In this document: positions 1 to 64,000 of the stretch, piece after piece
Layout of the letters: every line of letters starts with the position of its first letter
Position numbering within the stretch: position 1 is the first letter of the stretch
From: Phycisphaerales bacterium
GTDB taxonomy: Bacteria; Planctomycetota; Phycisphaerae; Phycisphaerales; UBA1924
Direction: 5' to 3'
Assembly (NCBI GenBank): GCA_035628115.1
Contig: DASPKL010000004.1
Location: forward strand, 13,001 to 77,000
DNA: 64,000 bases
Made by a program: the position numbers and the translations under genes
The notes under the pieces: model-generated
The model's input: the letters and a program-made list of their open reading frames with translations, nothing else
The model's database searches: none
Told to the model about the DNA's origin: nothing

Positions 1-1
1 G

Positions 2-2119
2 CTCAGGAATGAACGCGCCGCTGCTGAAGATGGGCACGCGGTCGAGCGCACGCATCGCGCGGAGCGAGCCGCCGGTCATGAACGCCGCGAGGTGCGTGTG
101 GGCGAGCGGGTCGTCGGGGCCGATGAGCGCAAGCGTCGCGGCGTCGCCGGTCGGCAGCGGCGCATCGAGCATGAACCCCACGTGCCGCGCACGGTGATCT
201 GTTTCGAGGTTGACGGGTCGGTCGGCGATGGTGCGGACGTGCTCCGTATCCCACTTCCCGTAGAAGACCACGTTGCGGTTGATGATGTCGCGGTTGGTAA
301 GTGATGTGTCCGTCACGATCTCCGCGTACCCATTGCCGCGGTACCACCATTGCTCCGCGTCGAACCGCGCCTTCGCGAGCGCCCACGCGTTCTCCTGCGG
401 CGTCCCCACCGTGCCGCACACCAGCAGGAACTCACGGTCGAAGACGCGCTTGAAGCTGCCCGCCGGCATCGCCCGGTGCGCCAGCGCCGGGTCCGGCTTG
501 CGCTCCGCCGCGTGCTCCGGCAGTGCGTGAGCGCGGAACATCTCGAAGATCGGCGGCCAATCGACGCACGCGGCCCCGGGCCGGTCGTCGTCCCACCAGT
601 GCCCCGCGCCCGGCTGCGTGTGCATCTCGTACGGAATGCCCAGCTCGGAGAGCTTCTCCGCGGCACGCTCCGCCTCCGCCGCGGGGACGTTGTCGTCGGC
701 GTCCCCGTGCAGGATGTATACCGCCCTGCCGCGCAGGTTCTCGAGGCGCGTGTCGGTCAGGCTGCTCGGGTGGAGCCCCTTGCGGATCGCCGCGGCACGC
801 TCCGCCGTCGCGCCACCCGACTGCGCGTACGAGTCGAAGCTCAGCCAGCCGGCGCTCGGCGCGATCGCGGCGAAGCGCTCCGGGAAGAGCGTGCCGAGCT
901 GCCACGTCCCGTGGCCTCCCATGCTGTGCCCGGTGAGGTACTGCCGGCGCGGGTCCGTCCCGAAGGCGTGCTCCGCGTCCTCCATCACCTCGAACGCGTC
1001 GAGCCGCCCCCAATCCTCCCAGTCAAAGCCGAAGGGGCGGCGGTTCGTCGGGCAGACGATCACGAAGTCCGGCTTCGCGCTGTACGACCGCGCCTGGTTG
1101 ATCGCCTCGACGCTCGCGCCGTGCAGGCTGAGCACGAGGCCCGGCGGCGCCGCTGCGCCCGGCGCCGGCGGCACGACGGCGTAATACTGCACGCTCCCGT
1201 CGATCTCGCTCACGAACGTGCGCTTGTGTGTTTGGCTCGGCGCAACGCACGCGAGCTTGAACGTGATCTCGGTCAGCGCCGGCGCGGCCTCTGGTTGCGC
1301 CGGGTTGCGGAGCGCCGCGCGCACCTCGACGGCGCCGCCCTCCGCGTACGCGGTGTCGCACCGCAGCGGCAGTTTCGTGACCGAGAGTGGCGGCAGCCTG
1401 AAGACCTTGCTCGTGACGGGCTCGGACGCTTCGTGCATGACGCTCTCCGTGCTCGTCCGCGTCGTCGTGACGACCCGCACCTCCTGCCACGTCTTCGTCG
1501 CGTTCATCACCGGCAGCCCGAGCGCATAGACGTCCGACTTGATCACGTCGGGCGCGGTGATGTCGCGGTCGTTGAACTCGAGCCACGGCTGCGTGCCGGC
1601 GTCGTCCCGTCCGCGCAGCACGGCGCGGACCGGTCCCCGCCCCGCCGACGCGAAGAGAAACGTGTTCTCCCCTTCGCGCAGCAGGACGGGGAGCTGGACA
1701 TACCCGGCTCCGTACGGATCACCCACGCGCGGCTCGCCGTTCACATACACCATCGCGTGGCCCGACGCGTCGAGCACCATCACGCGCTCGCGGTCGCTGC
1801 GCACGGTCGTCAGGATGTATCTGCCGCCGGGGACGTCGAAGCGATGCTGGCCGTCCGCCTCTGTCGCCGCGATCACTTCCCACGCGGGCGACGACTCGTC
1901 GCCGGGGATCAGCCGGTCGCCCGCGCTCGGCACAGGCGCACCGGGCCAGGCCAGCTCGCCATCGACCACGCGCTGAACAACAAGGTCGGTGTTCACCGCT
2001 CGGCGGCCCCATTCGCCCCGCGATTCGACGACGAGTCCCTCGGTGAACGCGAGCGGCTGCGGTTCCGCGGGGAGCTGCAACTGCGTGAAGACGGCGCACG
2101 CGACGGCCATGATGAGCAT
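2..2119 (-). CDS. secreted alpha/beta-hydrolase (esterase / S9-like peptidase fold); the 3' end runs off the left edge of the window
   Basis: Own translation of the minus strand in the frame with low coordinate = 2 mod 3. ATG at 2117-2119 gives MLIMAVACAVF... (signal-peptide-like). The nucleophile elbow GHSMGG is encoded at 911-928. VYILHGDADDNVP is encoded near 690-730. The track lists no minus-strand ORF in this frame between 1 and 2170, consistent with one ORF lacking a stop inside the window. Confidence 0.7.
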   Translation of the reverse strand, partial: MLIMAVACAVFTQLQLPAEPQPLAFTEGLVVESRGEWGRRAVNTDLVVQRVVDGELAWPGAPVPSAGDRLIPGDESSPAWEVIAATEADGQHRFDVPGGRYILTTVRSDRERVMVLDASGHAMVYVNGEPRVGDPYGAGYVQLPVLLREGENTFLFASAGRGPVRAVLRGRDDAGTQPWLEFNDRDITAPDVIKSDVYALGLPVMNATKTWQEVRVVTTTRTSTESVMHEASEPVTSKVFRLPPLSVTKLPLRCDTAYAEGGAVEVRAALRNPAQPEAAPALTEITFKLACVAPSQTHKRTFVSEIDGSVQYYAVVPPAPGAAAPPGLVLSLHGASVEAINQARSYSAKPDFVIVCPTNRRPFGFDWEDWGRLDAFEVMEDAEHAFGTDPRRQYLTGHSMGGHGTWQLGTLFPERFAAIAPSAGWLSFDSYAQSGGATAERAAAIRKGLHPSSLTDTRLENLRGRAVYILHGDADDNVPAAEAERAAEKLSELGIPYEMHTQPGAGHWWDDDRPGAACVDWPPIFEMFRAHALPEHAAERKPDPALAHRAMPAGSFKRVFDREFLLVCGTVGTPQENAWALAKARFDAEQWWYRGNGYAEIVTDTSLTNRDIINRNVVFYGKWDTEHVRTIADRPVNLETDHRARHVGFMLDAPLPTGDAATLALIGPDDPLAHTHLAAFMTGGSLRAMRALDRVPIFSSGAFIPE

Positions 2120-2170
2120 CGCGCAGGTTACGGGCTGCCGGTCACCGCCGCGCCGACGCGGGTCGGCCGA

Positions 2171-3253
2171 TCAACTCCATTGCATCGCGCGCAAGACGAA
2201 GTCGAGTTTCATCGCCTTCTTCGCCGCGGCGAGTGTTTCCTCGGCGACGGCGTTGGCCCTCCGCACGCCCTCGCGGACGACGGAGACGACCATCTCCTCG
2301 CCGCCGGGCTTGCCGGGCTGGGGCGGCTCCTCGAGGCGGGCGCGGCGCTCGCGCATCGGCGCGAGGAGCGCGTTGATCGCGGCACCGACCTCGGCCTTGA
2401 CGTGCCCGTCCATGACTTCCTTGCCGCCCGCGTAGTCGGCCTTGATCTGCTCGGCCCGATCGCGGGGCAGGAAGACGTCGATGTACTGCGCCAGCGGGTT
2501 GTCGTCCGCGAGCGGGCTCGTCGGCGTCGCGCGGCCGGTCACGATCTTGTTGATTTTCTTCTGCACGTCCTTCTCGGAGTCGTAGAGAAAGATCGCGTTC
2601 CCGAGGGACTTGGACATCTTGTTCTTGCCGTCGATTCCCACGAGGCGGCCGACGCGCCCGACCTTCGCCCGCGGGACGGGGAAGACGCCGCCGGCCTTCT
2701 CGTGTTCTTCGGCGGGCACGCGGTTGCCGACGCCGCAATAAAGCTGGTTGAACTTGAGCGCCACGTCGCGGCACATTTCGATGTGCGCCTCCTGGTCCTC
2801 GCCGACGGGCACGAGCTGCGGCCGGAAGGCGAGGATGTCCGCGCACTGGCCGACGGCGTACATCGGGAAGCCGAAGGGGTAGGTGTCGCCGAGGCCCTTG
2901 CTCTCGATCTCGGTCTTGAGCGTCGGGTTGCGCATCACCTTGTTGAACGGGATGAGCATCGCGAAAAGGAACGTGAGCTCGGCGATCGCCGGAATCTCCG
3001 ACTGAAGCACGAAGGTGCTCCGCTGCGGGTCGAGGCCCACCGCGAGCCAGTCCTTGACGATGCCGATCGTGTTGGCGCGGATGTCCGCGGGCTTCTCCGC
3101 GAGCGTGGTGAAGGCGTGGACGTTGGCGATGAGGAAGTAGCAGTTGTACTCGTCCTGCAGGCGCAGGCGGTTCTCGAGGCTGCCCACGTAGTGGCCCAGG
3201 TGGAGGCCCGTGTGCGTGGGCGTGTCGCCGGTGAGGATGCGTGGCTTGGTCAT
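2171..3253 (-). CDS. trpS: tryptophan--tRNA ligase
   Basis: 360-aa ORF. N-terminal class I HIGH-type signature (TGLHLGHYVG) and KMSKS loop (NKMSKSLGN). Length and overall pattern are typical of bacterial TrpRS. Confidence 0.9.
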   Translation of the reverse strand: MTKPRILTGDTPTHTGLHLGHYVGSLENRLRLQDEYNCYFLIANVHAFTTLAEKPADIRANTIGIVKDWLAVGLDPQRSTFVLQSEIPAIAELTFLFAMLIPFNKVMRNPTLKTEIESKGLGDTYPFGFPMYAVGQCADILAFRPQLVPVGEDQEAHIEMCRDVALKFNQLYCGVGNRVPAEEHEKAGGVFPVPRAKVGRVGRLVGIDGKNKMSKSLGNAIFLYDSEKDVQKKINKIVTGRATPTSPLADDNPLAQYIDVFLPRDRAEQIKADYAGGKEVMDGHVKAEVGAAINALLAPMRERRARLEEPPQPGKPGGEEMVVSVVREGVRRANAVAEETLAAAKKAMKLDFVLRAMQWS

Positions 3254-3277
3254 CGCGGGGCGAGCGTATGAGGTGTC

Positions 3278-5119
3278 CTAATCGGGGAGCGTCCGTCCGT
3301 CCGATGCGAAAATGCACGCGCCGAGCGCGGGCACGTCGTGCGACGTGTGAGACCGAAGCTCCGGTGCGTTGAGCATCGGCGCGGCGTCGAACGGCGAATC
3401 GCCGCGGTTGATGACGACGAGGGCCTTGGCACCCTCGTGCTCGCGGAGGAACGCGAAGACGTCATCACTGCCGCTATCGAGGTGACGCACCGTCCCGAGC
3501 CGCAGACACGCGCCGATCTCCGGGTCCTGACGCAGACGAAGCCACGCGCGATAGAAGTTGCGATTGCCGGCGACGGGCATGTCGTCGGCATTCTGCGGCG
3601 CGCCCGCGTCGGGCCACGGGAGGGGCTTGCGGCACGTCGGGTCGTCCGCGCCCCACATGCCGTACTCGTCGCCGTAGTAGACCATGGGGCTGCCGAGGTA
3701 CGTGGCCTGGATCGCCAGCGCGAGGCGGGCGAGCGCGTAGGCGCGTTCGCCGGGCTTCCCAGGCTTGTACGGCACATACGAAGGGTCGCGCGGGCGCGGC
3801 TTGTCCGCGCCGTCCTGCACGGCGCGGTCGCGGTCATATCCGCGGCCGGGGTTTTCGAACATATTGACAAGACGGTCGGTGTCGTGGCTCGCGAGCAGGT
3901 TCTGCTTGATGAGGTTCGCGTTGTGCTCGCCCGCGAAGACGTGTGCGAGGCGATCCGCGAGTTGATCGCTCGTGACGGGCTTGCCCTTCTCGTCCGCGTT
4001 CGAAAGCCACTCGAGCACCGGGTACGCGAACGGATAGTTCATCTGCGTGTCGAACGCGCCCTCACGGATCATCTCGCCCGCGTCGCCCCAAATCTCCGCG
4101 ATGCAGATCGACTCCGGGTTGATTTCTTTCACGAGCGATCGCCAGTCACGCCAAAACTCCGAGCCGACTTCCCCCGCGACGTCGAGCCGCCACCCGTCGA
4201 TGCCGTCCGCAGGGTCGCCGTCGCCGTCGGGGTCCATCCAGCGGCGCGTGACGTTGAAGATGTGCTCGCGCACGCCGGCGTTGAGGTCGCCCCGTTCAAC
4301 CGTCGTCTGCGAGTCGGGCCCGTTGCCGCCCTTCACCTGGCGGAACTCGGGCAACTCACCGTTCTTCCGGCCGGGCCAGCCCGTCCAACCGGTGAGACGG
4401 CCGAGCCCGTCGAACTGGCACTGGAACCAGGGCGCGTAGCGGCTTTCCTGTCCGTTGCGGACGACGTCCTGGAAGGCCCAGAACTGGCGGCCGGTGTGGT
4501 TCCAGACGCCGTCGATCACGACGCGCAGGCCGCGGCGTTTGCACGCGGGCAGGAACACATCGACGAAGTAGCGGTCCGCGGGCGTCCACGTCCACGTCGC
4601 GGGGTCGTCGGTCTCACCCGCGATCGGCTCGTACGTGCCGTCGGCCTCGGGCACGGGGCTCCCCGGCGGCGCGCCAAGCCACGCGTCGATGTGGCGAAAG
4701 TCGGCCGCATCGTACTTGTGCAGCGTCATCGCGTGGAAGATCGGGTTCAAGTAAATCGCGGTGACGCCGAGGTCAGCGAGCTCGTCGAGCTTCTGCTCGA
4801 GGCCTTGCAGGTCGCCGCCGTAGCGGCGGTCCCAGATCACGTTGTAGAGGGGGCCGGCGTGGTGGGGCTTGAACGCCGCGGGGTCGATGCCGCGGCGTTG
4901 CTGCGCCGCCTCGAGTTCGCCGGGTTGCACCGCATACCAGTCGGCGTTCCATGGCGCGAGGAAGACGGCGGGGCCCTTCGGGTCATTCTTCGGGTTGCCG
5001 TTGCGGAAGCGCTCGGGGAAGACCTGGTACCAGACAGCGCCGCGTGCCCACTCGGGCGCGTCGCCGGCGGGGGCGGGCGATGCGCAAACGAGAGCCGCTG
5101 CAAGGGGAAGGGCGGGCAT
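3278..5119 (-). CDS. glycoside hydrolase family 13 (alpha-amylase / neopullulanase-like), secreted
   Basis: 613-aa ORF with the GH13 conserved regions: GVTAIYLNPIF, VVIDGVWNHTG, GWRLDVAGEV, IAEIWGD, LLASHDTDR. The N-terminus MPALPLAAALVCASPAPA looks like a signal peptide. Confidence 0.88.
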   Translation of the reverse strand: MPALPLAAALVCASPAPAGDAPEWARGAVWYQVFPERFRNGNPKNDPKGPAVFLAPWNADWYAVQPGELEAAQQRRGIDPAAFKPHHAGPLYNVIWDRRYGGDLQGLEQKLDELADLGVTAIYLNPIFHAMTLHKYDAADFRHIDAWLGAPPGSPVPEADGTYEPIAGETDDPATWTWTPADRYFVDVFLPACKRRGLRVVIDGVWNHTGRQFWAFQDVVRNGQESRYAPWFQCQFDGLGRLTGWTGWPGRKNGELPEFRQVKGGNGPDSQTTVERGDLNAGVREHIFNVTRRWMDPDGDGDPADGIDGWRLDVAGEVGSEFWRDWRSLVKEINPESICIAEIWGDAGEMIREGAFDTQMNYPFAYPVLEWLSNADEKGKPVTSDQLADRLAHVFAGEHNANLIKQNLLASHDTDRLVNMFENPGRGYDRDRAVQDGADKPRPRDPSYVPYKPGKPGERAYALARLALAIQATYLGSPMVYYGDEYGMWGADDPTCRKPLPWPDAGAPQNADDMPVAGNRNFYRAWLRLRQDPEIGACLRLGTVRHLDSGSDDVFAFLREHEGAKALVVINRGDSPFDAAPMLNAPELRSHTSHDVPALGACIFASDGRTLPD

Positions 5120-5191
5120 GGAGAAGATTAGTGCATAGTGGGTGGTGCGTAGGAAGAAAGAGACGGAGAGACGAAGAGACAGAGTGAAGCC

Positions 5192-5247
5192 CCCTCACCG
5201 GTCGCCTGCGGCGACCACCTCTCCCCGATGATGCGGGGCGAGGGAGG
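5192..5247. repeat. REP-like palindromic element, family B (CCCTCACCGG..CCGGTGAGGG type), full copy
   Basis: CCCTCACCGGTCGCCTGCGGCGACCACCTCTCCCC followed by GATGATGCGGGGCGAGGGAGG. Inverted-orientation copies are at 36501-36559 (full) and 34517-34555 (core only). The internal GTCGCC/GGCGAC arms can form a hairpin. Confidence 0.75.
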
Positions 5248-5318
5248 TACATCGGAACCTCCGCGGCCTTCGCGTTCGCTCCACTCTTCCGACGCACCAC
5301 GCGCAACGCACCTTTTCC

Positions 5319-6323
5319 TCAGTGCGGCACCTGCGGCAGCAGCCGCTCGATGTGCTCGAGCGCGGAGTGGAGGTACTTGGGGTTTCCCTCGCGCTCGATG
5401 AGCGCCGGTGCGCACGCGGCCATCAGGACGCGCCGGACGTTCGCGAGCTCGGCGTAGTTGTCGGTCACGGGCAGGCCGCGCTCGCGGCGCAGACGCGCGA
5501 GGATGGAGACAGGCTTGGCCCGCGCGAGCCAGTCCTCGTGGCCCCAGTACTGGCGTTCCAGGTAGAGCGCGTCCTCGATCCAGTGGCCCGGGTGCACGAG
5601 GGCGAGGTCGATGAGGACGCAGCGGGCGCCGTCGCCTTCGCCGCGGCGGAGGACGTTTCCGGGATGGAGGTCGCCGTGGCACCAGGTGTTGATCGGGCGG
5701 TGCTCCCACCGCCCGATGAGCGCGGGGAGGGCCCGGTGGACCTTGCGGAGCGCCTCGCTCCAGCGCGGGTACTCGGCGACGTTGTGATCGCGGCAGGCCG
5801 CGCGGCCCTTGTCGACGAGCTTCTCGAAGTCGGGGGCGCGGGGGCGCTCGCCCAGCGGCGTGCCCGCCGCGGCGGTGTGGAAGGCGAGGAGCCGTTCCAT
5901 CAGCTCCTCGACCATCGCGGGCGTCAGGTGGTGCGGGAAGTGGTCGCCGGCGAGGCGCTCGCAGACGACCCAGCGGGCGGGGTAGGGGCCGAGCGCGTCG
6001 CCGTGGCGGAGGACGCGCGGGCAGACGCATGCACGGGAGCGATCGGAGTGCCAATCGTCTTCGTCGGCGGCGCCGAGCGCGGTCGTCCAGACGTACTCGG
6101 TCGCGTCGAGGGGGAGTTTCACGACGACGCCGATGCGCGTATCACCGAGCAGCCACGTCGAGAAGCCCGTCGCGCTGCCGCCCCGCTGCCACGCGGCGTG
6201 GAACCACTCGATGGGCCCAAGGCGGCCGTCGCAGGCGTCGTGGAGGAGCGGGTCGAGTGCGTGCGCCAGTCCGTTGGCGTCGGCGAAGGGGAGTTGTCCG
6301 GGCGCGCTACCGCCGGGGGACAT
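5319..6323 (-). CDS. phosphotransferase-family (APH/choline-kinase-like) protein kinase fold
   Basis: 334-aa ORF with a catalytic-loop-like WCHGDLHPGNVL and a downstream VLIDLALV segment. Substrate unknown. Confidence 0.7.
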   Translation of the reverse strand: MSPGGSAPGQLPFADANGLAHALDPLLHDACDGRLGPIEWFHAAWQRGGSATGFSTWLLGDTRIGVVVKLPLDATEYVWTTALGAADEDDWHSDRSRACVCPRVLRHGDALGPYPARWVVCERLAGDHFPHHLTPAMVEELMERLLAFHTAAAGTPLGERPRAPDFEKLVDKGRAACRDHNVAEYPRWSEALRKVHRALPALIGRWEHRPINTWCHGDLHPGNVLRRGEGDGARCVLIDLALVHPGHWIEDALYLERQYWGHEDWLARAKPVSILARLRRERGLPVTDNYAELANVRRVLMAACAPALIEREGNPKYLHSALEHIERLLPQVPH

Positions 6324-6437
6324 GCGGGAGCGTAGGAGAGAGCACGTCCGGCAGGATCGAGAACATCAAAACAGCAAAGCTCAAAGCAGCACAGAGGAGG
6401 AGCAAGCACGCCCGGAACGGGAAGCGGCGGCACGGTA

Positions 6438-6902
6438 TCAAGCCGCGGGATTCGACGAGAGCGGGTCCGGTGTCGCCGAGCGTCCGAGACTTCTCGCAAC
6501 GCGACCGGTCGCCGCACCGCACACGATGCAGATGATCGCGACCGAAACGATGATGAGTGAGCTTCGAAATCGGAGCTCACGGAAAGCCATGCTCTCGCGA
6601 ACGCTTAGTTGCATCCGCACGCGGTCGGCCCACTCCTCCCGTGTATATCGAACCCCGGTTCGCTCTCCTTCAGGACCGGTCGGCGCCATGGCTTCGCTCC
6701 ACGGCTCGGCGCCGATCGCCAGTGCGGCACGATCCGGATCGATCGCGCCGTGGCGCCAAAGCGTTGAGATCGTCCCGGTCCTTGTCGCCGGGAACGAGAT
6801 ACCAAACGTACCGACCCAGAGAAGTACAATGCCCATCGAAACGAGCGCGACCGCGACGAGACGCAGCACTGTTTGTTGGCCTCGCACGTCCTGCACCTCC
6901 AC
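6438..6902 (-). CDS. hypothetical membrane protein (two predicted TM segments)
   Basis: 154-aa ORF with hydrophobic stretches LRLVAVALVSMGIVLLWVGTF and SLIIVSVAIICIVCGAA. It lies in a locally lower-GC patch. No recognisable family. Confidence 0.4.
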   Translation of the reverse strand: MEVQDVRGQQTVLRLVAVALVSMGIVLLWVGTFGISFPATRTGTISTLWRHGAIDPDRAALAIGAEPWSEAMAPTGPEGERTGVRYTREEWADRVRMQLSVRESMAFRELRFRSSLIIVSVAIICIVCGAATGRVARSLGRSATPDPLSSNPAA

Positions 6903-6908
6903 GCTTTT

Positions 6909-7778
6909 CTACTGATTCTCTCGGCTGTCCGGTGGACCTTCGTTGAGAAGGTGGTCCAATTCAATCCACTGCTCCACCGTCAGCGTCTCGGCGCGGGCGG
7001 TGGGGGAGACGCCAGTAGGGAGCGGGGTGTCGCGGCCGAGGACGCTGCCGAGCTGTTTGCGCCGCTGCGCGAAGACGCGCTGAGCGGTGTCGAGAAGGCG
7101 GCGCGGGTGCCGCGTGCGCGGCTGCGCGAGGCGCACGAGCGAGACCATGGCGCTGGTGACGTCCGGCGGCGGCCAGAAGCATCCGGGCGGGAGCTTGGCG
7201 ATGAGGCGTGATTCGCACGTCGCCCGCGCGAGGACGCTCAGGGGCCCGTAGTCGCGCGTGCCGGGGTGGGCGAGGATGCGGTCGGCGACTTCCTTCTGGA
7301 CCGTGACGTGCAGCGAGCGGCAGGCGGGCCAGTCCGCGAGCAGGATCATCATCAGCGGCGTCCCGGCGCCGTAGGGAAGGTTCGCGACGAGCGAGAACGA
7401 GCCGCCGCGGGCTTGGGCGGAGCGGACGATCTCCGCCGCGAGAGCGGGCGCGATGGCGTTCTTGCCATCGAGGCAGTCGCCCTCGACGAGCGAGAAGCTC
7501 GGGTTCGCGGCGTGGCGCTCGCGCAGCAGCTCGGCGAGACCGCGGTCCATCTCCGCCGCGACGACGCGGCATCCGCGCTCGAGTAGCTCCTCCGTGAGCG
7601 TGCCGGTGCCGGGGCCGACTTCGAGGACGACATCGCCGGGGCCGACGGCCGAGGCCTCGACGAGCTTGCGGATGAGGTTGTGGTCGATCAGGAAGTTCTG
7701 CCCGAGCGACTTGCGGGGCGACAGGCCGCGGGAGGCGAGAAGTTCGCGGATTTGCGTGAGCGTCTGCACGGCTTTCAC
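6909..7778 (-). CDS. rsmA: 16S rRNA (adenine1518/1519-N6)-dimethyltransferase
   Basis: C-terminal 289 aa of the 565-aa track ORF: GQNFLID, the SAM motif VLEVGPGTGTLT, and NLPY. GTG start at 7776-7778 overlaps the TGA (7775-7777) of the upstream HAD gene. The longer N-terminal extension overlaps that gene and is rejected. Confidence 0.88.
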   Translation of the reverse strand: MKAVQTLTQIRELLASRGLSPRKSLGQNFLIDHNLIRKLVEASAVGPGDVVLEVGPGTGTLTEELLERGCRVVAAEMDRGLAELLRERHAANPSFSLVEGDCLDGKNAIAPALAAEIVRSAQARGGSFSLVANLPYGAGTPLMMILLADWPACRSLHVTVQKEVADRILAHPGTRDYGPLSVLARATCESRLIAKLPPGCFWPPPDVTSAMVSLVRLAQPRTRHPRRLLDTAQRVFAQRRKQLGSVLGRDTPLPTGVSPTARAETLTVEQWIELDHLLNEGPPDSRENQ

Positions 7779-8803
7779 CACTCGCCCGAGAGGACGCGTT
7801 CGACGGCGTAGGCGACGCCGTCCTCTTCGTTGGTCGGCGCGTGGCGCTCTGCGGCGTCCTTGAGCGCGGGGATGGCGTTGCCCATCGCGATCCCCAGCCC
7901 CGCGCCCTTGATCATCGAGAGGTCGTTGATCTGGTCGCCGATCGCTGCGATGCGCTCGGGGGCGATGTCCCACGCCGCGGCGAGGTGTGTGATGCCCGCC
8001 CACTTGGTGGCGCGGGCGTCGAAGAGCTCGAGGACGCGCATGGGGTCGTGCGTTCCCGTGCCGCAAGCATCGTCGGGCGCGACGACGGCGGGGAAGTCGT
8101 GGACGACGCCGTGGGCGCCAGCGGACGCGGCGAGGGCCGCGGTGAGGGATGAGAGCTTGCTCGCGGGCGCGCACGCGCCGACGCGGACGGTGTGCTCCGG
8201 GTGCTCGTCGTGGTCCAGGTGCACCGCCTCGCGCACGCGCACGTTCATCGCGCCGAACCACCAGCGGGTGACGGGGTCGAGCTCGACGTTGTGCTCGCCC
8301 CGCACGACGAGGTAGTCGAAGCCGGCCTCGGAGGGGTCCTTCAGCACGAGGGCGGCGTGCCGCTGCGCGAGGAGAGTGTCCACCGCGCCGCGGACGAGCG
8401 TGTGCGCCATCGAGAACCGGTGGACCGTGCGGCCGCTCTCCGGCTGAGCGATGATCGAGCCCCCGGCGACCACGACCGGGTCCTGCTGCCGAATCGCCGC
8501 CAGGATGTGCTTGCACTCGACCCAGCCGCGGCCGGTGCAGACGACGACGCGGAGGCCCTCTTCTCTCGCGCGGGCAAGGGCCTCGACGTTGGCCCGCGAG
8601 ACGCAACCGTCGCGTCGCAGGAGCGTGCCGTCGAGATCGACGGCGAGGATGTCGTAGCGGCGGGGCAAGGACAGAAGGGTACGTGGTGCGTAGTGCGTAG
8701 TGCCTAGGAAGAAAAGAATGAACGCGGTGGCCGCGGAGGAACGCGGAGTGCAGAAGAGAGGGTCGCGACGGACGTGAACAGGGACCGGCTTATGACCCGC
8801 CAC
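7775..8803 (-). CDS. Cof-type HAD-IIB family hydrolase
   Basis: HAD motif I DILAVDLDGTLL and C-terminal GDQINDLSMIKGAGLGIAMGNA. The start is uncertain. The maximal ORF starts at GTG 8803, but a repeat motif occupies 8683-8718, so a TTG at 8668 (MPRRYDILAVD...) is a plausible true start. Confidence 0.8.
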   Translation of the reverse strand: MAGHKPVPVHVRRDPLFCTPRSSAATAFILFFLGTTHYAPRTLLSLPRRYDILAVDLDGTLLRRDGCVSRANVEALARAREEGLRVVVCTGRGWVECKHILAAIRQQDPVVVAGGSIIAQPESGRTVHRFSMAHTLVRGAVDTLLAQRHAALVLKDPSEAGFDYLVVRGEHNVELDPVTRWWFGAMNVRVREAVHLDHDEHPEHTVRVGACAPASKLSSLTAALAASAGAHGVVHDFPAVVAPDDACGTGTHDPMRVLELFDARATKWAGITHLAAAWDIAPERIAAIGDQINDLSMIKGAGLGIAMGNAIPALKDAAERHAPTNEEDGVAYAVERVLSGEW

Positions 8804-9116
8804 GAGGCTGGAGCCAGCGGAACGGATTGGAGAACGTGAGCCACACTAAGAAGAAGACTGGACAGAACACCGCGATGGCGGCGACGAAGAGGATGCTTGC
8901 ACCACCGACAGCGAGCACGTCACGCGGCGGGCACCACGGCGAGTTCCGCAAATATGCGATCGCGAAAAGCTCGGAGAGCCAGTGGAATCGCCAGATGAGT
9001 CCGAGCACGCCGAGCGGGATCGCGGCGACGCCGTAGAGGATGTAAAAGACGCGAGCCGCCGGGTTGCGCGTGAGCGTGAGGATTGCGGCCGCGGCGAGAA
9101 AGCCGGCCGAGGGCAT
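8790..9116 (-). CDS. small hydrophobic membrane protein, unknown function
   Basis: ATG at 9114-9116 gives 108 aa (MPSAGFLAAAAILTL...IPLGVLGLIW...ILFVAAIAVFCPVFFLVWL) with 3-4 hydrophobic segments. The upstream part of the 204-aa track ORF is Arg-rich and not protein-like. Confidence 0.45.
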   Translation of the reverse strand: MPSAGFLAAAAILTLTRNPAARVFYILYGVAAIPLGVLGLIWRFHWLSELFAIAYLRNSPWCPPRDVLAVGGASILFVAAIAVFCPVFFLVWLTFSNPFRWLQPRGGS

Positions 9117-9340
9117 CGAGAGCAGGCCGATGAGTCGACCGGTGGGGTCCACACCAAGGGCGGGAACAGCATCTGCGTCACCCCGCTCTCGACGCGGCCG
9201 TCGAAGACATCGAAGGTGCATCGAAAGAACCCGAGGCACGCGAGGAGTAGGCAGGTGATGCCGAGGACGTCCGGCCATAGCGGCCGAGATCGAAGGAACC
9301 CAGCGTCTGCGGAAGCGGAAGGCGTCGGAACGACGTCGGA

Positions 9341-11353
9341 TTGCATCGTGCTCATTTCGGCCACCTCTTGTTGTTGCCCGCGGAGCAGTGTGCGCTCCGT
9401 CCATACCGTGGTGCCGTGCGAAGAATCGCCGCGATCGTGCTGGTTGTCGCCGGGGCCGTGATGCTCGCCGCGGCGCTGCGCGCGCCGGAGAAGCGGCCCG
9501 ACTTCGTCTTCGTGAACCGGGGCGACGTGACGACGCTCGACCTGGCGCAGATGTCGTGGCGGCAGGACTTCCGCGTGGCGCGGATGATCTACGAGGGGCT
9601 GACGCGCAACGACGTCTTCACGTGGAACTACGAGACGAGGCCGGGCGTGGCGGAGCGGTGGGAGGTCTCGCCCGACGGCCTTGTCTACACGTTTTTTCTC
9701 CGCGCCGACGCGAAGTGGAGCAACGGCGAGCCCGTGCGGGCGCAGGACTTTGTCTACTCGTGGCGGCGGGTGCTGCTGCCGGACCTCGCCGGCGACTACA
9801 TCAAGCTCGGCGCGGTGATCGAGGGTGCGGACGCGTTCACGAAGTGGCGCGCGGAAGAACTCGCGAAGTTCGCGGCCGACAGGACGATCACCGATCGGCG
9901 TCGCGCGGCGGAGGAGTTGTGGAGACGCACGGAGGAGCGCTTCGCGGCGACGGTGGGGGTGGAGGCCCTCGGCGAGCGCACGCTGCGGGTGACGCTGGAG
10001 CGCCCGACGCCGTACTTCCTCGACCTCACCAGTTTCTCGGTCTTTTACCCGGTCTACCCGCCGCTCGTGCGGGCGCACACAACCATCGACGACGCGACGG
10101 GCCTCCTCAAGACGAACCCGGACTGGACGCGGCCCGAGCGGCTCATCGGCAACGGGGCGTTCACGCTGGAGCGGTGGCGGTTCAAGCGCGACATGCGCTT
10201 CGCGAAGAACGAGCACTACTGGGACCGGGCGAACATCGCGCTGGACACGGTGGGCGTCGCGAGCATCCAGGACCCCAACGCGCAGGTGCTCGCGTTCACG
10301 ACCGGCGCCGTGGACTGGCTGACGGACGTGACGCCGTCGTACCGGGCCGACATCGTGCGCGACAAGCAGCGTTTCTACGCCGAGCACGCGGCGGAGGTCG
10401 CGTCGCTCAGGGCGCAGGGGCTCGACCCGGTGGAGATCGATCGGAGGCTCCCGAGCGACCCGCGCAACCGGATCCTGGTCCTGCCCGCGTTCGGAACGTA
10501 CTTCTATAACTTCAACTGCCGGCCGAGGATGCCCGACGGGCGGCCCAATCCGTTCGCCGACGCCCGGGTGCGGCGGGCGTTCGCCCTGGCGGTGGACAAG
10601 CAAGCGATCGTGGAGCACGTGCGGCGCGTGGGGGAGCCGACGACGGCGACGCTGATCCCGCGCGGAGCGCTGGCGGGGTACAAGTCGCCGGCGGGGCTGA
10701 CGCGGAACCCGGACGAATCGCGGCGGCTGCTCGCGGAGGCGGGGTACCCGCGGGGCGAGGGGCTGCCGACGATCGAGATCCTCTTCAACAAGGAGGGCGA
10801 GCACGAGCTTATCGCGCAGAGCGTCGCGAAGGACTGGGAGCGGGAGCTAGGCGTGCGCGTGGCGCTGCGGACGAAGGAGATCAAAGTCTTCCGCGAGGAC
10901 CTCAAGAACGGGGACTTCATGGTCAGCCGCGGCTCGTGGTTCGGCGATTACGGCGACCCGACGACGTTCCTCGACCTCTCGGCGAGCGACAACGGGAACA
11001 ACGACCGCAAGTATGCGAGCGCAGAGTTCGACGCGCTGCTCGCGCGGGCCGCCGACGAGGCGGACGCCGCGAAGCGGCTCGACATCCTCGCGGAGGCGGA
11101 GCGGATGATCGTGGAGCGCGACTTCCCGCTGCTCCCGATGTTCCACTACGCCGACCTGTACATGATCGATCCGCACCGCGTCACGGGCGTCTCGAGCCAC
11201 GCGCGGCAGGAGCAGAACGTGTACCTCTTCGACGTGCTCGGGGACGGCAAGGGGGCGGACGAGCCGAAGGTGATGCGCCGGGGCGACCCGTCGAAGGGCA
11301 ACTTCAAGCTGCAGATCGCGCCCGGAACGGACGGGGCCGGGGGCGCGTCATGA
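9341..11353 (+). CDS. ABC transporter substrate-binding protein, family 5 (oligopeptide/dipeptide-type)
   Basis: 670-aa ORF with a size and sequence pattern typical of OppA/DppA-like SBPs (WSNGEPV.A.DFVYSW, FNKEGEHE). N-terminal signal anchor IAAIVLVVAGAVMLAAAL. The true start may be the in-frame GTG at 9416. Confidence 0.8.
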   Translation: MHRAHFGHLLLLPAEQCALRPYRGAVRRIAAIVLVVAGAVMLAAALRAPEKRPDFVFVNRGDVTTLDLAQMSWRQDFRVARMIYEGLTRNDVFTWNYETRPGVAERWEVSPDGLVYTFFLRADAKWSNGEPVRAQDFVYSWRRVLLPDLAGDYIKLGAVIEGADAFTKWRAEELAKFAADRTITDRRRAAEELWRRTEERFAATVGVEALGERTLRVTLERPTPYFLDLTSFSVFYPVYPPLVRAHTTIDDATGLLKTNPDWTRPERLIGNGAFTLERWRFKRDMRFAKNEHYWDRANIALDTVGVASIQDPNAQVLAFTTGAVDWLTDVTPSYRADIVRDKQRFYAEHAAEVASLRAQGLDPVEIDRRLPSDPRNRILVLPAFGTYFYNFNCRPRMPDGRPNPFADARVRRAFALAVDKQAIVEHVRRVGEPTTATLIPRGALAGYKSPAGLTRNPDESRRLLAEAGYPRGEGLPTIEILFNKEGEHELIAQSVAKDWERELGVRVALRTKEIKVFREDLKNGDFMVSRGSWFGDYGDPTTFLDLSASDNGNNDRKYASAEFDALLARAADEADAAKRLDILAEAERMIVERDFPLLPMFHYADLYMIDPHRVTGVSSHARQEQNVYLFDVLGDGKGADEPKVMRRGDPSKGNFKLQIAPGTDGAGGAS

Positions 11354-12357
11354 CCGGGTTGATCCTGCGCCGGTTCCTCCAGCTGCCCATCGTGCTCCTC
11401 GCGATCTTCACGCTCGCGCTCTCGCTTGCGTGGGCGATCCCGGGCAACCCGCTCGAGAACCCGGAGGGGCGCCGGCCGCCGCCCGAGGTCGAGCGCGCGA
11501 TGAAGGCGCAGTACAACCTCGACGGGTTCTGGTCGTTCTACGGCTCGTACCTCGCGGGCGTGAGCGGCGTCGCGTACGCGCGCGATGCGCTGTCGGGCGA
11601 GTTGAGGCGTGAGCGCGACGCGGCGCAGGCCCTGGGGCAGGCGCCCGCGCGGCGGTTCGTGTTCGACCTCGGCCCGAGCCTCCAGTACCGCGACCAGCGG
11701 GTGAACGATGTGCTGGCCGGGAGCCTGCCCGTGTCCATGGCGCTGGGGCTGTGCGCGATCGGGATCGCGCTGGTGCTGGGCGTGGGCGCCGGCGTGGCGG
11801 GGGCGTTGCGGCCCCGCTCGCTCATGGACACGCTCACGCTCTCCGTGGCGCTCGTGGGGGTGAGCCTGCCGAGCTTCGTCGTCGGCACGATCATGCTCAC
11901 GGTGGGCGGCATCTGGCTCGGGTGGTTCGAGGTTGGGTCGTGGCGGCCGCCGGGCTCGATGGTGCTGCCGGCGTTCACGCTCAGCCTGCCCTTCGCCGCG
12001 TACATCGCACGCCTCACCCGGATGGGGATGATCGAGCAGCTTTCGAGCGACTACGTGCGCACCGCGAGGGCGAAAGGCGTGTCGGAGCCGCGCGTCGTGC
12101 TGGTGCACGCGCTGCGCAACGCGTTCCTGCCGGTGCTGAGCTACCTGGGGCCGGCGACGGCGCTGGCGATGACGGGGTCGTTCGTCGTGGAGGTGGTGTT
12201 CAGCGTCCCCGGGATGGGGCAGCACTTCGTGAACGCCGTGCAGAACAAGGACCTGTTCCTGATCCTCGGCGTCGTGCTGGTCTTCTCGACGATCCTCGTG
12301 CTCATGAACCTCGCGGTGGACGTGCTTATACGGGTTCTTGACCCGCGTGCGGCGTGA
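11350..12357 (+). CDS. ABC transporter permease (OppB/DppB-like)
   Basis: ATG 11350-11352 overlaps the SBP stop (ATGA). 335 aa begin MTGLILRRFLQLPIVLLAIF with multiple TM segments. The EAA-like loop region is SSDYVRTARAKGVSE. Confidence 0.85.
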   Translation: MTGLILRRFLQLPIVLLAIFTLALSLAWAIPGNPLENPEGRRPPPEVERAMKAQYNLDGFWSFYGSYLAGVSGVAYARDALSGELRRERDAAQALGQAPARRFVFDLGPSLQYRDQRVNDVLAGSLPVSMALGLCAIGIALVLGVGAGVAGALRPRSLMDTLTLSVALVGVSLPSFVVGTIMLTVGGIWLGWFEVGSWRPPGSMVLPAFTLSLPFAAYIARLTRMGMIEQLSSDYVRTARAKGVSEPRVVLVHALRNAFLPVLSYLGPATALAMTGSFVVEVVFSVPGMGQHFVNAVQNKDLFLILGVVLVFSTILVLMNLAVDVLIRVLDPRAA

Positions 12358-13171
12358 CGCGCCCGGCGGTCTCCGCCGGCTGCTCGCGCTTGCGGCGCGC
12401 GTGCAGGGCGACGGCCCAGGGGATCGTGAGGACGTAGACGCCGGCGAGCCCGGCGAGCGTGAGCCAGGGCCTGCGGATCATCAGCGCCATCAGCACGACG
12501 AGCAGCACGAGAGGCAGCACGGCGTACTTGCGGGGCACGCGCACGCCCTTGAGGGCGAACATCGGCACGCGGCTGACCATCAGCAGCGCGATGACGAGCG
12601 TATAGGCCGCGACGGCCCAGTCCGGCGGACGCCACGCGATCGCGCCCGAGGCGAGCAGGAACGCGGGGACGAGGACGGCCCCGGCGCCCGCGGGCGTGGG
12701 CATGCCGGTAAAGAAGATCGAGCCGCGCGCCTTGGGCTTCTGCTCCCGCGCCTCCCTGGGCGTCGGGACCGGCCCGAGGTTCGCGGTGTACCGGGCCAGG
12801 CGCATCGCCGAGCAGATGGCGAAGGTCATGACGGCGACGAGGCCGAGCGTGTCGTCGAAGCGACGCGTCGGCTCGGCGAGCACCCACTGGTGGATGATGA
12901 GCGCGGGCGCGACCCCGAAGGCGAGGAAGTCCGAGAGGGAGTCGAGCACGGCGCCGAAGCGGCTCTGCACGCGCAGGAGGCGGGCGGCCAGGCCGTCGAG
13001 CACGTCGAAGATGCCGGCGAGCACGATCGCCGCGAGCGACCGTTCCCATTGCTCGAGCAGCACGTAGTGGATGCTCGCGAGGCCCGAGCAGAGCGCGAGC
13101 GTCGTGAGCATGTTGGGGACGAGGACCGCGAGGGGCACGTCGCGCCCGGGCTTGTTGAGTCGGAGGAACAC
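12326..13171 (-). CDS. pssA: CDP-diacylglycerol--serine O-phosphatidyltransferase
   Basis: CDP-alcohol phosphatidyltransferase motif DVLDGLAARLLRVQSRFGAVLDSLSD in a polytopic 281-aa protein. It lies directly downstream of psd. Confidence 0.85.
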   Translation of the reverse strand: MFLRLNKPGRDVPLAVLVPNMLTTLALCSGLASIHYVLLEQWERSLAAIVLAGIFDVLDGLAARLLRVQSRFGAVLDSLSDFLAFGVAPALIIHQWVLAEPTRRFDDTLGLVAVMTFAICSAMRLARYTANLGPVPTPREAREQKPKARGSIFFTGMPTPAGAGAVLVPAFLLASGAIAWRPPDWAVAAYTLVIALLMVSRVPMFALKGVRVPRKYAVLPLVLLVVLMALMIRRPWLTLAGLAGVYVLTIPWAVALHARRKREQPAETAGRVTPHAGQEPV

Positions 13172-13172
13172 G

Positions 13173-13910
13173 TCAGGCTCCTGCGGGCAGGTGCGCGATG
13201 ATCGACGAGCCGCCGGCGACGCGCTGCCCCTTGGCGACGAGCACGCGCGAGCCCGCCGGGAGAAAAACGTCCGTGCGCGAACCGAAGCGGATGAGGCCGA
13301 AGCGCTCGCCGGCGCGGAGGCTCTGGCCCTGGGCCGCGCGGCAAACGATGCGGCGGGCGATGAGCCCCGTCACCTGCACGACGACGACGATGGCGCCCGA
13401 GGCGCGCTCGATCGCCAGCGACGCGCGCTGGTTGTGCTGCGCCTCGGGCCTGCCCGCGTGGGCGAACTTGCCCGCCTTGCGTGCCGCGGCGATCACCCTG
13501 CCTGCGACGGGCGAGCGGTTGACGTGCACGTCGAAGACGTTGAGAAAGATGACGATCTTGGTCCACTCCCCGCCCTTGAGGCCCAACTCCTCCGGCGGCG
13601 CGCCGGGCTCGACGGAGAGGATCACGCCGTCCGCGGGGCTCACGACCAGGCCCGGTGCGTCCGGGATCGGGCGCTGCGGATCGCGGAAAAACCAGAGGCA
13701 AAAGAGCGCGACAAGCAGGGGCGGCACGGCGAGGGCGAGCCCGGCGGGGCCGAGCCACGCCCAGCCTCCGGCCGCGGCGGCGACCGTGAGCAGGAAAGCT
13801 CCGAAAACAAAGGGCCAGCCCTCGCGCGCGATCGGCGCGGAGGGGTCGTCGGGCCTCGAGGGCGGCGCGGCGTCGAGACCGGGTGCGGCGGGCTGGGGGA
13901 CGGCGCTCAT
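13173..13910 (-). CDS. psd: phosphatidylserine decarboxylase proenzyme (short form)
   Basis: Self-cleavage site region FGLIRFGSRTDVFLP (GS-[ST] motif) near the C-terminus, with an N-terminal TM segment. ATG at 13908-13910 is preferred. The maximal ORF start is at 13961. One-nt gap to pssA. Confidence 0.8.
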   Translation of the reverse strand: MSAVPQPAAPGLDAAPPSRPDDPSAPIAREGWPFVFGAFLLTVAAAAGGWAWLGPAGLALAVPPLLVALFCLWFFRDPQRPIPDAPGLVVSPADGVILSVEPGAPPEELGLKGGEWTKIVIFLNVFDVHVNRSPVAGRVIAAARKAGKFAHAGRPEAQHNQRASLAIERASGAIVVVVQVTGLIARRIVCRAAQGQSLRAGERFGLIRFGSRTDVFLPAGSRVLVAKGQRVAGGSSIIAHLPAGA

Positions 13911-13986
13911 GGTTGATGGTAGATTCCGGTCGAGGGATGCGCCCGAATGACTTGTGCGCACAGCCGCCCGCGGTTACATTGCTTTC

Positions 13987-15711
13987 ATGCGGATAACCGC
14001 GCTCGTCGTCGCCCTCGCGGGCGGGGTTGTGCCGATGGGCGCCAACGGCGCGGGCCCCGGAGCGCAGGAGCCGGCGCGCGCGGCGATCGCCGCGTTCAGC
14101 GGCCGGGTCGAGCCCGACCGTGTATGGGTGCGGTTCAGCGACTTCTTCGCGGTCGAAGCCGTGAACGGCGAGCTGGTGTGGGAGAAGGCGCTCGCGCCCG
14201 CCCGCGGCTTCCCGGAGGGATCGTGGGCGCTCGCGCACCACGTCGACCGCGCGGAATTGCGCCGCCAGCGCGACGTTGCGCAGGCGAGTCTCGGGCGCGC
14301 GCTGCCCGACCTCTCGCAGGAGTTCATCCTGCAGTTGCCGGCCGGCGCGGACCTCGAGGCCGCGATCGACACGCTGCGGGCGATGAGCGTCGTCGAGAAC
14401 GCGCTCCCGGTGCCTCTGCCGGAGCCGCCGACGCTCCCGCCGAACTATGCGCCGTCGCAGCAATACAACGGCGCGGCGACGGTCGGCGTCGGCTGCTCGC
14501 CGACGTGGGACTGGCCGGGCGGCGCGGGCGAGGACGTGCGCATCTGCGACATCGAGTACTCGTACAACCCGTCGCACATCGACCTGCCGCCGATCACGCG
14601 GCTCGGCCCCCCGTCGGGCAACAACCCATGGGCGGACCACGGCACGGCCGTCTTCGGGCAGATGCTCTCGCGCAACAACTCGTGGGGCACGGTCGGCGGC
14701 GTCTACAACGCCGACGGGTACATCGCGCACCCGCTCACGGCGAGCGGCTACAGCAACGCCGCGGCGATCACGAACGCGATCGCGGGCCTGCGTGCGGGCG
14801 ACATCATCCTGATCGAACAGCAGATGACGGGGCCGACGGGCGTGTACTGCCCGGTGGAGTGGCATCGGCCGACGTACGACGCGATCGTGCAGGCGGTGGG
14901 GAACGGGATCGTGGTGGTCGAGGCGGCGGGCAACGGCGGGGCGAACCTCGACGGTGCCGCCTTCAACACGGGCAACGGCGGGCACCGGCCCTTCCAGCTC
15001 GCCAACGACAGCGGCGCCGTCATCGTGGGCGCGGGCGGCGCGGGGGCGGGAGGCTCGGTCGCCGATCGGTCTCGGCTCAACTTCTCCTGCTACGGCGCGA
15101 CGGTGGACATGCAGGGGTGGGGCGAGCGGATCGTGACGTGCGGGTACGGCGACTTGTTCGCGAGCGAAGGCGCGAACGCCTGGTATACGGACGACTTCGG
15201 CGGCACGAGCGGCGCGTCGCCGATCGTGGTGAACGCGGCCGCGACGGTGCAGGGCGTGATGCGGGCGGTCACGGGCTCGCCGCTCACGCCGGCGCAGGTG
15301 CGCGAGGCGTTGATGGCGACGGGCTCGCCGCAGATGCCCGGGTCATTCCCGGTCACGCAGCGCATCGGGCCGCGGCCGAATGCTCCGGCGGCTCTGATGC
15401 TGCTCTTCGGGGCGGCGGACTGCGACGGGAACAGCCGGCCGGACGCGGTGGATATCGCGCTCTCGCCGGCGCTCGACGCGGACGCCAACGGCGTGCCCGA
15501 CGCGTGCGAGTGCGGCTCCGTCGACTACAACAACGACGGTCTCTTCCCCGACAACCAGGACCTCGAGGACTTCCTGAGCGTCTTCGGCGGCGGCGCGTGC
15601 AGCACGGGCGCATGCGGCGATCTCGACTTCAACAACGATGGATTGTTCCCGGACAGCCGCGACGTCGAAGCCTTCTTCAGCGTCTTCGGCGGGGGGCCGT
15701 GCGTCCGCTGA
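13987..15711 (+). CDS. secreted S8 (subtilisin-like) serine peptidase with C-terminal dockerin/EF-hand-like twin repeats
   Basis: Catalytic motifs VRICDIEYS (Asp), ADHGTAVFG (His), AAGNGGAN (oxyanion Asn) and GGTSGASPIV (Ser). Signal-like MRITALVVALAGG from ATG 13987. The C-terminal motifs are D[YF]NNDGLFPD...F[LF]SVFGGGxC, present twice. Confidence 0.82.
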   Translation: MRITALVVALAGGVVPMGANGAGPGAQEPARAAIAAFSGRVEPDRVWVRFSDFFAVEAVNGELVWEKALAPARGFPEGSWALAHHVDRAELRRQRDVAQASLGRALPDLSQEFILQLPAGADLEAAIDTLRAMSVVENALPVPLPEPPTLPPNYAPSQQYNGAATVGVGCSPTWDWPGGAGEDVRICDIEYSYNPSHIDLPPITRLGPPSGNNPWADHGTAVFGQMLSRNNSWGTVGGVYNADGYIAHPLTASGYSNAAAITNAIAGLRAGDIILIEQQMTGPTGVYCPVEWHRPTYDAIVQAVGNGIVVVEAAGNGGANLDGAAFNTGNGGHRPFQLANDSGAVIVGAGGAGAGGSVADRSRLNFSCYGATVDMQGWGERIVTCGYGDLFASEGANAWYTDDFGGTSGASPIVVNAAATVQGVMRAVTGSPLTPAQVREALMATGSPQMPGSFPVTQRIGPRPNAPAALMLLFGAADCDGNSRPDAVDIALSPALDADANGVPDACECGSVDYNNDGLFPDNQDLEDFLSVFGGGACSTGACGDLDFNNDGLFPDSRDVEAFFSVFGGGPCVR

Positions 15712-15830
15712 GCGGCGCTCGGACGCGACGGGCGGGTGGCATCGCCCCGGCTCTCGGCCGGCTGGTGCGCGGTGGTCTGATCCGGAATCGGGTCTCGAAC
15801 GGCCGGCCGGCCGCCGCCGCGATGACGCGT

Positions 15831-17003
15831 TCAGGCGCGGTAGGCGTTCGCGACCTTCGCCAGCGCTTCGCCCACGACGCGGAAGTGGTCGTCGGTGAGG
15901 TCGTGGTGCATCGGCAGCGCGAGCACGCGCTCGGCGAGCGAGTCGGCGACGGGCGTGTCGTCTTGGCCGAAGCGCTCCAGCGCCGGCTGCTTGGGGAGCG
16001 GACGCGGGTAGTGCACGGCGGTGGGGACGCCCTCGGCCTTGAGGGCCGCGGCGAAGTGATCGCGGGTGCAGGTAAAGGCGCGCGGGTCGATCTGGATGAC
16101 GTACAGGTGCCAGACGCTCTGCGCACCGGGCGTCTCCGACGGTGCAGAGAGGCCGGGGATGGACCGGACGATCTTGGTGTACCGCGCCGCGTTGGCCTGG
16201 CGCTGCCTGGTCTGCGCGGGCAGGCGGTCGAGGCGCGAGACGCCGATGGCGCCGGCCAGATCGTTGAGGCGGTAGTTGTACCCGACCTGCTCGTGCAGGT
16301 ACTTGTCCGTCTCGCCGTGGCTGCGGAGGAGCTGGATCTCCCGCGCCAACCCGTCGTCGTTGCACGTGATGAGGCCGCCCTCGCCGGTGGCGAGGTTCTT
16401 GGTGGCGTAGAGCGAGTACGTCACCGCGTCGCCGAACTCGCCGAGGCCCTTGCCCTTGTACGTGGCGAGGTGCGCCTGCGCGGCGTCGTAGATCGTCATC
16501 AGGTTGTGCTTCTCGGCGAGGGCCTGGAGCGGGTCGATGTCCACCGGGCACCCGTACAGGTGCGTCGCGGCGATCGCGGTGGTGTTGCGGGTCAGCTTGC
16601 GGGCCGCGTCCTCGGGGTCCATCTGGCAGGTGTCCGGGAGCGCGTCGACAAAGATCGGGTTGCCGCCGCGGGCGACGACCATGCTCACCGTGGCGATGTA
16701 GCTCCACGCGGGGACGAGGACGTCGTCGCCGGGCTGGAAGAGGGGCTCGTAGGCGAGCTGGAGAGCGACCGTGCCGTTGGCGCAGGTCATCGCGTGCTTG
16801 GCGCCCGTCATCGCCGCCCAGCGCTGCTCGAACTCCTCGCACTTCTTGGCGGCGCGGAGCATGCCGCTGTCGAGGACCTTCATGACAGCGTCTTTGTCCG
16901 CTTGGCTCAGGGCCGTGGACATGAACGGGACGGGGGTGCTCGAGACCGGTGTGCCCCCGTTGATGGCCAGGGCCTTGGCGGGCGAGATCGTGGCGCTTGT
17001 CAT
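15831..17003 (-). CDS. DegT/DnrJ/EryC1/StrS-family PLP-dependent sugar aminotransferase
   Basis: 390-aa ORF with typical family blocks: FEQRWAAMTGAKHAMTCANGTVAL, and YSLYATKNLATGEGG containing the PLP-Lys. Confidence 0.88.
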   Translation of the reverse strand: MTSATISPAKALAINGGTPVSSTPVPFMSTALSQADKDAVMKVLDSGMLRAAKKCEEFEQRWAAMTGAKHAMTCANGTVALQLAYEPLFQPGDDVLVPAWSYIATVSMVVARGGNPIFVDALPDTCQMDPEDAARKLTRNTTAIAATHLYGCPVDIDPLQALAEKHNLMTIYDAAQAHLATYKGKGLGEFGDAVTYSLYATKNLATGEGGLITCNDDGLAREIQLLRSHGETDKYLHEQVGYNYRLNDLAGAIGVSRLDRLPAQTRQRQANAARYTKIVRSIPGLSAPSETPGAQSVWHLYVIQIDPRAFTCTRDHFAAALKAEGVPTAVHYPRPLPKQPALERFGQDDTPVADSLAERVLALPMHHDLTDDHFRVVGEALAKVANAYRA

Positions 17004-17130
17004 ATGGGGGGCAGGGTAGACCGCTCATTCTCAAATACAGGCGTTTGTTCGGGCTTTTTCAGGGAAGATTCACGCGCGTTCTTCGGCGGGGGAACTCCGG
17101 ACAACCCTTCCGGCGTATATTGATCAACAC

Positions 17131-18126
17131 ATGCCCACCGACATTCTGACGGACACAACCCGGGCGCGGACCACGCTCCGCGCCGCACGGGCGTCGGCGG
17201 TCGCGGCGATCCTCTCCAGCATGCTCCTCGGCGCGGGCGCCGCCCGCGCCGACGAGGGGTTTGCGCCGGCGGCGCCGGGGATCTGGACGACGCAACGCCC
17301 CGCGAACGCGACGGACGGCGAGCGGTTCGGCTCGAGGGCGGTCCTGCGCCCGAGCCAGGACGCGTTCATGGGTTTCGCGGTGCCGACCGTGATCCAGGAG
17401 GTCCTCGTCCGGAGCGGCGAGCCCGTGAAGAAGGGCGACCTGATCGTGCGGGGCGACGACGTGGAGGAGGAAGCGCTGCTGCGCATCCACCGCGAGCGCC
17501 TCCGCCGGCCCCTCGCCGTCGAAGAGGCCAAGGCGCAGATGGACTTGGCGCAGGTCGAGTACGAGCGCATCCTGGAACTCGAGAAGAAGAGCGCCTCGGG
17601 CACGCAGGAAGTCGAGCGTGCCCGGCTGAACGCCGTCGTCGCGAAGCTGCGCCACGAGCTCGCGCTGAGCGAGCGCACGCAGGAGGAGATCCAGCTCGAC
17701 TGGCGGCGGGCGCGTGTCGAGAAGTACCGCGTCGTCGCGCCCTTCGACGGCATCGTGGACACGGTGGTTCCCGACGTCGGGCAGATCGTCAACGAGAACG
17801 AGAAGATCGTGCGCGTGGTGGACGTCGACCCCCTCTGGATCGACGTGCCGGCGCCGATGAACGCGGCGGCGACGCTGTCGCTCGCGAAGGGCGACGCCGC
17901 CTGGGTCCTCTGCCCCGCGCCCGGCGGCGCGACGGTGTACGAGGCGCGCGTGATCGAGGTCGCGCCGACGGCGGACGCGGCGAGCTCGTCGCGCCGTGTG
18001 CGCGTGGAGGTCGCGAACCCGGACGGGCCGCACCGGCTGCTCGCGGGCCAGAACGCGTGGGTGACCTTCGAGCGGCCGCGCGGCCTGCCGGCGGCGACGG
18101 CGCGCGGCGCGGAGGCGAACCGGTGA
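17131..18126 (+). CDS. membrane-fusion (HlyD/RND-adaptor family) protein
   Basis: 331 aa with a signal/anchor AILSSMLLGAGAARA and a lipoyl-like hairpin VIQEVLVRSGEPVKKGDLIVRGD ... RVVAPFDGIVD. A coiled-coil segment lies between the two halves. Confidence 0.8.
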   Translation: MPTDILTDTTRARTTLRAARASAVAAILSSMLLGAGAARADEGFAPAAPGIWTTQRPANATDGERFGSRAVLRPSQDAFMGFAVPTVIQEVLVRSGEPVKKGDLIVRGDDVEEEALLRIHRERLRRPLAVEEAKAQMDLAQVEYERILELEKKSASGTQEVERARLNAVVAKLRHELALSERTQEEIQLDWRRARVEKYRVVAPFDGIVDTVVPDVGQIVNENEKIVRVVDVDPLWIDVPAPMNAAATLSLAKGDAAWVLCPAPGGATVYEARVIEVAPTADAASSSRRVRVEVANPDGPHRLLAGQNAWVTFERPRGLPAATARGAEANR

Positions 18127-27186: not shown

Positions 27187-28119
27187 TCAAAGGTGTTTCC
27201 GCCGCCGCCGCGACGCGGCGAGAGCGCCGAAGGCGCCAAGCGCGAGGGCGGACGGGGCCGGGATCGGGATCCAGATGGTCGCTGGGAGGATGGTTGTCTC
27301 GAAGACGCGGTGACTGCCGATATCAGTCGGGCTTTGCTGCCACGCGATATAACGGTTGTCGTCCGCGCTCGAGACATCGCCGGCGCGGAGCATCGAGCCC
27401 TCCGCGAGGCCAAGCTGCAACAAACGACCCTGGATGTCCGACGAAATCCGGATCGCGCCGCGGAAGACGACGATGTCCTGCGTGCCGCCCTGCCAGGCGC
27501 TGCCGGCCGAGGCCTGTGACAACTGACCGGCCGCGACGCCGCGGAGGATGCCGAGCAGTTCGTTGGTCGGCACGGGCGGCGTCGTGAGCGCCGGGAGCGG
27601 CCAGTTGCTCGCGAAACTCCCGGCGAGGCGCGCCCAGGAGCCAGCCGGGGCGCGGTTCGCGCCACCATCATGGCGGAACTCGGTCAGCGTGTTCTGACCC
27701 GCGGCGTTCATCGCCGTTGCGCCGAAGGGAAAGACGCGGCCGTACGCGGCGAGCGGCGTGTTGCTGTTGCCCTCGGCCTGCGTGAGCATGGAAAAAGGGG
27801 TGTTGTTGCCGGAAACACCGCCGTTCAGCCACGGAAGAAATTGGTCGCGGCTGGCGCCGCTCCCGGTGTTGTCGAAGTTGCTGATCGCCGGCTGGAAGCG
27901 CATGTTGCCGAGCGCGAGCAGGTCGGTGCGCGAGCCCGTGTAGCTCACGACAACGCGGAAGTCCACGGTGTGCCCGGGGAGCGCGATGACCATCGGCGAC
28001 CAGACGCCACCGTTCAATACCTCGAATTGAACTCGCTGCGACTCCTGCGCGCGAGCGATGGCCCCGCAGCAGCCCGCAGCAACCACGAGCGCCTTGACGG
28101 TGAATGCCTTCGTGAACAT
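27187..28119 (-). CDS. secreted PEP-CTERM-anchored protein, tandem paralog 2 of 4
   Basis: Same blocks as paralog 1 and alignable over its full length by eye. Tail IPAPSALALGAFGALAASRRRRKHL. Confidence 0.85.
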   Translation of the reverse strand: MFTKAFTVKALVVAAGCCGAIARAQESQRVQFEVLNGGVWSPMVIALPGHTVDFRVVVSYTGSRTDLLALGNMRFQPAISNFDNTGSGASRDQFLPWLNGGVSGNNTPFSMLTQAEGNSNTPLAAYGRVFPFGATAMNAAGQNTLTEFRHDGGANRAPAGSWARLAGSFASNWPLPALTTPPVPTNELLGILRGVAAGQLSQASAGSAWQGGTQDIVVFRGAIRISSDIQGRLLQLGLAEGSMLRAGDVSSADDNRYIAWQQSPTDIGSHRVFETTILPATIWIPIPAPSALALGAFGALAASRRRRKHL

Positions 28120-28171
28120 GACTCTTCCTCCGATCGCAACACGAGCGAATCCCAGCCCAATTGTAATCTTA

Positions 28172-29104
28172 CTACCCCCGCCGCCGCGCCGCGACGAGCA
28201 GACCCGCCGCGAGAAGCGCAGCGCCCGCCGGCGCGGGCACGATCATGATGTTCGCCCCCAGCACCTGCGTGTCGAGGACGCGGTAGCTTCCGAGGTCGGT
28301 TGCGCTCTGCTGCCACGCGATATACCGGCTGTCGTCGGCGCTCTCCGCGTTCCCGACGCGGAGGAGTGAGCCGTCCGCCACGCCCATCTCGATCGTGCGC
28401 ACGTCCGGGTTGTCGGCGGAGAGGAGGATCGCGCCCCGGAAGACGGTGATGTTCTGCGTCCCGCCCTGCCACGCCGTCCCCGCCGACGCCTGCGCCAACT
28501 GCGAAGTCGCGACCCCTCTGAGGATGCTCAGAAGATCGCCGGTCGGGACCGGTGTGGCAGCCAGGCTCGCCTGGGGCCAGTTGCTGCAGTACCCGCCCGC
28601 GAGGCGCGCCCAGGAGCCCTGCGGCGCGCCGTGCGACCCGCCGTCGTGCCGGAAGTCGGTGAGTACGTTGAAGCTCGCCGCGTTCATGGCGGTGCTCCCG
28701 AACGGGAAGACGCGGCCATAACCGCCCATGACCGGCGCAGTGCTTTGGGCCTCTTCGGCCGTGACCATCGTCGGCCACGGCGGCGGGTTCGGCCCACCAG
28801 CCGATCCGCCGTTCCGCGTGAACGGCTCGAAGCTGTCCCGCGATGAGCCCTCGCCGGTGTTGTCGAAGTTGCTGAATGTGGGCTGGAACCGCGCGTTGCC
28901 GAGGCCGAGAAGGTCGGTCCGCGTCCCGGTGTAATTGATCATCACCCGGAACTCGATCCGGTCCCCGGGCATCGCCGCGACGGCGTTCGACCACGTCCCG
29001 TCGGGGTGGGCCACCTGATAGATGATCTGCTGCGATTCCTGCGCGGCCGCCATCGACGCCGCGGCACCGACCGTCACGATCAACGCCCGCACGCTCCGGC
29101 GCAT
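28172..29104 (-). CDS. secreted PEP-CTERM-anchored protein, tandem paralog 3 of 4
   Basis: ATG at 29102-29104 (MRRSVRALIVTVGAAASMAAAQESQQ) matches the paralog N-termini. The 76-aa upstream extension in the track is not conserved. Tail VPAPAGAALLAAGLLVAARRRG. Confidence 0.8.
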   Translation of the reverse strand: MRRSVRALIVTVGAAASMAAAQESQQIIYQVAHPDGTWSNAVAAMPGDRIEFRVMINYTGTRTDLLGLGNARFQPTFSNFDNTGEGSSRDSFEPFTRNGGSAGGPNPPPWPTMVTAEEAQSTAPVMGGYGRVFPFGSTAMNAASFNVLTDFRHDGGSHGAPQGSWARLAGGYCSNWPQASLAATPVPTGDLLSILRGVATSQLAQASAGTAWQGGTQNITVFRGAILLSADNPDVRTIEMGVADGSLLRVGNAESADDSRYIAWQQSATDLGSYRVLDTQVLGANIMIVPAPAGAALLAAGLLVAARRRG

Positions 29105-29178
29105 GGCAAGCCCTCCGACCATGTGGAGTCTACCGCATATTCGGGGGGATGCCAGGAAAAGTTCCGAGAATTGCGGTG

Positions 29179-30105
29179 TTAACTCGCATGCCGCCGCCGT
29201 TTGGTCACCGCCCAAGATGCTGCTGCAAAGATCAGGGCTCCGGACGGCGCGGGAACGACCGCGACGGTAGCGCCGAGAATCTGCGTACTGAAGGCGCGAT
29301 AGCTGCCGAGGTCGGTCGGCGACACCTGCCACGCAATGTATCGCTGGTCATCGGCGCTGTTCGTCCCTCCGTTACGCAGCAACGAACCTTCTGCAATACT
29401 CAACTCGACAACGCGACTGTCCATGTTGTCCAACGCGAGCCTGAAGGCGCCCCGGAAAACGATCAAGTTGGACGTACCGCCCGCCCACGCCGCCCCCGCG
29501 TTCGTTTGGTTCAACTGGCTCGAAGCGATACCCCGCAGTATGTTGTTGATTTCTGCCGTCGGAATCGGAGGCGCTGTCTGGCTGGGCAATGGCCAGTTGC
29601 TCGAGAATGTTCCGGCAATTCGAGCCCAAGATCCGGCAGGCGCTCGGTTGTGTCCGACGTCATGACGAAACTCTGTCAGCACGTTCATGTTGCCCGAAGC
29701 CATAGCCACGGAAGCGTACGGAAAAACGCGGCTGTACGCAACGAGCGGGGCGGTCGATGCGCCTTGCGCTTGCGTCAGGACGCTGTTGGGGATTCCGTTA
29801 CTACTGGTGCCGTTGTTCAGCCACGGCAGAAACTCATCCCGTGAAGCGCCAGCGCCCGCGTTGTCAAAGCCGCTGAACGTTGGCTGGAATCGCGCGTTGC
29901 CGAGACCGAGCAGGTCCGTGCGCGTGCCCGTGTAGTTGATCATCACCCGGAACTCGATTTGGTCGCCGGGGAGCGCGGTAACTAAGTTCGACCATGTCCC
30001 GCCCGGGTGCGCAACCTGAAAAATCAGTTGCTGGGACTCTTGAGCGACGAGCGTCGGGGTGCAAAGCCCGGCTGCCGCTAGAACGGCCGCGGTACGGTAA
30101 CTCAT
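29179..30105 (-). CDS. secreted PEP-CTERM-anchored protein, tandem paralog 4 of 4
   Basis: ATG at 30103-30105 (MSYRTAAVLAAAGLCTPTLVAQESQQ), preceded by GGGAGAGAGAC on the coding strand. Tail VPAPSGALIFAAASWAVTKRRRHAS. The rest of the 587-aa track ORF is an Arg-rich extension overlapping rarA. Confidence 0.8.
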   Translation of the reverse strand: MSYRTAAVLAAAGLCTPTLVAQESQQLIFQVAHPGGTWSNLVTALPGDQIEFRVMINYTGTRTDLLGLGNARFQPTFSGFDNAGAGASRDEFLPWLNNGTSSNGIPNSVLTQAQGASTAPLVAYSRVFPYASVAMASGNMNVLTEFRHDVGHNRAPAGSWARIAGTFSSNWPLPSQTAPPIPTAEINNILRGIASSQLNQTNAGAAWAGGTSNLIVFRGAFRLALDNMDSRVVELSIAEGSLLRNGGTNSADDQRYIAWQVSPTDLGSYRAFSTQILGATVAVVPAPSGALIFAAASWAVTKRRRHAS

Positions 30106-30164
30106 GTCTCTCTCCCTCTCGAGGGGGAGTGTACAGGAAAGTGCGAAGCTACGCAACCGGCTTG

Positions 30165-31550
30165 TCAGTGCCCCCGCGCCTTTTTTGCCCGCGCCAAGGC
30201 CTCGCCCAGCCGCTTCTCGTCCCCGTGGTCCGTCGGCTTGTAGTACTCGGCATCGACCCCGAGATAGTCCTGCGTCCCGATCCGTCCCAGGTGCTCGTCC
30301 GCCGTGCCCTCGCTGTGGGCGTAGGCGTACTCGTCCCCCGTGCCCGACGCCGGCTTCCCCGCCGACAGCTCGCTGGCCTTGCGAACGTTCTTGTCCTTGA
30401 TGTGCACGGGCACCGCGACCGTCCGACCCTCGCGCACGTCCTCCAGCGCCGCTTCCACCGCCATGTAGCTCGCGTTGCTCTTCGCCGCCAGCGCCAGATA
30501 GATCGTGCACTGCGCCAGCGTGATCCGCGCCTCGGGCATGCCGATGCGCTCCACCACCTGGTACGCCGCCGCGGCGATCATCAGCCCCCGCGGGTCGGCG
30601 TTGCCGATGTCCTCGCTCGCGAGGATCGCCAGACGCCGCGCGATGAACCGCGGGTCCTCGCCCGACTCGAGCATCCGGGCGAGCCAGTAGACCGCGGCGT
30701 CCGGATCGCTGCCGCGGACGCTCTTGATGAACGCGCTCGCGTGGTCGTAGTGCTGGTCCCCCGAGGCGTCGTAGACCATCGCCTTCTGCTGGATGGAGTC
30801 CTCGGCGGTCTGGTGGTCGATGACGATGGCGGCGTTCGATGCCGGGGATTCGCCGCCCGCCGTCAGGTGCCGCTGGCTCTCGACGGCGACTTCGAGCGCC
30901 GTCAACGCCCGCCGCGCATCGCCGTCGCTCTTGACGGCCCACACCCGCAGCGCGTCGTCGGTCACTCGCAGGTTGACGCCGCCGTACCCGCGTTCCTTGT
31001 CCGCGACCGCACGCTTCAGCAGCGCGATGACGTCGTCCTCTTCCAACAGCTCGAGGCGGAAGAGCGTGCTACGGGAGACGAGCGCCGAGTTGACCGCGAA
31101 GAGGGGGTTCTCCGTCGTCGCGCCGATGAGCGTGATCAGCCCGCGCTCGACATCTGCGAGGAGCACGTCCTGCTGGGCCTTCGTGAAGCGGTGCACCTCG
31201 TCGAGGAAGAGGATCGTCCGCCGCCCCTCCAGCTCCAGCCGCCGCGCCGCCTCGTCGCAGACCTCGCGGATGCGCTTGACGCCGACCTGCGCCGCGTTCT
31301 CCCGCACGAAGTGGCGCTTCGTGTGCCGCGCGATCAGTTCCGCCAGCGTCGTCTTCCCCGTCCCCGGCGGCCCGTGCAGGATCATGCTGGTGATCGCGTC
31401 CGCCTCCAGCATCCGGCGGAGGAGCTTGCCGGGGCCCAGGATGTGCGACTGGCCGACGAACTCGTCCATCATCCGCGGGCGCATCCGCACCGCGAGCGGC
31501 TCCACGCGCTTGCGCGACTCCTCCCGTTTGGCCGCCCACAGGTCCGCCAT
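30165..31550 (-). CDS. rarA: replication-associated recombination protein A (AAA+ ATPase)
   Basis: From ATG 31548-31550: RMRPRMMDEFVGQSHILGPGKLLRRML, Walker A LHGPPGTGKTT, Walker B ILFLDEVHRF, and the C-terminal MgsA block HYDHASAFIKSVRGSDPDAAVYWLARML. Confidence 0.9.
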   Translation of the reverse strand: MADLWAAKREESRKRVEPLAVRMRPRMMDEFVGQSHILGPGKLLRRMLEADAITSMILHGPPGTGKTTLAELIARHTKRHFVRENAAQVGVKRIREVCDEAARRLELEGRRTILFLDEVHRFTKAQQDVLLADVERGLITLIGATTENPLFAVNSALVSRSTLFRLELLEEDDVIALLKRAVADKERGYGGVNLRVTDDALRVWAVKSDGDARRALTALEVAVESQRHLTAGGESPASNAAIVIDHQTAEDSIQQKAMVYDASGDQHYDHASAFIKSVRGSDPDAAVYWLARMLESGEDPRFIARRLAILASEDIGNADPRGLMIAAAAYQVVERIGMPEARITLAQCTIYLALAAKSNASYMAVEAALEDVREGRTVAVPVHIKDKNVRKASELSAGKPASGTGDEYAYAHSEGTADEHLGRIGTQDYLGVDAEYYKPTDHGDEKRLGEALARAKKARGH

Positions 31551-31662
31551 GAAGCGAGCGTACGTGCCGGGGTGAAGAGGGGGCGAAGCGCAGGCGAGGC
31601 ATTCGGGATTCGTGATTCGGCATCCGCCGCACGCCGCCGCGGGCGCCATGGGCGGACTCGAT

Positions 31663-31809
31663 GACCGCAGAGACACAGAGGTACAGAGAAGAGAAAGACG
31701 GGATTGGGTTCGACACGCGAGAGCAGCGGGAACCCGGGTGCGTCCCCGCCTTCTCTTCCAACCTGCCATTTCTTCTTTCTTCTCTGTGCCTCTGTGTCTC
31801 TGTGGTGAA
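31663..31809. repeat. MITE-like hairpin element, family A (CACAGAG-rich terminal inverted repeats)
   Basis: The left arm GACCGCAGAGACACAGAGGTACAGAGAAGAGAAAG (31663-31697) is the imperfect reverse complement of the right arm ...CTTTCTTCTCTGTGCCTCTGTGTCTCTGTGGTGAA (ending at 31809). The same end motif recurs at 36605-36632, 41709-41728 (degenerate) and 42674-42703. Confidence 0.7.
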
Positions 31810-32187
31810 CCCGCTCGCCCACCACCGACGCCCGGCCGGGTCTCTGCACGAATGCCGAGCCACCAACCCCGGATCCCGATCTCTCTTCCCCGGTCATTGA
31901 ACGCCGAACCTCTTCTTCACCTCTATTTCCTTCCCTCGCCCCCGAACCCAACGTATTGTTTTCGCGAGGTGGTGGCATCCGCGGCGGCGCGCTCTGGCGG
32001 GGCGTGCAAGGCGCGGATCGGCGGGACGCTCTCCCGCGCGAATGGCAGCCCCGCCCGCCGTTGGTCGGCCCGTCGCCGTCCTCCCGCCGGGACAGCGCCG
32101 GGCCAACGCACCTGCCGCGCGGCGAGCACCGCCGCGGGCGCGGGGAAACGCGCGGGGCCGGGAGCGACCGGCGCGCCGACGACACGC

Positions 32188-34194
<2,007 letters not shown>

Positions 34195-34317
34195 GCCGGT
34201 ACCCCGCCGCTGGTGGTCCGCCCCTCCGGGGCGGAGTCTTCTCTTCGGGCGTTCCGACTTCGCCACCGGCCTTCTCGCGCGGACGCGGGGAGTGGGGGAG
34301 CGGGAGACACCGAGCAT

Positions 34318-34342
34318 GTGGGGCAGGCGTCCCGCCTGCCAC
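34318..34342. repeat. REP-like palindrome, family C (GTGGGGCAGGCGTCCCGCCTGCCAC)
   Basis: Identical 25-mer at 35903-35927. The arms GGCAGGCG / CGCCTGCC form an 8-bp stem with a 3-nt loop. Confidence 0.8.
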
Positions 34343-34516
34343 CGAGCGCCCGCGGCGCCCGCACCGCACCGCCCGCACGCGACCGCCCGCGTCCGTACGA
34401 GCCCCGTGCGCGAGCACGGAGCGATGAACCATTCGCACCGTCAAAGCGCGCGTCACCCGGCCTGCGTCTTCTCACCTTCCCACCTGTTCACCTGCTCACC
34501 TCCTCATCTTCTCCAT

Positions 34517-34555
34517 GGGGAGAAGTGGTCGCCGTCCGCGGCGACCGGTGAGGGG
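34517..34555. repeat. REP-like palindromic element, family B, core copy (inverted relative to 5192)
   Basis: GGGGAGAAGTGGTCGCCGTCCGCGGCGACCGGTGAGGGG, followed by TCTTC as at 36560. Confidence 0.7.
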
Positions 34556-34605
34556 TCTTCGCGCACGAGACGGCGACACCCCACCCGGCCATAGGCTTCG
34601 CGGCC

Positions 34606-35430
34606 GTGGACCCCGATGCGTCCCAACCCGCGAGCCCACCCGGTGCGCAGCCGGACGCCGCGCCCGGCGACATCCCCGTCACCGTGACCGACGACCGCAT
34701 CGCGGGCGCGGTGCGCTTCACGCCCGACGACTGGCTCATCTACTGGCGTTGGTATTACCTCGACCGCCCCGAGGCGCTCTCCGCGGAGCGCATGCGATAT
34801 CGCCACGCCAAGAACCAGTATCGCAAGACCTTCCTCGCCGCGGCCGTCGGGATGTTCGCCCTCTGGATGTGGCACGCCCACCGCGTCAAAACCGGCGCCG
34901 ACCTCGAGGGCGAATGGCTCGGCGGGCTCGCGCTGATGCTCGTCCTCGTCGTCTACTTGTTCTCGAACGTCCCCAAGCCGGTCGACCGCTCGGCGCAGCT
35001 CGGGGCCTACCGCGACCAGATCCGGAAGAACCCGCCCGCGCAGCGCGACGGGTGGTGGCGGTTCGAGTGCACGCCGCGCGGGCTCCGCGTGACGGGTGAC
35101 GGCGTCGAGTACGCCGTCGGCTGGAGCCGCGTGCACGGCGTCTACGACCGCCCGGATGCGGTCTTCGTCTACACCAACGGCTGGCCCGCGATCATCCCCA
35201 ACCGCCTCTTCACCGGGGGCGGGCGCGACGCCGCCGTGCGGCGCATCGGCGACTGGGCGCGCTCCGCCGCGGGGAGCGACGCCTCCCGCATCGCCGCGTA
35301 CCTCGCCGACCACGACGCCAAGTGCCCCGACTGCCGCCACAACCTCCGCGGCCTGCGCGACCTCGCCTGCCCCGAGTGCGGCGCGATGATCAGCCGGTAC
35401 GACGTGCCCGAGCCCTTCGCGGCGGGGTGA
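34606..35430 (+). CDS. hypothetical membrane protein, YcxB-like (PH-like) middle region and C-terminal CxxC...CxxC zinc ribbon
   Basis: 274-aa ORF with two hydrophobic segments (FLAAAVGMFALWMW, LGGLALMLVLVVYLF). A segment RGLRVTGDGVEYAVGWSRVHGVYDRPDAVFVYTNGWPAIIPNRLF recalls YcxB-family domains. It ends with CPDCRHNLRGLRDLACPECG. GTG start is uncertain. Confidence 0.55.
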   Translation: MDPDASQPASPPGAQPDAAPGDIPVTVTDDRIAGAVRFTPDDWLIYWRWYYLDRPEALSAERMRYRHAKNQYRKTFLAAAVGMFALWMWHAHRVKTGADLEGEWLGGLALMLVLVVYLFSNVPKPVDRSAQLGAYRDQIRKNPPAQRDGWWRFECTPRGLRVTGDGVEYAVGWSRVHGVYDRPDAVFVYTNGWPAIIPNRLFTGGGRDAAVRRIGDWARSAAGSDASRIAAYLADHDAKCPDCRHNLRGLRDLACPECGAMISRYDVPEPFAAG

Positions 35431-35442
35431 CGCGGGGAACGC

Positions 35443-35589
35443 GAACACAGAGCAAAACGGAGAGAAGAAGAGGAAAACAGAGAGGAGAATACTGGGCTCA
35501 GAAAAGAAGAGCATCGTCTCGCTCTTCTTTTCAACCAGGTTTTCCTCTTCTCTGTCTTCCTCCTCTTCCCTCTGTCTTGCTCTGTGTTC
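35443..35589. repeat. 147-bp imperfect palindrome between convergent genes; a central perfect 12-bp hairpin may act as a bidirectional terminator
   Basis: The ends GAACACAGAGCAA (35443-35455) and TTGCTCTGTGTTC (35577-35589) are exact reverse complements. The inner stem is GAAAAGAAGAGC (35501-35512) / GCTCTTCTTTTC (35521-35532) with an 8-nt loop. The right end overlaps the TAG of the minus-strand gene. Confidence 0.7.
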
Positions 35590-36263
35590 TAGGCGGCCAC
35601 CGTCGCACTCACGCGCTCGCCCCAGGCGCCGACCTCGCCGGTGGTCGTCAGCCACCGGCACTGGTAGTGCACCGTCTTCCCCGCGTGCGCGGGCTCGAAG
35701 GACAACCGCACGCCGTCGCGGGTGATGGTGCGGACGTAGCGGTACGCCTGCTCGTCCTGCGGCGCGGGCGCGCCCGGCTCGGTGAGCGCGACGTAGACCT
35801 CCGCGCCGAGGACGCCGCGGGGCTTGCGCCGCGCGGGGGAAGATTCAGAAGGCACGAAGCGGAGACGGTGTGTAAACCGCGCGTCCTGCTCGACGCTCAC
35901 GTGTGGGGCAGGCGTCCCGCCTGCCACCGCGCCGCCCCCGGCGCCGCGCACGGTCAGCCCCATGTCCGCCCGGTTCGCGTTGGTCGTCAGCGGCATCGCC
36001 TGGATCAGCGCCGCCAATTGCCGCGCTGCGCGCTCGAGCGATGCGCGGGATTCGTTCTTGGTCGTCGTCGCGGCCCTGGCCGCATCGCGCGCGGCGCGGG
36101 CCGCGCTCAGGTCGGTCGCGAACTGCGCGGCCAATCCCTGCACGTCGATCGCGGGGGAGGGGTCCGCGCCGGTGAGCAGCAGGAACTCGTACGCCCGCGC
36201 GCCGAAGTGCTCGGCCCACGTCGCGAAGTCGGCGTCCTCTCTGGGGACGAAGTCGTGGGGCAT
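35589..36263 (-). CDS. hypothetical protein, island-flanking paralog L (helical N-part, FN3-like C-part)
   Basis: ATG 36261-36263 (MPHDFVPREDADFATW...) aligns with the paralog at 41869-42528. Shared blocks are DADF..W, H.LRFV......RR.KP.GVLG.E and GKT..Y..RW....GE.G.WGE...AT.AA. Confidence 0.7.
   Translation of the reverse strand: MPHDFVPREDADFATWAEHFGARAYEFLLLTGADPSPAIDVQGLAAQFATDLSAARAARDAARAATTTKNESRASLERAARQLAALIQAMPLTTNANRADMGLTVRGAGGGAVAGGTPAPHVSVEQDARFTHRLRFVPSESSPARRKPRGVLGAEVYVALTEPGAPAPQDEQAYRYVRTITRDGVRLSFEPAHAGKTVHYQCRWLTTTGEVGAWGERVSATVAA
35903..35927. repeat. REP-like palindrome, family C copy lying in frame inside the paralog L CDS
   Basis: Identical 25-mer to 34318-34342. 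On the coding (minus) strand it is translated as VAGGTPAPH. Confidence 0.8.
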
Positions 36264-36500
36264 GGCGACGGCATCGGCGATTCCCGCGCGCAACTTCACC
36301 GGTACACGCGATCCGCGTGGTCTTCCCCGCGACCCGCGCGGTGCACCCCGCGCGGTCCGCGCGGCCCCACGCCCGCGCCGGGGCGGCCCCCGCGTCCATC
36401 GCGGCCTTCCCCGAGCAACGCGGGGAAACCCCCGGCCGTCGCGGGGAACGCACCGAACGATCCGCGGGCGAGCGAATCCGCGCGCCGGGAGCCCGGCGCT

Positions 36501-36559
36501 CCCCTCCCTCGCCCCGTGTCTTCACGGGGAGAGGTGGCGGCGCAGCCGCCGGTGAGGGG
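36501..36559. repeat. REP-like palindromic element, family B, full copy (inverted relative to 5192-5247)
   Basis: CCCCTCCCTCGCCCCGTGTCTTCACGGGGAGAGGTGGCGGCGCAGCCGCCGGTGAGGGG. This compares with the reverse complement of 5192-5247. Confidence 0.7.
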
Positions 36560-36604
36560 TCTTCCACCCCGATGCCTCACCTCCGGACGCCGCGGGTGGG
36601 CCGG

Positions 36605-36690
36605 TTCACCACAGAGGCACAGAGACACAGAGGTGGACCGGGTCGCAGAGCGCACGGAACAGGAAGCCCGACCGTGAGGGAGGGCATTCC
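36605..36690. repeat. left 86-nt inverted repeat bounding the low-GC island
   Basis: It pairs with 41643-41728. The outer 20-mer is 18/20 identical and the inner 33-mer is 30/33 identical to the reverse complement of the right copy. Composition drops immediately after 36690. Confidence 0.8.
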
Positions 36691-36830
36691 CACTGATTTC
36701 AGAATCGAGCCATTTGCTGAGTAAGCCAGACGACTTCTGGCTCAAGGCCGACAAATACTACACGCCCAGTCTTTCCATACAGGCCTCGCCGACGAGCTTG
36801 CTTGGAGTAAAGGAAGCCCTACAGTAGGGC

Positions 36831-37724
36831 ATGCTCAACAAGCACCAGATTATTTCAGAACTTAAAGAGCAAATTTTGATTGCTGGGCACGAGCCCACCG
36901 CTCAGTTCTTTGCAGAGAAAGGCGAACCAAAACGATTCGATGATGGCAGTGCCCTGATACTGCAGGGAGATACTACCGATTCTGTTTTCTTTATCCTAGC
37001 CGGTCGGGTCGACGTATTTGTGAATCACCGATATGTCGGCAGTCGGCAGAAACGTGAGCATGTGGGCGAGATGGCACTGCTCCACCCTGCTTTGGCTCGA
37101 TCGGCAACCGTACAGGCGGTCGGTAGCGTGACTGCACTGGAGGTGTCATCCGTAGATTTCATTCATGCGGCAAACAAGCACCCTCCCATCTGGTTGTCCA
37201 TCGCGAGAACATTGGCTGAGCGACTTCGCGAACGCGAGAAGTTGCTCCGCCCGAAGAACCCGAAGCCTGTGATATTCATTGGCTGCGCGTCGGAATCAAA
37301 GGTCATTGCCGACTTGGTGGTTCAACAGTTCGAGTACGACAAAGCCAAGTTTGACGTAGTGCCTTGGTACCACGGCGTGTTTGGTCCGAGCCGATACACT
37401 ATTGATGATTTGATGAAGCAGGTAGACAGGGCCGACTTCGCACTGTTCGTATTCCATCCCGAGGACGTTATCACCAGTCGGGGTGCTTCGACCGACGCGC
37501 CTCGTGACAATGTTGTTTTTGAGCTTGGACTGTTCATGGGGCGAGTAGGACGCGAGCGCGTGTTTATGCTTCAGCCGCACGGCATAGATCTGAAAATCCC
37601 TTCGGATCTCACCGGCATGGCTCCGCTCAAGTACACGACCGGCACCGGCGGTCCGAAACCAGCCGACATGATAACCCCAATTAATTTACTGAAAGAGATC
37701 GTCCTGAAGGAGGGCGGTCGGTAG
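36831..37724 (+). CDS. cyclic-nucleotide-binding domain fused to a TIR-like (CAP12/PycTIR-type) effector domain
   Basis: The N-terminal half carries a CAP/cNMP phosphate-binding cassette, GEMALLHPALARSATVQA, preceded by LILQGDTTDSVFFILAGRVDV. The C-terminal half has VIFIGCASES..., PRDNVVFELGLFMGRVGRERVFML and LKIPSDLTGMAPLKY. These match my recollection of the 'predicted nucleotide-binding protein containing TIR-like domain' family used by CBASS/Pycsar effectors. Confidence 0.8.
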   Translation: MLNKHQIISELKEQILIAGHEPTAQFFAEKGEPKRFDDGSALILQGDTTDSVFFILAGRVDVFVNHRYVGSRQKREHVGEMALLHPALARSATVQAVGSVTALEVSSVDFIHAANKHPPIWLSIARTLAERLREREKLLRPKNPKPVIFIGCASESKVIADLVVQQFEYDKAKFDVVPWYHGVFGPSRYTIDDLMKQVDRADFALFVFHPEDVITSRGASTDAPRDNVVFELGLFMGRVGRERVFMLQPHGIDLKIPSDLTGMAPLKYTTGTGGPKPADMITPINLLKEIVLKEGGR

Positions 37725-38250
37725 TGGCCTTGCGTTCACACGCGGTGTGCGACAGGTAGCTGCCCCGAAGTGTCCGTGGATGCTCCCTTATGCGCATTAT
37801 CGCGTACTCGATCGAGCCGAGGTAGCCGTGATTCCAGTAGTCCCACTCAGCTGGCCAGTTCGTGAGGCCCCGGAGATGTGCGTCGTAGTGGCGGTTGATC
37901 AATGACGTCACGTCATTCACGAACCACTCGCAGCCCTCGTCGACGATGGCACGCGCGGGCTTCCCCTTCCAAGCCATCATGTGTCGCCATACATCCACAA
38001 GAGTCCAGCACATAGGCGGTCCATTGTGCCACTCGGAGCCGGTCTTCATCCAAGGCTCGTAGCACGCCGCTATAGGACCTTTGCGCTTGAGATCGCGAAA
38101 GCTCCATGGCACATGCACAACAATCGGCGCCAAGACTGCAGGTGCGTCGAGTCGACCAGCGACGCGGTACCACTTGCCCGTGACGGGGCTAATGGATGGC
38201 TCGCGAAGCCGTAAAGCCAGCTTCTTGGCGAAGCGAAACGAGTGACTCAT
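37681..38250 (-). CDS. hypothetical 189-aa Trp-rich soluble protein, translationally coupled to the tandem cyclase
   Basis: ATG 38248-38250 overlaps the TGA (38247-38249) of the upstream gene. It has 11 Trp in 189 aa, no TM segment and no recognisable motif. The last 44 nt overlap the 3' end of the convergent TIR gene. Confidence 0.6.
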   Translation of the reverse strand: MSHSFRFAKKLALRLREPSISPVTGKWYRVAGRLDAPAVLAPIVVHVPWSFRDLKRKGPIAACYEPWMKTGSEWHNGPPMCWTLVDVWRHMMAWKGKPARAIVDEGCEWFVNDVTSLINRHYDAHLRGLTNWPAEWDYWNHGYLGSIEYAIMRIREHPRTLRGSYLSHTACERKATTDRPPSGRSLSVN

Positions 38251-39701
38251 GGATGGTGGGGCTTGCTGCTGAACGTTTGGTATTGCCCCGGCGCGACGGA
38301 AACGCGCGTTTGCGCCGGTGCAGCAGCAGCTGAAGCACGAACACGATTTAGCCCCAAAGCACTCGCTTTCTTGAACAACGTTGAAGGCTGAGCGCGGACA
38401 GTGACTGCTGTTTCGAACGCTCGCTTGTAGCTGTCGTGCAAGCGGTCCCAGTCGACTTTGTAGAGGACGAGTTCGCTGGCCTTCGGGTTGATATCACCAA
38501 ACGCTTGGGCGCTTCGCCCAACGCCCTCCCCTGCACCGACCAAGAAGCGCCGGCCTGCCAGAATCACGGCACCCAAATAGACATTGCCGCCAGCGTTGCC
38601 GTGCACCGTACCACCCGCGACCCCGTACGCCCATCCCCCGAAACCACACCCACCTGCCCGGTCGCCCATTTCTTTCTCGAAGTCGAGCGCCAGCTCGACG
38701 AGGCGCTTCGGTGCGGCGTCGTCATAGCTGTCCCGTGTAGCGAAAACGGCAGCGGCTGTGAAGTTGTCGCCCGCCCATGGCAATTGCACCATGCTCTCCT
38801 TGTGGCGCGCGGTAAAGTCGGCAGCGCACTGCATGACCTGGTAGAACTCTGTCGCCAAGGCCTGTAGCTTGGCATCGTCGTTCATGCACTGTTCAACCCG
38901 CTTCGTGAAGCCGTCGAGGTCCGCCCTCATCAGCCACCCGAAGTAGATCTCGGGCTTGTCGGCAACCGGGTCGCCGAAGTCCACCGGCACCGCGCGGGCG
39001 ACCGTCTCTTTCAGGCCGCTTCGAGCCTCCTTATACAGAACCTGTGGCGAGAATTGACGGGCTTCTCTCACCATACCGACGGAATCATCAAGCCTGACTC
39101 TGATCTTGGCGAGGTCTTCAATGACCCACTCCCTTCTCGTCGGGTGCCAGCAGCCGATGTGGAAGTCCTTCAAAGCGCGGTCTTCCTTGTTGCGCTCAAG
39201 CTGCGAATACAGGTACTTCGCAGGCCGGTTGGCAGCGGTGCCCAACGAGACCCACGAGTCGTCGCCGTGCACCCCCCGCTGGGAGACTACCAGTGTCTTG
39301 CCGACATCCATGGTCATGCACCAGCTCTGAACGCGCGATGCGCGGTCGTCGAAGACGCCGTTGTAGATCTGGTGCAACTCTCCAGCGAAGGAGAGAAGCG
39401 GCTCGAAGTCGTCGTTCCCCACAGGGATGCCGATGTGGAGCAGGGATCCCTGAACCTCCATCAGCGTTCCGCCCCGTCGGTCCGCGAGCATCTGAGCGGC
39501 ATGCGATGCACGAGCGACCGAGCGAAGAAACGCCCTTGCGTCATCTGCCGTTGTGGCGTTCTCGTACTTCGGTTGGAAGTCGAGCTTCACGTAGAGGTGT
39601 GCGAGGAGGACCGGTGAGAACGGGAAGCTCCCGGCTTGCTTTCTCGCTTCGAACAGGTCCTTGAAGTCCTTCGCCCGCTCCGCCTTGATCGTTGTCGGCA
39701 T
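38247..39701 (-). CDS. tandem class III nucleotidyl-cyclase-homology protein (degenerate N-domain + catalytic-looking C-domain)
   Basis: ATG 39699-39701 is preceded by GGAG (cacGGAGtagaaccaATG). The C-domain has LMRADLDGFT and AGDNFTAAAVF (the two metal-Asp motifs) plus GVAGGTVHGNAGGNVYLGAV. The N-domain has the same layout (LYVKLDFQPKY, VQGSLLHIGIP, MTMDVGKTLVV...LGTAANRPAKYL), but both Asp positions are substituted. Confidence 0.65.
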   Translation of the reverse strand: MPTTIKAERAKDFKDLFEARKQAGSFPFSPVLLAHLYVKLDFQPKYENATTADDARAFLRSVARASHAAQMLADRRGGTLMEVQGSLLHIGIPVGNDDFEPLLSFAGELHQIYNGVFDDRASRVQSWCMTMDVGKTLVVSQRGVHGDDSWVSLGTAANRPAKYLYSQLERNKEDRALKDFHIGCWHPTRREWVIEDLAKIRVRLDDSVGMVREARQFSPQVLYKEARSGLKETVARAVPVDFGDPVADKPEIYFGWLMRADLDGFTKRVEQCMNDDAKLQALATEFYQVMQCAADFTARHKESMVQLPWAGDNFTAAAVFATRDSYDDAAPKRLVELALDFEKEMGDRAGGCGFGGWAYGVAGGTVHGNAGGNVYLGAVILAGRRFLVGAGEGVGRSAQAFGDINPKASELVLYKVDWDRLHDSYKRAFETAVTVRAQPSTLFKKASALGLNRVRASAAAAPAQTRVSVAPGQYQTFSSKPHHP

Positions 39702-40175
39702 TGGTTCTACTCCGTGACTGCGGCCTAACCGGGCAGAGGGCAACCCCCGTGCCAAAAAGAACTAGTCGGAATTCGGGGGGTAACGGCCCCCTAGCGGCCC
39801 GCCTACGCGGGCGGTCGTGACACCCGGTGGCACCCGGTTGTTGGAGTCTGCCAGAACGGCAGCGTAACCTATGGTTCATTCTGTAACCAAGCTCAACAGC
39901 TGGACTTCTGGACCCCCTAAAGGTGGTCAAGAGACGGCGGCTGCGACGATCCCCAGTGAGATCTTTTCCAAGAGCTACCCACAGCTTCATCTCCGGCTGC
40001 ACCACCCCCTTTTCTCTTGGCCCCGCGCGCCAGCGGGCGGTCCGGGCAGCGTGGGGCTTGAGAAGGAGCAGTGTGCGGTGAACAGACAGCCCGATCGTCG
40101 GACAGAGTGTGCAAAGTCGGTGCGGATGGCCGAGGTCGACAAATGTTGCGGAGACTTGTAGCGGTATCAGGAGCT

Positions 40176-40886
40176 TTACAGGCTCCAGTAGTACGACGAG
40201 CGGTAAATCCGCAGGCTCGGGTGGGCGTTCCAAGTTCGTTCTTCCCACATGCTTTTCGAACCATCCGTGGTCACCTTGACGGTGGAGGCGATTCTATCGA
40301 ACACGTCGCCAGTGATCCAAGTCGAGTAAATGCCATCCCGAAGTGAACACAACTTGGCCGCGTAGTTGGCCGCACGCCCGACCCACACGAGGTCATTCGC
40401 GCCACGAATGCCCGTCCGCGCGACCATAAGTTTGCTCGTATCAATGCCGACTGAGTGTCGCACTTCAAAGTCTTTCAGATTATCCTTGTAGTAGTCCTTG
40501 AGCGCGGGGTTGATGATCTTGGTCACCGCATGATTTATCGCCAAAGCAGCACGGACGGCGGCAGTGTTCTTTGACTCGCCAATAAAAATGCCCATCACCC
40601 GGTCGCCGTCAAACGCGGTGATCTCGCCTTTCTGGTTCCTGATTATCCGACAGGCACAGTTCAAGTAGCATTTGTACACGTCAGCAGCGAAAGTGGCTTT
40701 GTACTTGTTCACCAGATTCGTGCTCTCCGCAAGGTCCGCGTACAAGCACGTGGCGTCTAGGCTTACCCCGGTGCTTCCAAGCTCGATGTCTTCTGTCTCT
40801 GGAACAACCCGACCGTCTGTCATCGTCCACTGGGCCTTGATGATCTTGTTGACTTCCGCGTTGAGATCCTCAGTCATCCCCATCAT
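40176..40886 (-). CDS. single-domain class III nucleotidyl cyclase, Pycsar PycC-like
   Basis: 236 aa with CLYADLAESTNL, ITAFDGDRVMGIFIG, AAVRAALAI and VGIDTSKLMVARTGIRGANDLVWVGRAANYAAKL. This is the typical CHD layout without extra domains. Confidence 0.8.
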   Translation of the reverse strand: MMGMTEDLNAEVNKIIKAQWTMTDGRVVPETEDIELGSTGVSLDATCLYADLAESTNLVNKYKATFAADVYKCYLNCACRIIRNQKGEITAFDGDRVMGIFIGESKNTAAVRAALAINHAVTKIINPALKDYYKDNLKDFEVRHSVGIDTSKLMVARTGIRGANDLVWVGRAANYAAKLCSLRDGIYSTWITGDVFDRIASTVKVTTDGSKSMWEERTWNAHPSLRIYRSSYYWSL

Positions 40887-41408
40887 TCACCCCTGATAGA
40901 GGCCGTAGCAGGCAACCAGCCAAATCGGCGTTCCCGCGAAGAGCCAACCCATAGCGTGCCGCACTGCCCTGTACTTCGCCGTCGCGATCTGTGCATTACG
41001 GTGAGTTTGGAGGATTAAGTCTTCCAAATACTTTCTGTCCGAGCGGCCTTTAACTGCCGCGTCGTATTGAATGGCTGTCATAGACGCAATTCCGCGGAAG
41101 AATATCAATGATCCCTGGGGGCCGACTGTCTGGGGAAAGGTCGCGGCTGCCGACCATGCGATAGAGAAAAGCATTGGTACACTTGCAGCTCCCATGAGAA
41201 CGCCGGACTGCCAAGTAATGCATTCCGGACCCGGAGACACGGTTCCAGCCACGGCAAGCATAGCTGTCGCCACGCCGATCACGACTGGTGTCTTACTGTC
41301 CACGGCGCGAATCCAGTCCAACTGGTGCTGGAAAACAGCTTCTTGGCGAGTGATGGCGCTACTAATGTCCGGGACATCGGGAGTCTGGCCAATCGTTGCT
41401 TCTGGCAT
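40887..41408 (-). CDS. small multi-TM protein, Pycsar PycTM-like effector candidate
   Basis: ATG at 41406-41408. The maximal ORF starts at TTG 41438. About 173 aa, with an N-terminal helix QHQLDWIRAVDSKT followed by TM segments PVVIGVATAMLAVAG and GVLMGAASVPMLFSIAWSAAA, plus a C-terminal TM segment WLFAGTPIWLVACYGL. The stop abuts the cyclase ATG (TGAATG). Confidence 0.6.
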   Translation of the reverse strand: MPEATIGQTPDVPDISSAITRQEAVFQHQLDWIRAVDSKTPVVIGVATAMLAVAGTVSPGPECITWQSGVLMGAASVPMLFSIAWSAAATFPQTVGPQGSLIFFRGIASMTAIQYDAAVKGRSDRKYLEDLILQTHRNAQIATAKYRAVRHAMGWLFAGTPIWLVACYGLYQG

Positions 41409-41642
41409 GTCAATGTTCCGTCGGGCGACCGGTGACAAACTGACCGTCGCCTCGGCAAGTCAAAGAGGCCATTGATGGCAGGGAGAGTAACCGCCATGCG
41501 TCTGGCCAACCGATCATACCCTATGCTGAACTGTCCCGAACGCAAGCATTGTCACACGGTAAGAGGTAGTCGCTCCGCGCCCCTCCGCGACCTCGGCGTT
41601 CAAATCTGTGCGAAAGACCGGCGGGGACCACCGGGCCACGCA

Positions 41643-41728
41643 GGAACGCCCTCCCTGACGGTCGGGCTCCCTGTTGAGCGCGCCGTCGGCTGAATCCATC
41701 TCTTCCCGCTCTGCGCCTCTGCGGTGAA
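41643..41728. repeat. right 86-nt inverted repeat bounding the low-GC island
   Basis: Reverse complement of 36605-36690 (see that feature). It lies 140 nt upstream of paralog R, in the same relative orientation as the left copy has to paralog L. Confidence 0.8.
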
Positions 41729-41868
41729 TCTTCCCGGTTCGTCTTCAGCACCATCCCCCGTTGCCCGATCCCCCGTTCTGTTCCCCCCGCGTGCCGGTGG
41801 ACGGCCCGGGCAGCGGCGGGGCTTGAACGCGTGCGGGCCGACGAATCCACAGACAGGAGCGTGTTCTG

Positions 41869-42528
41869 ATGGCAGATTACATCCCGGGCCCCGACGCCGA
41901 CTTCAACGTCTGGCAGAACAACTTCGTCACCTACGCCAACGCCAACCTCGCCGCCCTCGGCCTCGTCGCCGCGGACATGTCGCCGATCACCAGCGCCCAG
42001 TCAACCTGGGCCACCAACTTCCCCGCCCACGTCGCCGCGAAGCAGGCGGCGCAGGCCGCCAAGGCCGCCAAGGACGACGCCCGCCGCGCCTACGTCGCGG
42101 TCATCCGCCCCCTCGTCCGCCGCCTGCAGGCCTCGACCCAGGTGAGCGACGCCGAGCGCGCCTCGCTGGGGATCACCGTCGAGCAGACGCCCGCGCCCAT
42201 CGGCCCCCCGGCCACCGCCCCTGTCTGCTCGATCGAGTGCGGGGCCCGGTTGCAGCACACGCTCCGCTTCGTGGACGAGACCACGCCCACGCGGCGTGCC
42301 AAGCCCCCGGGCGTGCTGGGCGTCGAGATCTGGCACAAGGTGGGCACCACGCCCCCGGCCAACGAGGGCGAGCTGCGCTTCGTCGCGGTGGACACCAACG
42401 CCCCGTACGTCGTCAGCTACGACGCCGCGGACGGCGGCAAGACCGCGTACTACTGGCTGCGCTGGATCTCCCCCAGCGGCGAACGCGGCCCCTGGGGCGA
42501 GCAGTCCCAGGCGACGATCGCGGCCTAA
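41869..42528 (+). CDS. hypothetical protein, island-flanking paralog R
   Basis: 219 aa, MADYIPGPDADFNVWQNNF... It is alignable end to end with 35589-36263. Both end in ...WGE...AT[IV]AA. Confidence 0.75.
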   Translation: MADYIPGPDADFNVWQNNFVTYANANLAALGLVAADMSPITSAQSTWATNFPAHVAAKQAAQAAKAAKDDARRAYVAVIRPLVRRLQASTQVSDAERASLGITVEQTPAPIGPPATAPVCSIECGARLQHTLRFVDETTPTRRAKPPGVLGVEIWHKVGTTPPANEGELRFVAVDTNAPYVVSYDAADGGKTAYYWLRWISPSGERGPWGEQSQATIAA

Positions 42529-42536
42529 GAGGCAAA

Positions 42537-42622
42537 GCGGAAAACAGAAAAAGTGGGAAAGAGGAAAACGGAGGGCCGGCCCGCGCGGCCCTTCTTCACT
42601 TTCCTCGTTTTCGATTTCCCGC
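42537..42622. repeat. 86-bp imperfect palindrome between convergent genes
   Basis: GCGGAAAACAGAAAAAGTGGGAAAGAGGAAAACGGAGGGCCG // CGGCCCTTCTTCACTTTCCTCGTTTTCGATTTCCCGC, centred on GGCCGGCCCGCGCGGCC. Confidence 0.6.
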
Positions 42623-42673
42623 TTCTCCGCTCTGGCCTCGCCCCCGCGCGCCCAATCCAATTCCTCTCTTCTT

Positions 42674-42703
42674 CCTCTGTGCTCTCTGTGTCTCTGTGGT
42701 GAA
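42674..42703. repeat. family A end motif, solo copy (CCTCTGTGCTCTCTGTGTCTCTGTGGTGAA)
   Basis: It matches 31782-31809 and the reverse complement of 36605-36632. Confidence 0.7.
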
Positions 42704-42764
42704 TCGGCCCACCCGCGGCCCGCGCACCCGCTCCGTCTCTCCGTCTCTTCATCTCTTCTTCCCA

Positions 42765-44267
42765 CTACTTGATCGTTACGTCGTAATACAGCCCGTTCTT
42801 CTCCCGCGTCACCGCCCCGGCGAACTTCGACCAGACCCCGTTCGTCACGCCGTCGGGCGCGGGGCGCTTCGAGGGCTCCTTCTCGTCGGGCTCGCTTGTC
42901 AGGACGCGCCCGCGGCAGCGGCGGCGCAGCTCCGTCATCAGGTCCTTCTCCGGGATCTTTTTCCACCCGCTCGCGACCGCGTGCGCCCTGCTCACCGGCA
43001 CGAACGCGGCGAGGTCCGGGCTGTCCATCATCTCCAGGCCCTGGGCCTTCATCGTCCCGTTGTGCGAGCCGTGGTGCCCGACCTTGTAGAGGGCCACGCG
43101 CTTGAAGATGTCGGCGATCGTCACGATCCCGTCGTTGTCCGTGTCGAGCTTCGAGGCCGCGCCGCTCGGCAGCCGGAACTTGAGCGTCTGCCACGAGCGC
43201 CAGCTCCCCGTCTGCGCGTCCCCCGGGAAGAAGAGGACGCGCCCCGTCTCCACGATCTCGAAGGCCAGCGCGAGGGAGGTGTTGTTGATCCCGACGTCCA
43301 GCTGCAGCGCGAGGCGACCCGTGCTCGTCAGCCAGTCGTTGTCGATGCACCGCCATTCCTCGACGTCCACGCCCTCGTAGAGGTCGCGGATCGCGGCGTT
43401 CCGCTCCTTCGCGTCGCGGGCCCTGCGGGCGCACCAGCGCGGGGCGAAGGGGCGGAACGCGTCGTCGTCCCACGAGCCCGCCGCGGCGATCGCGGCGAGC
43501 CCCAGCGCCGGGCTCGCGGCGTACGCCTCGCCCTCGTCCGGGTTCTCCTTGTAGAGGAAGTTGTAGTTCTTGGGGGGGCCGAGCACGTACATGCGCAGCC
43601 CCGGGATCCCCGCGGGCTCCTCCTCGACGACGCCGGGCTCGAAGAACGTCGGCGTGCGGACGAGCCGCAGGGCCGCGTCCATCGCCTTGTCCACGCTCGC
43701 CGAGAGCTTCTTGCTCTCGAGCCTGAGGTCCGCCGCGGTCTTGCCGTCCGCCCCGGCGTCGAAGCCGAGGAAGCCGAGCTTGTCGCGCACGATCGCGGTG
43801 TCGCGGCGGTTGGTGAGGCCGGCCTCGGTCATCCGCCCGAGCGCCGCGCCGAGCGCGGCGAAGCCCGCCTTCTTCTCGTTGTCGAGCGTTTTCGCGAAGT
43901 CGTCCCCGGGATTCTCCGTCCAGGCCGCCCACACCTCGCCGACCCTGATCGATCGCTTGAAGTCGTCGATGGCGAGGTCGAAGCCGCAGACATGGTCGTA
44001 GTGCTCGTGCGTGACGGCGAGGGCGTCGAGCTTGCCGCCCGTCGCCTTCGCGATGTCGGCGATCACCTTCTTGAAGAGCGCGGGCTTGGCGTCGGCCTTG
44101 ACGACGACGCCGCAGTCGATCATGACGTACTTCACCTGCCCGCCCTTCAGACGGAAGGCGAAGAGGAAGCAATCGCCGAAGCCCATGCGGTAGCAGCGGA
44201 CGGTGACGCTCCCCGGCGGCGGGCTGAGCGTGGGCGCCGTCGTGGCGGCGGGGTTCTTCTTGGCCAT
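42765..44267 (-). CDS. metallo-beta-lactamase-fold hydrolase, ComEC-type (putative nuclease)
   Basis: 500 aa with the MBL motif AVTHEHYDHVCGF, a later FFPGDAQ, and the late motif LYKVGHHGSHNGT characteristic of ComEC/Rec2-like MBL domains. No signal peptide. Confidence 0.8.
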   Translation of the reverse strand: MAKKNPAATTAPTLSPPPGSVTVRCYRMGFGDCFLFAFRLKGGQVKYVMIDCGVVVKADAKPALFKKVIADIAKATGGKLDALAVTHEHYDHVCGFDLAIDDFKRSIRVGEVWAAWTENPGDDFAKTLDNEKKAGFAALGAALGRMTEAGLTNRRDTAIVRDKLGFLGFDAGADGKTAADLRLESKKLSASVDKAMDAALRLVRTPTFFEPGVVEEEPAGIPGLRMYVLGPPKNYNFLYKENPDEGEAYAASPALGLAAIAAAGSWDDDAFRPFAPRWCARRARDAKERNAAIRDLYEGVDVEEWRCIDNDWLTSTGRLALQLDVGINNTSLALAFEIVETGRVLFFPGDAQTGSWRSWQTLKFRLPSGAASKLDTDNDGIVTIADIFKRVALYKVGHHGSHNGTMKAQGLEMMDSPDLAAFVPVSRAHAVASGWKKIPEKDLMTELRRRCRGRVLTSEPDEKEPSKRPAPDGVTNGVWSKFAGAVTREKNGLYYDVTIK

Positions 44268-44282
44268 GGGTCTGCTCCCGGT

Positions 44283-46262
44283 TCAGCCGTGGCGGTGGAG
44301 GAAGGCCAGGGGCTCGTCCCCGTCGAAGGAGGCGGTCATGCCCGTCTCGAGCGACCACTCACGGGCGGCCTTGAGCCGCCGGTCGCGCATGACGCTCTTG
44401 TGGATGCAGTAGCGGCAGCACCCTTCATCGACGTCGATGAGGAGGGTGGCCCCGCCGCGGATGCGCGTGAGCGGGGGAGCGTCGGGCTTCTCCCCGGCAT
44501 CGGCCGCCTTCTGGTCTTTGTCGGTGGCGTAGACCGCGCGGGACTGCACGAGCTCGACGACGAGGTCGTGCGAGGAGGCGCCGCCCTCGTGCACGCGCCG
44601 CGCCGGGCGCACGCTGCGGACCCACACGGCCGGCCCGCGCCCGCCGGAGAGCCGGCGCACGGTGCCGGGGGCGTTGTGGCCGACCTCGATGCCCAGCTCG
44701 CGCGCCCGGTTGGGGTCCTTGCGGAGCCGCTCCACCCACACCGACGTGATGCGCTGCTGGTAGAGCTGGGCGCGGACGAAGAGGTCGCGTCGGTCCTCGC
44801 CGATGCGGAAGTCGCGGATCGGATCCAGGGGCGTGCCGTCCCCGCCCATCGCGCGCTTCTCGCCGGGGCTCGCCGGGCGCGCGAGCTCGCCCGCGAACCA
44901 TCCGAAGCCGTCCGTCGGCTTGCTCGGCGGCTGCCACAGGAGCGACCGCTCCGCGAGGGACGTGACGCCCGGGGGGAGGATGCCCCACGCGCGGAACCCC
45001 TCGATGAACGCGACGCGGTAGCCCATGTCGTCGGTGGGCCGCACGTCCGCGTCGGCGGTCACGAGCGCCCGGAGGAACTCCCCGAACGTCGCCTCCCCCG
45101 GCGGCATGTAGTCGAGCGCCCGGATGCAGAGGCGGAGCGTGTGGGCCGCGGCGCGCGACGCTTCCTCGGCGAGGCTCTCGACGAGCAGTTCCGAGAGTTC
45201 TCCGGGCGGGAGCACGCCCGTGCCCCCGGTCGCGAGGCGGACGATCGGCCGCGTGCGGCGCTCGTAGATGGAGAGGAACGCGCCGAAAACGGCGGCGACG
45301 AGGATCGCCCCCCGCTCGTGCGGCTCGGTGATTCTCCCGAGCTGCGTCGGGTCGGGCGTGCGCGCCTTCCAGCGCCCGTCGGGCCCGATCGTGCCGATGG
45401 CGCTGCGCAGCGCCCCGCGCCGGCCCGTCGCGGCGCCGAACTGCACGGCCAGCTCGCCCAGGGCGTTCTCGGCGCGGAGGTCGCCCCGGGTGCGCGCGAT
45501 CTGGTGGCGCAGAGCCTTCGGGAGGGAGAAGTGGCTCATCAGCGCGACGATGTCGGCGAACCCCTCGTGGAAAGCGAGGGCGTCGGGCCCGGTGCTCTCG
45601 AGGAAGAGGCCGTGCGAGCCGTCCAGCACCGCGTGCGTCACCTCGTGGGCGATGATGTCGTGCGAGAGGCAGGAGAAGACCACGCCCCCCGGGAGGCCCG
45701 CCGCGTCGCCCGCGCCGGCCGGGAAGTAGCCGAACAGAAGCGCTGCCTTGTCCGAGGAGTAGTACGCGTTCGCCTCGCGCAGCGCGTGCGGGTAGACGCG
45801 GAGCCGGCGCACGAAGCGCTTCTCCCATCCTTTGATGAGCTCGCCCCGGTCGTCCTTGTCGCGGCTGTTCCAGAGGACGCGCCGGCCCAGCGCCCGCTCG
45901 AACGTCTCGATCACGCGCATCGAGACGGCGTAGACCATTTGCTGGTGGAAGCGCGGGTCTCCCTCGTCGGGCGTGAGGCCGTCGGTCGCGAGCACGTTGG
46001 CGGCGTTGAGGTCGATCGGCGGGTAGAAGCAGCCGCTCGCGGGGTCGTGGTCGATCACCTCCAGGTATTCGCCGACGGGCCCGCGGGTCATCCCGCCGCG
46101 CCGGCCCGGCTCCGCGGGCGATTCCCACGGGATGTCGACCGTCGTCTCGTTGATGTCCGCGAGCGAGAGGCGCGTCGCGAAGCTGGGGTCGAAAGCGAAG
46201 ACGCGGAGCGTGCGCCGCGTGGGCGTGTCGCCCTGCATGCGGAATGACCGTGCGGCAGCCAT
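44283..46262 (-). CDS. cytoplasmic M4/thermolysin-like gluzincin metallopeptidase
   Basis: 659 aa. IIAHEVTHAVLDG followed about 20 aa later by AFHEGFADIVA parallels thermolysin HExxH...ExxxD. No signal peptide or TM segment seen. A 15-nt gap separates it from the downstream MBL gene. Confidence 0.7.
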   Translation of the reverse strand: MAAARSFRMQGDTPTRRTLRVFAFDPSFATRLSLADINETTVDIPWESPAEPGRRGGMTRGPVGEYLEVIDHDPASGCFYPPIDLNAANVLATDGLTPDEGDPRFHQQMVYAVSMRVIETFERALGRRVLWNSRDKDDRGELIKGWEKRFVRRLRVYPHALREANAYYSSDKAALLFGYFPAGAGDAAGLPGGVVFSCLSHDIIAHEVTHAVLDGSHGLFLESTGPDALAFHEGFADIVALMSHFSLPKALRHQIARTRGDLRAENALGELAVQFGAATGRRGALRSAIGTIGPDGRWKARTPDPTQLGRITEPHERGAILVAAVFGAFLSIYERRTRPIVRLATGGTGVLPPGELSELLVESLAEEASRAAAHTLRLCIRALDYMPPGEATFGEFLRALVTADADVRPTDDMGYRVAFIEGFRAWGILPPGVTSLAERSLLWQPPSKPTDGFGWFAGELARPASPGEKRAMGGDGTPLDPIRDFRIGEDRRDLFVRAQLYQQRITSVWVERLRKDPNRARELGIEVGHNAPGTVRRLSGGRGPAVWVRSVRPARRVHEGGASSHDLVVELVQSRAVYATDKDQKAADAGEKPDAPPLTRIRGGATLLIDVDEGCCRYCIHKSVMRDRRLKAAREWSLETGMTASFDGDEPLAFLHRHG

Positions 46263-46355
46263 GCGGTCATCCTACCGCGCGGCGGCATCCCGTGCGCGTG
46301 CGAACCGGGAAATGCGGCGCATGTGCACAAAACGGCGCACAAACGCGCTCTTGCG

Positions 46356-47048
46356 CTATACCACGCCCGCGGCGCGCTTCGCCGCCGCTTCCGCGAGGAG
46401 TTCGGCCGTGTCGTAGCACGGAATTGTGTATTCCTCTTCGGCGACGACGAGGGGAAGCTCGCTGGAGGCCAGAATAATCGCCTCGCACCCGCGGGCGTCG
46501 AGGGAGCGGATGACCGAGCGTACGAGCTCCCGGCTCTCGGGCCGCACCGAGCCGAAGATGAGCTCGGAGAAAATGATCCTGTCGAGGGCCTCGACCTGCT
46601 CGTCGTTGGGGCAGAGGAGCTGGATGCCGCGCAGGCCCAGGTGCGTCTGGTATGTGGAAGACTTGGTGACGAGCTGCGTGCCGAGGATGCCGACGACTTT
46701 GCGGCCGTCCGCGGCGAGGGCGGCGCTCACATGCTCGGCCAGTGGCATCCACGGGATCGGGCTGCCGACCTCCGCCAGGTGCACGCCGTGCTGCACGGCG
46801 TTGTCCGGCGTCAGGCAGAACTGCGCGCCGCAGCGGGCGAGGTTGTCGGCGCTCCTGCGCAGGAGCTTGCCGACGGTGTGCCAGTCGGCGCGGCGGATCG
46901 CGTCGATGTAGTCGGAGAGGGGCTCGTTGTGGAGCGTGACCCGCGGCTGCCGGTCGGGCGGCGCGACGCGCCCGGCGTGCCGCGACACCTGCCGGTAGAA
47001 AAGCGCCGCGCCCTCCGGGCTGACTCCCACGATGCCGATGTGGTTCAT
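46356..47048 (-). CDS. aspartate/glutamate racemase family protein
   Basis: ATG 47046-47048 (MNHIGIVGVSPEG) is preceded by GGAGG. A C-terminal GCEAIILASSELPL block is present. The maximal ORF start at 47078 is less likely. Confidence 0.8.
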   Translation of the reverse strand: MNHIGIVGVSPEGAALFYRQVSRHAGRVAPPDRQPRVTLHNEPLSDYIDAIRRADWHTVGKLLRRSADNLARCGAQFCLTPDNAVQHGVHLAEVGSPIPWMPLAEHVSAALAADGRKVVGILGTQLVTKSSTYQTHLGLRGIQLLCPNDEQVEALDRIIFSELIFGSVRPESRELVRSVIRSLDARGCEAIILASSELPLVVAEEEYTIPCYDTAELLAEAAAKRAAGVV

Positions 47049-47133
47049 CAGGCGCCTCCGAACATTCCCGCGGGGCAATGTAGCGCGCCGGCGCGGGGGC
47101 CGGCGCGATCCCGCGGTTCGCTACGCTTGGCGG

Positions 47134-47652
47134 TTGAGCGACGCAGCCGATCCATTCGCGGTCCTGGGCCTGCCCGCGCGGTTCGACCTTACGCCCGCCC
47201 AGATCCGGCGCGCGTACCTCGCGAAGGCGGCCGCGACGCACCCCGACGCCGCGGGGGGCGCCGGGGGCGTGGACACCGCCGTGCTCAACGGCGCGCGCGA
47301 GACGCTCGAGCACCCGCACGCCCGGGGCGAGGCGCTGCTCGCCCTGCTCGGCGGCCCGAGCGCGGCGCAGGACAAGTCGCTGCCGCCGGGTTTTCTGCAG
47401 GCGGTCATGGCAACGCGGATGGAAGCGGCCGAGGATCTGGAGAACGGCGGCCCGGCGGCCCGCGAGCGCTGGCGGGCATGGGCGGCGGGCAAGCGCGCCG
47501 AGCACGAAGCGCGGGTGGCCGCGCTCTTCGCGAGCGGCGCGGAGGCGGCGACCGCGATCCGCGTCGAGCTCAACGCGTGGAAGTACGTCGAGCGGTTGAT
47601 CGAGCAGCTTGACCCGGCGTACGACGGGCCCGGGGACGCGGGGGCTGCATGA
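47134..47652 (+). CDS. HscB-like J-domain co-chaperone
   Basis: J-domain DPFAVLGLPARFDLTPAQIRRAYLAKAAATHPD (HPD present), then an HscB-type helical region LPPGFLQAVMATRMEAAEDL. A TTG start at 47134 is chosen to avoid a 47-nt overlap with the divergent racemase. The maximal ORF starts at 47032. Confidence 0.6.
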   Translation: MSDAADPFAVLGLPARFDLTPAQIRRAYLAKAAATHPDAAGGAGGVDTAVLNGARETLEHPHARGEALLALLGGPSAAQDKSLPPGFLQAVMATRMEAAEDLENGGPAARERWRAWAAGKRAEHEARVAALFASGAEAATAIRVELNAWKYVERLIEQLDPAYDGPGDAGAA

Positions 47653-48986
47653 CGGGCCTGGCCGCGATCTTCCTCCCCGTCCTCGCGCCGCTGCTGGCCG
47701 CGGCGGCGCTCTGCTCCGCGAGCGAGACCGCGCTCTTCGGCCTCACGCACGCTGACAAGCTGCGCCTCCGCCGGACGAACCCGCGGGTGCACGACGCGGC
47801 GGCGGAGCTGACGCGGCATCCGCAATCGCTCCTGGTCGCGATCCTGCTCCTCAACGTGTGCGTGAACACCGCGTACTTCACCGTGGCGGGGCTCGCGGGC
47901 GGTCAGGTCGCGAAGCGCGCGGAGGCGGCGTGGGCCGCGCCGGCGGTGGCCGGCGCCGCGGTGCTCGCGATGATCCTCTTCGGCGAGGTGCTGCCCAAGT
48001 CGATCGCTGCGGTGCACCGCGTGGCGGCGTGCCGCGTGCTGGCCGTGCCGGTGCTGGCGTGGTTCCGGCTGCTGACGCCGGTGCGCGTGCTCCTCACGCG
48101 TTTCGTGATCGCCCCGCTCGCGCGGCTCTTCCGGTCGACGAACGCGCCGGCGCAGACGCTGACGGCCGACGATCTGTCCAAGCTGGTCGAGGCGGGCGCG
48201 CGCGAGGGCGTGCTGCACGAGCGCGAGCAGCACCTGCTCGCGGACGTCGTGCAGCTGTCGAGCCTGCGCGTCAAGGAGATCATGACGCCCCGCGTGGACG
48301 TGCGCTGGCTGGACGCCGTCGGGACGAGCCAGGAGCTGCTGCAGGTGGCGCGGGAGACGGGGTGGTCGCGCTTCCCCGTGTGCCGCGGGAGATTCGACGA
48401 ACGGCAGATCGTGGGCGTCGTGCACGCGCAGCGGGTGCTGCCCGTGCTCGCGAAGCAGGGCGCCGCGGCGCGGGTGGCGCTGCCGAGCCTCGTCGAGCCG
48501 GCGCGGTTCGTCCCCGAGCGCGCCCGCGTCGATCAGCTGCTCGAGTTCTTCCGCTCGACCCGCAGCGACGTCGCCATGGTCGTGAACGAGCAGGGCGAGC
48601 TCACGGGGATGGTGCAGATCGACAACGTCGTGAACGAGCTGGTGAACTTCGCGGGCCCGGCGGAGGAAGCGCCGGAGAGCAAGGTGCGGATGGTCGGCGT
48701 CGGGCGGTGGGAGGTGCCGGGGCGCATGAGCGTGCGCCACTGGGAGGAGTTCTTCGACCCGACGACGGGGCGCGACGGCAGGCCGGACCAGGTGACGACG
48801 GTGGGGGGGCTGCTCATCGCCAGGCTCGGGCGCCTGCCGCGGGTGGGCGACGAGGTGCGGCTGGGCAACGTGCGCATGCGCGTGGAGGCGCTGCGCGGGC
48901 GCACGGTCGAGACGGTGACGGTCGCGGTCGACGAACCCGCGGGGGCGGACGGCGCGGCGGCCCAGAGCGGGGAGGGGGGATCATGA
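47649..48986 (+). CDS. hemolysin-family / CNNM (DUF21)-CBS-CorC_HlyC protein
   Basis: 445 aa with an N-terminal 4-TM DUF21-like region (SASETALFGL), a CBS pair region and a C-terminal transporter-associated domain (GRWEVPGRMSV..., RVGDEVRLGNVRMRVEAL). Confidence 0.85.
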   Translation: MTGLAAIFLPVLAPLLAAAALCSASETALFGLTHADKLRLRRTNPRVHDAAAELTRHPQSLLVAILLLNVCVNTAYFTVAGLAGGQVAKRAEAAWAAPAVAGAAVLAMILFGEVLPKSIAAVHRVAACRVLAVPVLAWFRLLTPVRVLLTRFVIAPLARLFRSTNAPAQTLTADDLSKLVEAGAREGVLHEREQHLLADVVQLSSLRVKEIMTPRVDVRWLDAVGTSQELLQVARETGWSRFPVCRGRFDERQIVGVVHAQRVLPVLAKQGAAARVALPSLVEPARFVPERARVDQLLEFFRSTRSDVAMVVNEQGELTGMVQIDNVVNELVNFAGPAEEAPESKVRMVGVGRWEVPGRMSVRHWEEFFDPTTGRDGRPDQVTTVGGLLIARLGRLPRVGDEVRLGNVRMRVEALRGRTVETVTVAVDEPAGADGAAAQSGEGGS

Positions 48987-49972
48987 CCCCGCTCGAGTGG
49001 ACCGTCTGGTGGACGATCCTCGTCCTCGCCGTCCTCGGGAGCGCGCTGATCGCCGGCATCGAGATCGGTGTGTACTCGCTCAACCGGGTGCGCCTCGACC
49101 TCCGGGCCGGGCGCACGCCCCCGGACCGCGACGCCCGCGTCCTGGCCGGCGAACTCGGCCGCCCGGCGCGGCTGGTCGCCACGCTGCTGATCTCGAACAA
49201 CCTCGTGAACGCGTTGGCGGCGCAGGCGTCGGCGAGCATGATCGGCGCGGGCGCTCTGACGCCCACGCAGATCGCCGTGCTGAACACGGTCGTGCTCGGG
49301 CCGATCCTGTTCGTGCTCGGAGAGGCGCTGCCGAAGGAGGTCTTCCGCGCCGAGGCGGACCGTCTGACGCCGATCTTCGCGAGCGGGCTCCGCCTGCTGC
49401 GCCGGCTGTTGACGGTCACCGGCGTGCTGCCGCTCGTGACGCTCGTGTCGCGCCTGGGCGAGCGGGCGCTCGGGTTGCCGGAGGACGCCGGCGTTGCGCC
49501 GCGGCAGCGCATCGCGATGCTCCTCAAGGAGGGCGCCGGGCACGGCCTGCTCTCCGAATCGCAGCTCTCGATGCTCGACCGTGCGCTCGTTTTCAGCTCC
49601 GTCCGCGTCGCGGACGAGATGGTCTCGTGGGAGCGGGTGCAGGTGGTGCCCGCGGGCGCGGAGCGCTCGCGCATGCTCGACATCGTCGCGGGGAGCGCCC
49701 ACGCGTACTTCCCGGCGGTGGACCGGCAGGGGCGCGTCGTGGGCGTGATCAGGCACCTCGATCTGTACGCCCAGTCGCGGCGCACACCGCAGGACATCGT
49801 GATGAACGTGCCCCGCGTCCGGCCCGATCAGCCCGCGCGCGACGCGCTCGCGGTTCTGCGGGCCGCGAAGTCACGCCTCGCGGTCGTCGAGGACGCGTCG
49901 GGAAGGCCCGTCGGCCTCGTGACCGCGAAGGACCTGGTGGAGCCCATCACGGGGGAGTTGGCGTCGTTGTAG
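48983..49972 (+). CDS. CNNM (DUF21)-CBS domain protein, shorter paralog
   Basis: ATG 48983-48985 overlaps the upstream stop (ATGA) and follows GGAGGGGGGA. 329 aa beginning MTPLEWTVWWTILVLAVLGSAL. CBS-like C-terminal half and no CorC_HlyC domain. Confidence 0.8.
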   Translation: MTPLEWTVWWTILVLAVLGSALIAGIEIGVYSLNRVRLDLRAGRTPPDRDARVLAGELGRPARLVATLLISNNLVNALAAQASASMIGAGALTPTQIAVLNTVVLGPILFVLGEALPKEVFRAEADRLTPIFASGLRLLRRLLTVTGVLPLVTLVSRLGERALGLPEDAGVAPRQRIAMLLKEGAGHGLLSESQLSMLDRALVFSSVRVADEMVSWERVQVVPAGAERSRMLDIVAGSAHAYFPAVDRQGRVVGVIRHLDLYAQSRRTPQDIVMNVPRVRPDQPARDALAVLRAAKSRLAVVEDASGRPVGLVTAKDLVEPITGELASL

Positions 49973-49998
49973 CCGCGCTCGGCGGCGGGAGGCGGGTT

Positions 49999-50430
49999 GT
50001 GAAGGGCAACTGGTGGATTCTCGCCGTCGCGGCGGTGCTGGCGCTGGTCATCCTGCGGGTGCGCGGACCCTCCGTCGCTCCCGCCCCCGCGGGGTTTGAT
50101 CCGGCGATGACGCTCGCGGCGGCGGGTGAACTGGCGGCGGGCGGTCGCAAACCGGTGCTGGTCTTCGCCACGGCGGATTGGTGCGGCCCGTGCCGGGCGC
50201 TCAAGAAGGGGGCGCTCGCTGACGCGAGGGTGATCGGCCTCGTGCGCGACCGCACGATCCCCGTGTATATGGATATGACGAGCGCTTCGACCGTTCCCGC
50301 GGGCGCCGAGTCGCTGAACATCACCGGCATCCCGGCGCTGATACTCCTCCGCGACGGCAAGGAGGTCGCCCGGCTGGTCGGCGCCGTGCCGGCGGAACAG
50401 GTCGCCGCGTGGCTGGAGCAGGAAACGTGA
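49999..50430 (+). CDS. membrane-anchored thioredoxin-family protein
   Basis: GTG 49999 follows GGGAGG. TM anchor WWILAVAAVLALVIL. Active site WCGPC and cis-Pro region GIPALILL. Confidence 0.8.
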   Translation: MKGNWWILAVAAVLALVILRVRGPSVAPAPAGFDPAMTLAAAGELAAGGRKPVLVFATADWCGPCRALKKGALADARVIGLVRDRTIPVYMDMTSASTVPAGAESLNITGIPALILLRDGKEVARLVGAVPAEQVAAWLEQET

Positions 50431-50801
50431 ACGCGGGGGAGCGCCGGTGAATCCGCGGGGATGGAACCCACGAACCGACATGCGGATGCGCACCCGGTGG
50501 CGCACCGGGAGGATCCGTATTCAAACAGAATCCGAACCGTGCTAGACTTCGTCGGATGAAAAATGCACGTTGGATGACCACAGGAACAAGATTTCTGATA
50601 TGCTGAGGCGACGTGCGCCGCGAGGGAGCGATCCCGTGACAGGCGCGTGTGATTGATCCCGAGCGAGTGTTGCCTTGCGAAGGGCGACGCGAAGCGACGG
50701 GCCGACCCGGGGACGGTTTTCGGGTCGAGAGCAAGCCCGACGAGGCTTGAGACGGTACCGTACCGCGATGTGCATGCGACTCGGGCGGAGCGCCCGGGCG
50801 C

Positions 50802-53800
50802 TTGGAGCCACGCCACATGGAACGCAGGACCTTCCGTTCGGCCCGCTTTGACACCACCCTCGTTGTCGCGCACGGAGCGCGCCGCGCGACGCTCGCGTCG
50901 CGCATGGCCCGCGCCGTCGGGCGGGCGATGGGGCTCCACGAGCGCACCGCGAGCGTGGAATCGCTCGAGTCCCGCCAGCTGCTCGAAGGCAGCTTCGACT
51001 CGCCGCTGCCCCTGCCCGGGCCGGACGGCGACGGCCGCGTCGTCTTCGGCGGGAGCATCAACCCCGCGCTGCCGAGCACGAACAACGACACGTACATCTT
51101 CACGGCGACGCAGGACGCGTTCGTGACGGCGCTGGCGGACACGAGCAACGAGAGCCCGGCGTCTGGCCTCGACACGCGGATCGAGATCTTCAGCGCCTCG
51201 CGCGCGGCGATCACCGCCGGCAACGACAACGGCACGGTCACGAGCGGCTTCCTGCGCGACGGCTGGGCGGGCTTCGTCGCCGAGGCCGGCGAGACGTACT
51301 TCATCCGCGTCTCGAGCCAGGGCACGGGCTCGGGCACGTACACGCTGCGGATGCGCACGACCAACGCGACGTTCGACATCGGCGGCGACGTCGCGCCGCC
51401 CGACGTGACGGTGCCCTCGGGCGTCGCGTACGAGGACGGCACGCCGCCGCCGCTCCCGCCGAACAACCCGCGGGCGATCCTGGGTCAGCTCGGCGGCACG
51501 AACCCGAACATCAACGCGCGCACGCGGCAGGACGAGATCGTCTACAAGTGGACGGCGGGCGGCGAGGACTTCTGGGACAGCCTCGTCATCCTCAACGCGC
51601 AGACCACGGCGGGCAACCTGAACGCGCGCGTGGACACGCACCTGGACATCTACAACGAGCAGGGCCAGCTGATCGTTTCCGACGAGCAGACGGGCCGCCT
51701 GAACGACGCGTTCGCGACCTTCAAGGCCGAGCCGGGCGAGACGTACTACTTCCGCGTCCGCAGCGACGAGGTGTCGAACGCGAACATCCAGCTCGCGACG
51801 GGGCCGTTCTATCTCGTGATGGACGCCATCGCGACCGAGATCGACGTCGACGTCATTTCCCGGCGCGGCATCCTCCAGTGGGAGCGGTACGGCAACTTCC
51901 AGCCCCCGACCGTGCCGTCCAACCCGGCGACGCCCGCGCCGCGGCACCAGGCGTCGCTGTACGAGTTCACGGCGCAGGGGTCGGGGCTCGCGTTCATCAC
52001 GGTCATCCCCGACGCGCCGCCGCTCCAGATCCCGATCGTCGATCCCGCCGTGCGCGTCTACGACGAGAACGGCACGCTGCTGGGCTTCAACAACAACTAC
52101 TTCGGCCGCATCGCGCAGCTGCAGCTGAACCTCGTCGCGGGCCGCAGGTACTTCGTGGTCGCGGATCGTTTCGACACCATCAACGACGAGGCGACGAACC
52201 CGAACGCCGGCCCGTGGTACACGGTCACGGTCGAGGCGCACTACACGTTCAGCAACGACCCGAACACTCCGTTCGACGACCATATCGGCACCGACGAGAC
52301 GGTGACGGGCGACCAGGAGCGCCTCTTCGGCCGCGCGACGGCGCTCAACTTCGGCGACCCGTTCCTGACGCTCGACGCGGACGGGAACCCGCTCCGCGAC
52401 AGGCAGTTCCGCGTGCAGACGTCCGCGACCGGCCGCCTCTGGGCGCCGGGCGATCGCGACCTCTTCCAGTTCACCGCGCCGACCGACATGCTCGACCCGC
52501 ACGCGGGCGACAACGACGACGCGGGCACGTCTCTGTTCGTCGGAGGCATCTTCGAGGAGGCGGACCCGGAGACGCCCTTCCCCGTCGGCTCGCGCTCGCT
52601 TGTGACGTGGGACGCGGCGGATTACTGGTACGTCGGCCCGCAGACCCCGCTGCCGGACGGCACGCCCCGGGGGTTCCTCGACAACCCCGACACGGCGGAC
52701 ACGGACGGCCCTGTCATCTACGCGATGCTGGACTGGGAGCCGATCGAGAACGGCCAGCCGCAGCCGCGCCGGCTCGTGATCGGCGGCGACTTCATCCTCT
52801 CCACCGGCTCCACCGTGATGGTGAACCTGGCGGTGTGGACGTACAACCCGATTGCCGGGCGCTGGGTGTGGAGCAACGAACTGGCCGACGGCACCGACGG
52901 CCCGGTGCGAGCGATCGTCGCCTACGACCCGCCGCAGCCGCAGACGCCTCCGGGCCAGCCCGACCCACCGCCCGGGATCATGATCGGCGGCGACTTCTCG
53001 AACATCATCCTGCCCGCGCCCGCGCCGCCGGTGGAGTCGAACCGCATCGCGCGGTTCTCGCCGGACGACGGATGGGAAGCGATCGAGGGGTTCGACGAGC
53101 CCAACGACAAAGTCTTCGCGTTGCACGTGTACGACCCGCAGGACGCGGGCGCGGGCCGGCCGGCGCAGGACACACCGCCGCTGCCCGAGGTGCTCGACCC
53201 CGAAGACCGGCAGTTGTCGGTGTTCATCGGCGGAGAGTTCGAGGGCGGCATCGCCGTCTACTCGCACCGTGATTCGGGCGGCGGACCAGAAGCAGACGTG
53301 GAGTGGGTGTACGACGGCAGTCTGACGTTCACCGAGCCGCCGCCGGGCGGCCAGATCCCGCGGCGACTCGCGGCGACGGCGCCGCCGGTCGTGGACCGGC
53401 TGGACGGTCCGGTGTACGCCCTGAACCAGGTGCTGGTGCCCGAGCAGGGCGACGTGCCCGAGCACCTCGCGCTGGCGATCGGCGGCGAGTTCACCGGCGT
53501 CGACCTCGACGGAACGCTCAACAGCACCGAGCTCGACGCGGTCAACTTCGTCCTGTACGGCGCCATCGATCCCGACCTTGACCTGCAGGACCCGGCGTAC
53601 CAGCCGGACCTTCAGTGGGATGCGCCCCTCGCGGACGACACATTCGACGGACCGATCTACGCGATGACGACGTGGGACCCGCCGGACATCAACGGGGCCG
53701 AGATCGATCCCTTCCTCGTCATCGGCGGCGAGTTCGGCGGCGACGGCTACGAGAACATCTTCGGGTTCAACGGCGTCGGCGGCGTCCTCCTCGGCGAGAT

Positions 53801-56800
53801 CAACGGGCCGGTGCGCGCCCTCGCGGCGACCGCCGACGAGGACGAGCCGTCCATCGAGATGGAGCTCGAGACGGTGCAGGACGCTCAGCAGGTCTTGTAC
53901 ATCGGCGGCGACTTCGACTCCGCGGACTTCGGCAACGGGCCCGTCGCGGCGAACCGCGTCGTGCAGCTGTCGGCCGGTTCGTACCCGCCCGGGCCGAACA
54001 ACGCCGACTTCTTCAACTTCTTCCCGCTCAACGGCGGCGTGGAGCGCGAGGACCCGACCGTCGGGAACCCGGCGCAGGTCTTTGCGCTCACGGTCTTCGA
54101 CGACGGCAACCCGGCGCAATGGGACCGCCACGACCGCCCTGGCAGCCGGCTGGCGATCTCGACGACGTCGTTCATCGAGACCTTCACCGACCTCGTTGTC
54201 AACGTCTACGACTCGAACTACGCGCTGGTGTACACAAACTCGTCGATCGACGAGTTCAATCAGGTGAACCCGGATTACCGCGACCCGGCCGGCTCCAAGG
54301 ACCCGTCGCTGACCGGGTCCGGCGGCACCGCGGTGCCGGGCATTCAGATTTGGGGCGGCGAGACATACTACGTGGAGGTCCTGAACGGCGGGCTGGCGAA
54401 CTCCGGCGGCCCGTACGCGGTGACCATCTCGCTCGACGCCGGCCCGCAGGACACGGACGGGGACGGGACCTACGAGGACATCAACGTCGTTTCGTACTCC
54501 GAGGAAGGCGAGGAAGGCGGCTTCAACGACAACCAGATCTTCTTCTTCACGAACGGCAACGGCGACGCCCAGAACGTCTACGACGTCACGACGCTCAACC
54601 CCGCGCACGGCGCGATCGGCGACGCGCGTCTCTGGCGCACGCGCCCGAGCGTGGGCGAGATCAGCGAGCAGCGCCAGTCCAACGGCGACCTGGGCATGAT
54701 CCACACGATCGGCGACAAGGACCTCTACTCCTTCCGCGCCGAGTTCACGGGCACCGCCGAGATCCGCCTCTCCACGCAGGACATGACGGACACGTACAGC
54801 GAGTACGAGTTCGACGAGACGGGCACGACCGTGGAGGTGACCAACACCAAGACGTACTCAAGCCGTTTCGACGGCGCGCTGCGCATCTTCAACAACGACT
54901 TCCAGCAGATCGGCTACAACGACGACAACGCCGCGATGCGCCTCGACAGCCCGCGCGACCGCGACCGCGCCAACACCGGCGGCTTCGACAACGTCCTCTA
55001 CGCCCGGCGCGACCCGCGCGTGGTGTTCGACGTCGTGGCCGGCGAGACGTACTTCATCCAGGTCGAGAGCGGCCAGCTCTACAAGGACGGGCGCCCCGCC
55101 TTCGAGGTCGACCGCGAGCGCACCGAGGTCACCGACCAGTGGCCGGGCTTCCAGACCGGCTCGTACCGGCTCCTCGTCAACGCGATGGCGAACCAGACGA
55201 GCGGCATCGTCAACGGCCAGCCGGTCTTCGACGACCACTCGCCCGCGATCATCGCCGGCGGCAACACCGCCAACTCCGACAACGCGACGGTCATCCCCCT
55301 CGGCGACGACCCGGGCAGCCCGCTGACGAACGGGCGAGGCACCGCGTCGGGCACGATCCTGCACGCGACGGCGGCGGGGCTCGACACGGACGCGTTCCGC
55401 TTCATCTCGCCCGGCTCGGGCACGATGACCGTGCGCATCCAGCGCGCCCAGAACTCGGCGCTCAATGTTCAGGCGTCCGTCTTCCGCTCGTACGGCGCGC
55501 TCCTCGCGACGGCGGTGGAGACCACGCCGGGCACGTGGGACATCTCGATCCCCAACGTCGCGAAGGGCGACGACCTGACGCTGTTCGTCGCGGGCCTGGG
55601 CGGCAGCCAGGGCGCGTACAACGTGAGCGTCCAGGTCGCCGGCTTTAGCGACGACCACGGCGACGAGGGCAAGGTCTGGCGCGCCACCGACATCCCGCTG
55701 ATCGACTTCCAGGGCAGCGCGTCCGCCAACGGGCGCATCGAGTACGCGGGCGACACGGACCTCTTCCGGTTCCGGGTCACCGACTACGACCAGTTCCAGG
55801 TGCGCGTGACGCCCAACAACGCGACGATGAGCCCGCGCTTCACCGTGTACGAGCTCCACGAGGACGGCAACGGCGAGCCCATCTTCCGCCGCATCGGCGC
55901 CTCGGGCCCCTTCCTGCCCGACCGCTCGGCGCAGGCCGTGGTCAGCGTCGCGCCGGACCGCGTCGTGGACGTCCCCGATCCGGGCACCGACCGGGTTTAC
56001 CCGTACTACTACGTCCTCGTCGAGGGCGCGGACCCGCAGGCCAACTTCGGCGACTACACCGTCACACTCACGTTCAACGCGACCGACGACCACCCGGACG
56101 CCGACATCGACGGCGACGGCGACTACACGGACTCCGAGTTCCCGATCGCGACCAACATCACGCTCGACAGCAACACCGGCCTCGGGGCCGCGGGCGGCGA
56201 GATCGAGGTGCCGGAGGACTCGGACCTCCTGACCTTCATCGTCGAGGCCTCGGGCACGCTCAGCCTGACGGTCACGGCGCCGGCGGGCAGCACGCTGCGG
56301 CCGCGCATCACGCTCCTCTCGTCGTCCGGCGCGGTCCTCGCGCAGGCGGCGGGCGCGGACGTGGTCGGGTCTTCGGCGACCGTCAGCGCCTTCGTCCAGC
56401 GTGCGTCGCGCGTCTTCGTCGTCATCGACGGCTTCGAGGACGACGCGCTCCCCAACACCAACACGGACACGACCGGCGCGTGGCAGCTCTCCGTCGCCTC
56501 GCCGCCGATCGACGACCACGCCAACGAGACCGAGTGGGGCCTGGCGACCCGCATCTTCCTCGGCGCCGACGGGCGCGGGGCGGTGGCGAGCGCGTCGCTC
56601 TCCCCCGAGGCGGACACCGACCTCTTCTTCTTCGTGCCGATCGTCAGCGGCGCGCACTCCATCACCATCACCCCCACCGGCTCGTCGCCGAACGTGGCGG
56701 CACGCCTCGAGGTCTTCCGCGAGTCGACCCCGGGCGTCTTCACGAGCCTGGGCGCGATCGACGGCGCCGCGGGCGATCCGATCTCGTTCGACATCCCGTC

Positions 56801-58781
56801 GGCGGTGGTGCCGATCAAGATTTACCTGCTCGTCTCGTCGCGCGACGGCGTCGTCGGCGCGGCCGACACCGGGACGTACAGCGTCTTGGTCGTCGGTCCC
56901 ACGCCCACCAATCCGCCGCCGCCGCCGGACCCGGCCTTCATCGACCCGGACTCGCCGACGGCCGACTTCGTCCTCAACCAGCGCAACGGCCGGGGCGGCA
57001 CGCTCTCGAACCTCTCGAGCCCCAACCAGCAGGACCTGGGCCAGATCAACGTCCCGGGCGACCGTGACCTCTACTCCTTCACCGCCCAGGGCAGCGGCCG
57101 GGCCTTCGTCCGCATCTCCCTCCCGTCGGGCTCGCTGCTCGACGCGACGGTGCAGATCTTCACGCGCCCGGGCGGCACGGGCGACCTGCAGCCGCTGCTT
57201 GTGAACGGGCAGCCGGTCTTCGACGCCGACGGCGGCCCGGGCTCCACGGCGCAGGTGGACTTCCCCGTCACGGCGAGCACGCGGTACTTCATCCTCGTGG
57301 ACGGCGTCGGCGACTCGACGGGCTCGTACGTGGTCGAGGTCGACACGCCCACCCAGACCAACCGCCTCTTCTTCCCCGAGGGGTACGCCAACGAGAACGT
57401 TTTCGAGTTCATCCCGATCGCGAACCCCAACCCCTTCGCCATCGACTACAACGTCCAGATCCGGTACTTCAACACGAACCTCGCCCCCATCATCATCAAC
57501 AGCCGCATCGGGCCCAACACCCGCGACGGCATCACCATCAACGAGGGCACCAACTACCGCACGCCCGGCCTCGTCTACAACGAGGCGTACTCCCTCGTCA
57601 TCGAGTGGACGATCCCCACGGGCGTCGACCCGGCGACCGTCCAGCCGCTGGGCGCGACGATGTCGCACTACGACTTCGGCAGCTCGGTGGGCGACGCCTT
57701 CACCGAGGAGGTCAGCCGCACGTGGAACTTCCCGCGCGTCGAGCGCGACCCGGGCGCGGCCCTCAACTACATCCTCTTCTTCAACCCGCACGACTTCGAG
57801 GCCGAGGTGCAGCTGCGGGTCTTCTTCAACGACGGCACGACCGCCACGCTCCCGTCGCAGTTCGAGAACAGCGGCTGGCGCCGCGTGGGCGCCCAGCGCC
57901 GCCAGGGCTTCGGCATCGACGACGTCTACAGCGTGCCGGAGTTCGACCAGCGCCGCGGCGTCTTCAGCGTCCAGCTCGTCTCGCGCCCGCTCAGCACCGC
58001 GAACGAGGCGGCCTTCGAGGGCGTCGTCGCGTCGATCACCGCCTACCGCGTCGGCGCGGGCGAGTCGGCCTTCGCGGCTCTCGGCGACCACACGGGCGGC
58101 AGCCGCAAGGGCGTGATCACCAACATCACGTCGGGGGACGGGGTCAGCTCCGACCTCACGCTCTTCAACCCGGGCCTCGCCACGGCGACGGTCACGATCG
58201 ACGCCACCTACGTCCGCACGGGCATCCCCGGCTTCTCCCGCACGATCCAGATTGGGCCCGGCAGCGGCGTGACCCTCACCGGCTCGCAGCTGGGCATCGC
58301 CAGCGGCCAACCCGTCGGCCTCCGCTACACGTCAAGCGAGAACATCAGCGTCCAGTCGTACCAGCAGCAGCGGGGCGACGCGGACTCGAGCACCCCCAGC
58401 AACACGGTGGGCCGCCGCTTCTACTTCGGCGACGCCTTCATCGACGCCAACTCGGCGGGCCGGCTCTACTTCGAGACGCTCTGGCTCTACAACGCCGCGA
58501 ACACGGCCAACACCATCAACGTCACGCTCCTCTTCTTCAGCCGGCCGACGCTCCCGACCGTCACGATCCCCGTCACCGTCCCGGCCAACGGCTTCCACGA
58601 GCTGCGGCTCGACCAGCGGCCGGAGATCCTCTCGGCCGGCGGCCCCGTGTGGTTCGCGATCGATGTTTCCTCGTCGCGTCCGTTCCGCGCGAACCTGGAG
58701 CACTACGACCTCTTCCTCGGCGGCGGCTGGGCGGCGTCGGGCGTGCCCTTCGGCATCCAGACACCGATCGCCCAGATCTGA
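50802..58781 (+). CDS. giant (2659-aa) secreted repeat protein with multiple pre-peptidase-C-terminal (PPC)-like domains
   Basis: Single uninterrupted ORF with acidic, Gly/Asp/Thr-rich composition. N-terminal VESLESRQLLEGS motif. There are at least 7 xDxD[LA][FYL]xF motifs: GDRDLFQF, GDKDLYSF, GLDTDAFRF, GDTDLFRF, EDSDLLTF, EADTDLFFF, GDRDLYSF. The start could be the ATG at 50817. Confidence 0.85.
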   Translation: MEPRHMERRTFRSARFDTTLVVAHGARRATLASRMARAVGRAMGLHERTASVESLESRQLLEGSFDSPLPLPGPDGDGRVVFGGSINPALPSTNNDTYIFTATQDAFVTALADTSNESPASGLDTRIEIFSASRAAITAGNDNGTVTSGFLRDGWAGFVAEAGETYFIRVSSQGTGSGTYTLRMRTTNATFDIGGDVAPPDVTVPSGVAYEDGTPPPLPPNNPRAILGQLGGTNPNINARTRQDEIVYKWTAGGEDFWDSLVILNAQTTAGNLNARVDTHLDIYNEQGQLIVSDEQTGRLNDAFATFKAEPGETYYFRVRSDEVSNANIQLATGPFYLVMDAIATEIDVDVISRRGILQWERYGNFQPPTVPSNPATPAPRHQASLYEFTAQGSGLAFITVIPDAPPLQIPIVDPAVRVYDENGTLLGFNNNYFGRIAQLQLNLVAGRRYFVVADRFDTINDEATNPNAGPWYTVTVEAHYTFSNDPNTPFDDHIGTDETVTGDQERLFGRATALNFGDPFLTLDADGNPLRDRQFRVQTSATGRLWAPGDRDLFQFTAPTDMLDPHAGDNDDAGTSLFVGGIFEEADPETPFPVGSRSLVTWDAADYWYVGPQTPLPDGTPRGFLDNPDTADTDGPVIYAMLDWEPIENGQPQPRRLVIGGDFILSTGSTVMVNLAVWTYNPIAGRWVWSNELADGTDGPVRAIVAYDPPQPQTPPGQPDPPPGIMIGGDFSNIILPAPAPPVESNRIARFSPDDGWEAIEGFDEPNDKVFALHVYDPQDAGAGRPAQDTPPLPEVLDPEDRQLSVFIGGEFEGGIAVYSHRDSGGGPEADVEWVYDGSLTFTEPPPGGQIPRRLAATAPPVVDRLDGPVYALNQVLVPEQGDVPEHLALAIGGEFTGVDLDGTLNSTELDAVNFVLYGAIDPDLDLQDPAYQPDLQWDAPLADDTFDGPIYAMTTWDPPDINGAEIDPFLVIGGEFGGDGYENIFGFNGVGGVLLGEINGPVRALAATADEDEPSIEMELETVQDAQQVLYIGGDFDSADFGNGPVAANRVVQLSAGSYPPGPNNADFFNFFPLNGGVEREDPTVGNPAQVFALTVFDDGNPAQWDRHDRPGSRLAISTTSFIETFTDLVVNVYDSNYALVYTNSSIDEFNQVNPDYRDPAGSKDPSLTGSGGTAVPGIQIWGGETYYVEVLNGGLANSGGPYAVTISLDAGPQDTDGDGTYEDINVVSYSEEGEEGGFNDNQIFFFTNGNGDAQNVYDVTTLNPAHGAIGDARLWRTRPSVGEISEQRQSNGDLGMIHTIGDKDLYSFRAEFTGTAEIRLSTQDMTDTYSEYEFDETGTTVEVTNTKTYSSRFDGALRIFNNDFQQIGYNDDNAAMRLDSPRDRDRANTGGFDNVLYARRDPRVVFDVVAGETYFIQVESGQLYKDGRPAFEVDRERTEVTDQWPGFQTGSYRLLVNAMANQTSGIVNGQPVFDDHSPAIIAGGNTANSDNATVIPLGDDPGSPLTNGRGTASGTILHATAAGLDTDAFRFISPGSGTMTVRIQRAQNSALNVQASVFRSYGALLATAVETTPGTWDISIPNVAKGDDLTLFVAGLGGSQGAYNVSVQVAGFSDDHGDEGKVWRATDIPLIDFQGSASANGRIEYAGDTDLFRFRVTDYDQFQVRVTPNNATMSPRFTVYELHEDGNGEPIFRRIGASGPFLPDRSAQAVVSVAPDRVVDVPDPGTDRVYPYYYVLVEGADPQANFGDYTVTLTFNATDDHPDADIDGDGDYTDSEFPIATNITLDSNTGLGAAGGEIEVPEDSDLLTFIVEASGTLSLTVTAPAGSTLRPRITLLSSSGAVLAQAAGADVVGSSATVSAFVQRASRVFVVIDGFEDDALPNTNTDTTGAWQLSVASPPIDDHANETEWGLATRIFLGADGRGAVASASLSPEADTDLFFFVPIVSGAHSITITPTGSSPNVAARLEVFRESTPGVFTSLGAIDGAAGDPISFDIPSAVVPIKIYLLVSSRDGVVGAADTGTYSVLVVGPTPTNPPPPPDPAFIDPDSPTADFVLNQRNGRGGTLSNLSSPNQQDLGQINVPGDRDLYSFTAQGSGRAFVRISLPSGSLLDATVQIFTRPGGTGDLQPLLVNGQPVFDADGGPGSTAQVDFPVTASTRYFILVDGVGDSTGSYVVEVDTPTQTNRLFFPEGYANENVFEFIPIANPNPFAIDYNVQIRYFNTNLAPIIINSRIGPNTRDGITINEGTNYRTPGLVYNEAYSLVIEWTIPTGVDPATVQPLGATMSHYDFGSSVGDAFTEEVSRTWNFPRVERDPGAALNYILFFNPHDFEAEVQLRVFFNDGTTATLPSQFENSGWRRVGAQRRQGFGIDDVYSVPEFDQRRGVFSVQLVSRPLSTANEAAFEGVVASITAYRVGAGESAFAALGDHTGGSRKGVITNITSGDGVSSDLTLFNPGLATATVTIDATYVRTGIPGFSRTIQIGPGSGVTLTGSQLGIASGQPVGLRYTSSENISVQSYQQQRGDADSSTPSNTVGRRFYFGDAFIDANSAGRLYFETLWLYNAANTANTINVTLLFFSRPTLPTVTIPVTVPANGFHELRLDQRPEILSAGGPVWFAIDVSSSRPFRANLEHYDLFLGGGWAASGVPFGIQTPIAQI

Positions 58782-58817
58782 CGGTGCATGGCATCGGCAA
58801 CCCGTAACGACCTCGAG

Positions 58818-58852
58818 GGCCCGGGAGTACGCTCCCGGGCCTTTTTCTTTTT
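58818..58852 (+). terminator. rho-independent terminator of the giant gene
   Basis: GGCCCGGGAG-tacg-CTCCCGGGCC is a perfect 10-bp GC stem. It is followed by TTTTTCTTTTT and lies 37 nt after the stop. Confidence 0.8.
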
Positions 58853-58927
58853 GAAGCCCCGCAGGGGGGGGCCGACCGATGCTGTCCGTCACGATCCGTT
58901 GACCGCAGGCGAGGACCCGGACCACCC

Positions 58928-60949
58928 ATGGCCATCAAGCAACTCACCGAAGAGCAAGTCCGCACCTGGACGGTCGAGCAGAAGGACCGGTGGTGGCTCG
59001 AGAACGTCTTCCGGGGCGACATGCCCCAGCTCACCCTCCGCAGCGCCGTCACCGGCTTCCTGCTGGGTTCGGTCCTGAGCGCGACCAACCTCTACATCGG
59101 CGCCAAAACCGGTTGGACGCTCGGCGTCGGCCTTACCAGCGTCATCCTCGCCTTCGCCGCGTTCCGCGTCCTCTCGACGCTGGGCGCCCGCGACATGACG
59201 ATCCTCGAGAACAACGCCAGCCAGTCGATCGCGACCGCGGCGGGGTACATGACCGGCCCGCTCATCTCCGGCATCGCGGCGTACATGATGGTCAAGGACG
59301 CCATCATCCCGTGGTGGCAGCTCATGACGTTCAACGTCGTCCTCTCGGTGCTGGGCGTGCTCGTCGCCTTTCCGATGAAGCGGCGGTTCATCAACGACGA
59401 GCAGGCGCCCTTCCCCGAGGGGCAGGCGTGCGGCGTGGTGCTCGACACGCTCTACACATCGCAGGCCGCGGTCGGCCTCTTCAAGGCCAAGGCGCTCGTG
59501 GCGGCGGCGCTGCTCGCGGGGTTCCTGAAGTTCATCTCCGGCGAGAGCTACCAGATGCTCTTGCAGGGCAAAGCGCTGGGCCTCTCGAAGATCCGGTGGA
59601 TGAACGAGCACCTCGACGCGTGGTATTACCACATGGTGGACGCCGGCAAGGCCTCCGTGCCGACGATCGCCAACATCGACATCCGCAAGCTCGGTCTCTC
59701 GCCCACGCTCGACCTCGCGATGTTCGGCGCGGGCGGGCTGATGCACATCAAGTACGCCGCGAACATGCTCGCGGGGCTGGCGATCGCCTGGGTGGTTCTG
59801 GGGCCGATGGCGGTCTCGAACGGCTGGGTGCTGGTGCGGGGCGAGGCGCTCACGCCCGAATCCAACTTCGGGCGCGTGGCGGTGCTGAACGGCTGGGTGT
59901 TGTGGCCGGGCGTCGCGGTGCTGGTGTGCGCGAGCCTCGCGGCGTTCTTCGCCAAGCCGCAGGTGATCATCTCAGCGTTCGCCGGGGTGCTCGGGAAGAA
60001 GAAGGCGGCCGACGCGCAGGTGCTCGGCCACATCGAGGTGCCGCTTCGCGTCTCGTGGATCGGCGTGCCGATCGTGGGCGCGATCGCGGTCTGGATGGCG
60101 CACGAGTGGTTCCAGGTCAACTGGTGGCTGGGCGCCCTCTCGATCCCGCTCATCATCGTCCTCACGCTCATCGCGGCGAACGCCACGGCCATGACGAGCA
60201 TCACGCCGACCGGCTCGCTGAGCAAGATCACGCAGTTCACGTTCGGCGTGCTCGACCCCAAGCACCCGCAGACGAACCTGATGACGGCGCTCATGACGAC
60301 GGAGGTCGCGAGCAACGCCGCGAACCTGCTGATGGACATCAAGCCCGGCTACATGCTCGGCGGCAAGCCGCGCCACCAGGCGTGGGGCCACTGCATCGGC
60401 ATCATCGCCGGCGCGCTCGCGAGCACGCCCCTCTTCTTCATGCTCTTCCTGAACGGGCACGAGGACAACCCCTTCACGCCGCCGGACCCGAAGCTCGCCG
60501 GCCAGTCCGTCGAGCAGGTGCTGCTCGCCAAGCCCGACGAGTTCAGCTTCATTTCCGCCGTGCAGTGGAAGGGGATCAGCGAGTTCATCGCCGGCCTGAC
60601 GGGCGATGCCGGCCTCACCTCGATCATCCACCCCTCGGCCCTCTGGGCGATGGGCATCGGCGCGGTCGTCGGCATCCTGCTCGAGATCGTGCGCATCGCG
60701 AGCAGGAGCAAGAGCCCGATCTCGCCGGTCGCGATCGGCCTGGGCATGGTGTTGCCGCCCGACTCGACCTTCTGGATGTTCCTGGGGTCCATGTTCTTCT
60801 GGACCATGGGCCGCATCTACCGCGCCCGCAAGGAGTCCTTCGGCAACCGGCTGTGGGTCGAGACCCATGAGCCCATCTGCGCCGGCCTCATCGCGGGCGC
60901 GGCCCTGACGGGCATCGGCGGCATCCTGATCGACGTCTTCGTGCTCTGA
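58928..60949 (+). CDS. OPT-family oligopeptide transporter
   Basis: 673-aa polytopic protein. N-terminal LTLRSAVTGFLLGSVLSATNLYIGAKTGWTLG and later IKPGYMLGGKPRHQ are typical OPT blocks. Confidence 0.85.
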   Translation: MAIKQLTEEQVRTWTVEQKDRWWLENVFRGDMPQLTLRSAVTGFLLGSVLSATNLYIGAKTGWTLGVGLTSVILAFAAFRVLSTLGARDMTILENNASQSIATAAGYMTGPLISGIAAYMMVKDAIIPWWQLMTFNVVLSVLGVLVAFPMKRRFINDEQAPFPEGQACGVVLDTLYTSQAAVGLFKAKALVAAALLAGFLKFISGESYQMLLQGKALGLSKIRWMNEHLDAWYYHMVDAGKASVPTIANIDIRKLGLSPTLDLAMFGAGGLMHIKYAANMLAGLAIAWVVLGPMAVSNGWVLVRGEALTPESNFGRVAVLNGWVLWPGVAVLVCASLAAFFAKPQVIISAFAGVLGKKKAADAQVLGHIEVPLRVSWIGVPIVGAIAVWMAHEWFQVNWWLGALSIPLIIVLTLIAANATAMTSITPTGSLSKITQFTFGVLDPKHPQTNLMTALMTTEVASNAANLLMDIKPGYMLGGKPRHQAWGHCIGIIAGALASTPLFFMLFLNGHEDNPFTPPDPKLAGQSVEQVLLAKPDEFSFISAVQWKGISEFIAGLTGDAGLTSIIHPSALWAMGIGAVVGILLEIVRIASRSKSPISPVAIGLGMVLPPDSTFWMFLGSMFFWTMGRIYRARKESFGNRLWVETHEPICAGLIAGAALTGIGGILIDVFVL

Positions 60950-60952
60950 CGC

Positions 60953-61798
60953 ATGCTCCGCTTCCTCACCGACCCAGCGCTCGCCGATTTCGGCCGCCCG
61001 GCCCTTTTCGCCGGCGTGGGGATCGCGGCGCTCTGCGGCCTGCTGAGCGTCCTCGTCGTCCTGAAACGCATGGCGTTCATCGGCCAGGGCGTGAGCCACT
61101 CGGCCCTGGGCGGGCTCGGCGTGGCCGCCGCGGCGGGCGTGCTGGGCGCATCGACCGGCCTCGACCTCGTCTGGCAGTTCGCGATCGTCGGCGGCTTCTG
61201 CCTCGCGAGCGGTCTGCTGATGGGGGTGCTGACGCGCCGCGACGAGGGCGCCGAGGCGGACACGGCGATCGGTGTCGTCCTCGTCGGGTCGATGAGCATC
61301 GGCTCGCTCCTGCTCAAGGCCTTTTCGCGCGGATCGGTCGAGTGGGAGAGCTTCCTCTTCGGCGCGATCCTGGGCGTCTCTTGGGCGGAGGCGTGGATGG
61401 CGTGGGCGCTGGCGGCGGTGACGCTCGGCGTCCTCTGGTACTTCCGCCGGCCGCTGGTCTTCTGGGCCTTCGACGGCGCGACGGCGCGGGCCATGGGCGT
61501 GCGAGAGGGCGCGATGAACCTGCTCCTGCTCACGCTCCTCACGCTCGCGACTGTGGCGGTGATGCGGCTCGCGGGCGTCGTGCTGGCGACGGCGATGCTC
61601 GTGCTGCCGGGCGCGGCGGCCCTGCGCGTCTCGCGCCGGTCGGGCACGGTGATGACCCTCGCGGCGGTCTTTTCCCTCGCGGGCGCGGTGGGGGGGTTGC
61701 TGGTCGCCTTCGAGCGCGACTGGCTCCCGGGCGCGTCGATCGTCTGCGTGCTGTGCGCGATCTACGCGGCGTGCTGGGCGATCGGCGCCAGGCGCTGA
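60953..61798 (+). CDS. ABC-3 family metal (Zn/Mn) transporter permease
   Basis: 281 aa with 8-9 TM segments. MAFIGQGVSHSALGG and LVLPGAAA are typical of ZnuB/MntB-type permeases. No cognate ATPase or SBP gene in the window. Confidence 0.8.
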   Translation: MLRFLTDPALADFGRPALFAGVGIAALCGLLSVLVVLKRMAFIGQGVSHSALGGLGVAAAAGVLGASTGLDLVWQFAIVGGFCLASGLLMGVLTRRDEGAEADTAIGVVLVGSMSIGSLLLKAFSRGSVEWESFLFGAILGVSWAEAWMAWALAAVTLGVLWYFRRPLVFWAFDGATARAMGVREGAMNLLLLTLLTLATVAVMRLAGVVLATAMLVLPGAAALRVSRRSGTVMTLAAVFSLAGAVGGLLVAFERDWLPGASIVCVLCAIYAACWAIGARR

Positions 61799-62395
61799 TC
61801 AGGCCCGAAGCGAGACGAGGCGCGAGAGGAGCGCCGTGGGCGAGGGCTCCATGACGACGCTCGTGCGGTGGTTGAGCCGCAGGAAGTGCTCCTGCTCCAC
61901 GTGGTCGAGGAAGCTCCAGAGCCGGTCGTAGTAGCCGGCGGTGTTGAGCAGGCCCACGGGCTTGGCGTGGATGCCCAGCTGCGCCCACGCGAGGATCTCG
62001 AAGAGCTCGTCGAGCGTCCCGAGCCCGCCGGGGAGCGCGATGAAGGCGTCCGCGAGCGTCGCCATCATCATCTTGCGCTCGTGCATCGTCTCGACGACGT
62101 GCAGCTCGGTGTTGCCGGTGTGGGCGAGCTCGCGCGATTGCAGGAGCTTGGTGATGACGCCCACAACCTTGCCGCCGTTGTCGAGAGCGGCGTCGGCGAC
62201 GGTGCCCATGAGGCCCGCCCGGCCGCCGCCGTAGACGAGCGTCGCGCCGTGGTCGGCGATCGCCCGCCCGAGCAGGGCGGCGTCGCGGGCGTACTCGGGC
62301 CGGGCGCCGGCGCTGGCGCCGCAGAAGACGCAGACGCGGCGGAGGGGGGCGGCGGGAGCGTCGGCGGCCCGCGAAGGAGTCGAAGCCTGTTCCAT
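61799..62395 (-). CDS. LOG-family (TIGR00730-type) nucleotide phosphoribohydrolase
   Basis: From ATG 62393-62395: [34 protein letters not shown] (PGGxGTxxE motif). The upstream 266 codons of the track ORF are a shadow of the plus-strand gene. Confidence 0.85.
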
Positions 62396-62446
62396 CTGAC
62401 AGGGTAGCGGAGCCGTCTTCGGTGTGTTCCGCCGTATCCTGCCGGC

Positions 62447-63637
62447 ATGATCACCCCGTTCATCGTCGCGTGTGTCGCCCTCGCCGCGCAGCCCGAAGCC
62501 AAGCAGGCGGAAAAGGCCGAGCGGCCCGCCGCGGCGGCCTCCGGCGTGCCGCGCCCCGACCTGCGCGACATTCCCGTCCTCGAGGAAGGCAAGGACTACC
62601 GCGTCGAGACGGTGGTGGAGGGCGTGGAGGTGCCGTGGGCGATCGCATGGACGAGCCCGAGCCGGATGATCTTCACGGAGCGGCCCGGGCGCGTGCGCGT
62701 GGTGGAGAACGGGAAGCTCAAGGCCCAGCCGCTCTACACGGTGCCGGACGTGATCGGGCCCGGCGGCGAGAACGGGCTGATGGGCCTGTGCGTGCACCCG
62801 GACTACGTGCGCACGCGGTTCGTGTACATCGCGTACGGCACGTCGAACGACGTGCGCGTCGTGCGCTTGAAGGACACGGGCGGCTCGCTCGTGGAGCCGA
62901 AGGTGATCGTCGAGGGTCTGCCCAAGGGGCGCAACCACGTCGGCTGCCGCATCGCGTTCGGGCCGGACAAAAAGCTCTACGTGACCGCGGGCGAGGTCTT
63001 CAAGCGCCAACTCGCGCAGGAGATGGGCTCGCTCGGCGGCAAGATCCTGCGGGTGAACGACGATGGGTCGATCCCCGACGACAATCCGTTCGTCGGGCAG
63101 GAGGGGAAGCGCCCGGAGATCTGGAGCTACGGCCACCGCAACCCGCAGGGGATCGACTGGGACGAGGCCGGCAACCTCTACTCGACCGAGCACGGCCCCA
63201 GCGGCGAGGTGCGGCCGGCCCGGGGCGACGACGAGCTGAACCTCGTGACGAAGGGCGCGGACCTGGGCTGGCCGGACGTGTGGGGCACGAACCAGAAGGA
63301 AGGCGCGCTCTCGCCGTTGGCCGTCTTCAGCCCGGCGATCGCGCCCGGCGCCGCGATCGTCTACAAGGGCCAGCAGTTCCCGGCGTGGCGCGGCAGGGTG
63401 ATGTTCTGCGCGCTCGGCGGCCTGCGGCCGGACCCGGACCCGGGCGTCTACATCGTCGAGATCAAGGACGGCAAGGCCGGAGAGATGCAGCGGATGCTGA
63501 CGGACGTCGGCCGCGTGCGCTGCATCGCGGTGGGGCCCGACGGCGGGCTGTACGTCTCGACGAGCAACCGCGACGGGCGGGCCGAGCCGCGCGAGGGCGA
63601 CGACAAGATCGTGCGAGTGGTGGCGGTCGAGAAGTGA
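62447..63637 (+). CDS. PQQ-dependent sugar (glucose/sorbosone) dehydrogenase family beta-propeller
   Basis: 396 aa with an N-terminal signal/anchor. Blocks [46 protein letters not shown] and [15 protein letters not shown] are present. Confidence 0.82.
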
Positions 63638-63673
63638 CCGGGACAGTGTTGGAAGCGAACTCGGCAGGTGCCG

Positions 63674-64000
63674 CTATCGCCTGTTCAGGAACGAGAGATG
63701 GAGAAAGGCCTGCAGCTGCGCCTCGCTGACAAACAGCCACCGCGTGCCATCATTCGTTCCCGTGCCTGGCCTGACAGAGACGTGCACAGAATGCACGCCG
63801 TTCATACCATCGAAGTAGACCTGTACGACACACTCGTCCGTCACAAGCGTCATGCAGCCCGATCGGCCGCCGTCGGCGGCTGTGTAGGTTTCGATATCGG
63901 CTTCCGTTGGGTACTCACCCGGCGCGAGTCGATGTCCCGGAACGATGCGTCCGGCGACAAGTTTCTCGACGAGCTGCGTTGAGGTCAGGATGCCATCGGA
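63674..64000 (-). CDS. hypothetical protein, C-terminal 108 codons only (the 5' part lies beyond the right edge)
   Basis: Own translation of the minus strand from position 64000: SDGILTSTQLVEKLVAGRIVPGHRLAPGEYPTEADIETY...WLFVSEAQLQAFLHLSFLNRR, with stop TAG at 63674-63676. It has protein-like composition, unlike the overlapping plus-strand track ORF. Lower GC than the neighbours. Confidence 0.35.
   Translation of the reverse strand, partial: SDGILTSTQLVEKLVAGRIVPGHRLAPGEYPTEADIETYTAADGGRSGCMTLVTDECVVQVYFDGMNGVHSVHVSVRPGTGTNDGTRWLFVSEAQLQAFLHLSFLNRR

Follow-up and report, generated by a model that had tools for sequence, protein, structure and literature searches.

The minimal mobile elements of Neisseria form a slot system comparable to the one described here, and IS200/IS605 elements move by HUH single-strand transposition, from which no target-site duplication is expected. 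REP and REPIN repeats have been described together with RAYT transposases (Bertels and Rainey, 2011; PMC3116915, PMC3337134), and REPIN singlets are decaying remnants, not mobile units (PMC3337134). Hotspots for defense islands between conserved genes are known from the E. coli pan-genome (PMC10121019) and from P2/P4 (PMC9122126).

We analyzed a 64,000-nt stretch of DNA from a Phycisphaerales bacterium (the window) in which two inverted copies of 86 nt bracket a low-GC island with Pycsar-type defense genes. These copies are probably two arms of extragenic palindromic repeats and neither transposon ends nor gene leaders. Each combines members of two distinct families of dispersed repeats, and the slot that holds the island, 5' of a gene designated parR and its leader of ~140 nt, is a defense-cargo hotspot in Phycisphaerales.

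The inverted pair and its two repeat modules

A sequence-only reading had reported the inverted copies, and we confirmed both their positions and their mismatch counts, which are far beyond chance:

36605 to 36690, + strand: left 86-nt copy (IRL), from pattern matching and alignment
36691 to 41642, no strand: low-GC island, 4,952 nt between the arms, from composition
41643 to 41728, - strand: right 86-nt copy (IRR), whose outer end, at position -141 relative to the start codon of parR, borders the conserved leader of that gene on its distal side

The outer 20-mer TTCACCACAGAGGCACAGAG (36605-36624) matches the reverse complement of 41709-41728 at 18 of 20 positions and the inner 33-mer (36658-36690 against 41643-41675) at 30 of 33; the expected number of matches to these patterns in dinucleotide shuffles is 0. 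Gapped local alignment of 36598-36690 with 41643-41735 scores 82, compared with 28.8 ± 4.5 (maximum, 47) for shuffles, and BLAST gives 74.7% identity over 87 columns for the left and right copies. The offset from outer to inner block is 66 nt in both, and the middle has diverged, as had been noted, to ~50% identity with gaps. Inward extension of the repeat is not significant (score of 16 versus 15.4 ± 2.3). The earlier statement that the copies delimit the low-GC cargo exactly holds for the left edge, where GC drops from ~0.75 to 0.52 directly past 36690, but not for the right edge, where GC is back up ~80 to 100 nt inside the copy, as that reading had itself remarked.

The pair is not unique in the window, as its outer block is also found at 31790-31809 and 42684-42703. 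This block is a dispersed repeat typical of this Phycisphaerales lineage, the CACAGAG box, with four sites in the window where 0 are expected. The elements of this type and the neighboring purine-rich palindrome are as follows:

31649 to 31821, no strand: compact CACAGAG-box palindrome with 44-nt arms and an 85-nt spacer, the canonical form of the host element
35443 to 35589, no strand: purine-rich palindrome between the 3' ends of a YcxB-like gene and parL
36589 to 36634, + strand: CACAGAG-box module within the left copy; the repeat is dispersed and of host type
41709 to 41735, - strand: degenerate CACAGAG box CGCAGAGGCGCAGAG of the right copy; the related locus L010 has a box at the equivalent site relative to its parR orthologue
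42674 to 42719, - strand: third CACAGAG-box copy, 3' of parR, followed by a purine-rich hairpin reaching down to ~42530

Elsewhere, the box occurs as compact hairpin elements of 150 to 300 nt (31649-31821 in the window, 5871-6173 in related locus L001). In the other host hairpins the arms are 82 to 87% complementary and the interiors are noncomplementary. The best partner of the left copy is the box 3' of parR (36589-36634 against 42674-42719, 93% over 46 nt), which it matches better than it does the right copy.

The inner block is a REP/REPIN-type arm whose family is widespread in soil bacteria, and it is present in the window as two units:

36656 to 36690, + strand: forward REP-type arm, core AGCCCGACCGTGAGGGAGGGC at 36665-36685, nhmmer E = 1.6e-7
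41643 to 41677, - strand: reverse REP-type arm, core at 41648-41668, nhmmer E = 1e-6

The core, AGCCCGACCGTNAGGGAGGGC, was found in at least 120 soil-metagenome contigs and 3 viral contigs (167 exact cores), at a density of up to 6 to 7 per 12- to 14-kb contig, and its 21 nt are identical among soil contigs of 49 to 69% GC. Of 87 pairs, 78 have the reverse arm after the forward arm at a distance of no more than 150 nt; the usual spacing of these inverted doublets, which form hairpins, is 5 to 150 nt. One doublet folds at -40 kcal/mol (z = -14.5) and a single unit, with the stem AGCCC..CC....GG..GGGCT, at -5.9 kcal/mol (z of -0.7 to -2.0). The spacer of the window pair is 4,952 nt, so the pair itself lacks the short-spacer hairpin of REPINs. 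Fuzzy and nhmmer searches beside either window copy found no decayed partner arm, and a candidate decayed arm at 40078-40108 was at noise level.

We call the inner block REP/REPIN-type because in one contig, L054, arms at 282-302 and 858-878 bracket a gene (313-765) for an IS200-like, RAYT-like tyrosine transposase, which scores 27.8 bits against Pfam Y1_Tnp (cutoff, 23). The best NCBIfam match of this gene is "REP-associated tyrosine transposase" (E = 2e-9), at 37.5 bits compared with a curated cutoff of 80, and L126 is a partial second example of an arm-bracketed transposase gene. The putative link to RAYTs thus comes from one complete and one partial contig, at a score under the curated RAYT cutoff.

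Pycsar cargo and the slot upstream of parR

PADLOC matches to PycTIR, PycC, and PycTM (E values between 1e-98 and 3e-39) bear out the proposal that the segment is foreign, low-GC defense cargo, and with a PycC cyclase plus an effector (TM or cNMP-binding TIR) the island belongs to the Pycsar systems. It contains the following features:

36831 to 37724, + strand: PycTIR effector with a cNMP-binding domain and a CAP12/Pycsar TIR domain, PADLOC E of ~1e-97
37681 to 38250, - strand: 189-aa protein (u189), which in relatives always adjoins the 484-aa protein
38247 to 39701, - strand: 484-aa protein (c502) with a weak PycC-like match
39982 to 40061, + strand: copy of 41746-41826 in the parR leader of this window, diverged (61/81)
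40176 to 40886, - strand: PycC cyclase, PADLOC E of ~1e-97
40887 to 41408, - strand: PycTM effector, PADLOC E = 3e-39

In relatives, the gene for the 484-aa protein starts a conserved operon, followed by those for the 189-aa protein and an effector; the five-gene Pycsar-type module, with these two uncharacterized partners, is recurrent. PycTIR in the window is inverted relative to this canonical operon. A joint transfer of arms and cargo from a donor of ~55% GC was considered and rejected, because homologues of the island proteins are absent from the contigs that carry the core and the window arms are closer to the high-GC subfamily.

The genes on either side of the cargo are divergent paralogues, as the sequence-only reading had stated, with 37% protein identity:

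35589 to 36299, - strand: parL, the left paralogue, with a probable true start near 36254
41729 to 41868, + strand: parR leader, conserved among orthologues and most strongly from 41783 to 41868
41869 to 42528, + strand: parR, the right paralogue, a helical hairpin plus FN3 domain, with orthologues of 74 to 81% in many Phycisphaerales

The AlphaFold model of the paralogue (pLDDT, 90.6) consists of a helical hairpin and an FN3 domain, and no Pfam, PHROG, NCBIfam, or PDB sequence match was found; given this fold and the missing database matches, we rejected the idea that the paralogues are the transposases of a composite transposon.

Comparison of parR orthologues established that their upstream slot holds different defense cargo in different genomes:

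Window: Pycsar
L001: EcoRII restriction-modification
L004: type IIG restriction-modification
L007: restriction endonuclease
L009: OLD/AriA-like ATPase
L010: PDC-S41
L152: large helicase

The chromosomal neighborhood is not conserved on both sides, the outer flanks being GroEL, ATP synthase, a sigma-54 regulator, or arginine decarboxylase. Remnants of paralogue 3' ends are found in L008, and in L003 the cargo together with parR lies between direct repeats of 209 nt. An inverted-repeat signature common to all hotspots was rejected, as REP-like repeats lie on both sides of the cargo in only 3 of ~10 (the window, L005, and L010) and belong to three unrelated families. In L010, the copies that flank the cargo are both direct and inverted, and the hotspot contains an IS200-family transposase flanked by its own repeats; another IS200-family transposase adjoins a par homologue in L018.

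These loci also bear on the suggestion that parL and parR have duplicated 5' leaders, represented by the two copies, and that the island was inserted between these. Each copy does lie 5' of its paralogue, in matching orientation relative to it. However, conservation of the parR leader reaches only to approximately -140, and the right copy, ending at -141, lies just outside; the 33-mer is absent from all 19 related par loci; and the distances to the start codons are unequal, at 306 nt on the parL side versus 141 nt on the parR side. In addition, the repeat blocks are ~90% identical compared with 37% for the paralogue proteins, and both block families also occur far from par genes. (Among related loci, a CACAGAG box is found in the parR leader only in L010, and 5' of the second paralogue in L001.) We consider duplicated leaders refuted in practice, with very little probability left to them.

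Mobility and inversion

The suggestion that the copies are terminal inverted repeats of a nonautonomous element found no support. There is no target-site duplication, as the flanks (...GGGCCGG/TTCACC on the left and GGTGAA/TCTTCCCGG on the right, with the slash at the boundary) have no common direct repeat. CACAGAG-box similarity runs at least 16 nt outside 36605 (36589-36634 against 42674-42719), so the repeats do not mark element termini. A search for a transposase or integrase returned none within ±10 kb (precomputed Pfam assignments, genes from 31.9 to 52.5 kb), and no occupancy polymorphism was found in exact-protein look-ups, which returned only this one collinear locus, in four samples. 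Those look-ups likewise revealed no second copy of the island, and the nearest homologue of its 484-aa protein is 56% identical.

It had also been suggested that recombination between the repeats may flip the 5-kb island. The inverted pair brackets the island, and PycTIR is inverted relative to the operon of relatives, as an invertible segment could predict; yet a flip of the whole island would leave the PycTIR inversion unexplained. All five assemblies, from four samples, are collinear, with a single orientation; there is no adjacent invertase, nor any recombinase gene within ±10 kb; and the two copies have no exact run longer than 12 nt in common, which is below the length at which RecA-dependent inversion is efficient. 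Inversion is therefore extremely unlikely.

Two further element types were rejected. For an integron attC site, GCTCAAC/GTTGAGC (seen by eye) fits the right copy only, the left being ACGGAAC; the core motif (R'' RYYYAAC, R' GTTRRRY) is missing from the metagenome consensus, and no integrase is nearby. For an attachment site in a tRNA or other known RNA, ARAGORN found no tRNA and Rfam nothing at gathering thresholds; at relaxed thresholds, the only matches were to generic long hairpins (microRNA precursors).

REP-type repeats are potential substrates of a tyrosine transposase, and we weighed whether the island is a REP-bounded nonautonomous cassette (forward arm, cargo, reverse arm) mobilized in trans by a RAYT/IS200-like HUH tyrosine transposase. 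The arm-gene-arm layout resembles that around the RAYT-like gene of L054, IS200-family transposases occur in the L010 hotspot and beside the L018 par homologue, the onset of the GC shift coincides with the inner boundary of the left arm, and the absence of a target-site duplication fits HUH single-strand transposition. Against this, no Y1 transposase gene is present in the 64-kb window, no second island or other cargo was found between such arms, and metagenome arm pairs more than 1 kb apart enclose ordinary genes. The Pycsar modules of relatives L143, L145, and L146 are without the repeats, the five assemblies are identical, and to our knowledge REPIN mobilization has been described only for elements of ~100 nt. 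Such a cassette is thus distinctly improbable; we see only a slim chance for its most specific form, a giant REPIN-like cassette that a RAYT/IS200-type HUH transposase would move in trans, by single-strand transposition, to the loop position of a host palindrome.

Origin of the arms and comparison with known systems

The order in the window is box, spacer, forward arm, 4,952-nt island, reverse arm, spacer, box. We found that the best explanation, to which we give about an even chance, is a nested extragenic palindrome with the island now at its loop position and with passive arms. The forward-then-reverse arms and their identical 66-nt offsets mirror a single palindrome, and the identity profile, high in the blocks and low in the spacer, matches that of other host hairpins. 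When joined, the window arms fold at -68 kcal/mol (z = -6.6). This explanation is favored by the presence of only two cores in 64 kb, both at island edges and without decayed partners, and is supported by L005, where a compact composite of both modules (16446-16655) has a REP core nested within a CACAGAG palindrome. On the other side, this composite is asymmetric, with one REP arm only, and the searches yielded no complete box/REP/loop/REP/box element at these offsets. The occurrence of REP-like repeats around the cargo in 3 of ~10 hotspots, with direct copies in L010, means that repeats may simply accumulate at slot edges, and the leader remnant inside the island points to assembly in two or more steps, a complication for any single-insertion account.

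The data establish what the two repeat families are and which form they usually take, the hotspot, the limit of leader conservation, and the lack of transposon hallmarks; from these we infer both the single-element origin of the two arms and the route by which the island entered. A palindrome already present at the slot edge would have been split as the island entered at or near its center, either when a broken hairpin or cruciform was repaired with foreign DNA or through short-homology exchange within the arms. Cargo gain and replacement would have proceeded by recombination anchored on parR, its leader, and the second paralogue, and the arms themselves would have been passive.

A less probable, though not negligible, explanation is that each arm settled separately, as a solo repeat in noncoding DNA at an edge of the cargo slot, and that the two were never one element and had no role in acquisition of the island. 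Three unrelated REP-like families do occur at slot edges, CACAGAG-box and purine-rich hairpins crowd every intergenic gap from 31.6 to 42.8 kb, the leader remnant at 39982-40061 suggests separate arrival of the left and right parts of the island, and an inverted orientation is a 50:50 outcome. However, the REP core is rare in this lineage (one diverged copy in ~300 kb of relatives), the equal module offset in both copies requires a common composite source, and REPIN singlets are not mobile units (PMC3337134).

Under the nested-palindrome explanation, even a conspicuous inverted repeat that encloses an island may be something other than a transposon end; where a genome is rich in repeats, acquired DNA can come to be flanked by the arms of an extragenic palindrome. 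The analysis has three useful by-products: the defense-cargo hotspot of Phycisphaerales, previously undescribed, with a conserved FN3-domain gene plus leader as its anchor; the REP-type repeat with its identical core; and the recurrent Pycsar-type module. If islands enter preferentially at palindromes, or if cargo can travel with REP arms, this would constitute an integrase-free route for the spread of defense genes, and if the giant REPIN-like cassette were true, REP/RAYT systems would be vehicles for defense genes and the parR slot a landing pad.

Compared with REP and REPIN repeats, the inner repeat is similarly short and extragenic, with a possible weak imperfect palindrome per unit; its units are normally paired in inverted orientation across a short spacer of variable length and fold as a hairpin, it may occur in several copies per contig (L056, L082), and its arms can bracket a small HUH tyrosine transposase gene (L054), a feature of the family and not of the window. 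It differs in that the window arms stand 4,952 nt apart around defense genes, with no RAYT within 64 kb, in that the same 21-mer spans 49 to 69% GC, more broadly than the lineage-specific REP families described so far, and in that the window arm is nested in a second repeat family. As in MITEs and mobile insertion cassettes, inverted repeats surround passenger genes with no transposase inside; unlike these, the window locus has no target-site duplication, its repeat families overrun the proposed termini, and neither copies with the same ends and other cargo nor occupancy polymorphism were found. The island matches described Pycsar systems in its PycC, PycTM, and PycTIR, and differs in its faintly PycC-like 484-aa protein, the 189-aa partner, and the inverted PycTIR. 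In comparison with known defense hotspots, the parR slot is set apart by its anchors, uncharacterized paralogues with an FN3 domain together with a conserved noncoding leader, and by a wider neighborhood that varies between genomes. It resembles those hotspots in being a fixed site at a conserved anchor with unrelated defense systems in each genome, in cargo that is usually without mobility genes, and in remnants of anchor sequence that suggest recombination-driven turnover.

The inverted pair and the genes it encloses

The inverted 86-nt copies at 36605-36690 and 41643-41728 enclose a low-GC Pycsar island of 4,952 nt with five protein-coding genes, which is flanked in turn by the paralogues parL and parR. 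As the sequence-only reading had proposed, these two flanking genes are paralogous, with a protein identity of 37%.

35589-36299, minus strand: parL
36831-37724, plus strand: PycTIR
37681-38250, minus strand: 189-aa protein
38247-39701, minus strand: 484-aa protein with only a faint PycC-like match
40176-40886, minus strand: PycC
40887-41408, minus strand: PycTM
41869-42528, plus strand: parR

The earlier description of the pair itself also held. The outer 20-mers (36605-36624 and the reverse complement of 41709-41728) are identical at 18 of 20 positions and the inner 33-mers (36658-36690 and 41643-41675) at 30 of 33, the middle of the copies has diverged to about half identity, and GC drops from roughly 0.75 to 0.52 right past 36690 and recovers about 80 to 100 nt inside the right copy. 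Dinucleotide shuffles give an expectation of 0 matches for each of the two patterns, and a gapped local alignment of 36598-36690 with 41643-41735 scores 82, compared to 28.8 ± 4.5 for shuffles. The offset from outer to inner block is 66 nt in both copies, and we found no inward extension of the repeat past the inner ends. When joined, the arms of the left and right copies are predicted to fold at -68 kcal/mol (z = -6.6).

All five island genes occur together again in two other Planctomycetota contigs (L143 and L146), with a variant in a third (L145), and these Pycsar loci have differing neighborhoods, without par genes and without repeat copies. We also found that PycTIR lies on the strand opposite to the 484-aa and 189-aa genes in the window, its 3' end overlapping the latter by 44 nt, and that the counterparts of these three genes in L143 and L146 form one co-directional operon. 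The 484-aa protein, which has no Pfam match beside its faint match to PycC, and its 160- to 190-aa partner (37681-39701 in the window) always adjoin a Pycsar effector in the window, L143, L145, and L146, often with PycC and PycTM as well; the pair may represent a cyclase-like part, so far undescribed, of composite Pycsar modules. The AlphaFold model of parR (pLDDT 90.6) has a long helical hairpin and a C-terminal FN3 domain; an enzyme or recombinase fold is absent from this model, and parR has no sequence-family matches.

The two repeat families within each copy

A REP-type arm with a 21-nt core makes up the inner block. A metagenome scan for AGCCCGACCGTNAGGGAGGGC returned at least 120 contigs and, in addition, three viral contigs. 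Among the matches listed there are 167 exact cores, a reverse arm comes no more than 150 nt after the forward arm in 78 of 87 cases, mostly across spacers of 14 to 25 nt, the elements usually lie directly 3' of stop codons, and the GC content of the core-bearing contigs is mostly 52 to 58% (range, 49 to 69%). For a typical doublet, the predicted folding energy is -40 kcal/mol (z = -14.5); a lone arm appears to be only a weak imperfect palindrome. In one contig (L054), arms at 282-302 and 858-878 enclose a gene for a 150-aa protein with an HVH motif, which matches Pfam Y1_Tnp at 27.8 bits, above the threshold of 23, and has as its top NCBIfam match "REP-associated tyrosine transposase" at an E value of 2e-9, which falls short of that model's cut-off; a second contig (L126) holds a partial case. 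The same arrangement has been published for REP/REPIN repeats and RAYT genes (PMC3337134). Rfam has no family matching the repeat.

The core is identical throughout contigs of 49 to 69% GC (L020 to L142), a spread that is unusually broad for a REP family, and its 5' flanks split the family into subfamilies (GTGTCAGA, GGGGCAGT, and GGCGGA). The arms in the window are closest in kind to the subfamily of the higher-GC contigs. Fuzzy and nhmmer searches of the 64-kb window found two arms, both flanking the island (E values of 1.6e-7 and 1e-6; next match, 0.39), and about 300 kb of related Phycisphaerales DNA contained one diverged copy, at 16494-16514 of L005, nested within a compact CACAGAG palindrome (16446-16655).

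The outer block, a CACAGAG box, is a dispersed host repeat. The window has four sites with boxes of the TTCACCACAGAG type (31.7, 36.6, 41.7, and 42.7 kb), and the box and outer flank of the left copy (36589-36634) match 42674-42719 at 93%, which exceeds their match to the right copy. The boxes at 31649-31821 make a compact palindrome whose 44-nt arms lie 85 nt apart, an inverted pair surrounds 231 nt in L001 (5871-6173), and a box in L010 has the same position upstream of the parR orthologue as a box has upstream of parR in the window. When the sequences are read directly, the spacer after the boxes in both copies is similar to the interior of other box elements. Within the 64-kb window, such purine-rich palindromes are confined to 31.6 to 42.8 kb. 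The 231-nt spacer in L001 appears to contain a small minus-strand ORF of about 66 codons. Another dispersed repeat (CGCAGCCGCCGGTGAGGGGTCTTCC...) lies at 5186-5247, 34510-34560, and 36503-36564, and Logan contigs of two samples both stop within it, at 36536. The window also has three or four paralogous genes in tandem at 26226-30046, with 66 to 70% DNA identity among units.

The slot upstream of parR

The site upstream of parR is a defence hotspot. There are hundreds of parR homologues (the best 120 at 73 to 100% identity), and the DNA directly upstream of parR orthologues in related genomes has a lower GC content and carries differing defence systems.

Cargo upstream of parR orthologues
L001: EcoRII and Dcm methylase
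L004: type IIG enzyme
L007: restriction endonuclease
L009: OLD/AriA-like ATPase
L010: PDC-S41, IS1595, and IS200-family transposase
L152: 1,546-aa helicase

The slot is usually closed 3 to 7 kb away by a second par paralogue in either orientation, and its outer flanks hold unrelated housekeeping genes that differ in each genome. Genes for IS200-family tyrosine transposases lie less than 6 kb from par genes at 2 of 19 loci, L010 (4103-4847, enclosed by 130-nt inverted repeats) and the Bacteroidales locus L018 (6214-6663). In L005, where the par arrangement is divergent as in the window, inverted copies of a 26-nt hairpin sequence, GGTACCCCCACGCTCCGCGTGGGGAG, lie exactly at both edges of the low-GC cargo (5596-5621 and 9954-9979). 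Downstream of parR, at window positions 42765-46262, lie genes for an MBL-fold protein, whose weak matches are to LmuA, Avs1a, and 6A-MBL proteins, and for another protein, of 659 aa, that has no matches; the two may form a further defence system across the anchor from the first.

Conservation of the non-coding parR leader extends to about -140, with complete divergence between genomes farther out. The right copy ends at -141 and is therefore part of the variable slot, not of the leader. The earlier suggestion that the repeats are duplicated 5' leaders of the paralogues thus fails: they lie outside the conserved leader, the 33-mer is missing from 19 of 19 related loci, conservation of the repeat blocks far exceeds that of the paralogues, and both blocks also occur far from any par gene. 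The leader (41729-41868) is conserved about as well as coding sequence across the 140 nt upstream of orthologues in L001, L003, L004, L006 to L010, and L152, with conserved blocks that include CCCCCCGCGTGCCGATCGACGGCTCGGGTAGCGG and GCCGCCGAATCCAG; RNAalifold gives a modest stem with little covariation, and the leader may act as a promoter/operator or, alternatively, as a structured 5' UTR.

Between the 484-aa gene and PycC, the island contains, at 39982-40061, a 61/81 copy of the parR leader (41746-41826), which suggests that the island was built up in two or more leader-anchored steps. In L008, the par 3' end is present in four copies (4228-4390, 5593-5755, 6211-6341, and 10562-10658), which looks like a trace of repeated cargo turnover, and in L003, 209-nt direct repeats of 98.6% identity (7326-7534 and 10819-11027) surround a cargo gene and parR. 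Beside the YcxB-like gene of the window are a par-like fragment (34256-34459, minus strand) and a 50-nt sequence that is repeated directly (34317-34366 and 35902-35951). These remnants point to slot turnover via recombination anchored on par sequences. We also observed that in L151 (JGI 3300073979; 85 to 95% DNA identity to the window) parL directly adjoins the 3' end of an arginine decarboxylase gene, so one strain has, and the other lacks, the YcxB-like gene along with the 35443-35589 palindrome (in the interval 34197-35592).

Origin of the bracketed island

The locus reads box, spacer, forward arm, island, reverse arm, spacer, and box, with equal offsets, and the two copies agree closely within the blocks and poorly across the spacer, a pattern also seen in the other host hairpins. 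A nested palindrome with the island at its center would look like this. We infer, with about even confidence, that the slot edge had a palindromic element before the island arrived and that entry of the Pycsar DNA would have split it, leaving the arms passive. The main rival, that two solo copies merely gathered at the slot edges, is supported by L010, where arms from a different family, direct and inverted, flank the cargo beside the IS200-family transposase gene; we give it about half the weight of the split palindrome.

The sequence-only reading had also proposed terminal inverted repeats of a non-autonomous element. We found no target-site duplication at the flanks, no recombinase within ±10 kb, and neither a further copy of the island nor these ends around other cargo, and the repeat family runs past the proposed terminus, which leaves that proposal unsupported. 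That a RAYT-type enzyme acts in trans to move the island as a REP-bounded cassette seems improbable to us, well behind the gathering of solo copies. The search for occupancy or orientation polymorphism found none: contigs from ERZ27252495, JGI 3300021061, SRR7003766, and SRR7004197 are collinear with the window, at 99.995 to 100% identity. Inversion of the 5-kb segment, raised earlier as a possibility, is unlikely because the assemblies are collinear, no recombinase lies in that ±10-kb interval, and the longest exact run common to the copies is 12 nt.

The repeats are REP/REPIN-like extragenic palindromes, and the locus adds a further example to the known defence hotspots. Both fall within known categories; what deserves mention is how broadly the REP core is spread and that the slot is anchored on paralogues.

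Follow-up and report, generated by a model that had tools for sequence, protein, structure and literature searches.

Two Pycsar-type modules in a predicted defence islet of a Phycisphaerales bacterium, one of them with a tandem cyclase and an obligate partner protein

The window analysed here is a 64,000-nt stretch of contig DASPKL010000004.1 (assembly GCA_035628115.1) from a Phycisphaerales bacterium. Between positions 36691 and 41642 it carries an island of five genes, here called A to E (Table 1). These positions delimit exactly the stretch between two 41-nt inverted-repeat arms, which are 85% complementary, and the island occupies an intergenic gap, where a local REP-like repeat flanks it in inverted copies. 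The core of this repeat occurs five times in the window (31661+, 31790-, 36605+, 41709- and 42684-), with 0 copies expected by chance. The flanks are as an earlier note on this DNA had stated, with speA (31612-34194) on the left and an Asp/Glu racemase gene on the right. Neither an integrase nor a transposase was found in the island. The island was present on each contig that had the exact flank protein, and the remaining relatives were too distant for a presence/absence comparison.

Table 1. Genes, spacer and boundaries of the island (positions in the window).
Feature	Position	Strand	Basis or details
Left boundary, REP-like repeat copy	36589..36690	+	core TTCACCACAGAGGCACAGAG at 36605-36624; 41-nt arm 36650-36690
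Gene A, cNMP-binding and TIR effector (PycTIR)	36831..37724	+	Pfam, PADLOC
Gene B, 189 aa, obligate tandem-cyclase partner, probably UBC/E2-fold	37681..38250	-	synteny, AF2, profile searches
Gene C, tandem (pseudo-heterodimeric) class III cyclase, single chain, 484 aa, by its model	38247..39701	-	AF2, Foldseek, PADLOC relatives
Spacer between the modules, 474 nt	39702..40175	.	ORF list, Pfam, direct repeat, alignment
Gene D, single-domain PycC, clade-B type, 235-236 aa	40176..40886	-	PADLOC, phmmer
Gene E, PycTM membrane effector, 173 aa	40887..41408	-	Pfam, PADLOC
Right boundary, inverted copy of the same REP-like repeat	41643..41740	-	41-nt arm 41643-41683; core 41709-41728

The island differs in composition from its surroundings, as the earlier note had claimed. 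Its GC content over 4952 nt is 57.9%, compared to 70.0% for the rest of the window. Set against 197 windows of the same size outside the island (mean 70.0%, sd 1.65, minimum 66.6%), this is equivalent to a z of -7.3. In tetranucleotide usage, the island was at a distance of 0.047 from the remainder of the window, versus 0.014 +/- 0.003 (maximum 0.022), giving a z of 10.2, and GC3 ranged from 0.60 to 0.74 in the five island genes versus 0.92 to 0.98 in six flanking genes. The three lines sampled at 36841, 37321 and 40441, for which 45, 50 and 43% GC had been given, were recomputed to 45.0, 50.0 and 43.3%. The spacer holds no convincing ORF according to the ORF list and gave no Pfam match. Approximately 90-110 nt of it (39979-40070) are about 73% identical to 41743-41850, just outside the island, and this resemblance to flanking DNA hints at separate insertion events for the two modules.

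Genes E and D, referred to as module 1, are a standard two-gene Pycsar system consisting of a PycC-clade class III cyclase and an adjacent PycTM effector, with the stop codon of gene E directly abutting the start of gene D. The earlier assignment as a single-domain PycC-like cyclase and a PycTM-like protein agrees with the profile searches. Gene D matches the PADLOC PycC model over its full length (1.2e-97) as well as BcPycC (7R65, phmmer 2.5e-54), and it keeps the equivalents of the pyrimidine-selectivity residues Y50, D94 and R97 of BcPycC, which were defined in PMC11224242. It is a predicted uridylate cyclase, most likely making cUMP. Gene E was matched by Pfam PycTM (1.7e-13) and by the 2TM effector (3.3e-39) and PycTM (4.7e-26) models of PADLOC. 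Its start is the ATG used by gene callers, which was also called in this way on the related locus L022, and the ORF itself reaches a TTG at 41438. Upon infection, D would make cUMP, and this nucleotide would open or activate the membrane effector E.

The second cyclase gene is far less conspicuous in sequence searches. Gene C gave no match in Pfam or NCBIfam, and it reached the PADLOC PycC model at 9e-5 only, with a partial alignment. In its family, the long PADLOC PycC model PDLC02366 (486 positions) was matched co-linearly by 30 of 39 members, the best at 2.4e-11. The AF2 model of C (pLDDT 87.8, pTM 0.86) and its Foldseek matches back the tandem cyclase that had been proposed from the letters. 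The top match was 6YII, the clade-A PaPycC (E 5.8e-16, TM 0.63/0.65), followed by the AC9 C1-C2 and human sAC catalytic cores at E values of 1e-11 to 1e-9 over approximately 470-490 columns. Judged on this model, C is a tandem class III cyclase and a distant relative of the two-domain clade-A PycC.

The catalytic residues of C are divided between its two halves. D262 and D313 lie in the C-terminal half and N159 and K163 in the N-terminal half, and they are conserved in 104-108 of 110 family members, with the motifs RADLDGFT, AGDN and ANxPAK kept in 104, 108 and 105 of these, respectively. The N-terminal half aligns to the window's own PycC (gene D), with GD replaced by GS, and has lost both metal-binding aspartates. 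The two cyclase-homology domains of the one polypeptide would form a single composite active site, to which the C-terminal half would supply the metal-binding aspartates (RADLDGFT, AGDN) and the degenerate N-terminal half the PycC-like Asn/Lys motif (SANRPAK). C also has a conserved, family-specific C-terminal beta-hairpin, and its last residues form a conserved [RK]P[YH]xx tail, with exactly two residues following the motif in 74 of 110 members.

Genes C and B are tightly linked. The ATG of B overlaps the stop codon of C (ATGA), an arrangement for translational coupling, and in all 17 other distinct systems the gene immediately after C encodes a B homologue, recognised by phmmer in 16 and by motif and alignment in L019, the most distant C-B system. 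With the window, this makes 18 distinct systems, all with B, so module 2 is not a two-gene unit of cyclase and effector only. The systems come from four groups, namely Planctomycetota, Verrucomicrobiota, Gammaproteobacteria and Alphaproteobacteria. Among the 277 representatives of the B family, two are C-B fusion proteins (P0245, P0249), and B stands alone with 150-230 aa in nearly all of the best 150 of the 277; the exceptions among the matches listed are cyclase fusions and one tandem B. The two proteins also diverge together, as pairwise identities of C and B co-vary with r = 0.84 (Mantel p <= 5e-4).

The effector beside this pair is exchanged from system to system. A Pycsar-type effector adjoins C-B in all 18 systems and is a TIR, PycTM or lipase protein. 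Five systems, including the window, carry a CNBD-TIR effector, the homologues of gene A following C-B in L001, L005, L006 and L010. Ten carry PycTM, recognised in representatives by Pfam, PADLOC or an HMM made from this set of proteins and in the rest by the shared family motif. In the three others, the effector is a fusion of a PycTIR-type CNBD and a lipase-like hydrolase, with a TM segment. A D-like PycC was present in 0 of the 17 other systems. The neighbourhoods of the relatives include AbiE with type I R-M genes (L029) and a TraG/resolvase element (L030).

In the window, the effector next to C-B is gene A, which runs convergently towards B, with an overlap of 44 nt. Both domains of the cNMP-binding/TIR-like effector named in the earlier note were found by Pfam (cNMP_binding 2.4e-12, CAP12-PCTIR_TIR 4.5e-27), and PADLOC recognised A as a full-length PycTIR (4.1e-88) and as a TIR effector (9.9e-98). 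The cNMP made by C would be read by the cNMP-binding domain of A, whose TIR domain would then deplete NAD+. We infer that A, not E, is the effector of C. Module 2 (C, B and A) is an undescribed three-gene Pycsar-type variant with a predicted role in defence. Since it lies outside PADLOC, Pfam and NCBIfam, a standard defence finder would report no more at this locus than the PycTM-PycC pair and an orphan PycTIR.

The small partner B of the window belongs to no Pfam, NCBIfam or PADLOC family. In 131 B sequences H75 and C81 are invariant, whereas the Asn of the HPN-like motif is variable; the invariant residues of gene B comprise W74, H75, C81, W88 and H141. The AF2 model has the topology a1-b1-b2-b3-b4-loop-a2-a3-a4 at a pLDDT of 67, with the loop carrying H75 and C81 below 50. 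At this confidence, the topology fits the UBC order of an N-terminal helix, a four-strand meander, an active-site loop and C-terminal helices. The top four Foldseek matches in the PDB were UFC1 (twice), the Vps23 UEV domain and UbcH8 (E of at least 0.02, TM 0.30-0.33), and UbcH7 was also among the top matches (E of at least 0.02, TM about 0.3). A 131-sequence profile searched against the PDB found E2-25K as its sole sequence match at a non-significant E of 1.3. This alignment shares PP-V, places WH on WHPN and LCW on ICL, and sets the invariant Cys81 on the catalytic Cys. Among the Pfam families, Prok-E2_B was matched by the largest number of B members, which was only 3 of 131 (best E 0.026), and no member of an 18-sequence B set matched any E2-related Pfam family. 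An hhalign comparison of the B profile with five human E2s gave P = 0.0013 in the same register, with a probability of 19%. These four lines are each weak alone and below conventional significance; together they make a UBC/E2 fold probable for B, which has an invariant cysteine.

By analogy with E2-only CBASS, we infer that B may gate C by binding, and possibly covalently engaging, its C-terminal beta-hairpin and [RK]P[YH]xx tail. In a stronger form, which we regard as tentative, B would be a genuine E1-independent E2-like enzyme whose Cys81 covalently captures or processes this tail and so switches cNMP synthesis on or off. If true, this would be a parallel to E2-CBASS in which Pycsar-type immunity, built on class III cyclases, had adopted ubiquitin-like conjugation with a synthase of unrelated fold and a non-glycine acceptor tail. 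The tail lacks the terminal glycine of the CD-NTases that are conjugated in type II CBASS, and it is internal in the C-B fusion proteins; both count against this mechanism.

A less likely view is that B is not E2-like at all and is instead an adaptor of unrelated fold, a zinc-binding module, a Cys/His peptidase or a phage sensor. The conserved C63, H75, C81, H121 and H141 might just as well bind a metal, the model has a low-confidence catalytic loop, no E2 match from the fold, profile and family searches reached significance, and a search of a viral structure library with B returned nothing useful. However, fold search, PDB profile, per-member Pfam scan and profile-profile alignment all picked the UBC superfamily first, and the predicted secondary-structure elements follow one another as in a UBC domain. 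Both sequence methods that print alignments agree on the register, with the invariant Cys on the E2 catalytic Cys. There is also precedent, as defence nucleotide synthases with E2-only partners or E2 fusions are known (PMC12948482) and E2-like genes occur beside Pycsar-related cyclases. A related question is whether C works as a cyclase or is a nucleotide-binding sensor or regulatory pseudo-enzyme, with C-B as a sensing or regulatory add-on and not the signal generator. Such a role would fit the loss of both aspartates from the N-terminal half, the lack of a significant match of the window's own C to any cyclase profile and the deposited title of 6YII, 'adenylyl cyclase-like ATP-binding protein'. 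It is nevertheless very unlikely, as the metal-binding Asp motifs in one half and the Asn/Lys motif in the other are kept in at least 95% of the 110 C-family members, and motifs shared out in this way are what a single functional composite site would show, as known from mammalian and soluble adenylyl cyclases. Furthermore, PMC11224242 counts 6YII, as PaPycC, among the clade A cyclases and states that UTP is turned into cUMP by clades A-D, while C-B loci occur without any other cyclase, yet always with a cNMP-dependent effector.

With regards to the island as a whole, the gene content found by Pfam, PADLOC and structure search fits the earlier view that all five genes are tied to cyclic-nucleotide immunity. 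The note was right to see a foreign segment with two adjoining Pycsar-like modules, since the predicted domains were found, the tandem cyclase fold was obtained and the composition is deviant. The coupled gene B, however, is not effector-like and is an obligate partner of the tandem cyclase. We read the segment as a likely horizontally acquired defence islet of about 5 kb with two independent Pycsar-type modules, which would act through cyclic mononucleotide signals and abortive infection; its anti-phage function is predicted from homology and gene neighbourhood. The five genes could also form one integrated system of two cyclases and two effectors with relay, amplification or cross-activation, for example with cUMP from D activating both PycTM and A and with C-B modulating or amplifying the response. 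All five genes do lie in a single island of uniform composition with one pair of repeats at its ends, and the Pucsar preprint describes some Pycsar-1 loci with multiple cyclases and considers a relay-like mode of signalling. We consider such integration unlikely, because C-B comes with its own effector and no D-like PycC in the 17 other distinct systems, E and D already make up a complete standard two-gene unit with abutting genes, and the 474-nt spacer, part of which resembles flanking DNA, separates the modules. BcPycC, the closest characterised relative of D (2.5e-54), reportedly has a PycTIR as its natural partner; in that case, A might conceivably respond to the product of D. Ordinary housekeeping cAMP/cGMP signalling with an incidentally low GC content is barely credible. 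Class III cyclases and cNMP-binding domains are indeed common in non-defence signalling, but the output domains here are a CAP12/Pycsar-family TIR and PycTM, the composition is foreign, and the relatives adjoin AbiE, type I R-M and conjugative-element genes. Moreover, the cyclase-B core stays constant while TIR, PycTM and lipase replace one another as effector domains, a swapping typical of defence systems.

Compared to canonical Pycsar, module 2 follows the same logic and uses the same effector family (class III-type cyclase plus PycTIR). C resembles the clade A PycC, which has two consecutive cyclase domains (PMC11224242), in both this arrangement and its predicted structure (6YII, TM 0.63-0.65). 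Canonical Pycsar has no obligate third gene, whereas module 2 has B. C is only about 15% identical to 6YII and is missed by Pfam, NCBIfam and, in practice, PADLOC; its metal-binding motifs lie in the C-terminal half, and the C-terminal hairpin and [RK]P[YH]xx tail are its own. In mammalian membrane adenylyl cyclase (C1-C2) and soluble adenylyl cyclase, one polypeptide likewise combines one competent and one degenerate site. C differs from these in the reversed order of the metal-binding and Asn/Lys halves, an identity of about 10%, its bacterial context with a predicted role in defence, and the putative E2-like partner.

The likeness of C-B to E2-CBASS (SmCdnG-SmE2; PMC12948482, bioRxiv 10.1101/2022.05.25.493364) is an analogy and not membership. 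Both have a defence synthase with a small standalone protein that is E2-like (probably so for B), natural fusions of the two, an extra conserved C-terminal element on the synthase (in E2-CBASS, a helix/beta element that recruits the E2) and a nucleotide-activated effector next to them. However, the E2-CBASS synthase is a CD-NTase of the Pol-beta fold that makes cyclic oligonucleotides, whereas C has the class III cyclase fold. The C-terminus of the former has glycines for covalent linkage, while C ends in [RK]P[YH]xx with no terminal Gly, and B showed no sequence similarity to the CBASS E2/Cap2 models of PADLOC. The closest published description of the C-B pairing is 'Pycsar-like-4', a set of Pycsar-related cyclases distinguished by their association with an E2 ubiquitin-ligase-like gene, for which regulation by ligation was proposed (Chakravarti et al., bioRxiv 10.64898/2026.08.12.744502). 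Compared by description, this August 2026 preprint partly anticipates the pairing. The tandem cyclase architecture that characterises C is absent from its text, and here B is a standalone protein in nearly all of the best 150 representatives, with no JAB, E1 or WYL genes seen in the gene tables of the loci examined.

The earlier note had described positions 36691-41642 as a compositionally foreign, low-GC island, and this was borne out in GC content, tetranucleotide usage and GC3. The segment has a GC content of 57.9% compared with 70.0% in the rest of the 64-kb window (z = -7.3), and the lowest value among 197 windows of the same size outside the island was 66.6%. Its tetranucleotide profile lies 10 standard deviations away from the other windows, and GC3 was 0.60-0.74 in the island genes, whereas six flanking genes reached 0.92-0.98. 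The GC values of the three lines sampled at that time were reproduced exactly, and the proposed limits fall exactly on the inner ends of two inverted-repeat arms, each 41 nt long. The features are summarized in the table below.

Features of the island (genes A-E), its borders and surroundings, and of selected related loci (window positions unless a locus is named)
Feature	Position	Strand	Description
Gene A	36831-37724	+	297 aa; cNMP_binding and CAP12/Pycsar TIR (Pfam); full-length PADLOC PycTIR match, 4e-88
Gene B	37681-38250	-	189 aa; no family in Pfam, NCBIfam or PADLOC
Gene C	38247-39701	-	484 aa; no Pfam or NCBIfam family; partial match (9e-5) to the long PADLOC PycC model
Gene D	40176-40886	-	236 aa; PycC, 1e-97
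Gene E	40887-41408	-	173 aa; PycTM, Pfam 1.7e-13, PADLOC 3e-39
Inverted repeat, left arm	36650-36690		brackets island
Inverted repeat, right arm	41643-41683		brackets island
REP-like core	31661-31680	+	
REP-like core	31790-31809	-	
REP-like core	36605-36624	+	
REP-like core	41709-41728	-	
REP-like core	42684-42703	-	
Left flank gene	35589-36299	-	236 aa; native
Right flank gene	41869-42528	+	219 aa; native
C-D spacer segment	39979-40070		resembles the segment beyond the right boundary
Segment just beyond right boundary	41743-41850		resembles the C-D spacer segment
Rejected ORF, C-D spacer	39871-40161		
YcxB-like protein	34606-35430	+	274 aa
MBL-fold protein	42765-44267	-	500 aa
Zinc-peptidase-like protein	44283-46262	-	659 aa
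Single long ORF	50751-58781	+	2677 aa
CNBD-lipase effector	L014:8969-10144		Verrucomicrobiota
CNBD-lipase effector	L016:8930-10114		Verrucomicrobiota
CNBD-lipase effector	L017:8958-10112		Verrucomicrobiota
HTH_XRE and Peptidase_M78 genes	L001:403-1472		directly upstream of C

The arms are part of a longer REP-like element with the core TTCACCRCAGAGRCRCAGAG, of which five copies were observed in the window and none would be expected by chance. All five are intergenic and confined to 31.6-42.7 kb. The copies at 31661 (+) and 31790 (-) form a close, native inverted pair upstream of speA, and another pair in the same "+ then -" order brackets the island, which itself lies between two divergently transcribed native genes. 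The simplest reading is that a palindromic repeat in the intergenic region between these genes took up the island in its loop; the repeat may have acted as an insertion hot spot or may represent MITE-like ends. No integrase or transposase was found in the island, and tRNA and Rfam scans of the window returned nothing, so that there is no tRNA-linked integration site. Within the island, part of the 474-nt spacer between C and D resembles the native sequence just beyond the right boundary (approximately 73% identity over 90-110 nt), which may be the scar of two successive insertions or part of the repeat family. ORFs in this spacer were rejected on account of their non-coding-like sequence and lack of a family match.

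A search for sister genomes with an empty site was unsuccessful: all six contigs encoding the exact right-flank protein carry the island, and scanning metagenomes with the MBL flank protein retrieved only relatives with 32-41% identity, which lack the left-flank genes. The proposed horizontal acquisition of the island rests on its composition, the geometry of the insertion, and the patchy, context-free distribution of the C-B module. With regard to the surrounding genes, the MBL-fold protein adjoining the island carries an HEHYDH motif, a partial PADLOC LmuA match (6.8e-11) and weak 6A-MBL/Avs1a matches. It is preceded by a protein without family that contains a zinc-peptidase-like HEVTH...HEGFAD motif. 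Both genes are of native composition, and their synteny is kept in three distant loci from metagenomes (L026-L028); they may be an uncharacterised defence pair. The long ORF further right has native codon bias (GC3 0.96), and the 274-aa protein on the left contains a YcxB-like domain (Pfam, 5.5e-6).

Module 1, comprising E and D, is a textbook, ordinary Pycsar system, in which the ATG of the cyclase gene D directly abuts the stop codon of the PycTM gene E. D matches BcPycC (PDB 7R65) at 2.5e-54 and keeps the equivalents of Y50, D94 and R97 (LYADL and DGDR in the alignment), the residues that select the pyrimidine base in BcPycC (PMC11224242). Judged by these retained residues, our best guess for the product of D is cUMP.

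Module 2 comprises C, B and A. The stop codon of C overlaps the start codon of B in an ATGA, and B and A are convergent with an overlap of 44 nt. C is 100% identical to locus VD971_02160 of a metagenome-assembled genome (Phycisphaerales, Planctomycetota). Nineteen loci, taken from a scan of species-representative genomes and from metagenome contigs, were examined; they represent 17 distinct systems in addition to that of the window. By phmmer, C is followed directly by a B homologue in 18 of these loci, and in the most divergent one B was recognised by motif and alignment. Their hosts are Phycisphaerae, Planctomycetes, Tepidisphaerales, Verrucomicrobiota (Akkermansiaceae, Brevifollis, Opitutales), a Porticoccaceae and a Robiginitomaculum. 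The pairwise identities of C are correlated with those of B (r = 0.84, Mantel p <= 5e-4), and two natural fusion proteins (P0245, 708 aa; P0249, 677 aa) run from a tandem cyclase through an RPY/RSY motif and a linker to a B domain. On this comparative evidence, B is an obligate partner of C.

The C family exceeds 120 clusters at 90% identity, and an exhaustive profile search yielded 277 B-family representatives at 50% identity, of which nearly all of the best 150 are 150-230 aa long. Both families occur mostly in Planctomycetota and Verrucomicrobiota, and tblastn of C and B against a plasmid collection returned nothing. B is often missed or cut off by gene callers; for this reason, a word-indexed protein search gave only a handful of homologues, and database protein counts under-represent the family. 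In the public ENA/JGI records of the window's own locus (L020, L021), the low-GC genes A, B and E are uncalled, and B is missing or truncated in the gene calls of two further relatives (L030, L031).

C is a tandem class III cyclase. Its AF2 model is confident (pLDDT 87.8, pTM 0.86; 39-sequence alignment) and shows two alpha/beta halves with a disordered linker (residues 221-245) between them. The top Foldseek match in the PDB was the two-domain clade-A enzyme PaPycC (6YII; E 5.8e-16, TM 0.63/0.65), ahead of adenylyl cyclase 9 (C1-C2 soluble core) and then of human soluble adenylyl cyclase with approximately 25 entries. Every one of these matches is a single-chain tandem cyclase. The 486-position PADLOC PycC model was matched co-linearly by 30 of 39 family members (best 2.4e-11). 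Both Asp motifs for metal binding, GWVMRADLDGFT and QLPWAGDNFT, lie in the C-terminal half. They have been lost from the N-terminal half (HxYIKLD, and EVQGS replacing GD), which retains VSLGxSANRPAK, the counterpart of PycC VWVGRAANYAAK. The catalytic motifs are kept in 104, 108 and 105 of 110 full-length relatives. This pattern shows a division of labour between the halves, with one putative composite active site and one putative degenerate pocket, an arrangement also found in animal adenylyl cyclases, but with the halves of C in reverse order. When the C profile was searched against PDB sequences, only fragments below threshold were obtained, though on the correct motifs of 7R65, and profile-profile alignment of the two halves detected no internal duplication; the structure model and the motifs are the basis for calling C a tandem cyclase. 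No product is predicted for C, since the positions of BcPycC Y50, D94 and R97 are occupied by an invariant Arg, Ala and Asn. The family additionally carries a C-terminal beta-hairpin (residues 465-479) and an [RK]P[YH] tail, after which exactly two residues follow in 74 and three in 17 of 110 members.

For B, the evidence points to a UBC/E2 fold. W74, H75, C81, W88 and H141 are invariant among 131 sequences, and the consensus PPxVxCxExWxRxxxDWH-x(3-15)-LCWxLxxxW can be read as the E2 signature PPkvxFxtxiyHPN....GxiCLdiLxxxW. The AF2 model (pLDDT 67; 7-sequence alignment) follows the UBC order of a helix, four strands, a long low-confidence loop with H75 and C81, and helices. Its top Foldseek matches in the PDB were UFC1 (twice), the Vps23 UEV domain and UbcH8, with UbcH7 lower (E >= 0.02, TM approximately 0.3). 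The sole PDB match of the 131-sequence profile was a non-significant one to E2-25K (E = 1.3), aligned in the register of the E2 signature with the invariant Cys of B on the catalytic Cys. Among per-member Pfam scans, Prok-E2_B was the commonest family (three members, best 0.026), next to one UEV match, and hhalign against a small alignment of five human E2s again gave the register of the E2 signature, with P = 0.0013 across 52 columns. PDB searches with an 18-sequence profile and Pfam scans of these 18 sequences produced only noise, hhalign of a small profile against UbcH5b found nothing, PADLOC had no match, and a fold search against a viral library gave nothing useful. The four tests of the E2 reading agree, each being non-significant alone, and no rival fold emerged, so that B probably adopts this fold. 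A catalytic, covalent role is much less certain and seems rather unlikely, because the HPN-like Asn varies and the cyclase tail contains no glycine. In one family member (P0177, 316 aa) B is present in tandem, with a degenerate first copy that has no WH...C motif, an arrangement recalling an E2/UEV pair.

The gene beside C-B encodes a Pycsar-type receptor in all 18 distinct systems, with the effector type swapped. CNBD-TIR proteins were found in five systems including the window, and PycTM in ten, the representatives being identified by Pfam, PADLOC (7.6e-16, 1.4e-13) or an HMM built from these proteins and the rest by the family motif. The other three systems, all from Verrucomicrobiota, encode a PycTIR-type cNMP-binding domain (PADLOC PycTIR 6e-40, first 176 profile positions only) with a lipase/alpha-beta-hydrolase domain and a C-terminal TM segment. 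Here, the hydrolase domain, with GxSxG present as HSFGT, replaces TIR, which makes the protein a candidate new class of Pycsar-type effector. In the window, L004 and L019/L029, the effector gene converges on B and overlaps its 3' end, and the C-B loci of the relatives contain no second, D-like cyclase. The constant receptor neighbour and the lack of such a cyclase support C as the predicted signal generator of module 2, A as its probable cognate effector in the window, and E-D as a presumably separate system. Two loci lie in obvious defence or mobile contexts, L029 between AbiE and a type I R-M system and L030 near TraG/TrwB and a resolvase. An HTH_XRE and Peptidase_M78 gene pair upstream of C in L001-L003, similar to the CapH/CapP-type regulators of other defence operons, was rejected as a conserved component, being absent elsewhere.

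Module 2 is predicted to be a widespread three-gene architecture of cyclic-nucleotide defence that current annotation tools miss. Its single-chain, pseudo-heterodimeric cyclase would be a bacterial counterpart to the C1-C2 layout of adenylyl cyclases in animals, with a degenerate second pocket that could serve as a regulatory site, and the C-B pair, with its natural fusions, would offer a minimal two-protein form of E2-like control suited to biochemistry. With TIR, PycTM and lipase outputs exchanged on one PycTIR-type cNMP-binding domain, the Pycsar effectors gain a candidate new class. The closest published description is "Pycsar-like-4", defined by association with E2-like genes (Pucsar preprint 10.64898/2026.08.12.744502) and compared here by description only, which partly anticipated the variant in silico. 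However, the module 2 systems are E2-only, without JAB, E1 or WYL neighbours in the loci examined, and their tandem cyclase goes unmentioned in the preprint text. The closest mechanistic precedent, as an analogy and not as membership, is E2-only CBASS, in which an additional helix/beta element at the C-terminus of the CD-NTase is bound by the E2, the E2 being covalently linked to the C-terminal glycine of the CD-NTase, and of which CD-NTase-E2 fusions are known (PMC12948482; bioRxiv 10.1101/2022.05.25.493364). Both share a paired and fused architecture and a family-specific C-terminal element, whereas the synthase of module 2 has an unrelated fold and another tail. If B is an E2-like regulator, the unrelated CBASS and Pycsar-type systems would have converged on the same control of their signal synthases.

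What the first reader, a model, noticed from the sequence alone, without database searches (positions are those of the whole stretch)
36831..39701. Candidate undescribed Pycsar-like variant: fused pseudo-heterodimeric cyclase + Trp-rich 189-aa partner facing a cNMP-binding/TIR-like effector
(i) The 484-aa protein (38247-39701, -) reads as two class III cyclase-homology domains in one chain. The C-domain keeps both metal-Asp motifs (LMRADLDGFT, AGDNFTAAAVF). The N-domain keeps the layout but has lost both Asp. This is an asymmetric C1/C2-like enzyme rather than the homodimeric single-domain PycC type.
(ii) Its stop overlaps (ATGA) the start of a 189-aa soluble protein with 11 Trp and no recognisable motif. 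That protein could be a sensor, regulator or second effector.
(iii) The only protein here with a textbook cNMP phosphate-binding cassette (GEMALL...RSATV) is fused to a CAP12/PycTIR-type TIR-like domain. It is encoded convergently, and its 3' end overlaps gene (ii).
I do not recognise this three-gene arrangement from described Pycsar or CBASS types.
Basis: partly seen in the sequence, partly recalled or inferred. Interest (0 to 1): 0.9.

Follow-up and report, generated by a model that had tools for sequence, protein, structure and literature searches.

The report
Pycsar defence operon with E2-like partner
This is a three-gene anti-phage signalling system of the Pycsar type, made of a two-domain nucleotide cyclase, a very divergent ubiquitin-E2-like protein and a cyclic-nucleotide-activated NAD-destroying effector; the kind is already sketched in the literature, but current annotation tools miss this branch.

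Summary

- **Cyclase.** The 484-aa protein is a tandem class III cyclase. Its best structural match is PaPycC (6YII), the known two-domain "clade A" Pycsar cyclase. The fused pseudo-heterodimer is therefore not new.
- **Partner.** The "motif-less" Trp-rich 189-aa protein is a divergent stand-alone E2 (UBC-fold) protein with invariant WH...C. Of 89 family representatives, 56 hit CBASS-type E2 HMMs, although the window copy itself hits none.
- **Linkage.** The E2-like gene directly follows the cyclase in 61 of 61 informative loci. It is fused to the cyclase in two proteins.
- **Effector.** The next gene is always a Pycsar effector: PycTM, CNBD-TIR or CNBD-hydrolase. The window's 297-aa gene is a textbook PycTIR. 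A convergent effector recurs in 5 loci, there with PycTM.
- **Surroundings.** A canonical PycC+PycTM pair sits next door in the same low-GC island.
- **Precedent.** Pycsar-type cyclases with E2 or E2-E1 partners have been noted in the literature only in passing ("Type II Pycsar", "Pycsar-like-4"). A P. aeruginosa clade A pycC also has an E2 ORF downstream that is not in the plasmid's gene table.

Verdict: a new, HMM-invisible variant of a known kind, an E2-only tandem-cyclase Pycsar. Interest is moderate.

The parts
38247..39701 (-). Tandem class III cyclase (clade-A-like PycC), 484 aa, a pseudo-heterodimer in one chain
   Evidence: The AF2 model has pLDDT 85.7 and pTM 0.85, with two domains (1-216 and 250-480) and a disordered linker at 220-248. 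Foldseek finds 6YII (PaPycC) at E 1.8e-16 and TM 0.63, then AC9 C1-C2 and human soluble AC. PADLOC long-PycC models match only weakly, at E 9e-5. The family has at least 129 members, all named 'hypothetical'.
39054..39701 (-). N-terminal degenerate cyclase domain (residues 1-216), C2-like. It keeps invariant N158 and K162 (AANRPAK) and has lost the canonical metal Asp residues (K39, S86).
   Evidence: Alignment A2 gives the invariant columns. hhalign against the neighbouring canonical PycC aligns EVQGS with AFDGD and SLGTAANRPAKY with WVGRAANYAAKL, P 0.0014. Codons were checked.
38367..38954 (-). C-terminal catalytic cyclase domain (residues 250-445), C1-like, with metal-binding D261, D263 and D312
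   Evidence: FGWxMRADLDGFT and QLPWAGDNFTA are invariant in 40 homologues. Codons are 38919-38921, 38913-38915 and 38766-38768.
38250..38366 (-). C-terminal extension of the cyclase (helix plus beta-hairpin), ending in the conserved tail [RKQ]P[YHFW] plus 2-5 residues (here KPHHP). Candidate docking or processing site for the E2-like partner.
   Evidence: Secondary structure comes from the model. The tail motif is conserved in about 70 loci at 23-100% identity. QPH is also present near the C-terminus of PaPycC. Its role is inferred.
37681..38250 (-). Stand-alone divergent E2 (UBC-fold) protein, 189 aa, translationally coupled to the cyclase (ATGA). H75 is at 38026-38028 and the candidate catalytic C81 at 38008-38010. 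The last ~30 residues are non-conserved read-through into the antisense of the PycTIR 3' end.
   Evidence: The AF2 topology is alpha1, four beta strands, a WHN...C loop and a long helix. The Foldseek top hits are Vps23 UEV, UFC1 and UbcH8, and they are weak. hhalign against human E2s scores 24.5, against a shuffled maximum of 20.6; C81 aligns with the catalytic Cys85. Of 89 family representatives, 56 hit PADLOC E2 model PDLC00865. The gene is present after the cyclase in 61 of 61 loci. Fusion proteins P0184 and P0277 exist.
36831..37724 (+). [quoted passage not shown] It is convergent with the E2-like gene and overlaps its 3' end by 44 nt.
   Evidence: Pfam gives PF00027 (2.4e-12) and PF10137 (4.5e-27). 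PADLOC gives PDLC00731 at 1e-98 and PycTIR PDLC02371 at 4e-88, both full length. Collinear orthologues follow the E2-like gene in L001, L005, L006 and L010, among others.
40176..41438 (-). Neighbouring canonical two-gene Pycsar: PycTM (40887-41438) and single-domain PycC (40176-40886), in the same low-GC island
   Evidence: PADLOC gives PycC PDLC00766 at 1e-98 and a 2TM effector at 3e-39. Pfam gives PycTM PF18967. The same adjacency is seen in L001 and L026.
36650..36690 (.). Left arm of the 41-nt inverted repeat that brackets the five-gene island
   Evidence: the repeat finder pair I1, 85% complementary. There are only two copies in the window and none expected by chance. The island GC is 53-61%, against 69% for the window.
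41643..41683 (.). Right arm of the same inverted repeat

Best explanation
**What it is.** The region holds a three-gene Pycsar-type abortive-infection system, horizontally acquired by a Phycisphaerales bacterium.

**Step 1, signal synthesis.** The 484-aa protein is a single-chain pseudo-heterodimeric class III cyclase.
- The C-domain supplies the metal-binding aspartates D261, D263 and D312.
- The degenerate N-domain supplies the Asn/Lys transition-state motif (N158, K162).
- Together they form one composite active site.
- That site makes a 3',5'-cyclic mononucleotide on phage infection. The identity of the nucleotide is unknown; relatives make cUMP.

**Step 2, control of the cyclase.** The 189-aa protein is a stand-alone, very divergent E2/UBC-fold protein with invariant H75 and C81.
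- It is made in step with the cyclase through the ATGA overlap.
- It acts on the cyclase itself, most likely by binding its conserved C-terminal extension and tail (...KPHHP).
- It may process that tail or form a covalent link to it, as the E2 of E2-only CBASS does with CdnG.
- In this way it would set or gate cyclase activity.

**Step 3, effector.** The cyclic nucleotide binds the CNBD of the 297-aa PycTIR. Its TIR domain then hydrolyses NAD+ and stops the infected cell.

**What is shown and what is inferred.**
- Shown: the folds, the motifs, the strict gene linkage and the fusions.
- Inferred: the product, the trigger, the E2 chemistry and the defence phenotype.
For: **Cyclase.**
- The AF2 model matches PaPycC 6YII, then AC9 C1-C2 and soluble AC.
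- The catalytic motifs are invariant in 40 homologues.
- The N-domain AANxPAK aligns with the canonical PycC motif.
- Distant family members hit clade-A-length PycC HMMs at E 1e-11 to 1e-20. One of them, the L055 cyclase, hits 6YII by sequence at 2e-5.

**E2-like protein.**
- The model has the UBC fold order.
- The best Foldseek hits are UEV and E2 proteins.
- hhalign against human E2s gives P 0.0018 and aligns C81 to the catalytic Cys.
- None of 300 shuffled controls reaches that score.
- W74, H75, C81, W88, W132, W136 and H141 are invariant in 89 representatives.
- Of those 89, 56 hit PADLOC E2 models and 44 hit E1-E2 models.

**Linkage.**
- The E2-like gene follows the cyclase in 61 of 61 loci with enough sequence.
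- It also does so in three reverse look-ups that started from the small protein.
- Cyclase-E2 fusions P0184 and P0277 exist.
- Effectors are swapped (PycTM, CNBD-TIR, CNBD-hydrolase) while the cyclase-E2 pair stays constant.

**Cyclase tail.** The extreme C-terminal motif [RKQ]P[YH] is conserved.

**Effector.** The 297-aa protein matches PycTIR models over their full length.

**Precedent.**
- The E2-CBASS E2 binds a C-terminal helix/beta-sheet motif of CdnG, cleaves its tail and links to it covalently (PMC12948482).
- P. aeruginosa clade A pycC is followed by an ORF that hits PADLOC E2 at 1e-108.
Against: - The window's own 189-aa copy hits no E2 HMM.
- Its AF2 model is only moderate (pLDDT 72, with a low-confidence active-site loop).
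- All Foldseek matches of that model have E above 0.06.
- The cyclase tail has no terminal Gly like the substrates of CBASS Cap2/E2.
- No E1 or JAB gene is present.
- The PycTIR gene lies on the opposite strand, unlike all 17 other CNBD-TIR loci, so co-regulation in this window is not assured.
- 6YII was deposited as an ATP-binding protein with no stated cyclase activity (title shown).
- No experiment on any member of this family was found.
Confidence: 0.6

Rival explanations
1. The 189-aa protein is a catalytically inert, UEV-like regulatory or sensor subunit. It binds the cyclase, or a phage protein, non-covalently, and no E2-type thioester or protease chemistry is involved.
For: The top Foldseek hit is the Vps23 UEV domain. 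The window copy fails all E2 HMMs. No E1, Ubl or JAB gene lies in the island. The cyclase tail lacks a Gly.
Against: C81 and H75 are invariant across 89 representatives at about 21% mean column identity. C81 aligns to the E2 catalytic Cys. E2-only CBASS shows that E1-independent covalent chemistry is possible (PMC12948482).
Confidence: 0.25
2. The tandem protein is a nucleotide-binding sensor rather than an active cyclase. In this island the signal for both PycTM and PycTIR comes from the neighbouring single-domain PycC, and the tandem protein plus E2 only modulates it.
For: 6YII was described as an adenylyl-cyclase-like ATP-binding protein (title). A canonical PycC lies next to the triad in the window, in L001 and in L026. 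The preprint notes multi-cyclase Pycsar loci.
Against: Most of the 61 loci have no second cyclase within the flanks examined, yet always have a cNMP-dependent effector. The metal Asp residues and the Asn/Lys motif are invariant. NCBI names the P. aeruginosa clade A homologue a Pycsar uridylate cyclase (pycC annotation).
Confidence: 0.1
3. The three genes are not one functional unit in this genome. The PycTIR gene was inverted or swapped in and is now an orphan or independently expressed effector. The overlap with the E2-like gene would then be an accident that may even disturb expression.
For: This is the only one of 18 CNBD-TIR loci with the effector on the opposite strand. PycTIR has a lower GC (53%) than the cyclase (61%). 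The E2-like protein has a non-conserved ~30-aa tail read from the antisense of PycTIR. No promoter-like or terminator-like signal was found.
Against: All three ORFs are intact with all invariant residues. A convergent effector with 3' overlap recurs with PycTM in L019, L043, L045/46, L050 and L067. The identical 189-aa protein is seen on contigs from other samples.
Confidence: 0.1

Closest known systems
Pycsar clade A (tandem-domain PycC, e.g. P. aeruginosa PaPycC, PDB 6YII, with PycTIR)
   Same: Both have two class III cyclase domains in one chain, and 6YII is the best structural match. Both use a CNBD-TIR effector. In P. aeruginosa pF007 an E2 ORF lies directly downstream of pycC; it hits PADLOC E2 at 1e-108 and is not listed in the plasmid gene table. 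Both cyclases have a [QKR]P[HY] motif near the C-terminus.
   Different: Structural-alignment identity is only 14%. Neither the window protein nor the profile of its 40 closest homologues finds 6YII by sequence. The gene order differs (pycTIR-pycC-E2 in P. aeruginosa). The P. aeruginosa E2 is 272 aa with a Cys-rich C-terminal part, whereas the window's is a minimal protein with a conserved core of about 160 aa. Hosts here are Planctomycetota and Verrucomicrobiota.
E2-CBASS (type II short CBASS, e.g. Serratia marcescens CdnG-E2, PDB 8YJY)
   Same: A signalling nucleotide synthase is paired with a stand-alone E2 and no E1 or JAB. The synthase carries a C-terminal helix plus beta-strand extension. 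Many family members hit the same PADLOC E2 HMMs. 8yjy_B appears among the Foldseek hits (rank 23).
   Different: The synthase is a class III cyclase fold, not a CD-NTase. The signal is a cyclic mononucleotide sensed by a CNBD. The cyclase tail lacks the C-terminal Gly. Covalent chemistry is untested here.
'Type II Pycsar' (PMC11601596) and the 'Pycsar-like-4' subclade (preprint 10.64898/2026.08.12.744502)
   Same: A Pycsar-type cyclase is genomically linked to ubiquitin-conjugation-like proteins that are presumed to act on the cyclase.
   Different: Those are described with fused E2-E1 proteins, or with E2 fused to an inactive JAB, plus JAB peptidases and WYL/Pol-beta modules. None of these is present in the window. 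I could not check whether this family is part of Pycsar-like-4, because its tables are not held.
Mammalian membrane adenylyl cyclase C1-C2 and soluble AC
   Same: One chain holds two cyclase-homology domains. One domain gives the metal Asp residues and the other gives the Asn/Arg-type residues, so there is a single active site.
   Different: The domain order is reversed: here the degenerate C2-like domain comes first. The relationship is structural only, at 10-13% identity.

Membership tests
Pycsar system | A class III (cyclase-homology-domain) nucleotide cyclase, PycC | tested here: met
   The fold matches 6YII at E 1.8e-16. The metal-Asp motifs are invariant. HMM support is only weak (PADLOC PycC E 9e-5).
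Pycsar system | An adjacent effector that senses a cyclic mononucleotide (PycTIR or PycTM) | tested here: met
   The window has a full-length PycTIR match at E 1e-98. Of the 52 loci with enough sequence beyond the E2-like gene, 50 have an effector directly after it.
Pycsar system | The cyclase makes cCMP or cUMP, and the system protects against phage | not testable with these tools
   This needs enzymology with LC-MS and plaque assays.
Pycsar clade A PycC | Two consecutive cyclase domains in one protein (PMC11224242) | tested here: met
   The AF2 model shows two domains, 1-216 and 250-480. The whole length aligns to 6YII, AC9 C1-C2 and soluble AC.
Pycsar clade A PycC | Falls inside clade A by sequence or phylogeny | tested here: inconclusive
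   The window protein scores only E 9e-5 against the 486-position PycC model. It has no PDB sequence hit, even with a profile. Distant relatives bridge the gap: PADLOC 1e-11 to 1e-20, and 6YII at 2e-5. No tree with the 967 published PycCs could be made.
E2 / UBC superfamily (CBASS-type E2) | UBC fold: N-terminal helix, four-stranded sheet, active-site loop, long crossover helix | tested here: met
   The AF2 secondary-structure order matches. UEV, UFC1 and UbcH8 are the top Foldseek hits, but with E 0.065-0.3, so confidence is moderate.
E2 / UBC superfamily (CBASS-type E2) | An HPN-like motif followed by a conserved (catalytic) Cys | tested here: met
   W74, H75 and C81 are invariant in 89 representatives. 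hhalign puts C81 on Cys85 of UbcH5B, score 24.5 against a shuffled maximum of 20.6.
E2 / UBC superfamily (CBASS-type E2) | Recognised by E2 family HMMs | tested here: inconclusive
   The window copy has no Pfam, PADLOC or NCBIfam hit. Of the 89 family representatives, 56 hit PDLC00865 (best 3e-8) and 44 hit the E1-E2 model PDLC00833.
Type II CBASS / Type II Pycsar (Cap2 E1-E2 plus Cap3 JAB) | An E1 adenylation domain and a JAB peptidase in the operon | tested here: not met
   The five island genes are all assigned and none is E1 or JAB. The flanking genes give no such hits. The small protein is 189 aa and has an E2 core only.
PycTIR effector | An N-terminal CNBD with a phosphate-binding cassette plus a C-terminal CAP12/Pycsar TIR domain | tested here: met
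   PF00027 covers residues 34-115 and PF10137 covers 148-268. PDLC02371 PycTIR matches residues 4-295. GEMALL and RSATV are present.

The most novel reading that the evidence does not exclude
Tandem-domain Pycsar cyclases as a class are controlled by a dedicated minimal E2 that works without E1. The E2 would dock on the conserved C-terminal helix/hairpin of the cyclase and cleave, or covalently capture, the invariant [RK]P[YH] tail to arm or restrain cNMP synthesis. This would be an 'E2-Pycsar' mechanism that arose in parallel with E2-CBASS on an unrelated synthase fold and uses a non-glycine acceptor tail. It would give the first handle on how any PycC is switched on.
Probability: 0.3. Interest if true: 0.65.

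Novelty: new variant of a known kind. Interest (0 to 1): 0.5.

Why it matters
How Pycsar cyclases sense infection and are kept off is still unknown. This family offers a strictly conserved partner: an E2-like gene after the cyclase in 61 of 61 loci, two natural fusions, and a conserved cyclase tail. Together these make the question testable.

The family also shows that ubiquitin-like E2 control has been attached to a second, unrelated class of immune nucleotide synthases.

Whole branches of such systems go undetected by PADLOC, Pfam and NCBIfam. The branch found here is mainly in Planctomycetota and Verrucomicrobiota, and the E2-like protein forms about 270 clusters at 50% identity. In this window only the PycTIR and the neighbouring canonical Pycsar would be annotated.

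Tried and rejected
**Searches that found nothing.**
- Sequence searches of the cyclase, as a single sequence and as a 40-sequence profile, found no cyclase in the PDB. Only structure comparison did.
- Pfam, NCBIfam and PADLOC gave nothing for the window's 189-aa protein. Neither did a PDB profile search.
- The word-indexed protein search found only 4-10 relatives of the small protein. The exhaustive representative search was needed to find more.
- The search for related loci with the small-protein alignment failed for lack of a conserved stretch.
- No relatives were found on viral contigs.

**Comparisons that did not work.**
- hhalign of the N-domain against the C-domain, and of the C-domain against the canonical PycC, was not significant.

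**Sequence-feature scans with nothing useful.**
- The promoter/terminator scan found no promoter-like site and no more terminator-like stem-loops than in shuffled sequence.
- There are no tRNA genes and no Rfam matches.

**Ideas rejected.**
- I considered that convergent effectors belong to a separate canonical PycC-PycTM operon. In L019, L046, L050 and L067 no single-domain cyclase lies beyond the PycTM.
- I considered a Zn-site or phosphodiesterase role for the His/Cys-rich small protein. I dropped it once the E2 HMM hits appeared.

**Papers I could not read.** Tal 2021, Ledvina 2023 and the Slavik review are not held. The Pucsar preprint's tables are not held either.


Full report
**Setting.** The window has about 69% G+C. 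A 5-kb stretch of 53-61% G+C lies at about 36.7-41.7 kb. It is bracketed by a 41-nt inverted repeat that occurs nowhere else in the window: 36650-36690 and 41643-41683. The island holds five genes.
- 36831-37724(+), 297 aa.
- 37681-38250(-), 189 aa.
- 38247-39701(-), 484 aa.
- 40176-40886(-), 236 aa.
- 40887-41438(-), 183 aa.

The last two are a textbook two-gene Pycsar. PycC matches PADLOC PDLC00766 at 1e-98. PycTM matches Pfam PF18967 and a PADLOC 2TM effector model at 3e-39. An identical copy of the 484-aa protein is recorded from a Phycisphaerales MAG as a hypothetical protein, HYF13857.1.

**Check of the observation.** Every stated detail holds.
- The lengths are 484, 189 and 297 aa.
- The strings LMRADLDGFT, AGDNFTAAAVF, GEMALL and RSATV are present.
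- The small protein has 11 Trp.
- The cyclase stop and small-gene start overlap as ATGA.
- The convergent PycTIR and small genes overlap by 44 nt.
- Forty homologues start at the ATG of 39701, so 484 aa is the right length, not the 502-aa TTG ORF.

**The 484-aa protein.** It has no Pfam, NCBIfam or PDB sequence match. PADLOC gives only weak, colinear hits to long (486-508 position) PycC models, at E 9e-5.

An AlphaFold2 model built on 40 homologues is confident (pLDDT 85.7, pTM 0.85). It shows two alpha/beta domains, 1-216 and 250-480, joined by a disordered linker.

Foldseek against the PDB puts 6YII first, at E 1.8e-16 and TM 0.63 over the whole length. Next come the C1-C2 catalytic cores of adenylyl cyclase 9 and many human soluble adenylyl cyclase entries. 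6YII is PaPycC. [quoted passage not shown] The fused architecture is therefore real but already described.

The motif pattern fits one composite active site.
- The C-domain keeps invariant FGWxMRADLDGFT and QLPWAGDNFTA, with D261, D263 and D312.
- The N-domain has K39 and S86 at the canonical Asp positions.
- The N-domain keeps invariant AANRPAK. This aligns with GRAANYAAKL of the neighbouring canonical PycC.

**The 189-aa protein.** Taken alone it matches no library. Four lines of evidence place it in the E2/UBC superfamily.
- **Fold order.** The AF2 model (pLDDT 72, pTM 0.68) runs N-terminal helix, four strands, a loop carrying W74-H75-N76...C81-W82, a long helix, then short helices. This is the UBC fold order. 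The best Foldseek hits are Vps23 UEV, UFC1 and UbcH8. The E2 of the Serratia CdnG-E2 complex appears further down. All of these hits are weak, with E 0.065 or more.
- **Conserved core.** An exhaustive search found 270 clusters at 50% identity. Across 89 representatives the invariant residues are W74, H75, C81, W88, W132, W136 and H141. The consensus PPxVxCxExWxRxxxDWHxxxxGxLCWVLxxxW parallels the E2 signature PPKVxFxTxIYHPNxxxxGxICLDILxxxW.
- **Profile comparison.** Against three human E2s, hhalign gives P 0.0018 and places C81 on the catalytic Cys85 of UbcH5B. The score is 24.5. Column-shuffled E2 alignments give a mean of 11.5 and a maximum of 20.6, so 0 of 300 reach it.
- **HMM hits across the family.** Of the 89 representatives, 56 hit the PADLOC CBASS-type E2 model PDLC00865 (best 3e-8). 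A further 44 hit the E1-E2 (Cap2) model PDLC00833. The window copy hits none.

**Linkage.** Scans with the cyclase profile gave 14 genome loci and 66 metagenome loci, at 23-56% identity.
- Of 76 distinct loci, 61 have at least 400 nt beyond the cyclase stop. All 61 carry the E2-like gene directly downstream on the same strand, usually overlapping or abutting the cyclase gene.
- Three look-ups that started from the small protein gave the same picture.
- Two proteins, P0184 (677 aa) and P0277 (708 aa), are cyclase-E2 fusions.
- The gene after the E2-like gene is a Pycsar-type effector in 50 of the 52 loci with enough sequence beyond it. It is PycTM on the same strand in 25, PycTM convergent in 5, CNBD-TIR in 17, and CNBD fused to an alpha/beta-hydrolase-like domain in 3. 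The other 2 loci are unclassified; in one of them (L026) the next gene is a convergent canonical PycC.

The cyclase-E2 pair is thus the constant unit and the effector is exchangeable. This argues that the E2-like protein works on or with the cyclase.

The window is the only CNBD-TIR locus with a convergent effector. The convergent layout with 3' overlap does recur with PycTM, including in the closest homologue, L019. In those loci no extra single-domain cyclase lies beyond the effector.

**A possible target.** All tandem cyclases of this superfamily end in a conserved tail, [RKQ]P[YHFW], followed by 2-5 residues and rarely more. In the window it reads KPHHP. The tail sits on a C-terminal helix plus beta-hairpin that extends beyond the second cyclase domain.

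In E2-only CBASS the E2 binds a C-terminal helix/beta-sheet motif of CdnG, cleaves residues after its C-terminal Gly, and becomes covalently linked to it (PMC12948482). By analogy, I propose that the E2-like protein docks on this extension and perhaps processes it. This is inference. There is no terminal Gly, no E1 and no JAB.

**Relation to what is known.**
- Distant members of the cyclase family hit clade-A-length PADLOC PycC models at 1e-11 to 1e-20. One of them, the L055 cyclase, matches 6YII by sequence at 2e-5. The family is therefore a remote branch of, or sister to, clade A.
- On P. aeruginosa plasmid pF007 the annotated order is pycTIR then pycC. An ORF directly downstream of pycC is not listed in the gene table. 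It hits the PADLOC E2 model PDLC00868 at 1e-108. It also aligns to the small-protein profile through the same two motifs, with a score of 24.0 against a shuffled maximum of 19.4. An E2 partner therefore seems to be a general trait of tandem PycCs.
- The accessible literature mentions E2-type partners of Pycsar cyclases only in passing. PMC11601596 refers to 'Type II Pycsar' with a fused E2-E1 protein. A 2026 preprint defines a 'Pycsar-like-4' subclade linked to E2-like proteins, often fused to inactive JAB or E1 domains.
- I found no description or experiment on an E2-only tandem-cyclase Pycsar. I could not read Tal 2021 or the preprint's tables.

**Verdict.** The region holds a complete, apparently intact three-gene Pycsar-type system: a clade-A-like tandem cyclase, a minimal E2-like protein and PycTIR. 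It sits beside a canonical PycC-PycTM pair in a horizontally acquired island.
- The claim of an unrecognised arrangement is only partly supported. The tandem cyclase is known, the partner is an E2, and E2-type accessories of Pycsar cyclases have been noted.
- New here are a large, HMM-invisible Planctomycetota/Verrucomicrobiota branch, the demonstration of obligatory cyclase-E2 linkage with natural fusions, and a conserved cyclase tail that suggests a testable regulatory mechanism.

I rate it a new variant of a known kind, with moderate interest (0.5).

Noticed in passing
window 40176-41438 (-): A canonical two-gene Pycsar (single-domain PycC plus PycTM) sits directly upstream of the tandem-cyclase triad. 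A canonical PycC also lies beside the triad in L001 (with PycTM, upstream) and in L026 (convergent, downstream; the contig ends there). This raises the possibility of two cooperating or cross-talking cNMP systems.
   Followed up: partly
window 36650-36690 and 41643-41683: A 41-nt inverted repeat (85% complementary, unique in the window) brackets exactly the five-gene low-GC island. The arms could be the ends of a mobile cassette or an insertion hotspot.
   Followed up: partly
window 35589-36299 (-) and 41869-42528 (+): The island is flanked by two diverged paralogous genes in inverted orientation (236 and 219 aa, both ending ...GPWGE/GAWGE...ATxAA). Neither has a Pfam or PADLOC match. Their nucleotide identity is low, so the duplication is old.
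   Followed up: partly
window 31666-31804, 36610-36632, 42684-42698: A short repeated intergenic element contains CACAGAGACACAGAG. There are 6 matches and none expected by chance. This is probably a REP-like or MITE-like host repeat.
   Followed up: no
window 39982-40056 and 41746-41820: A 75-nt direct repeat (73% identity) lies about 300 nt upstream of the start of each of the two minus-strand operons (the tandem cyclase and PycTM). It may be a shared regulatory region.
   Followed up: no
window 42765-44267 (-) and 44283-46262 (-): Next to the island lie a 500-aa metallo-beta-lactamase-fold protein and a 659-aa protein. The first has a weak PADLOC LmuA-like N-terminal hit at 7e-11. The second has an HExxH motif (HDIIAHEVTH) and no family match. 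They may form another defence pair.
   Followed up: partly
L003 8050-9216, L016, L017, L088 3697-4839, L089 2154-3326: In Verrucomicrobiota loci the effector is a CNBD fused to an alpha/beta-hydrolase-like domain (380-390 aa; weak Pfam Abhydrolase hits). PADLOC models match only its CNBD part. This may be an undescribed Pycsar effector type.
   Followed up: partly
P0184 (677 aa) and P0277 (708 aa): These are natural single-chain fusions of the tandem cyclase with the E2-like domain at the C-terminus. If the fusions are real, the cyclase tail is internal there, which would fit a self-processing E2.
   Followed up: partly
L086 5356-6174 (P. aeruginosa plasmid pF007, NZ_CP115286.1, about 18.17-18.99 kb): An ORF directly after the clade A pycC is absent from the plasmid's gene table. 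It is a full-length match to PADLOC E2 model PDLC00868 (1e-108) and has a Cys-rich C-terminal part. Published two-gene descriptions of this Pycsar may miss a third gene.
   Followed up: partly
L001 5412-5654: An XRE/CapH-like HTH gene (PADLOC capH at 7e-6, control protein at 1e-6) lies just upstream of the tandem cyclase in a related Planctomycetota locus. No such gene is seen in the window's 474-nt gap at 39702-40175.
   Followed up: no
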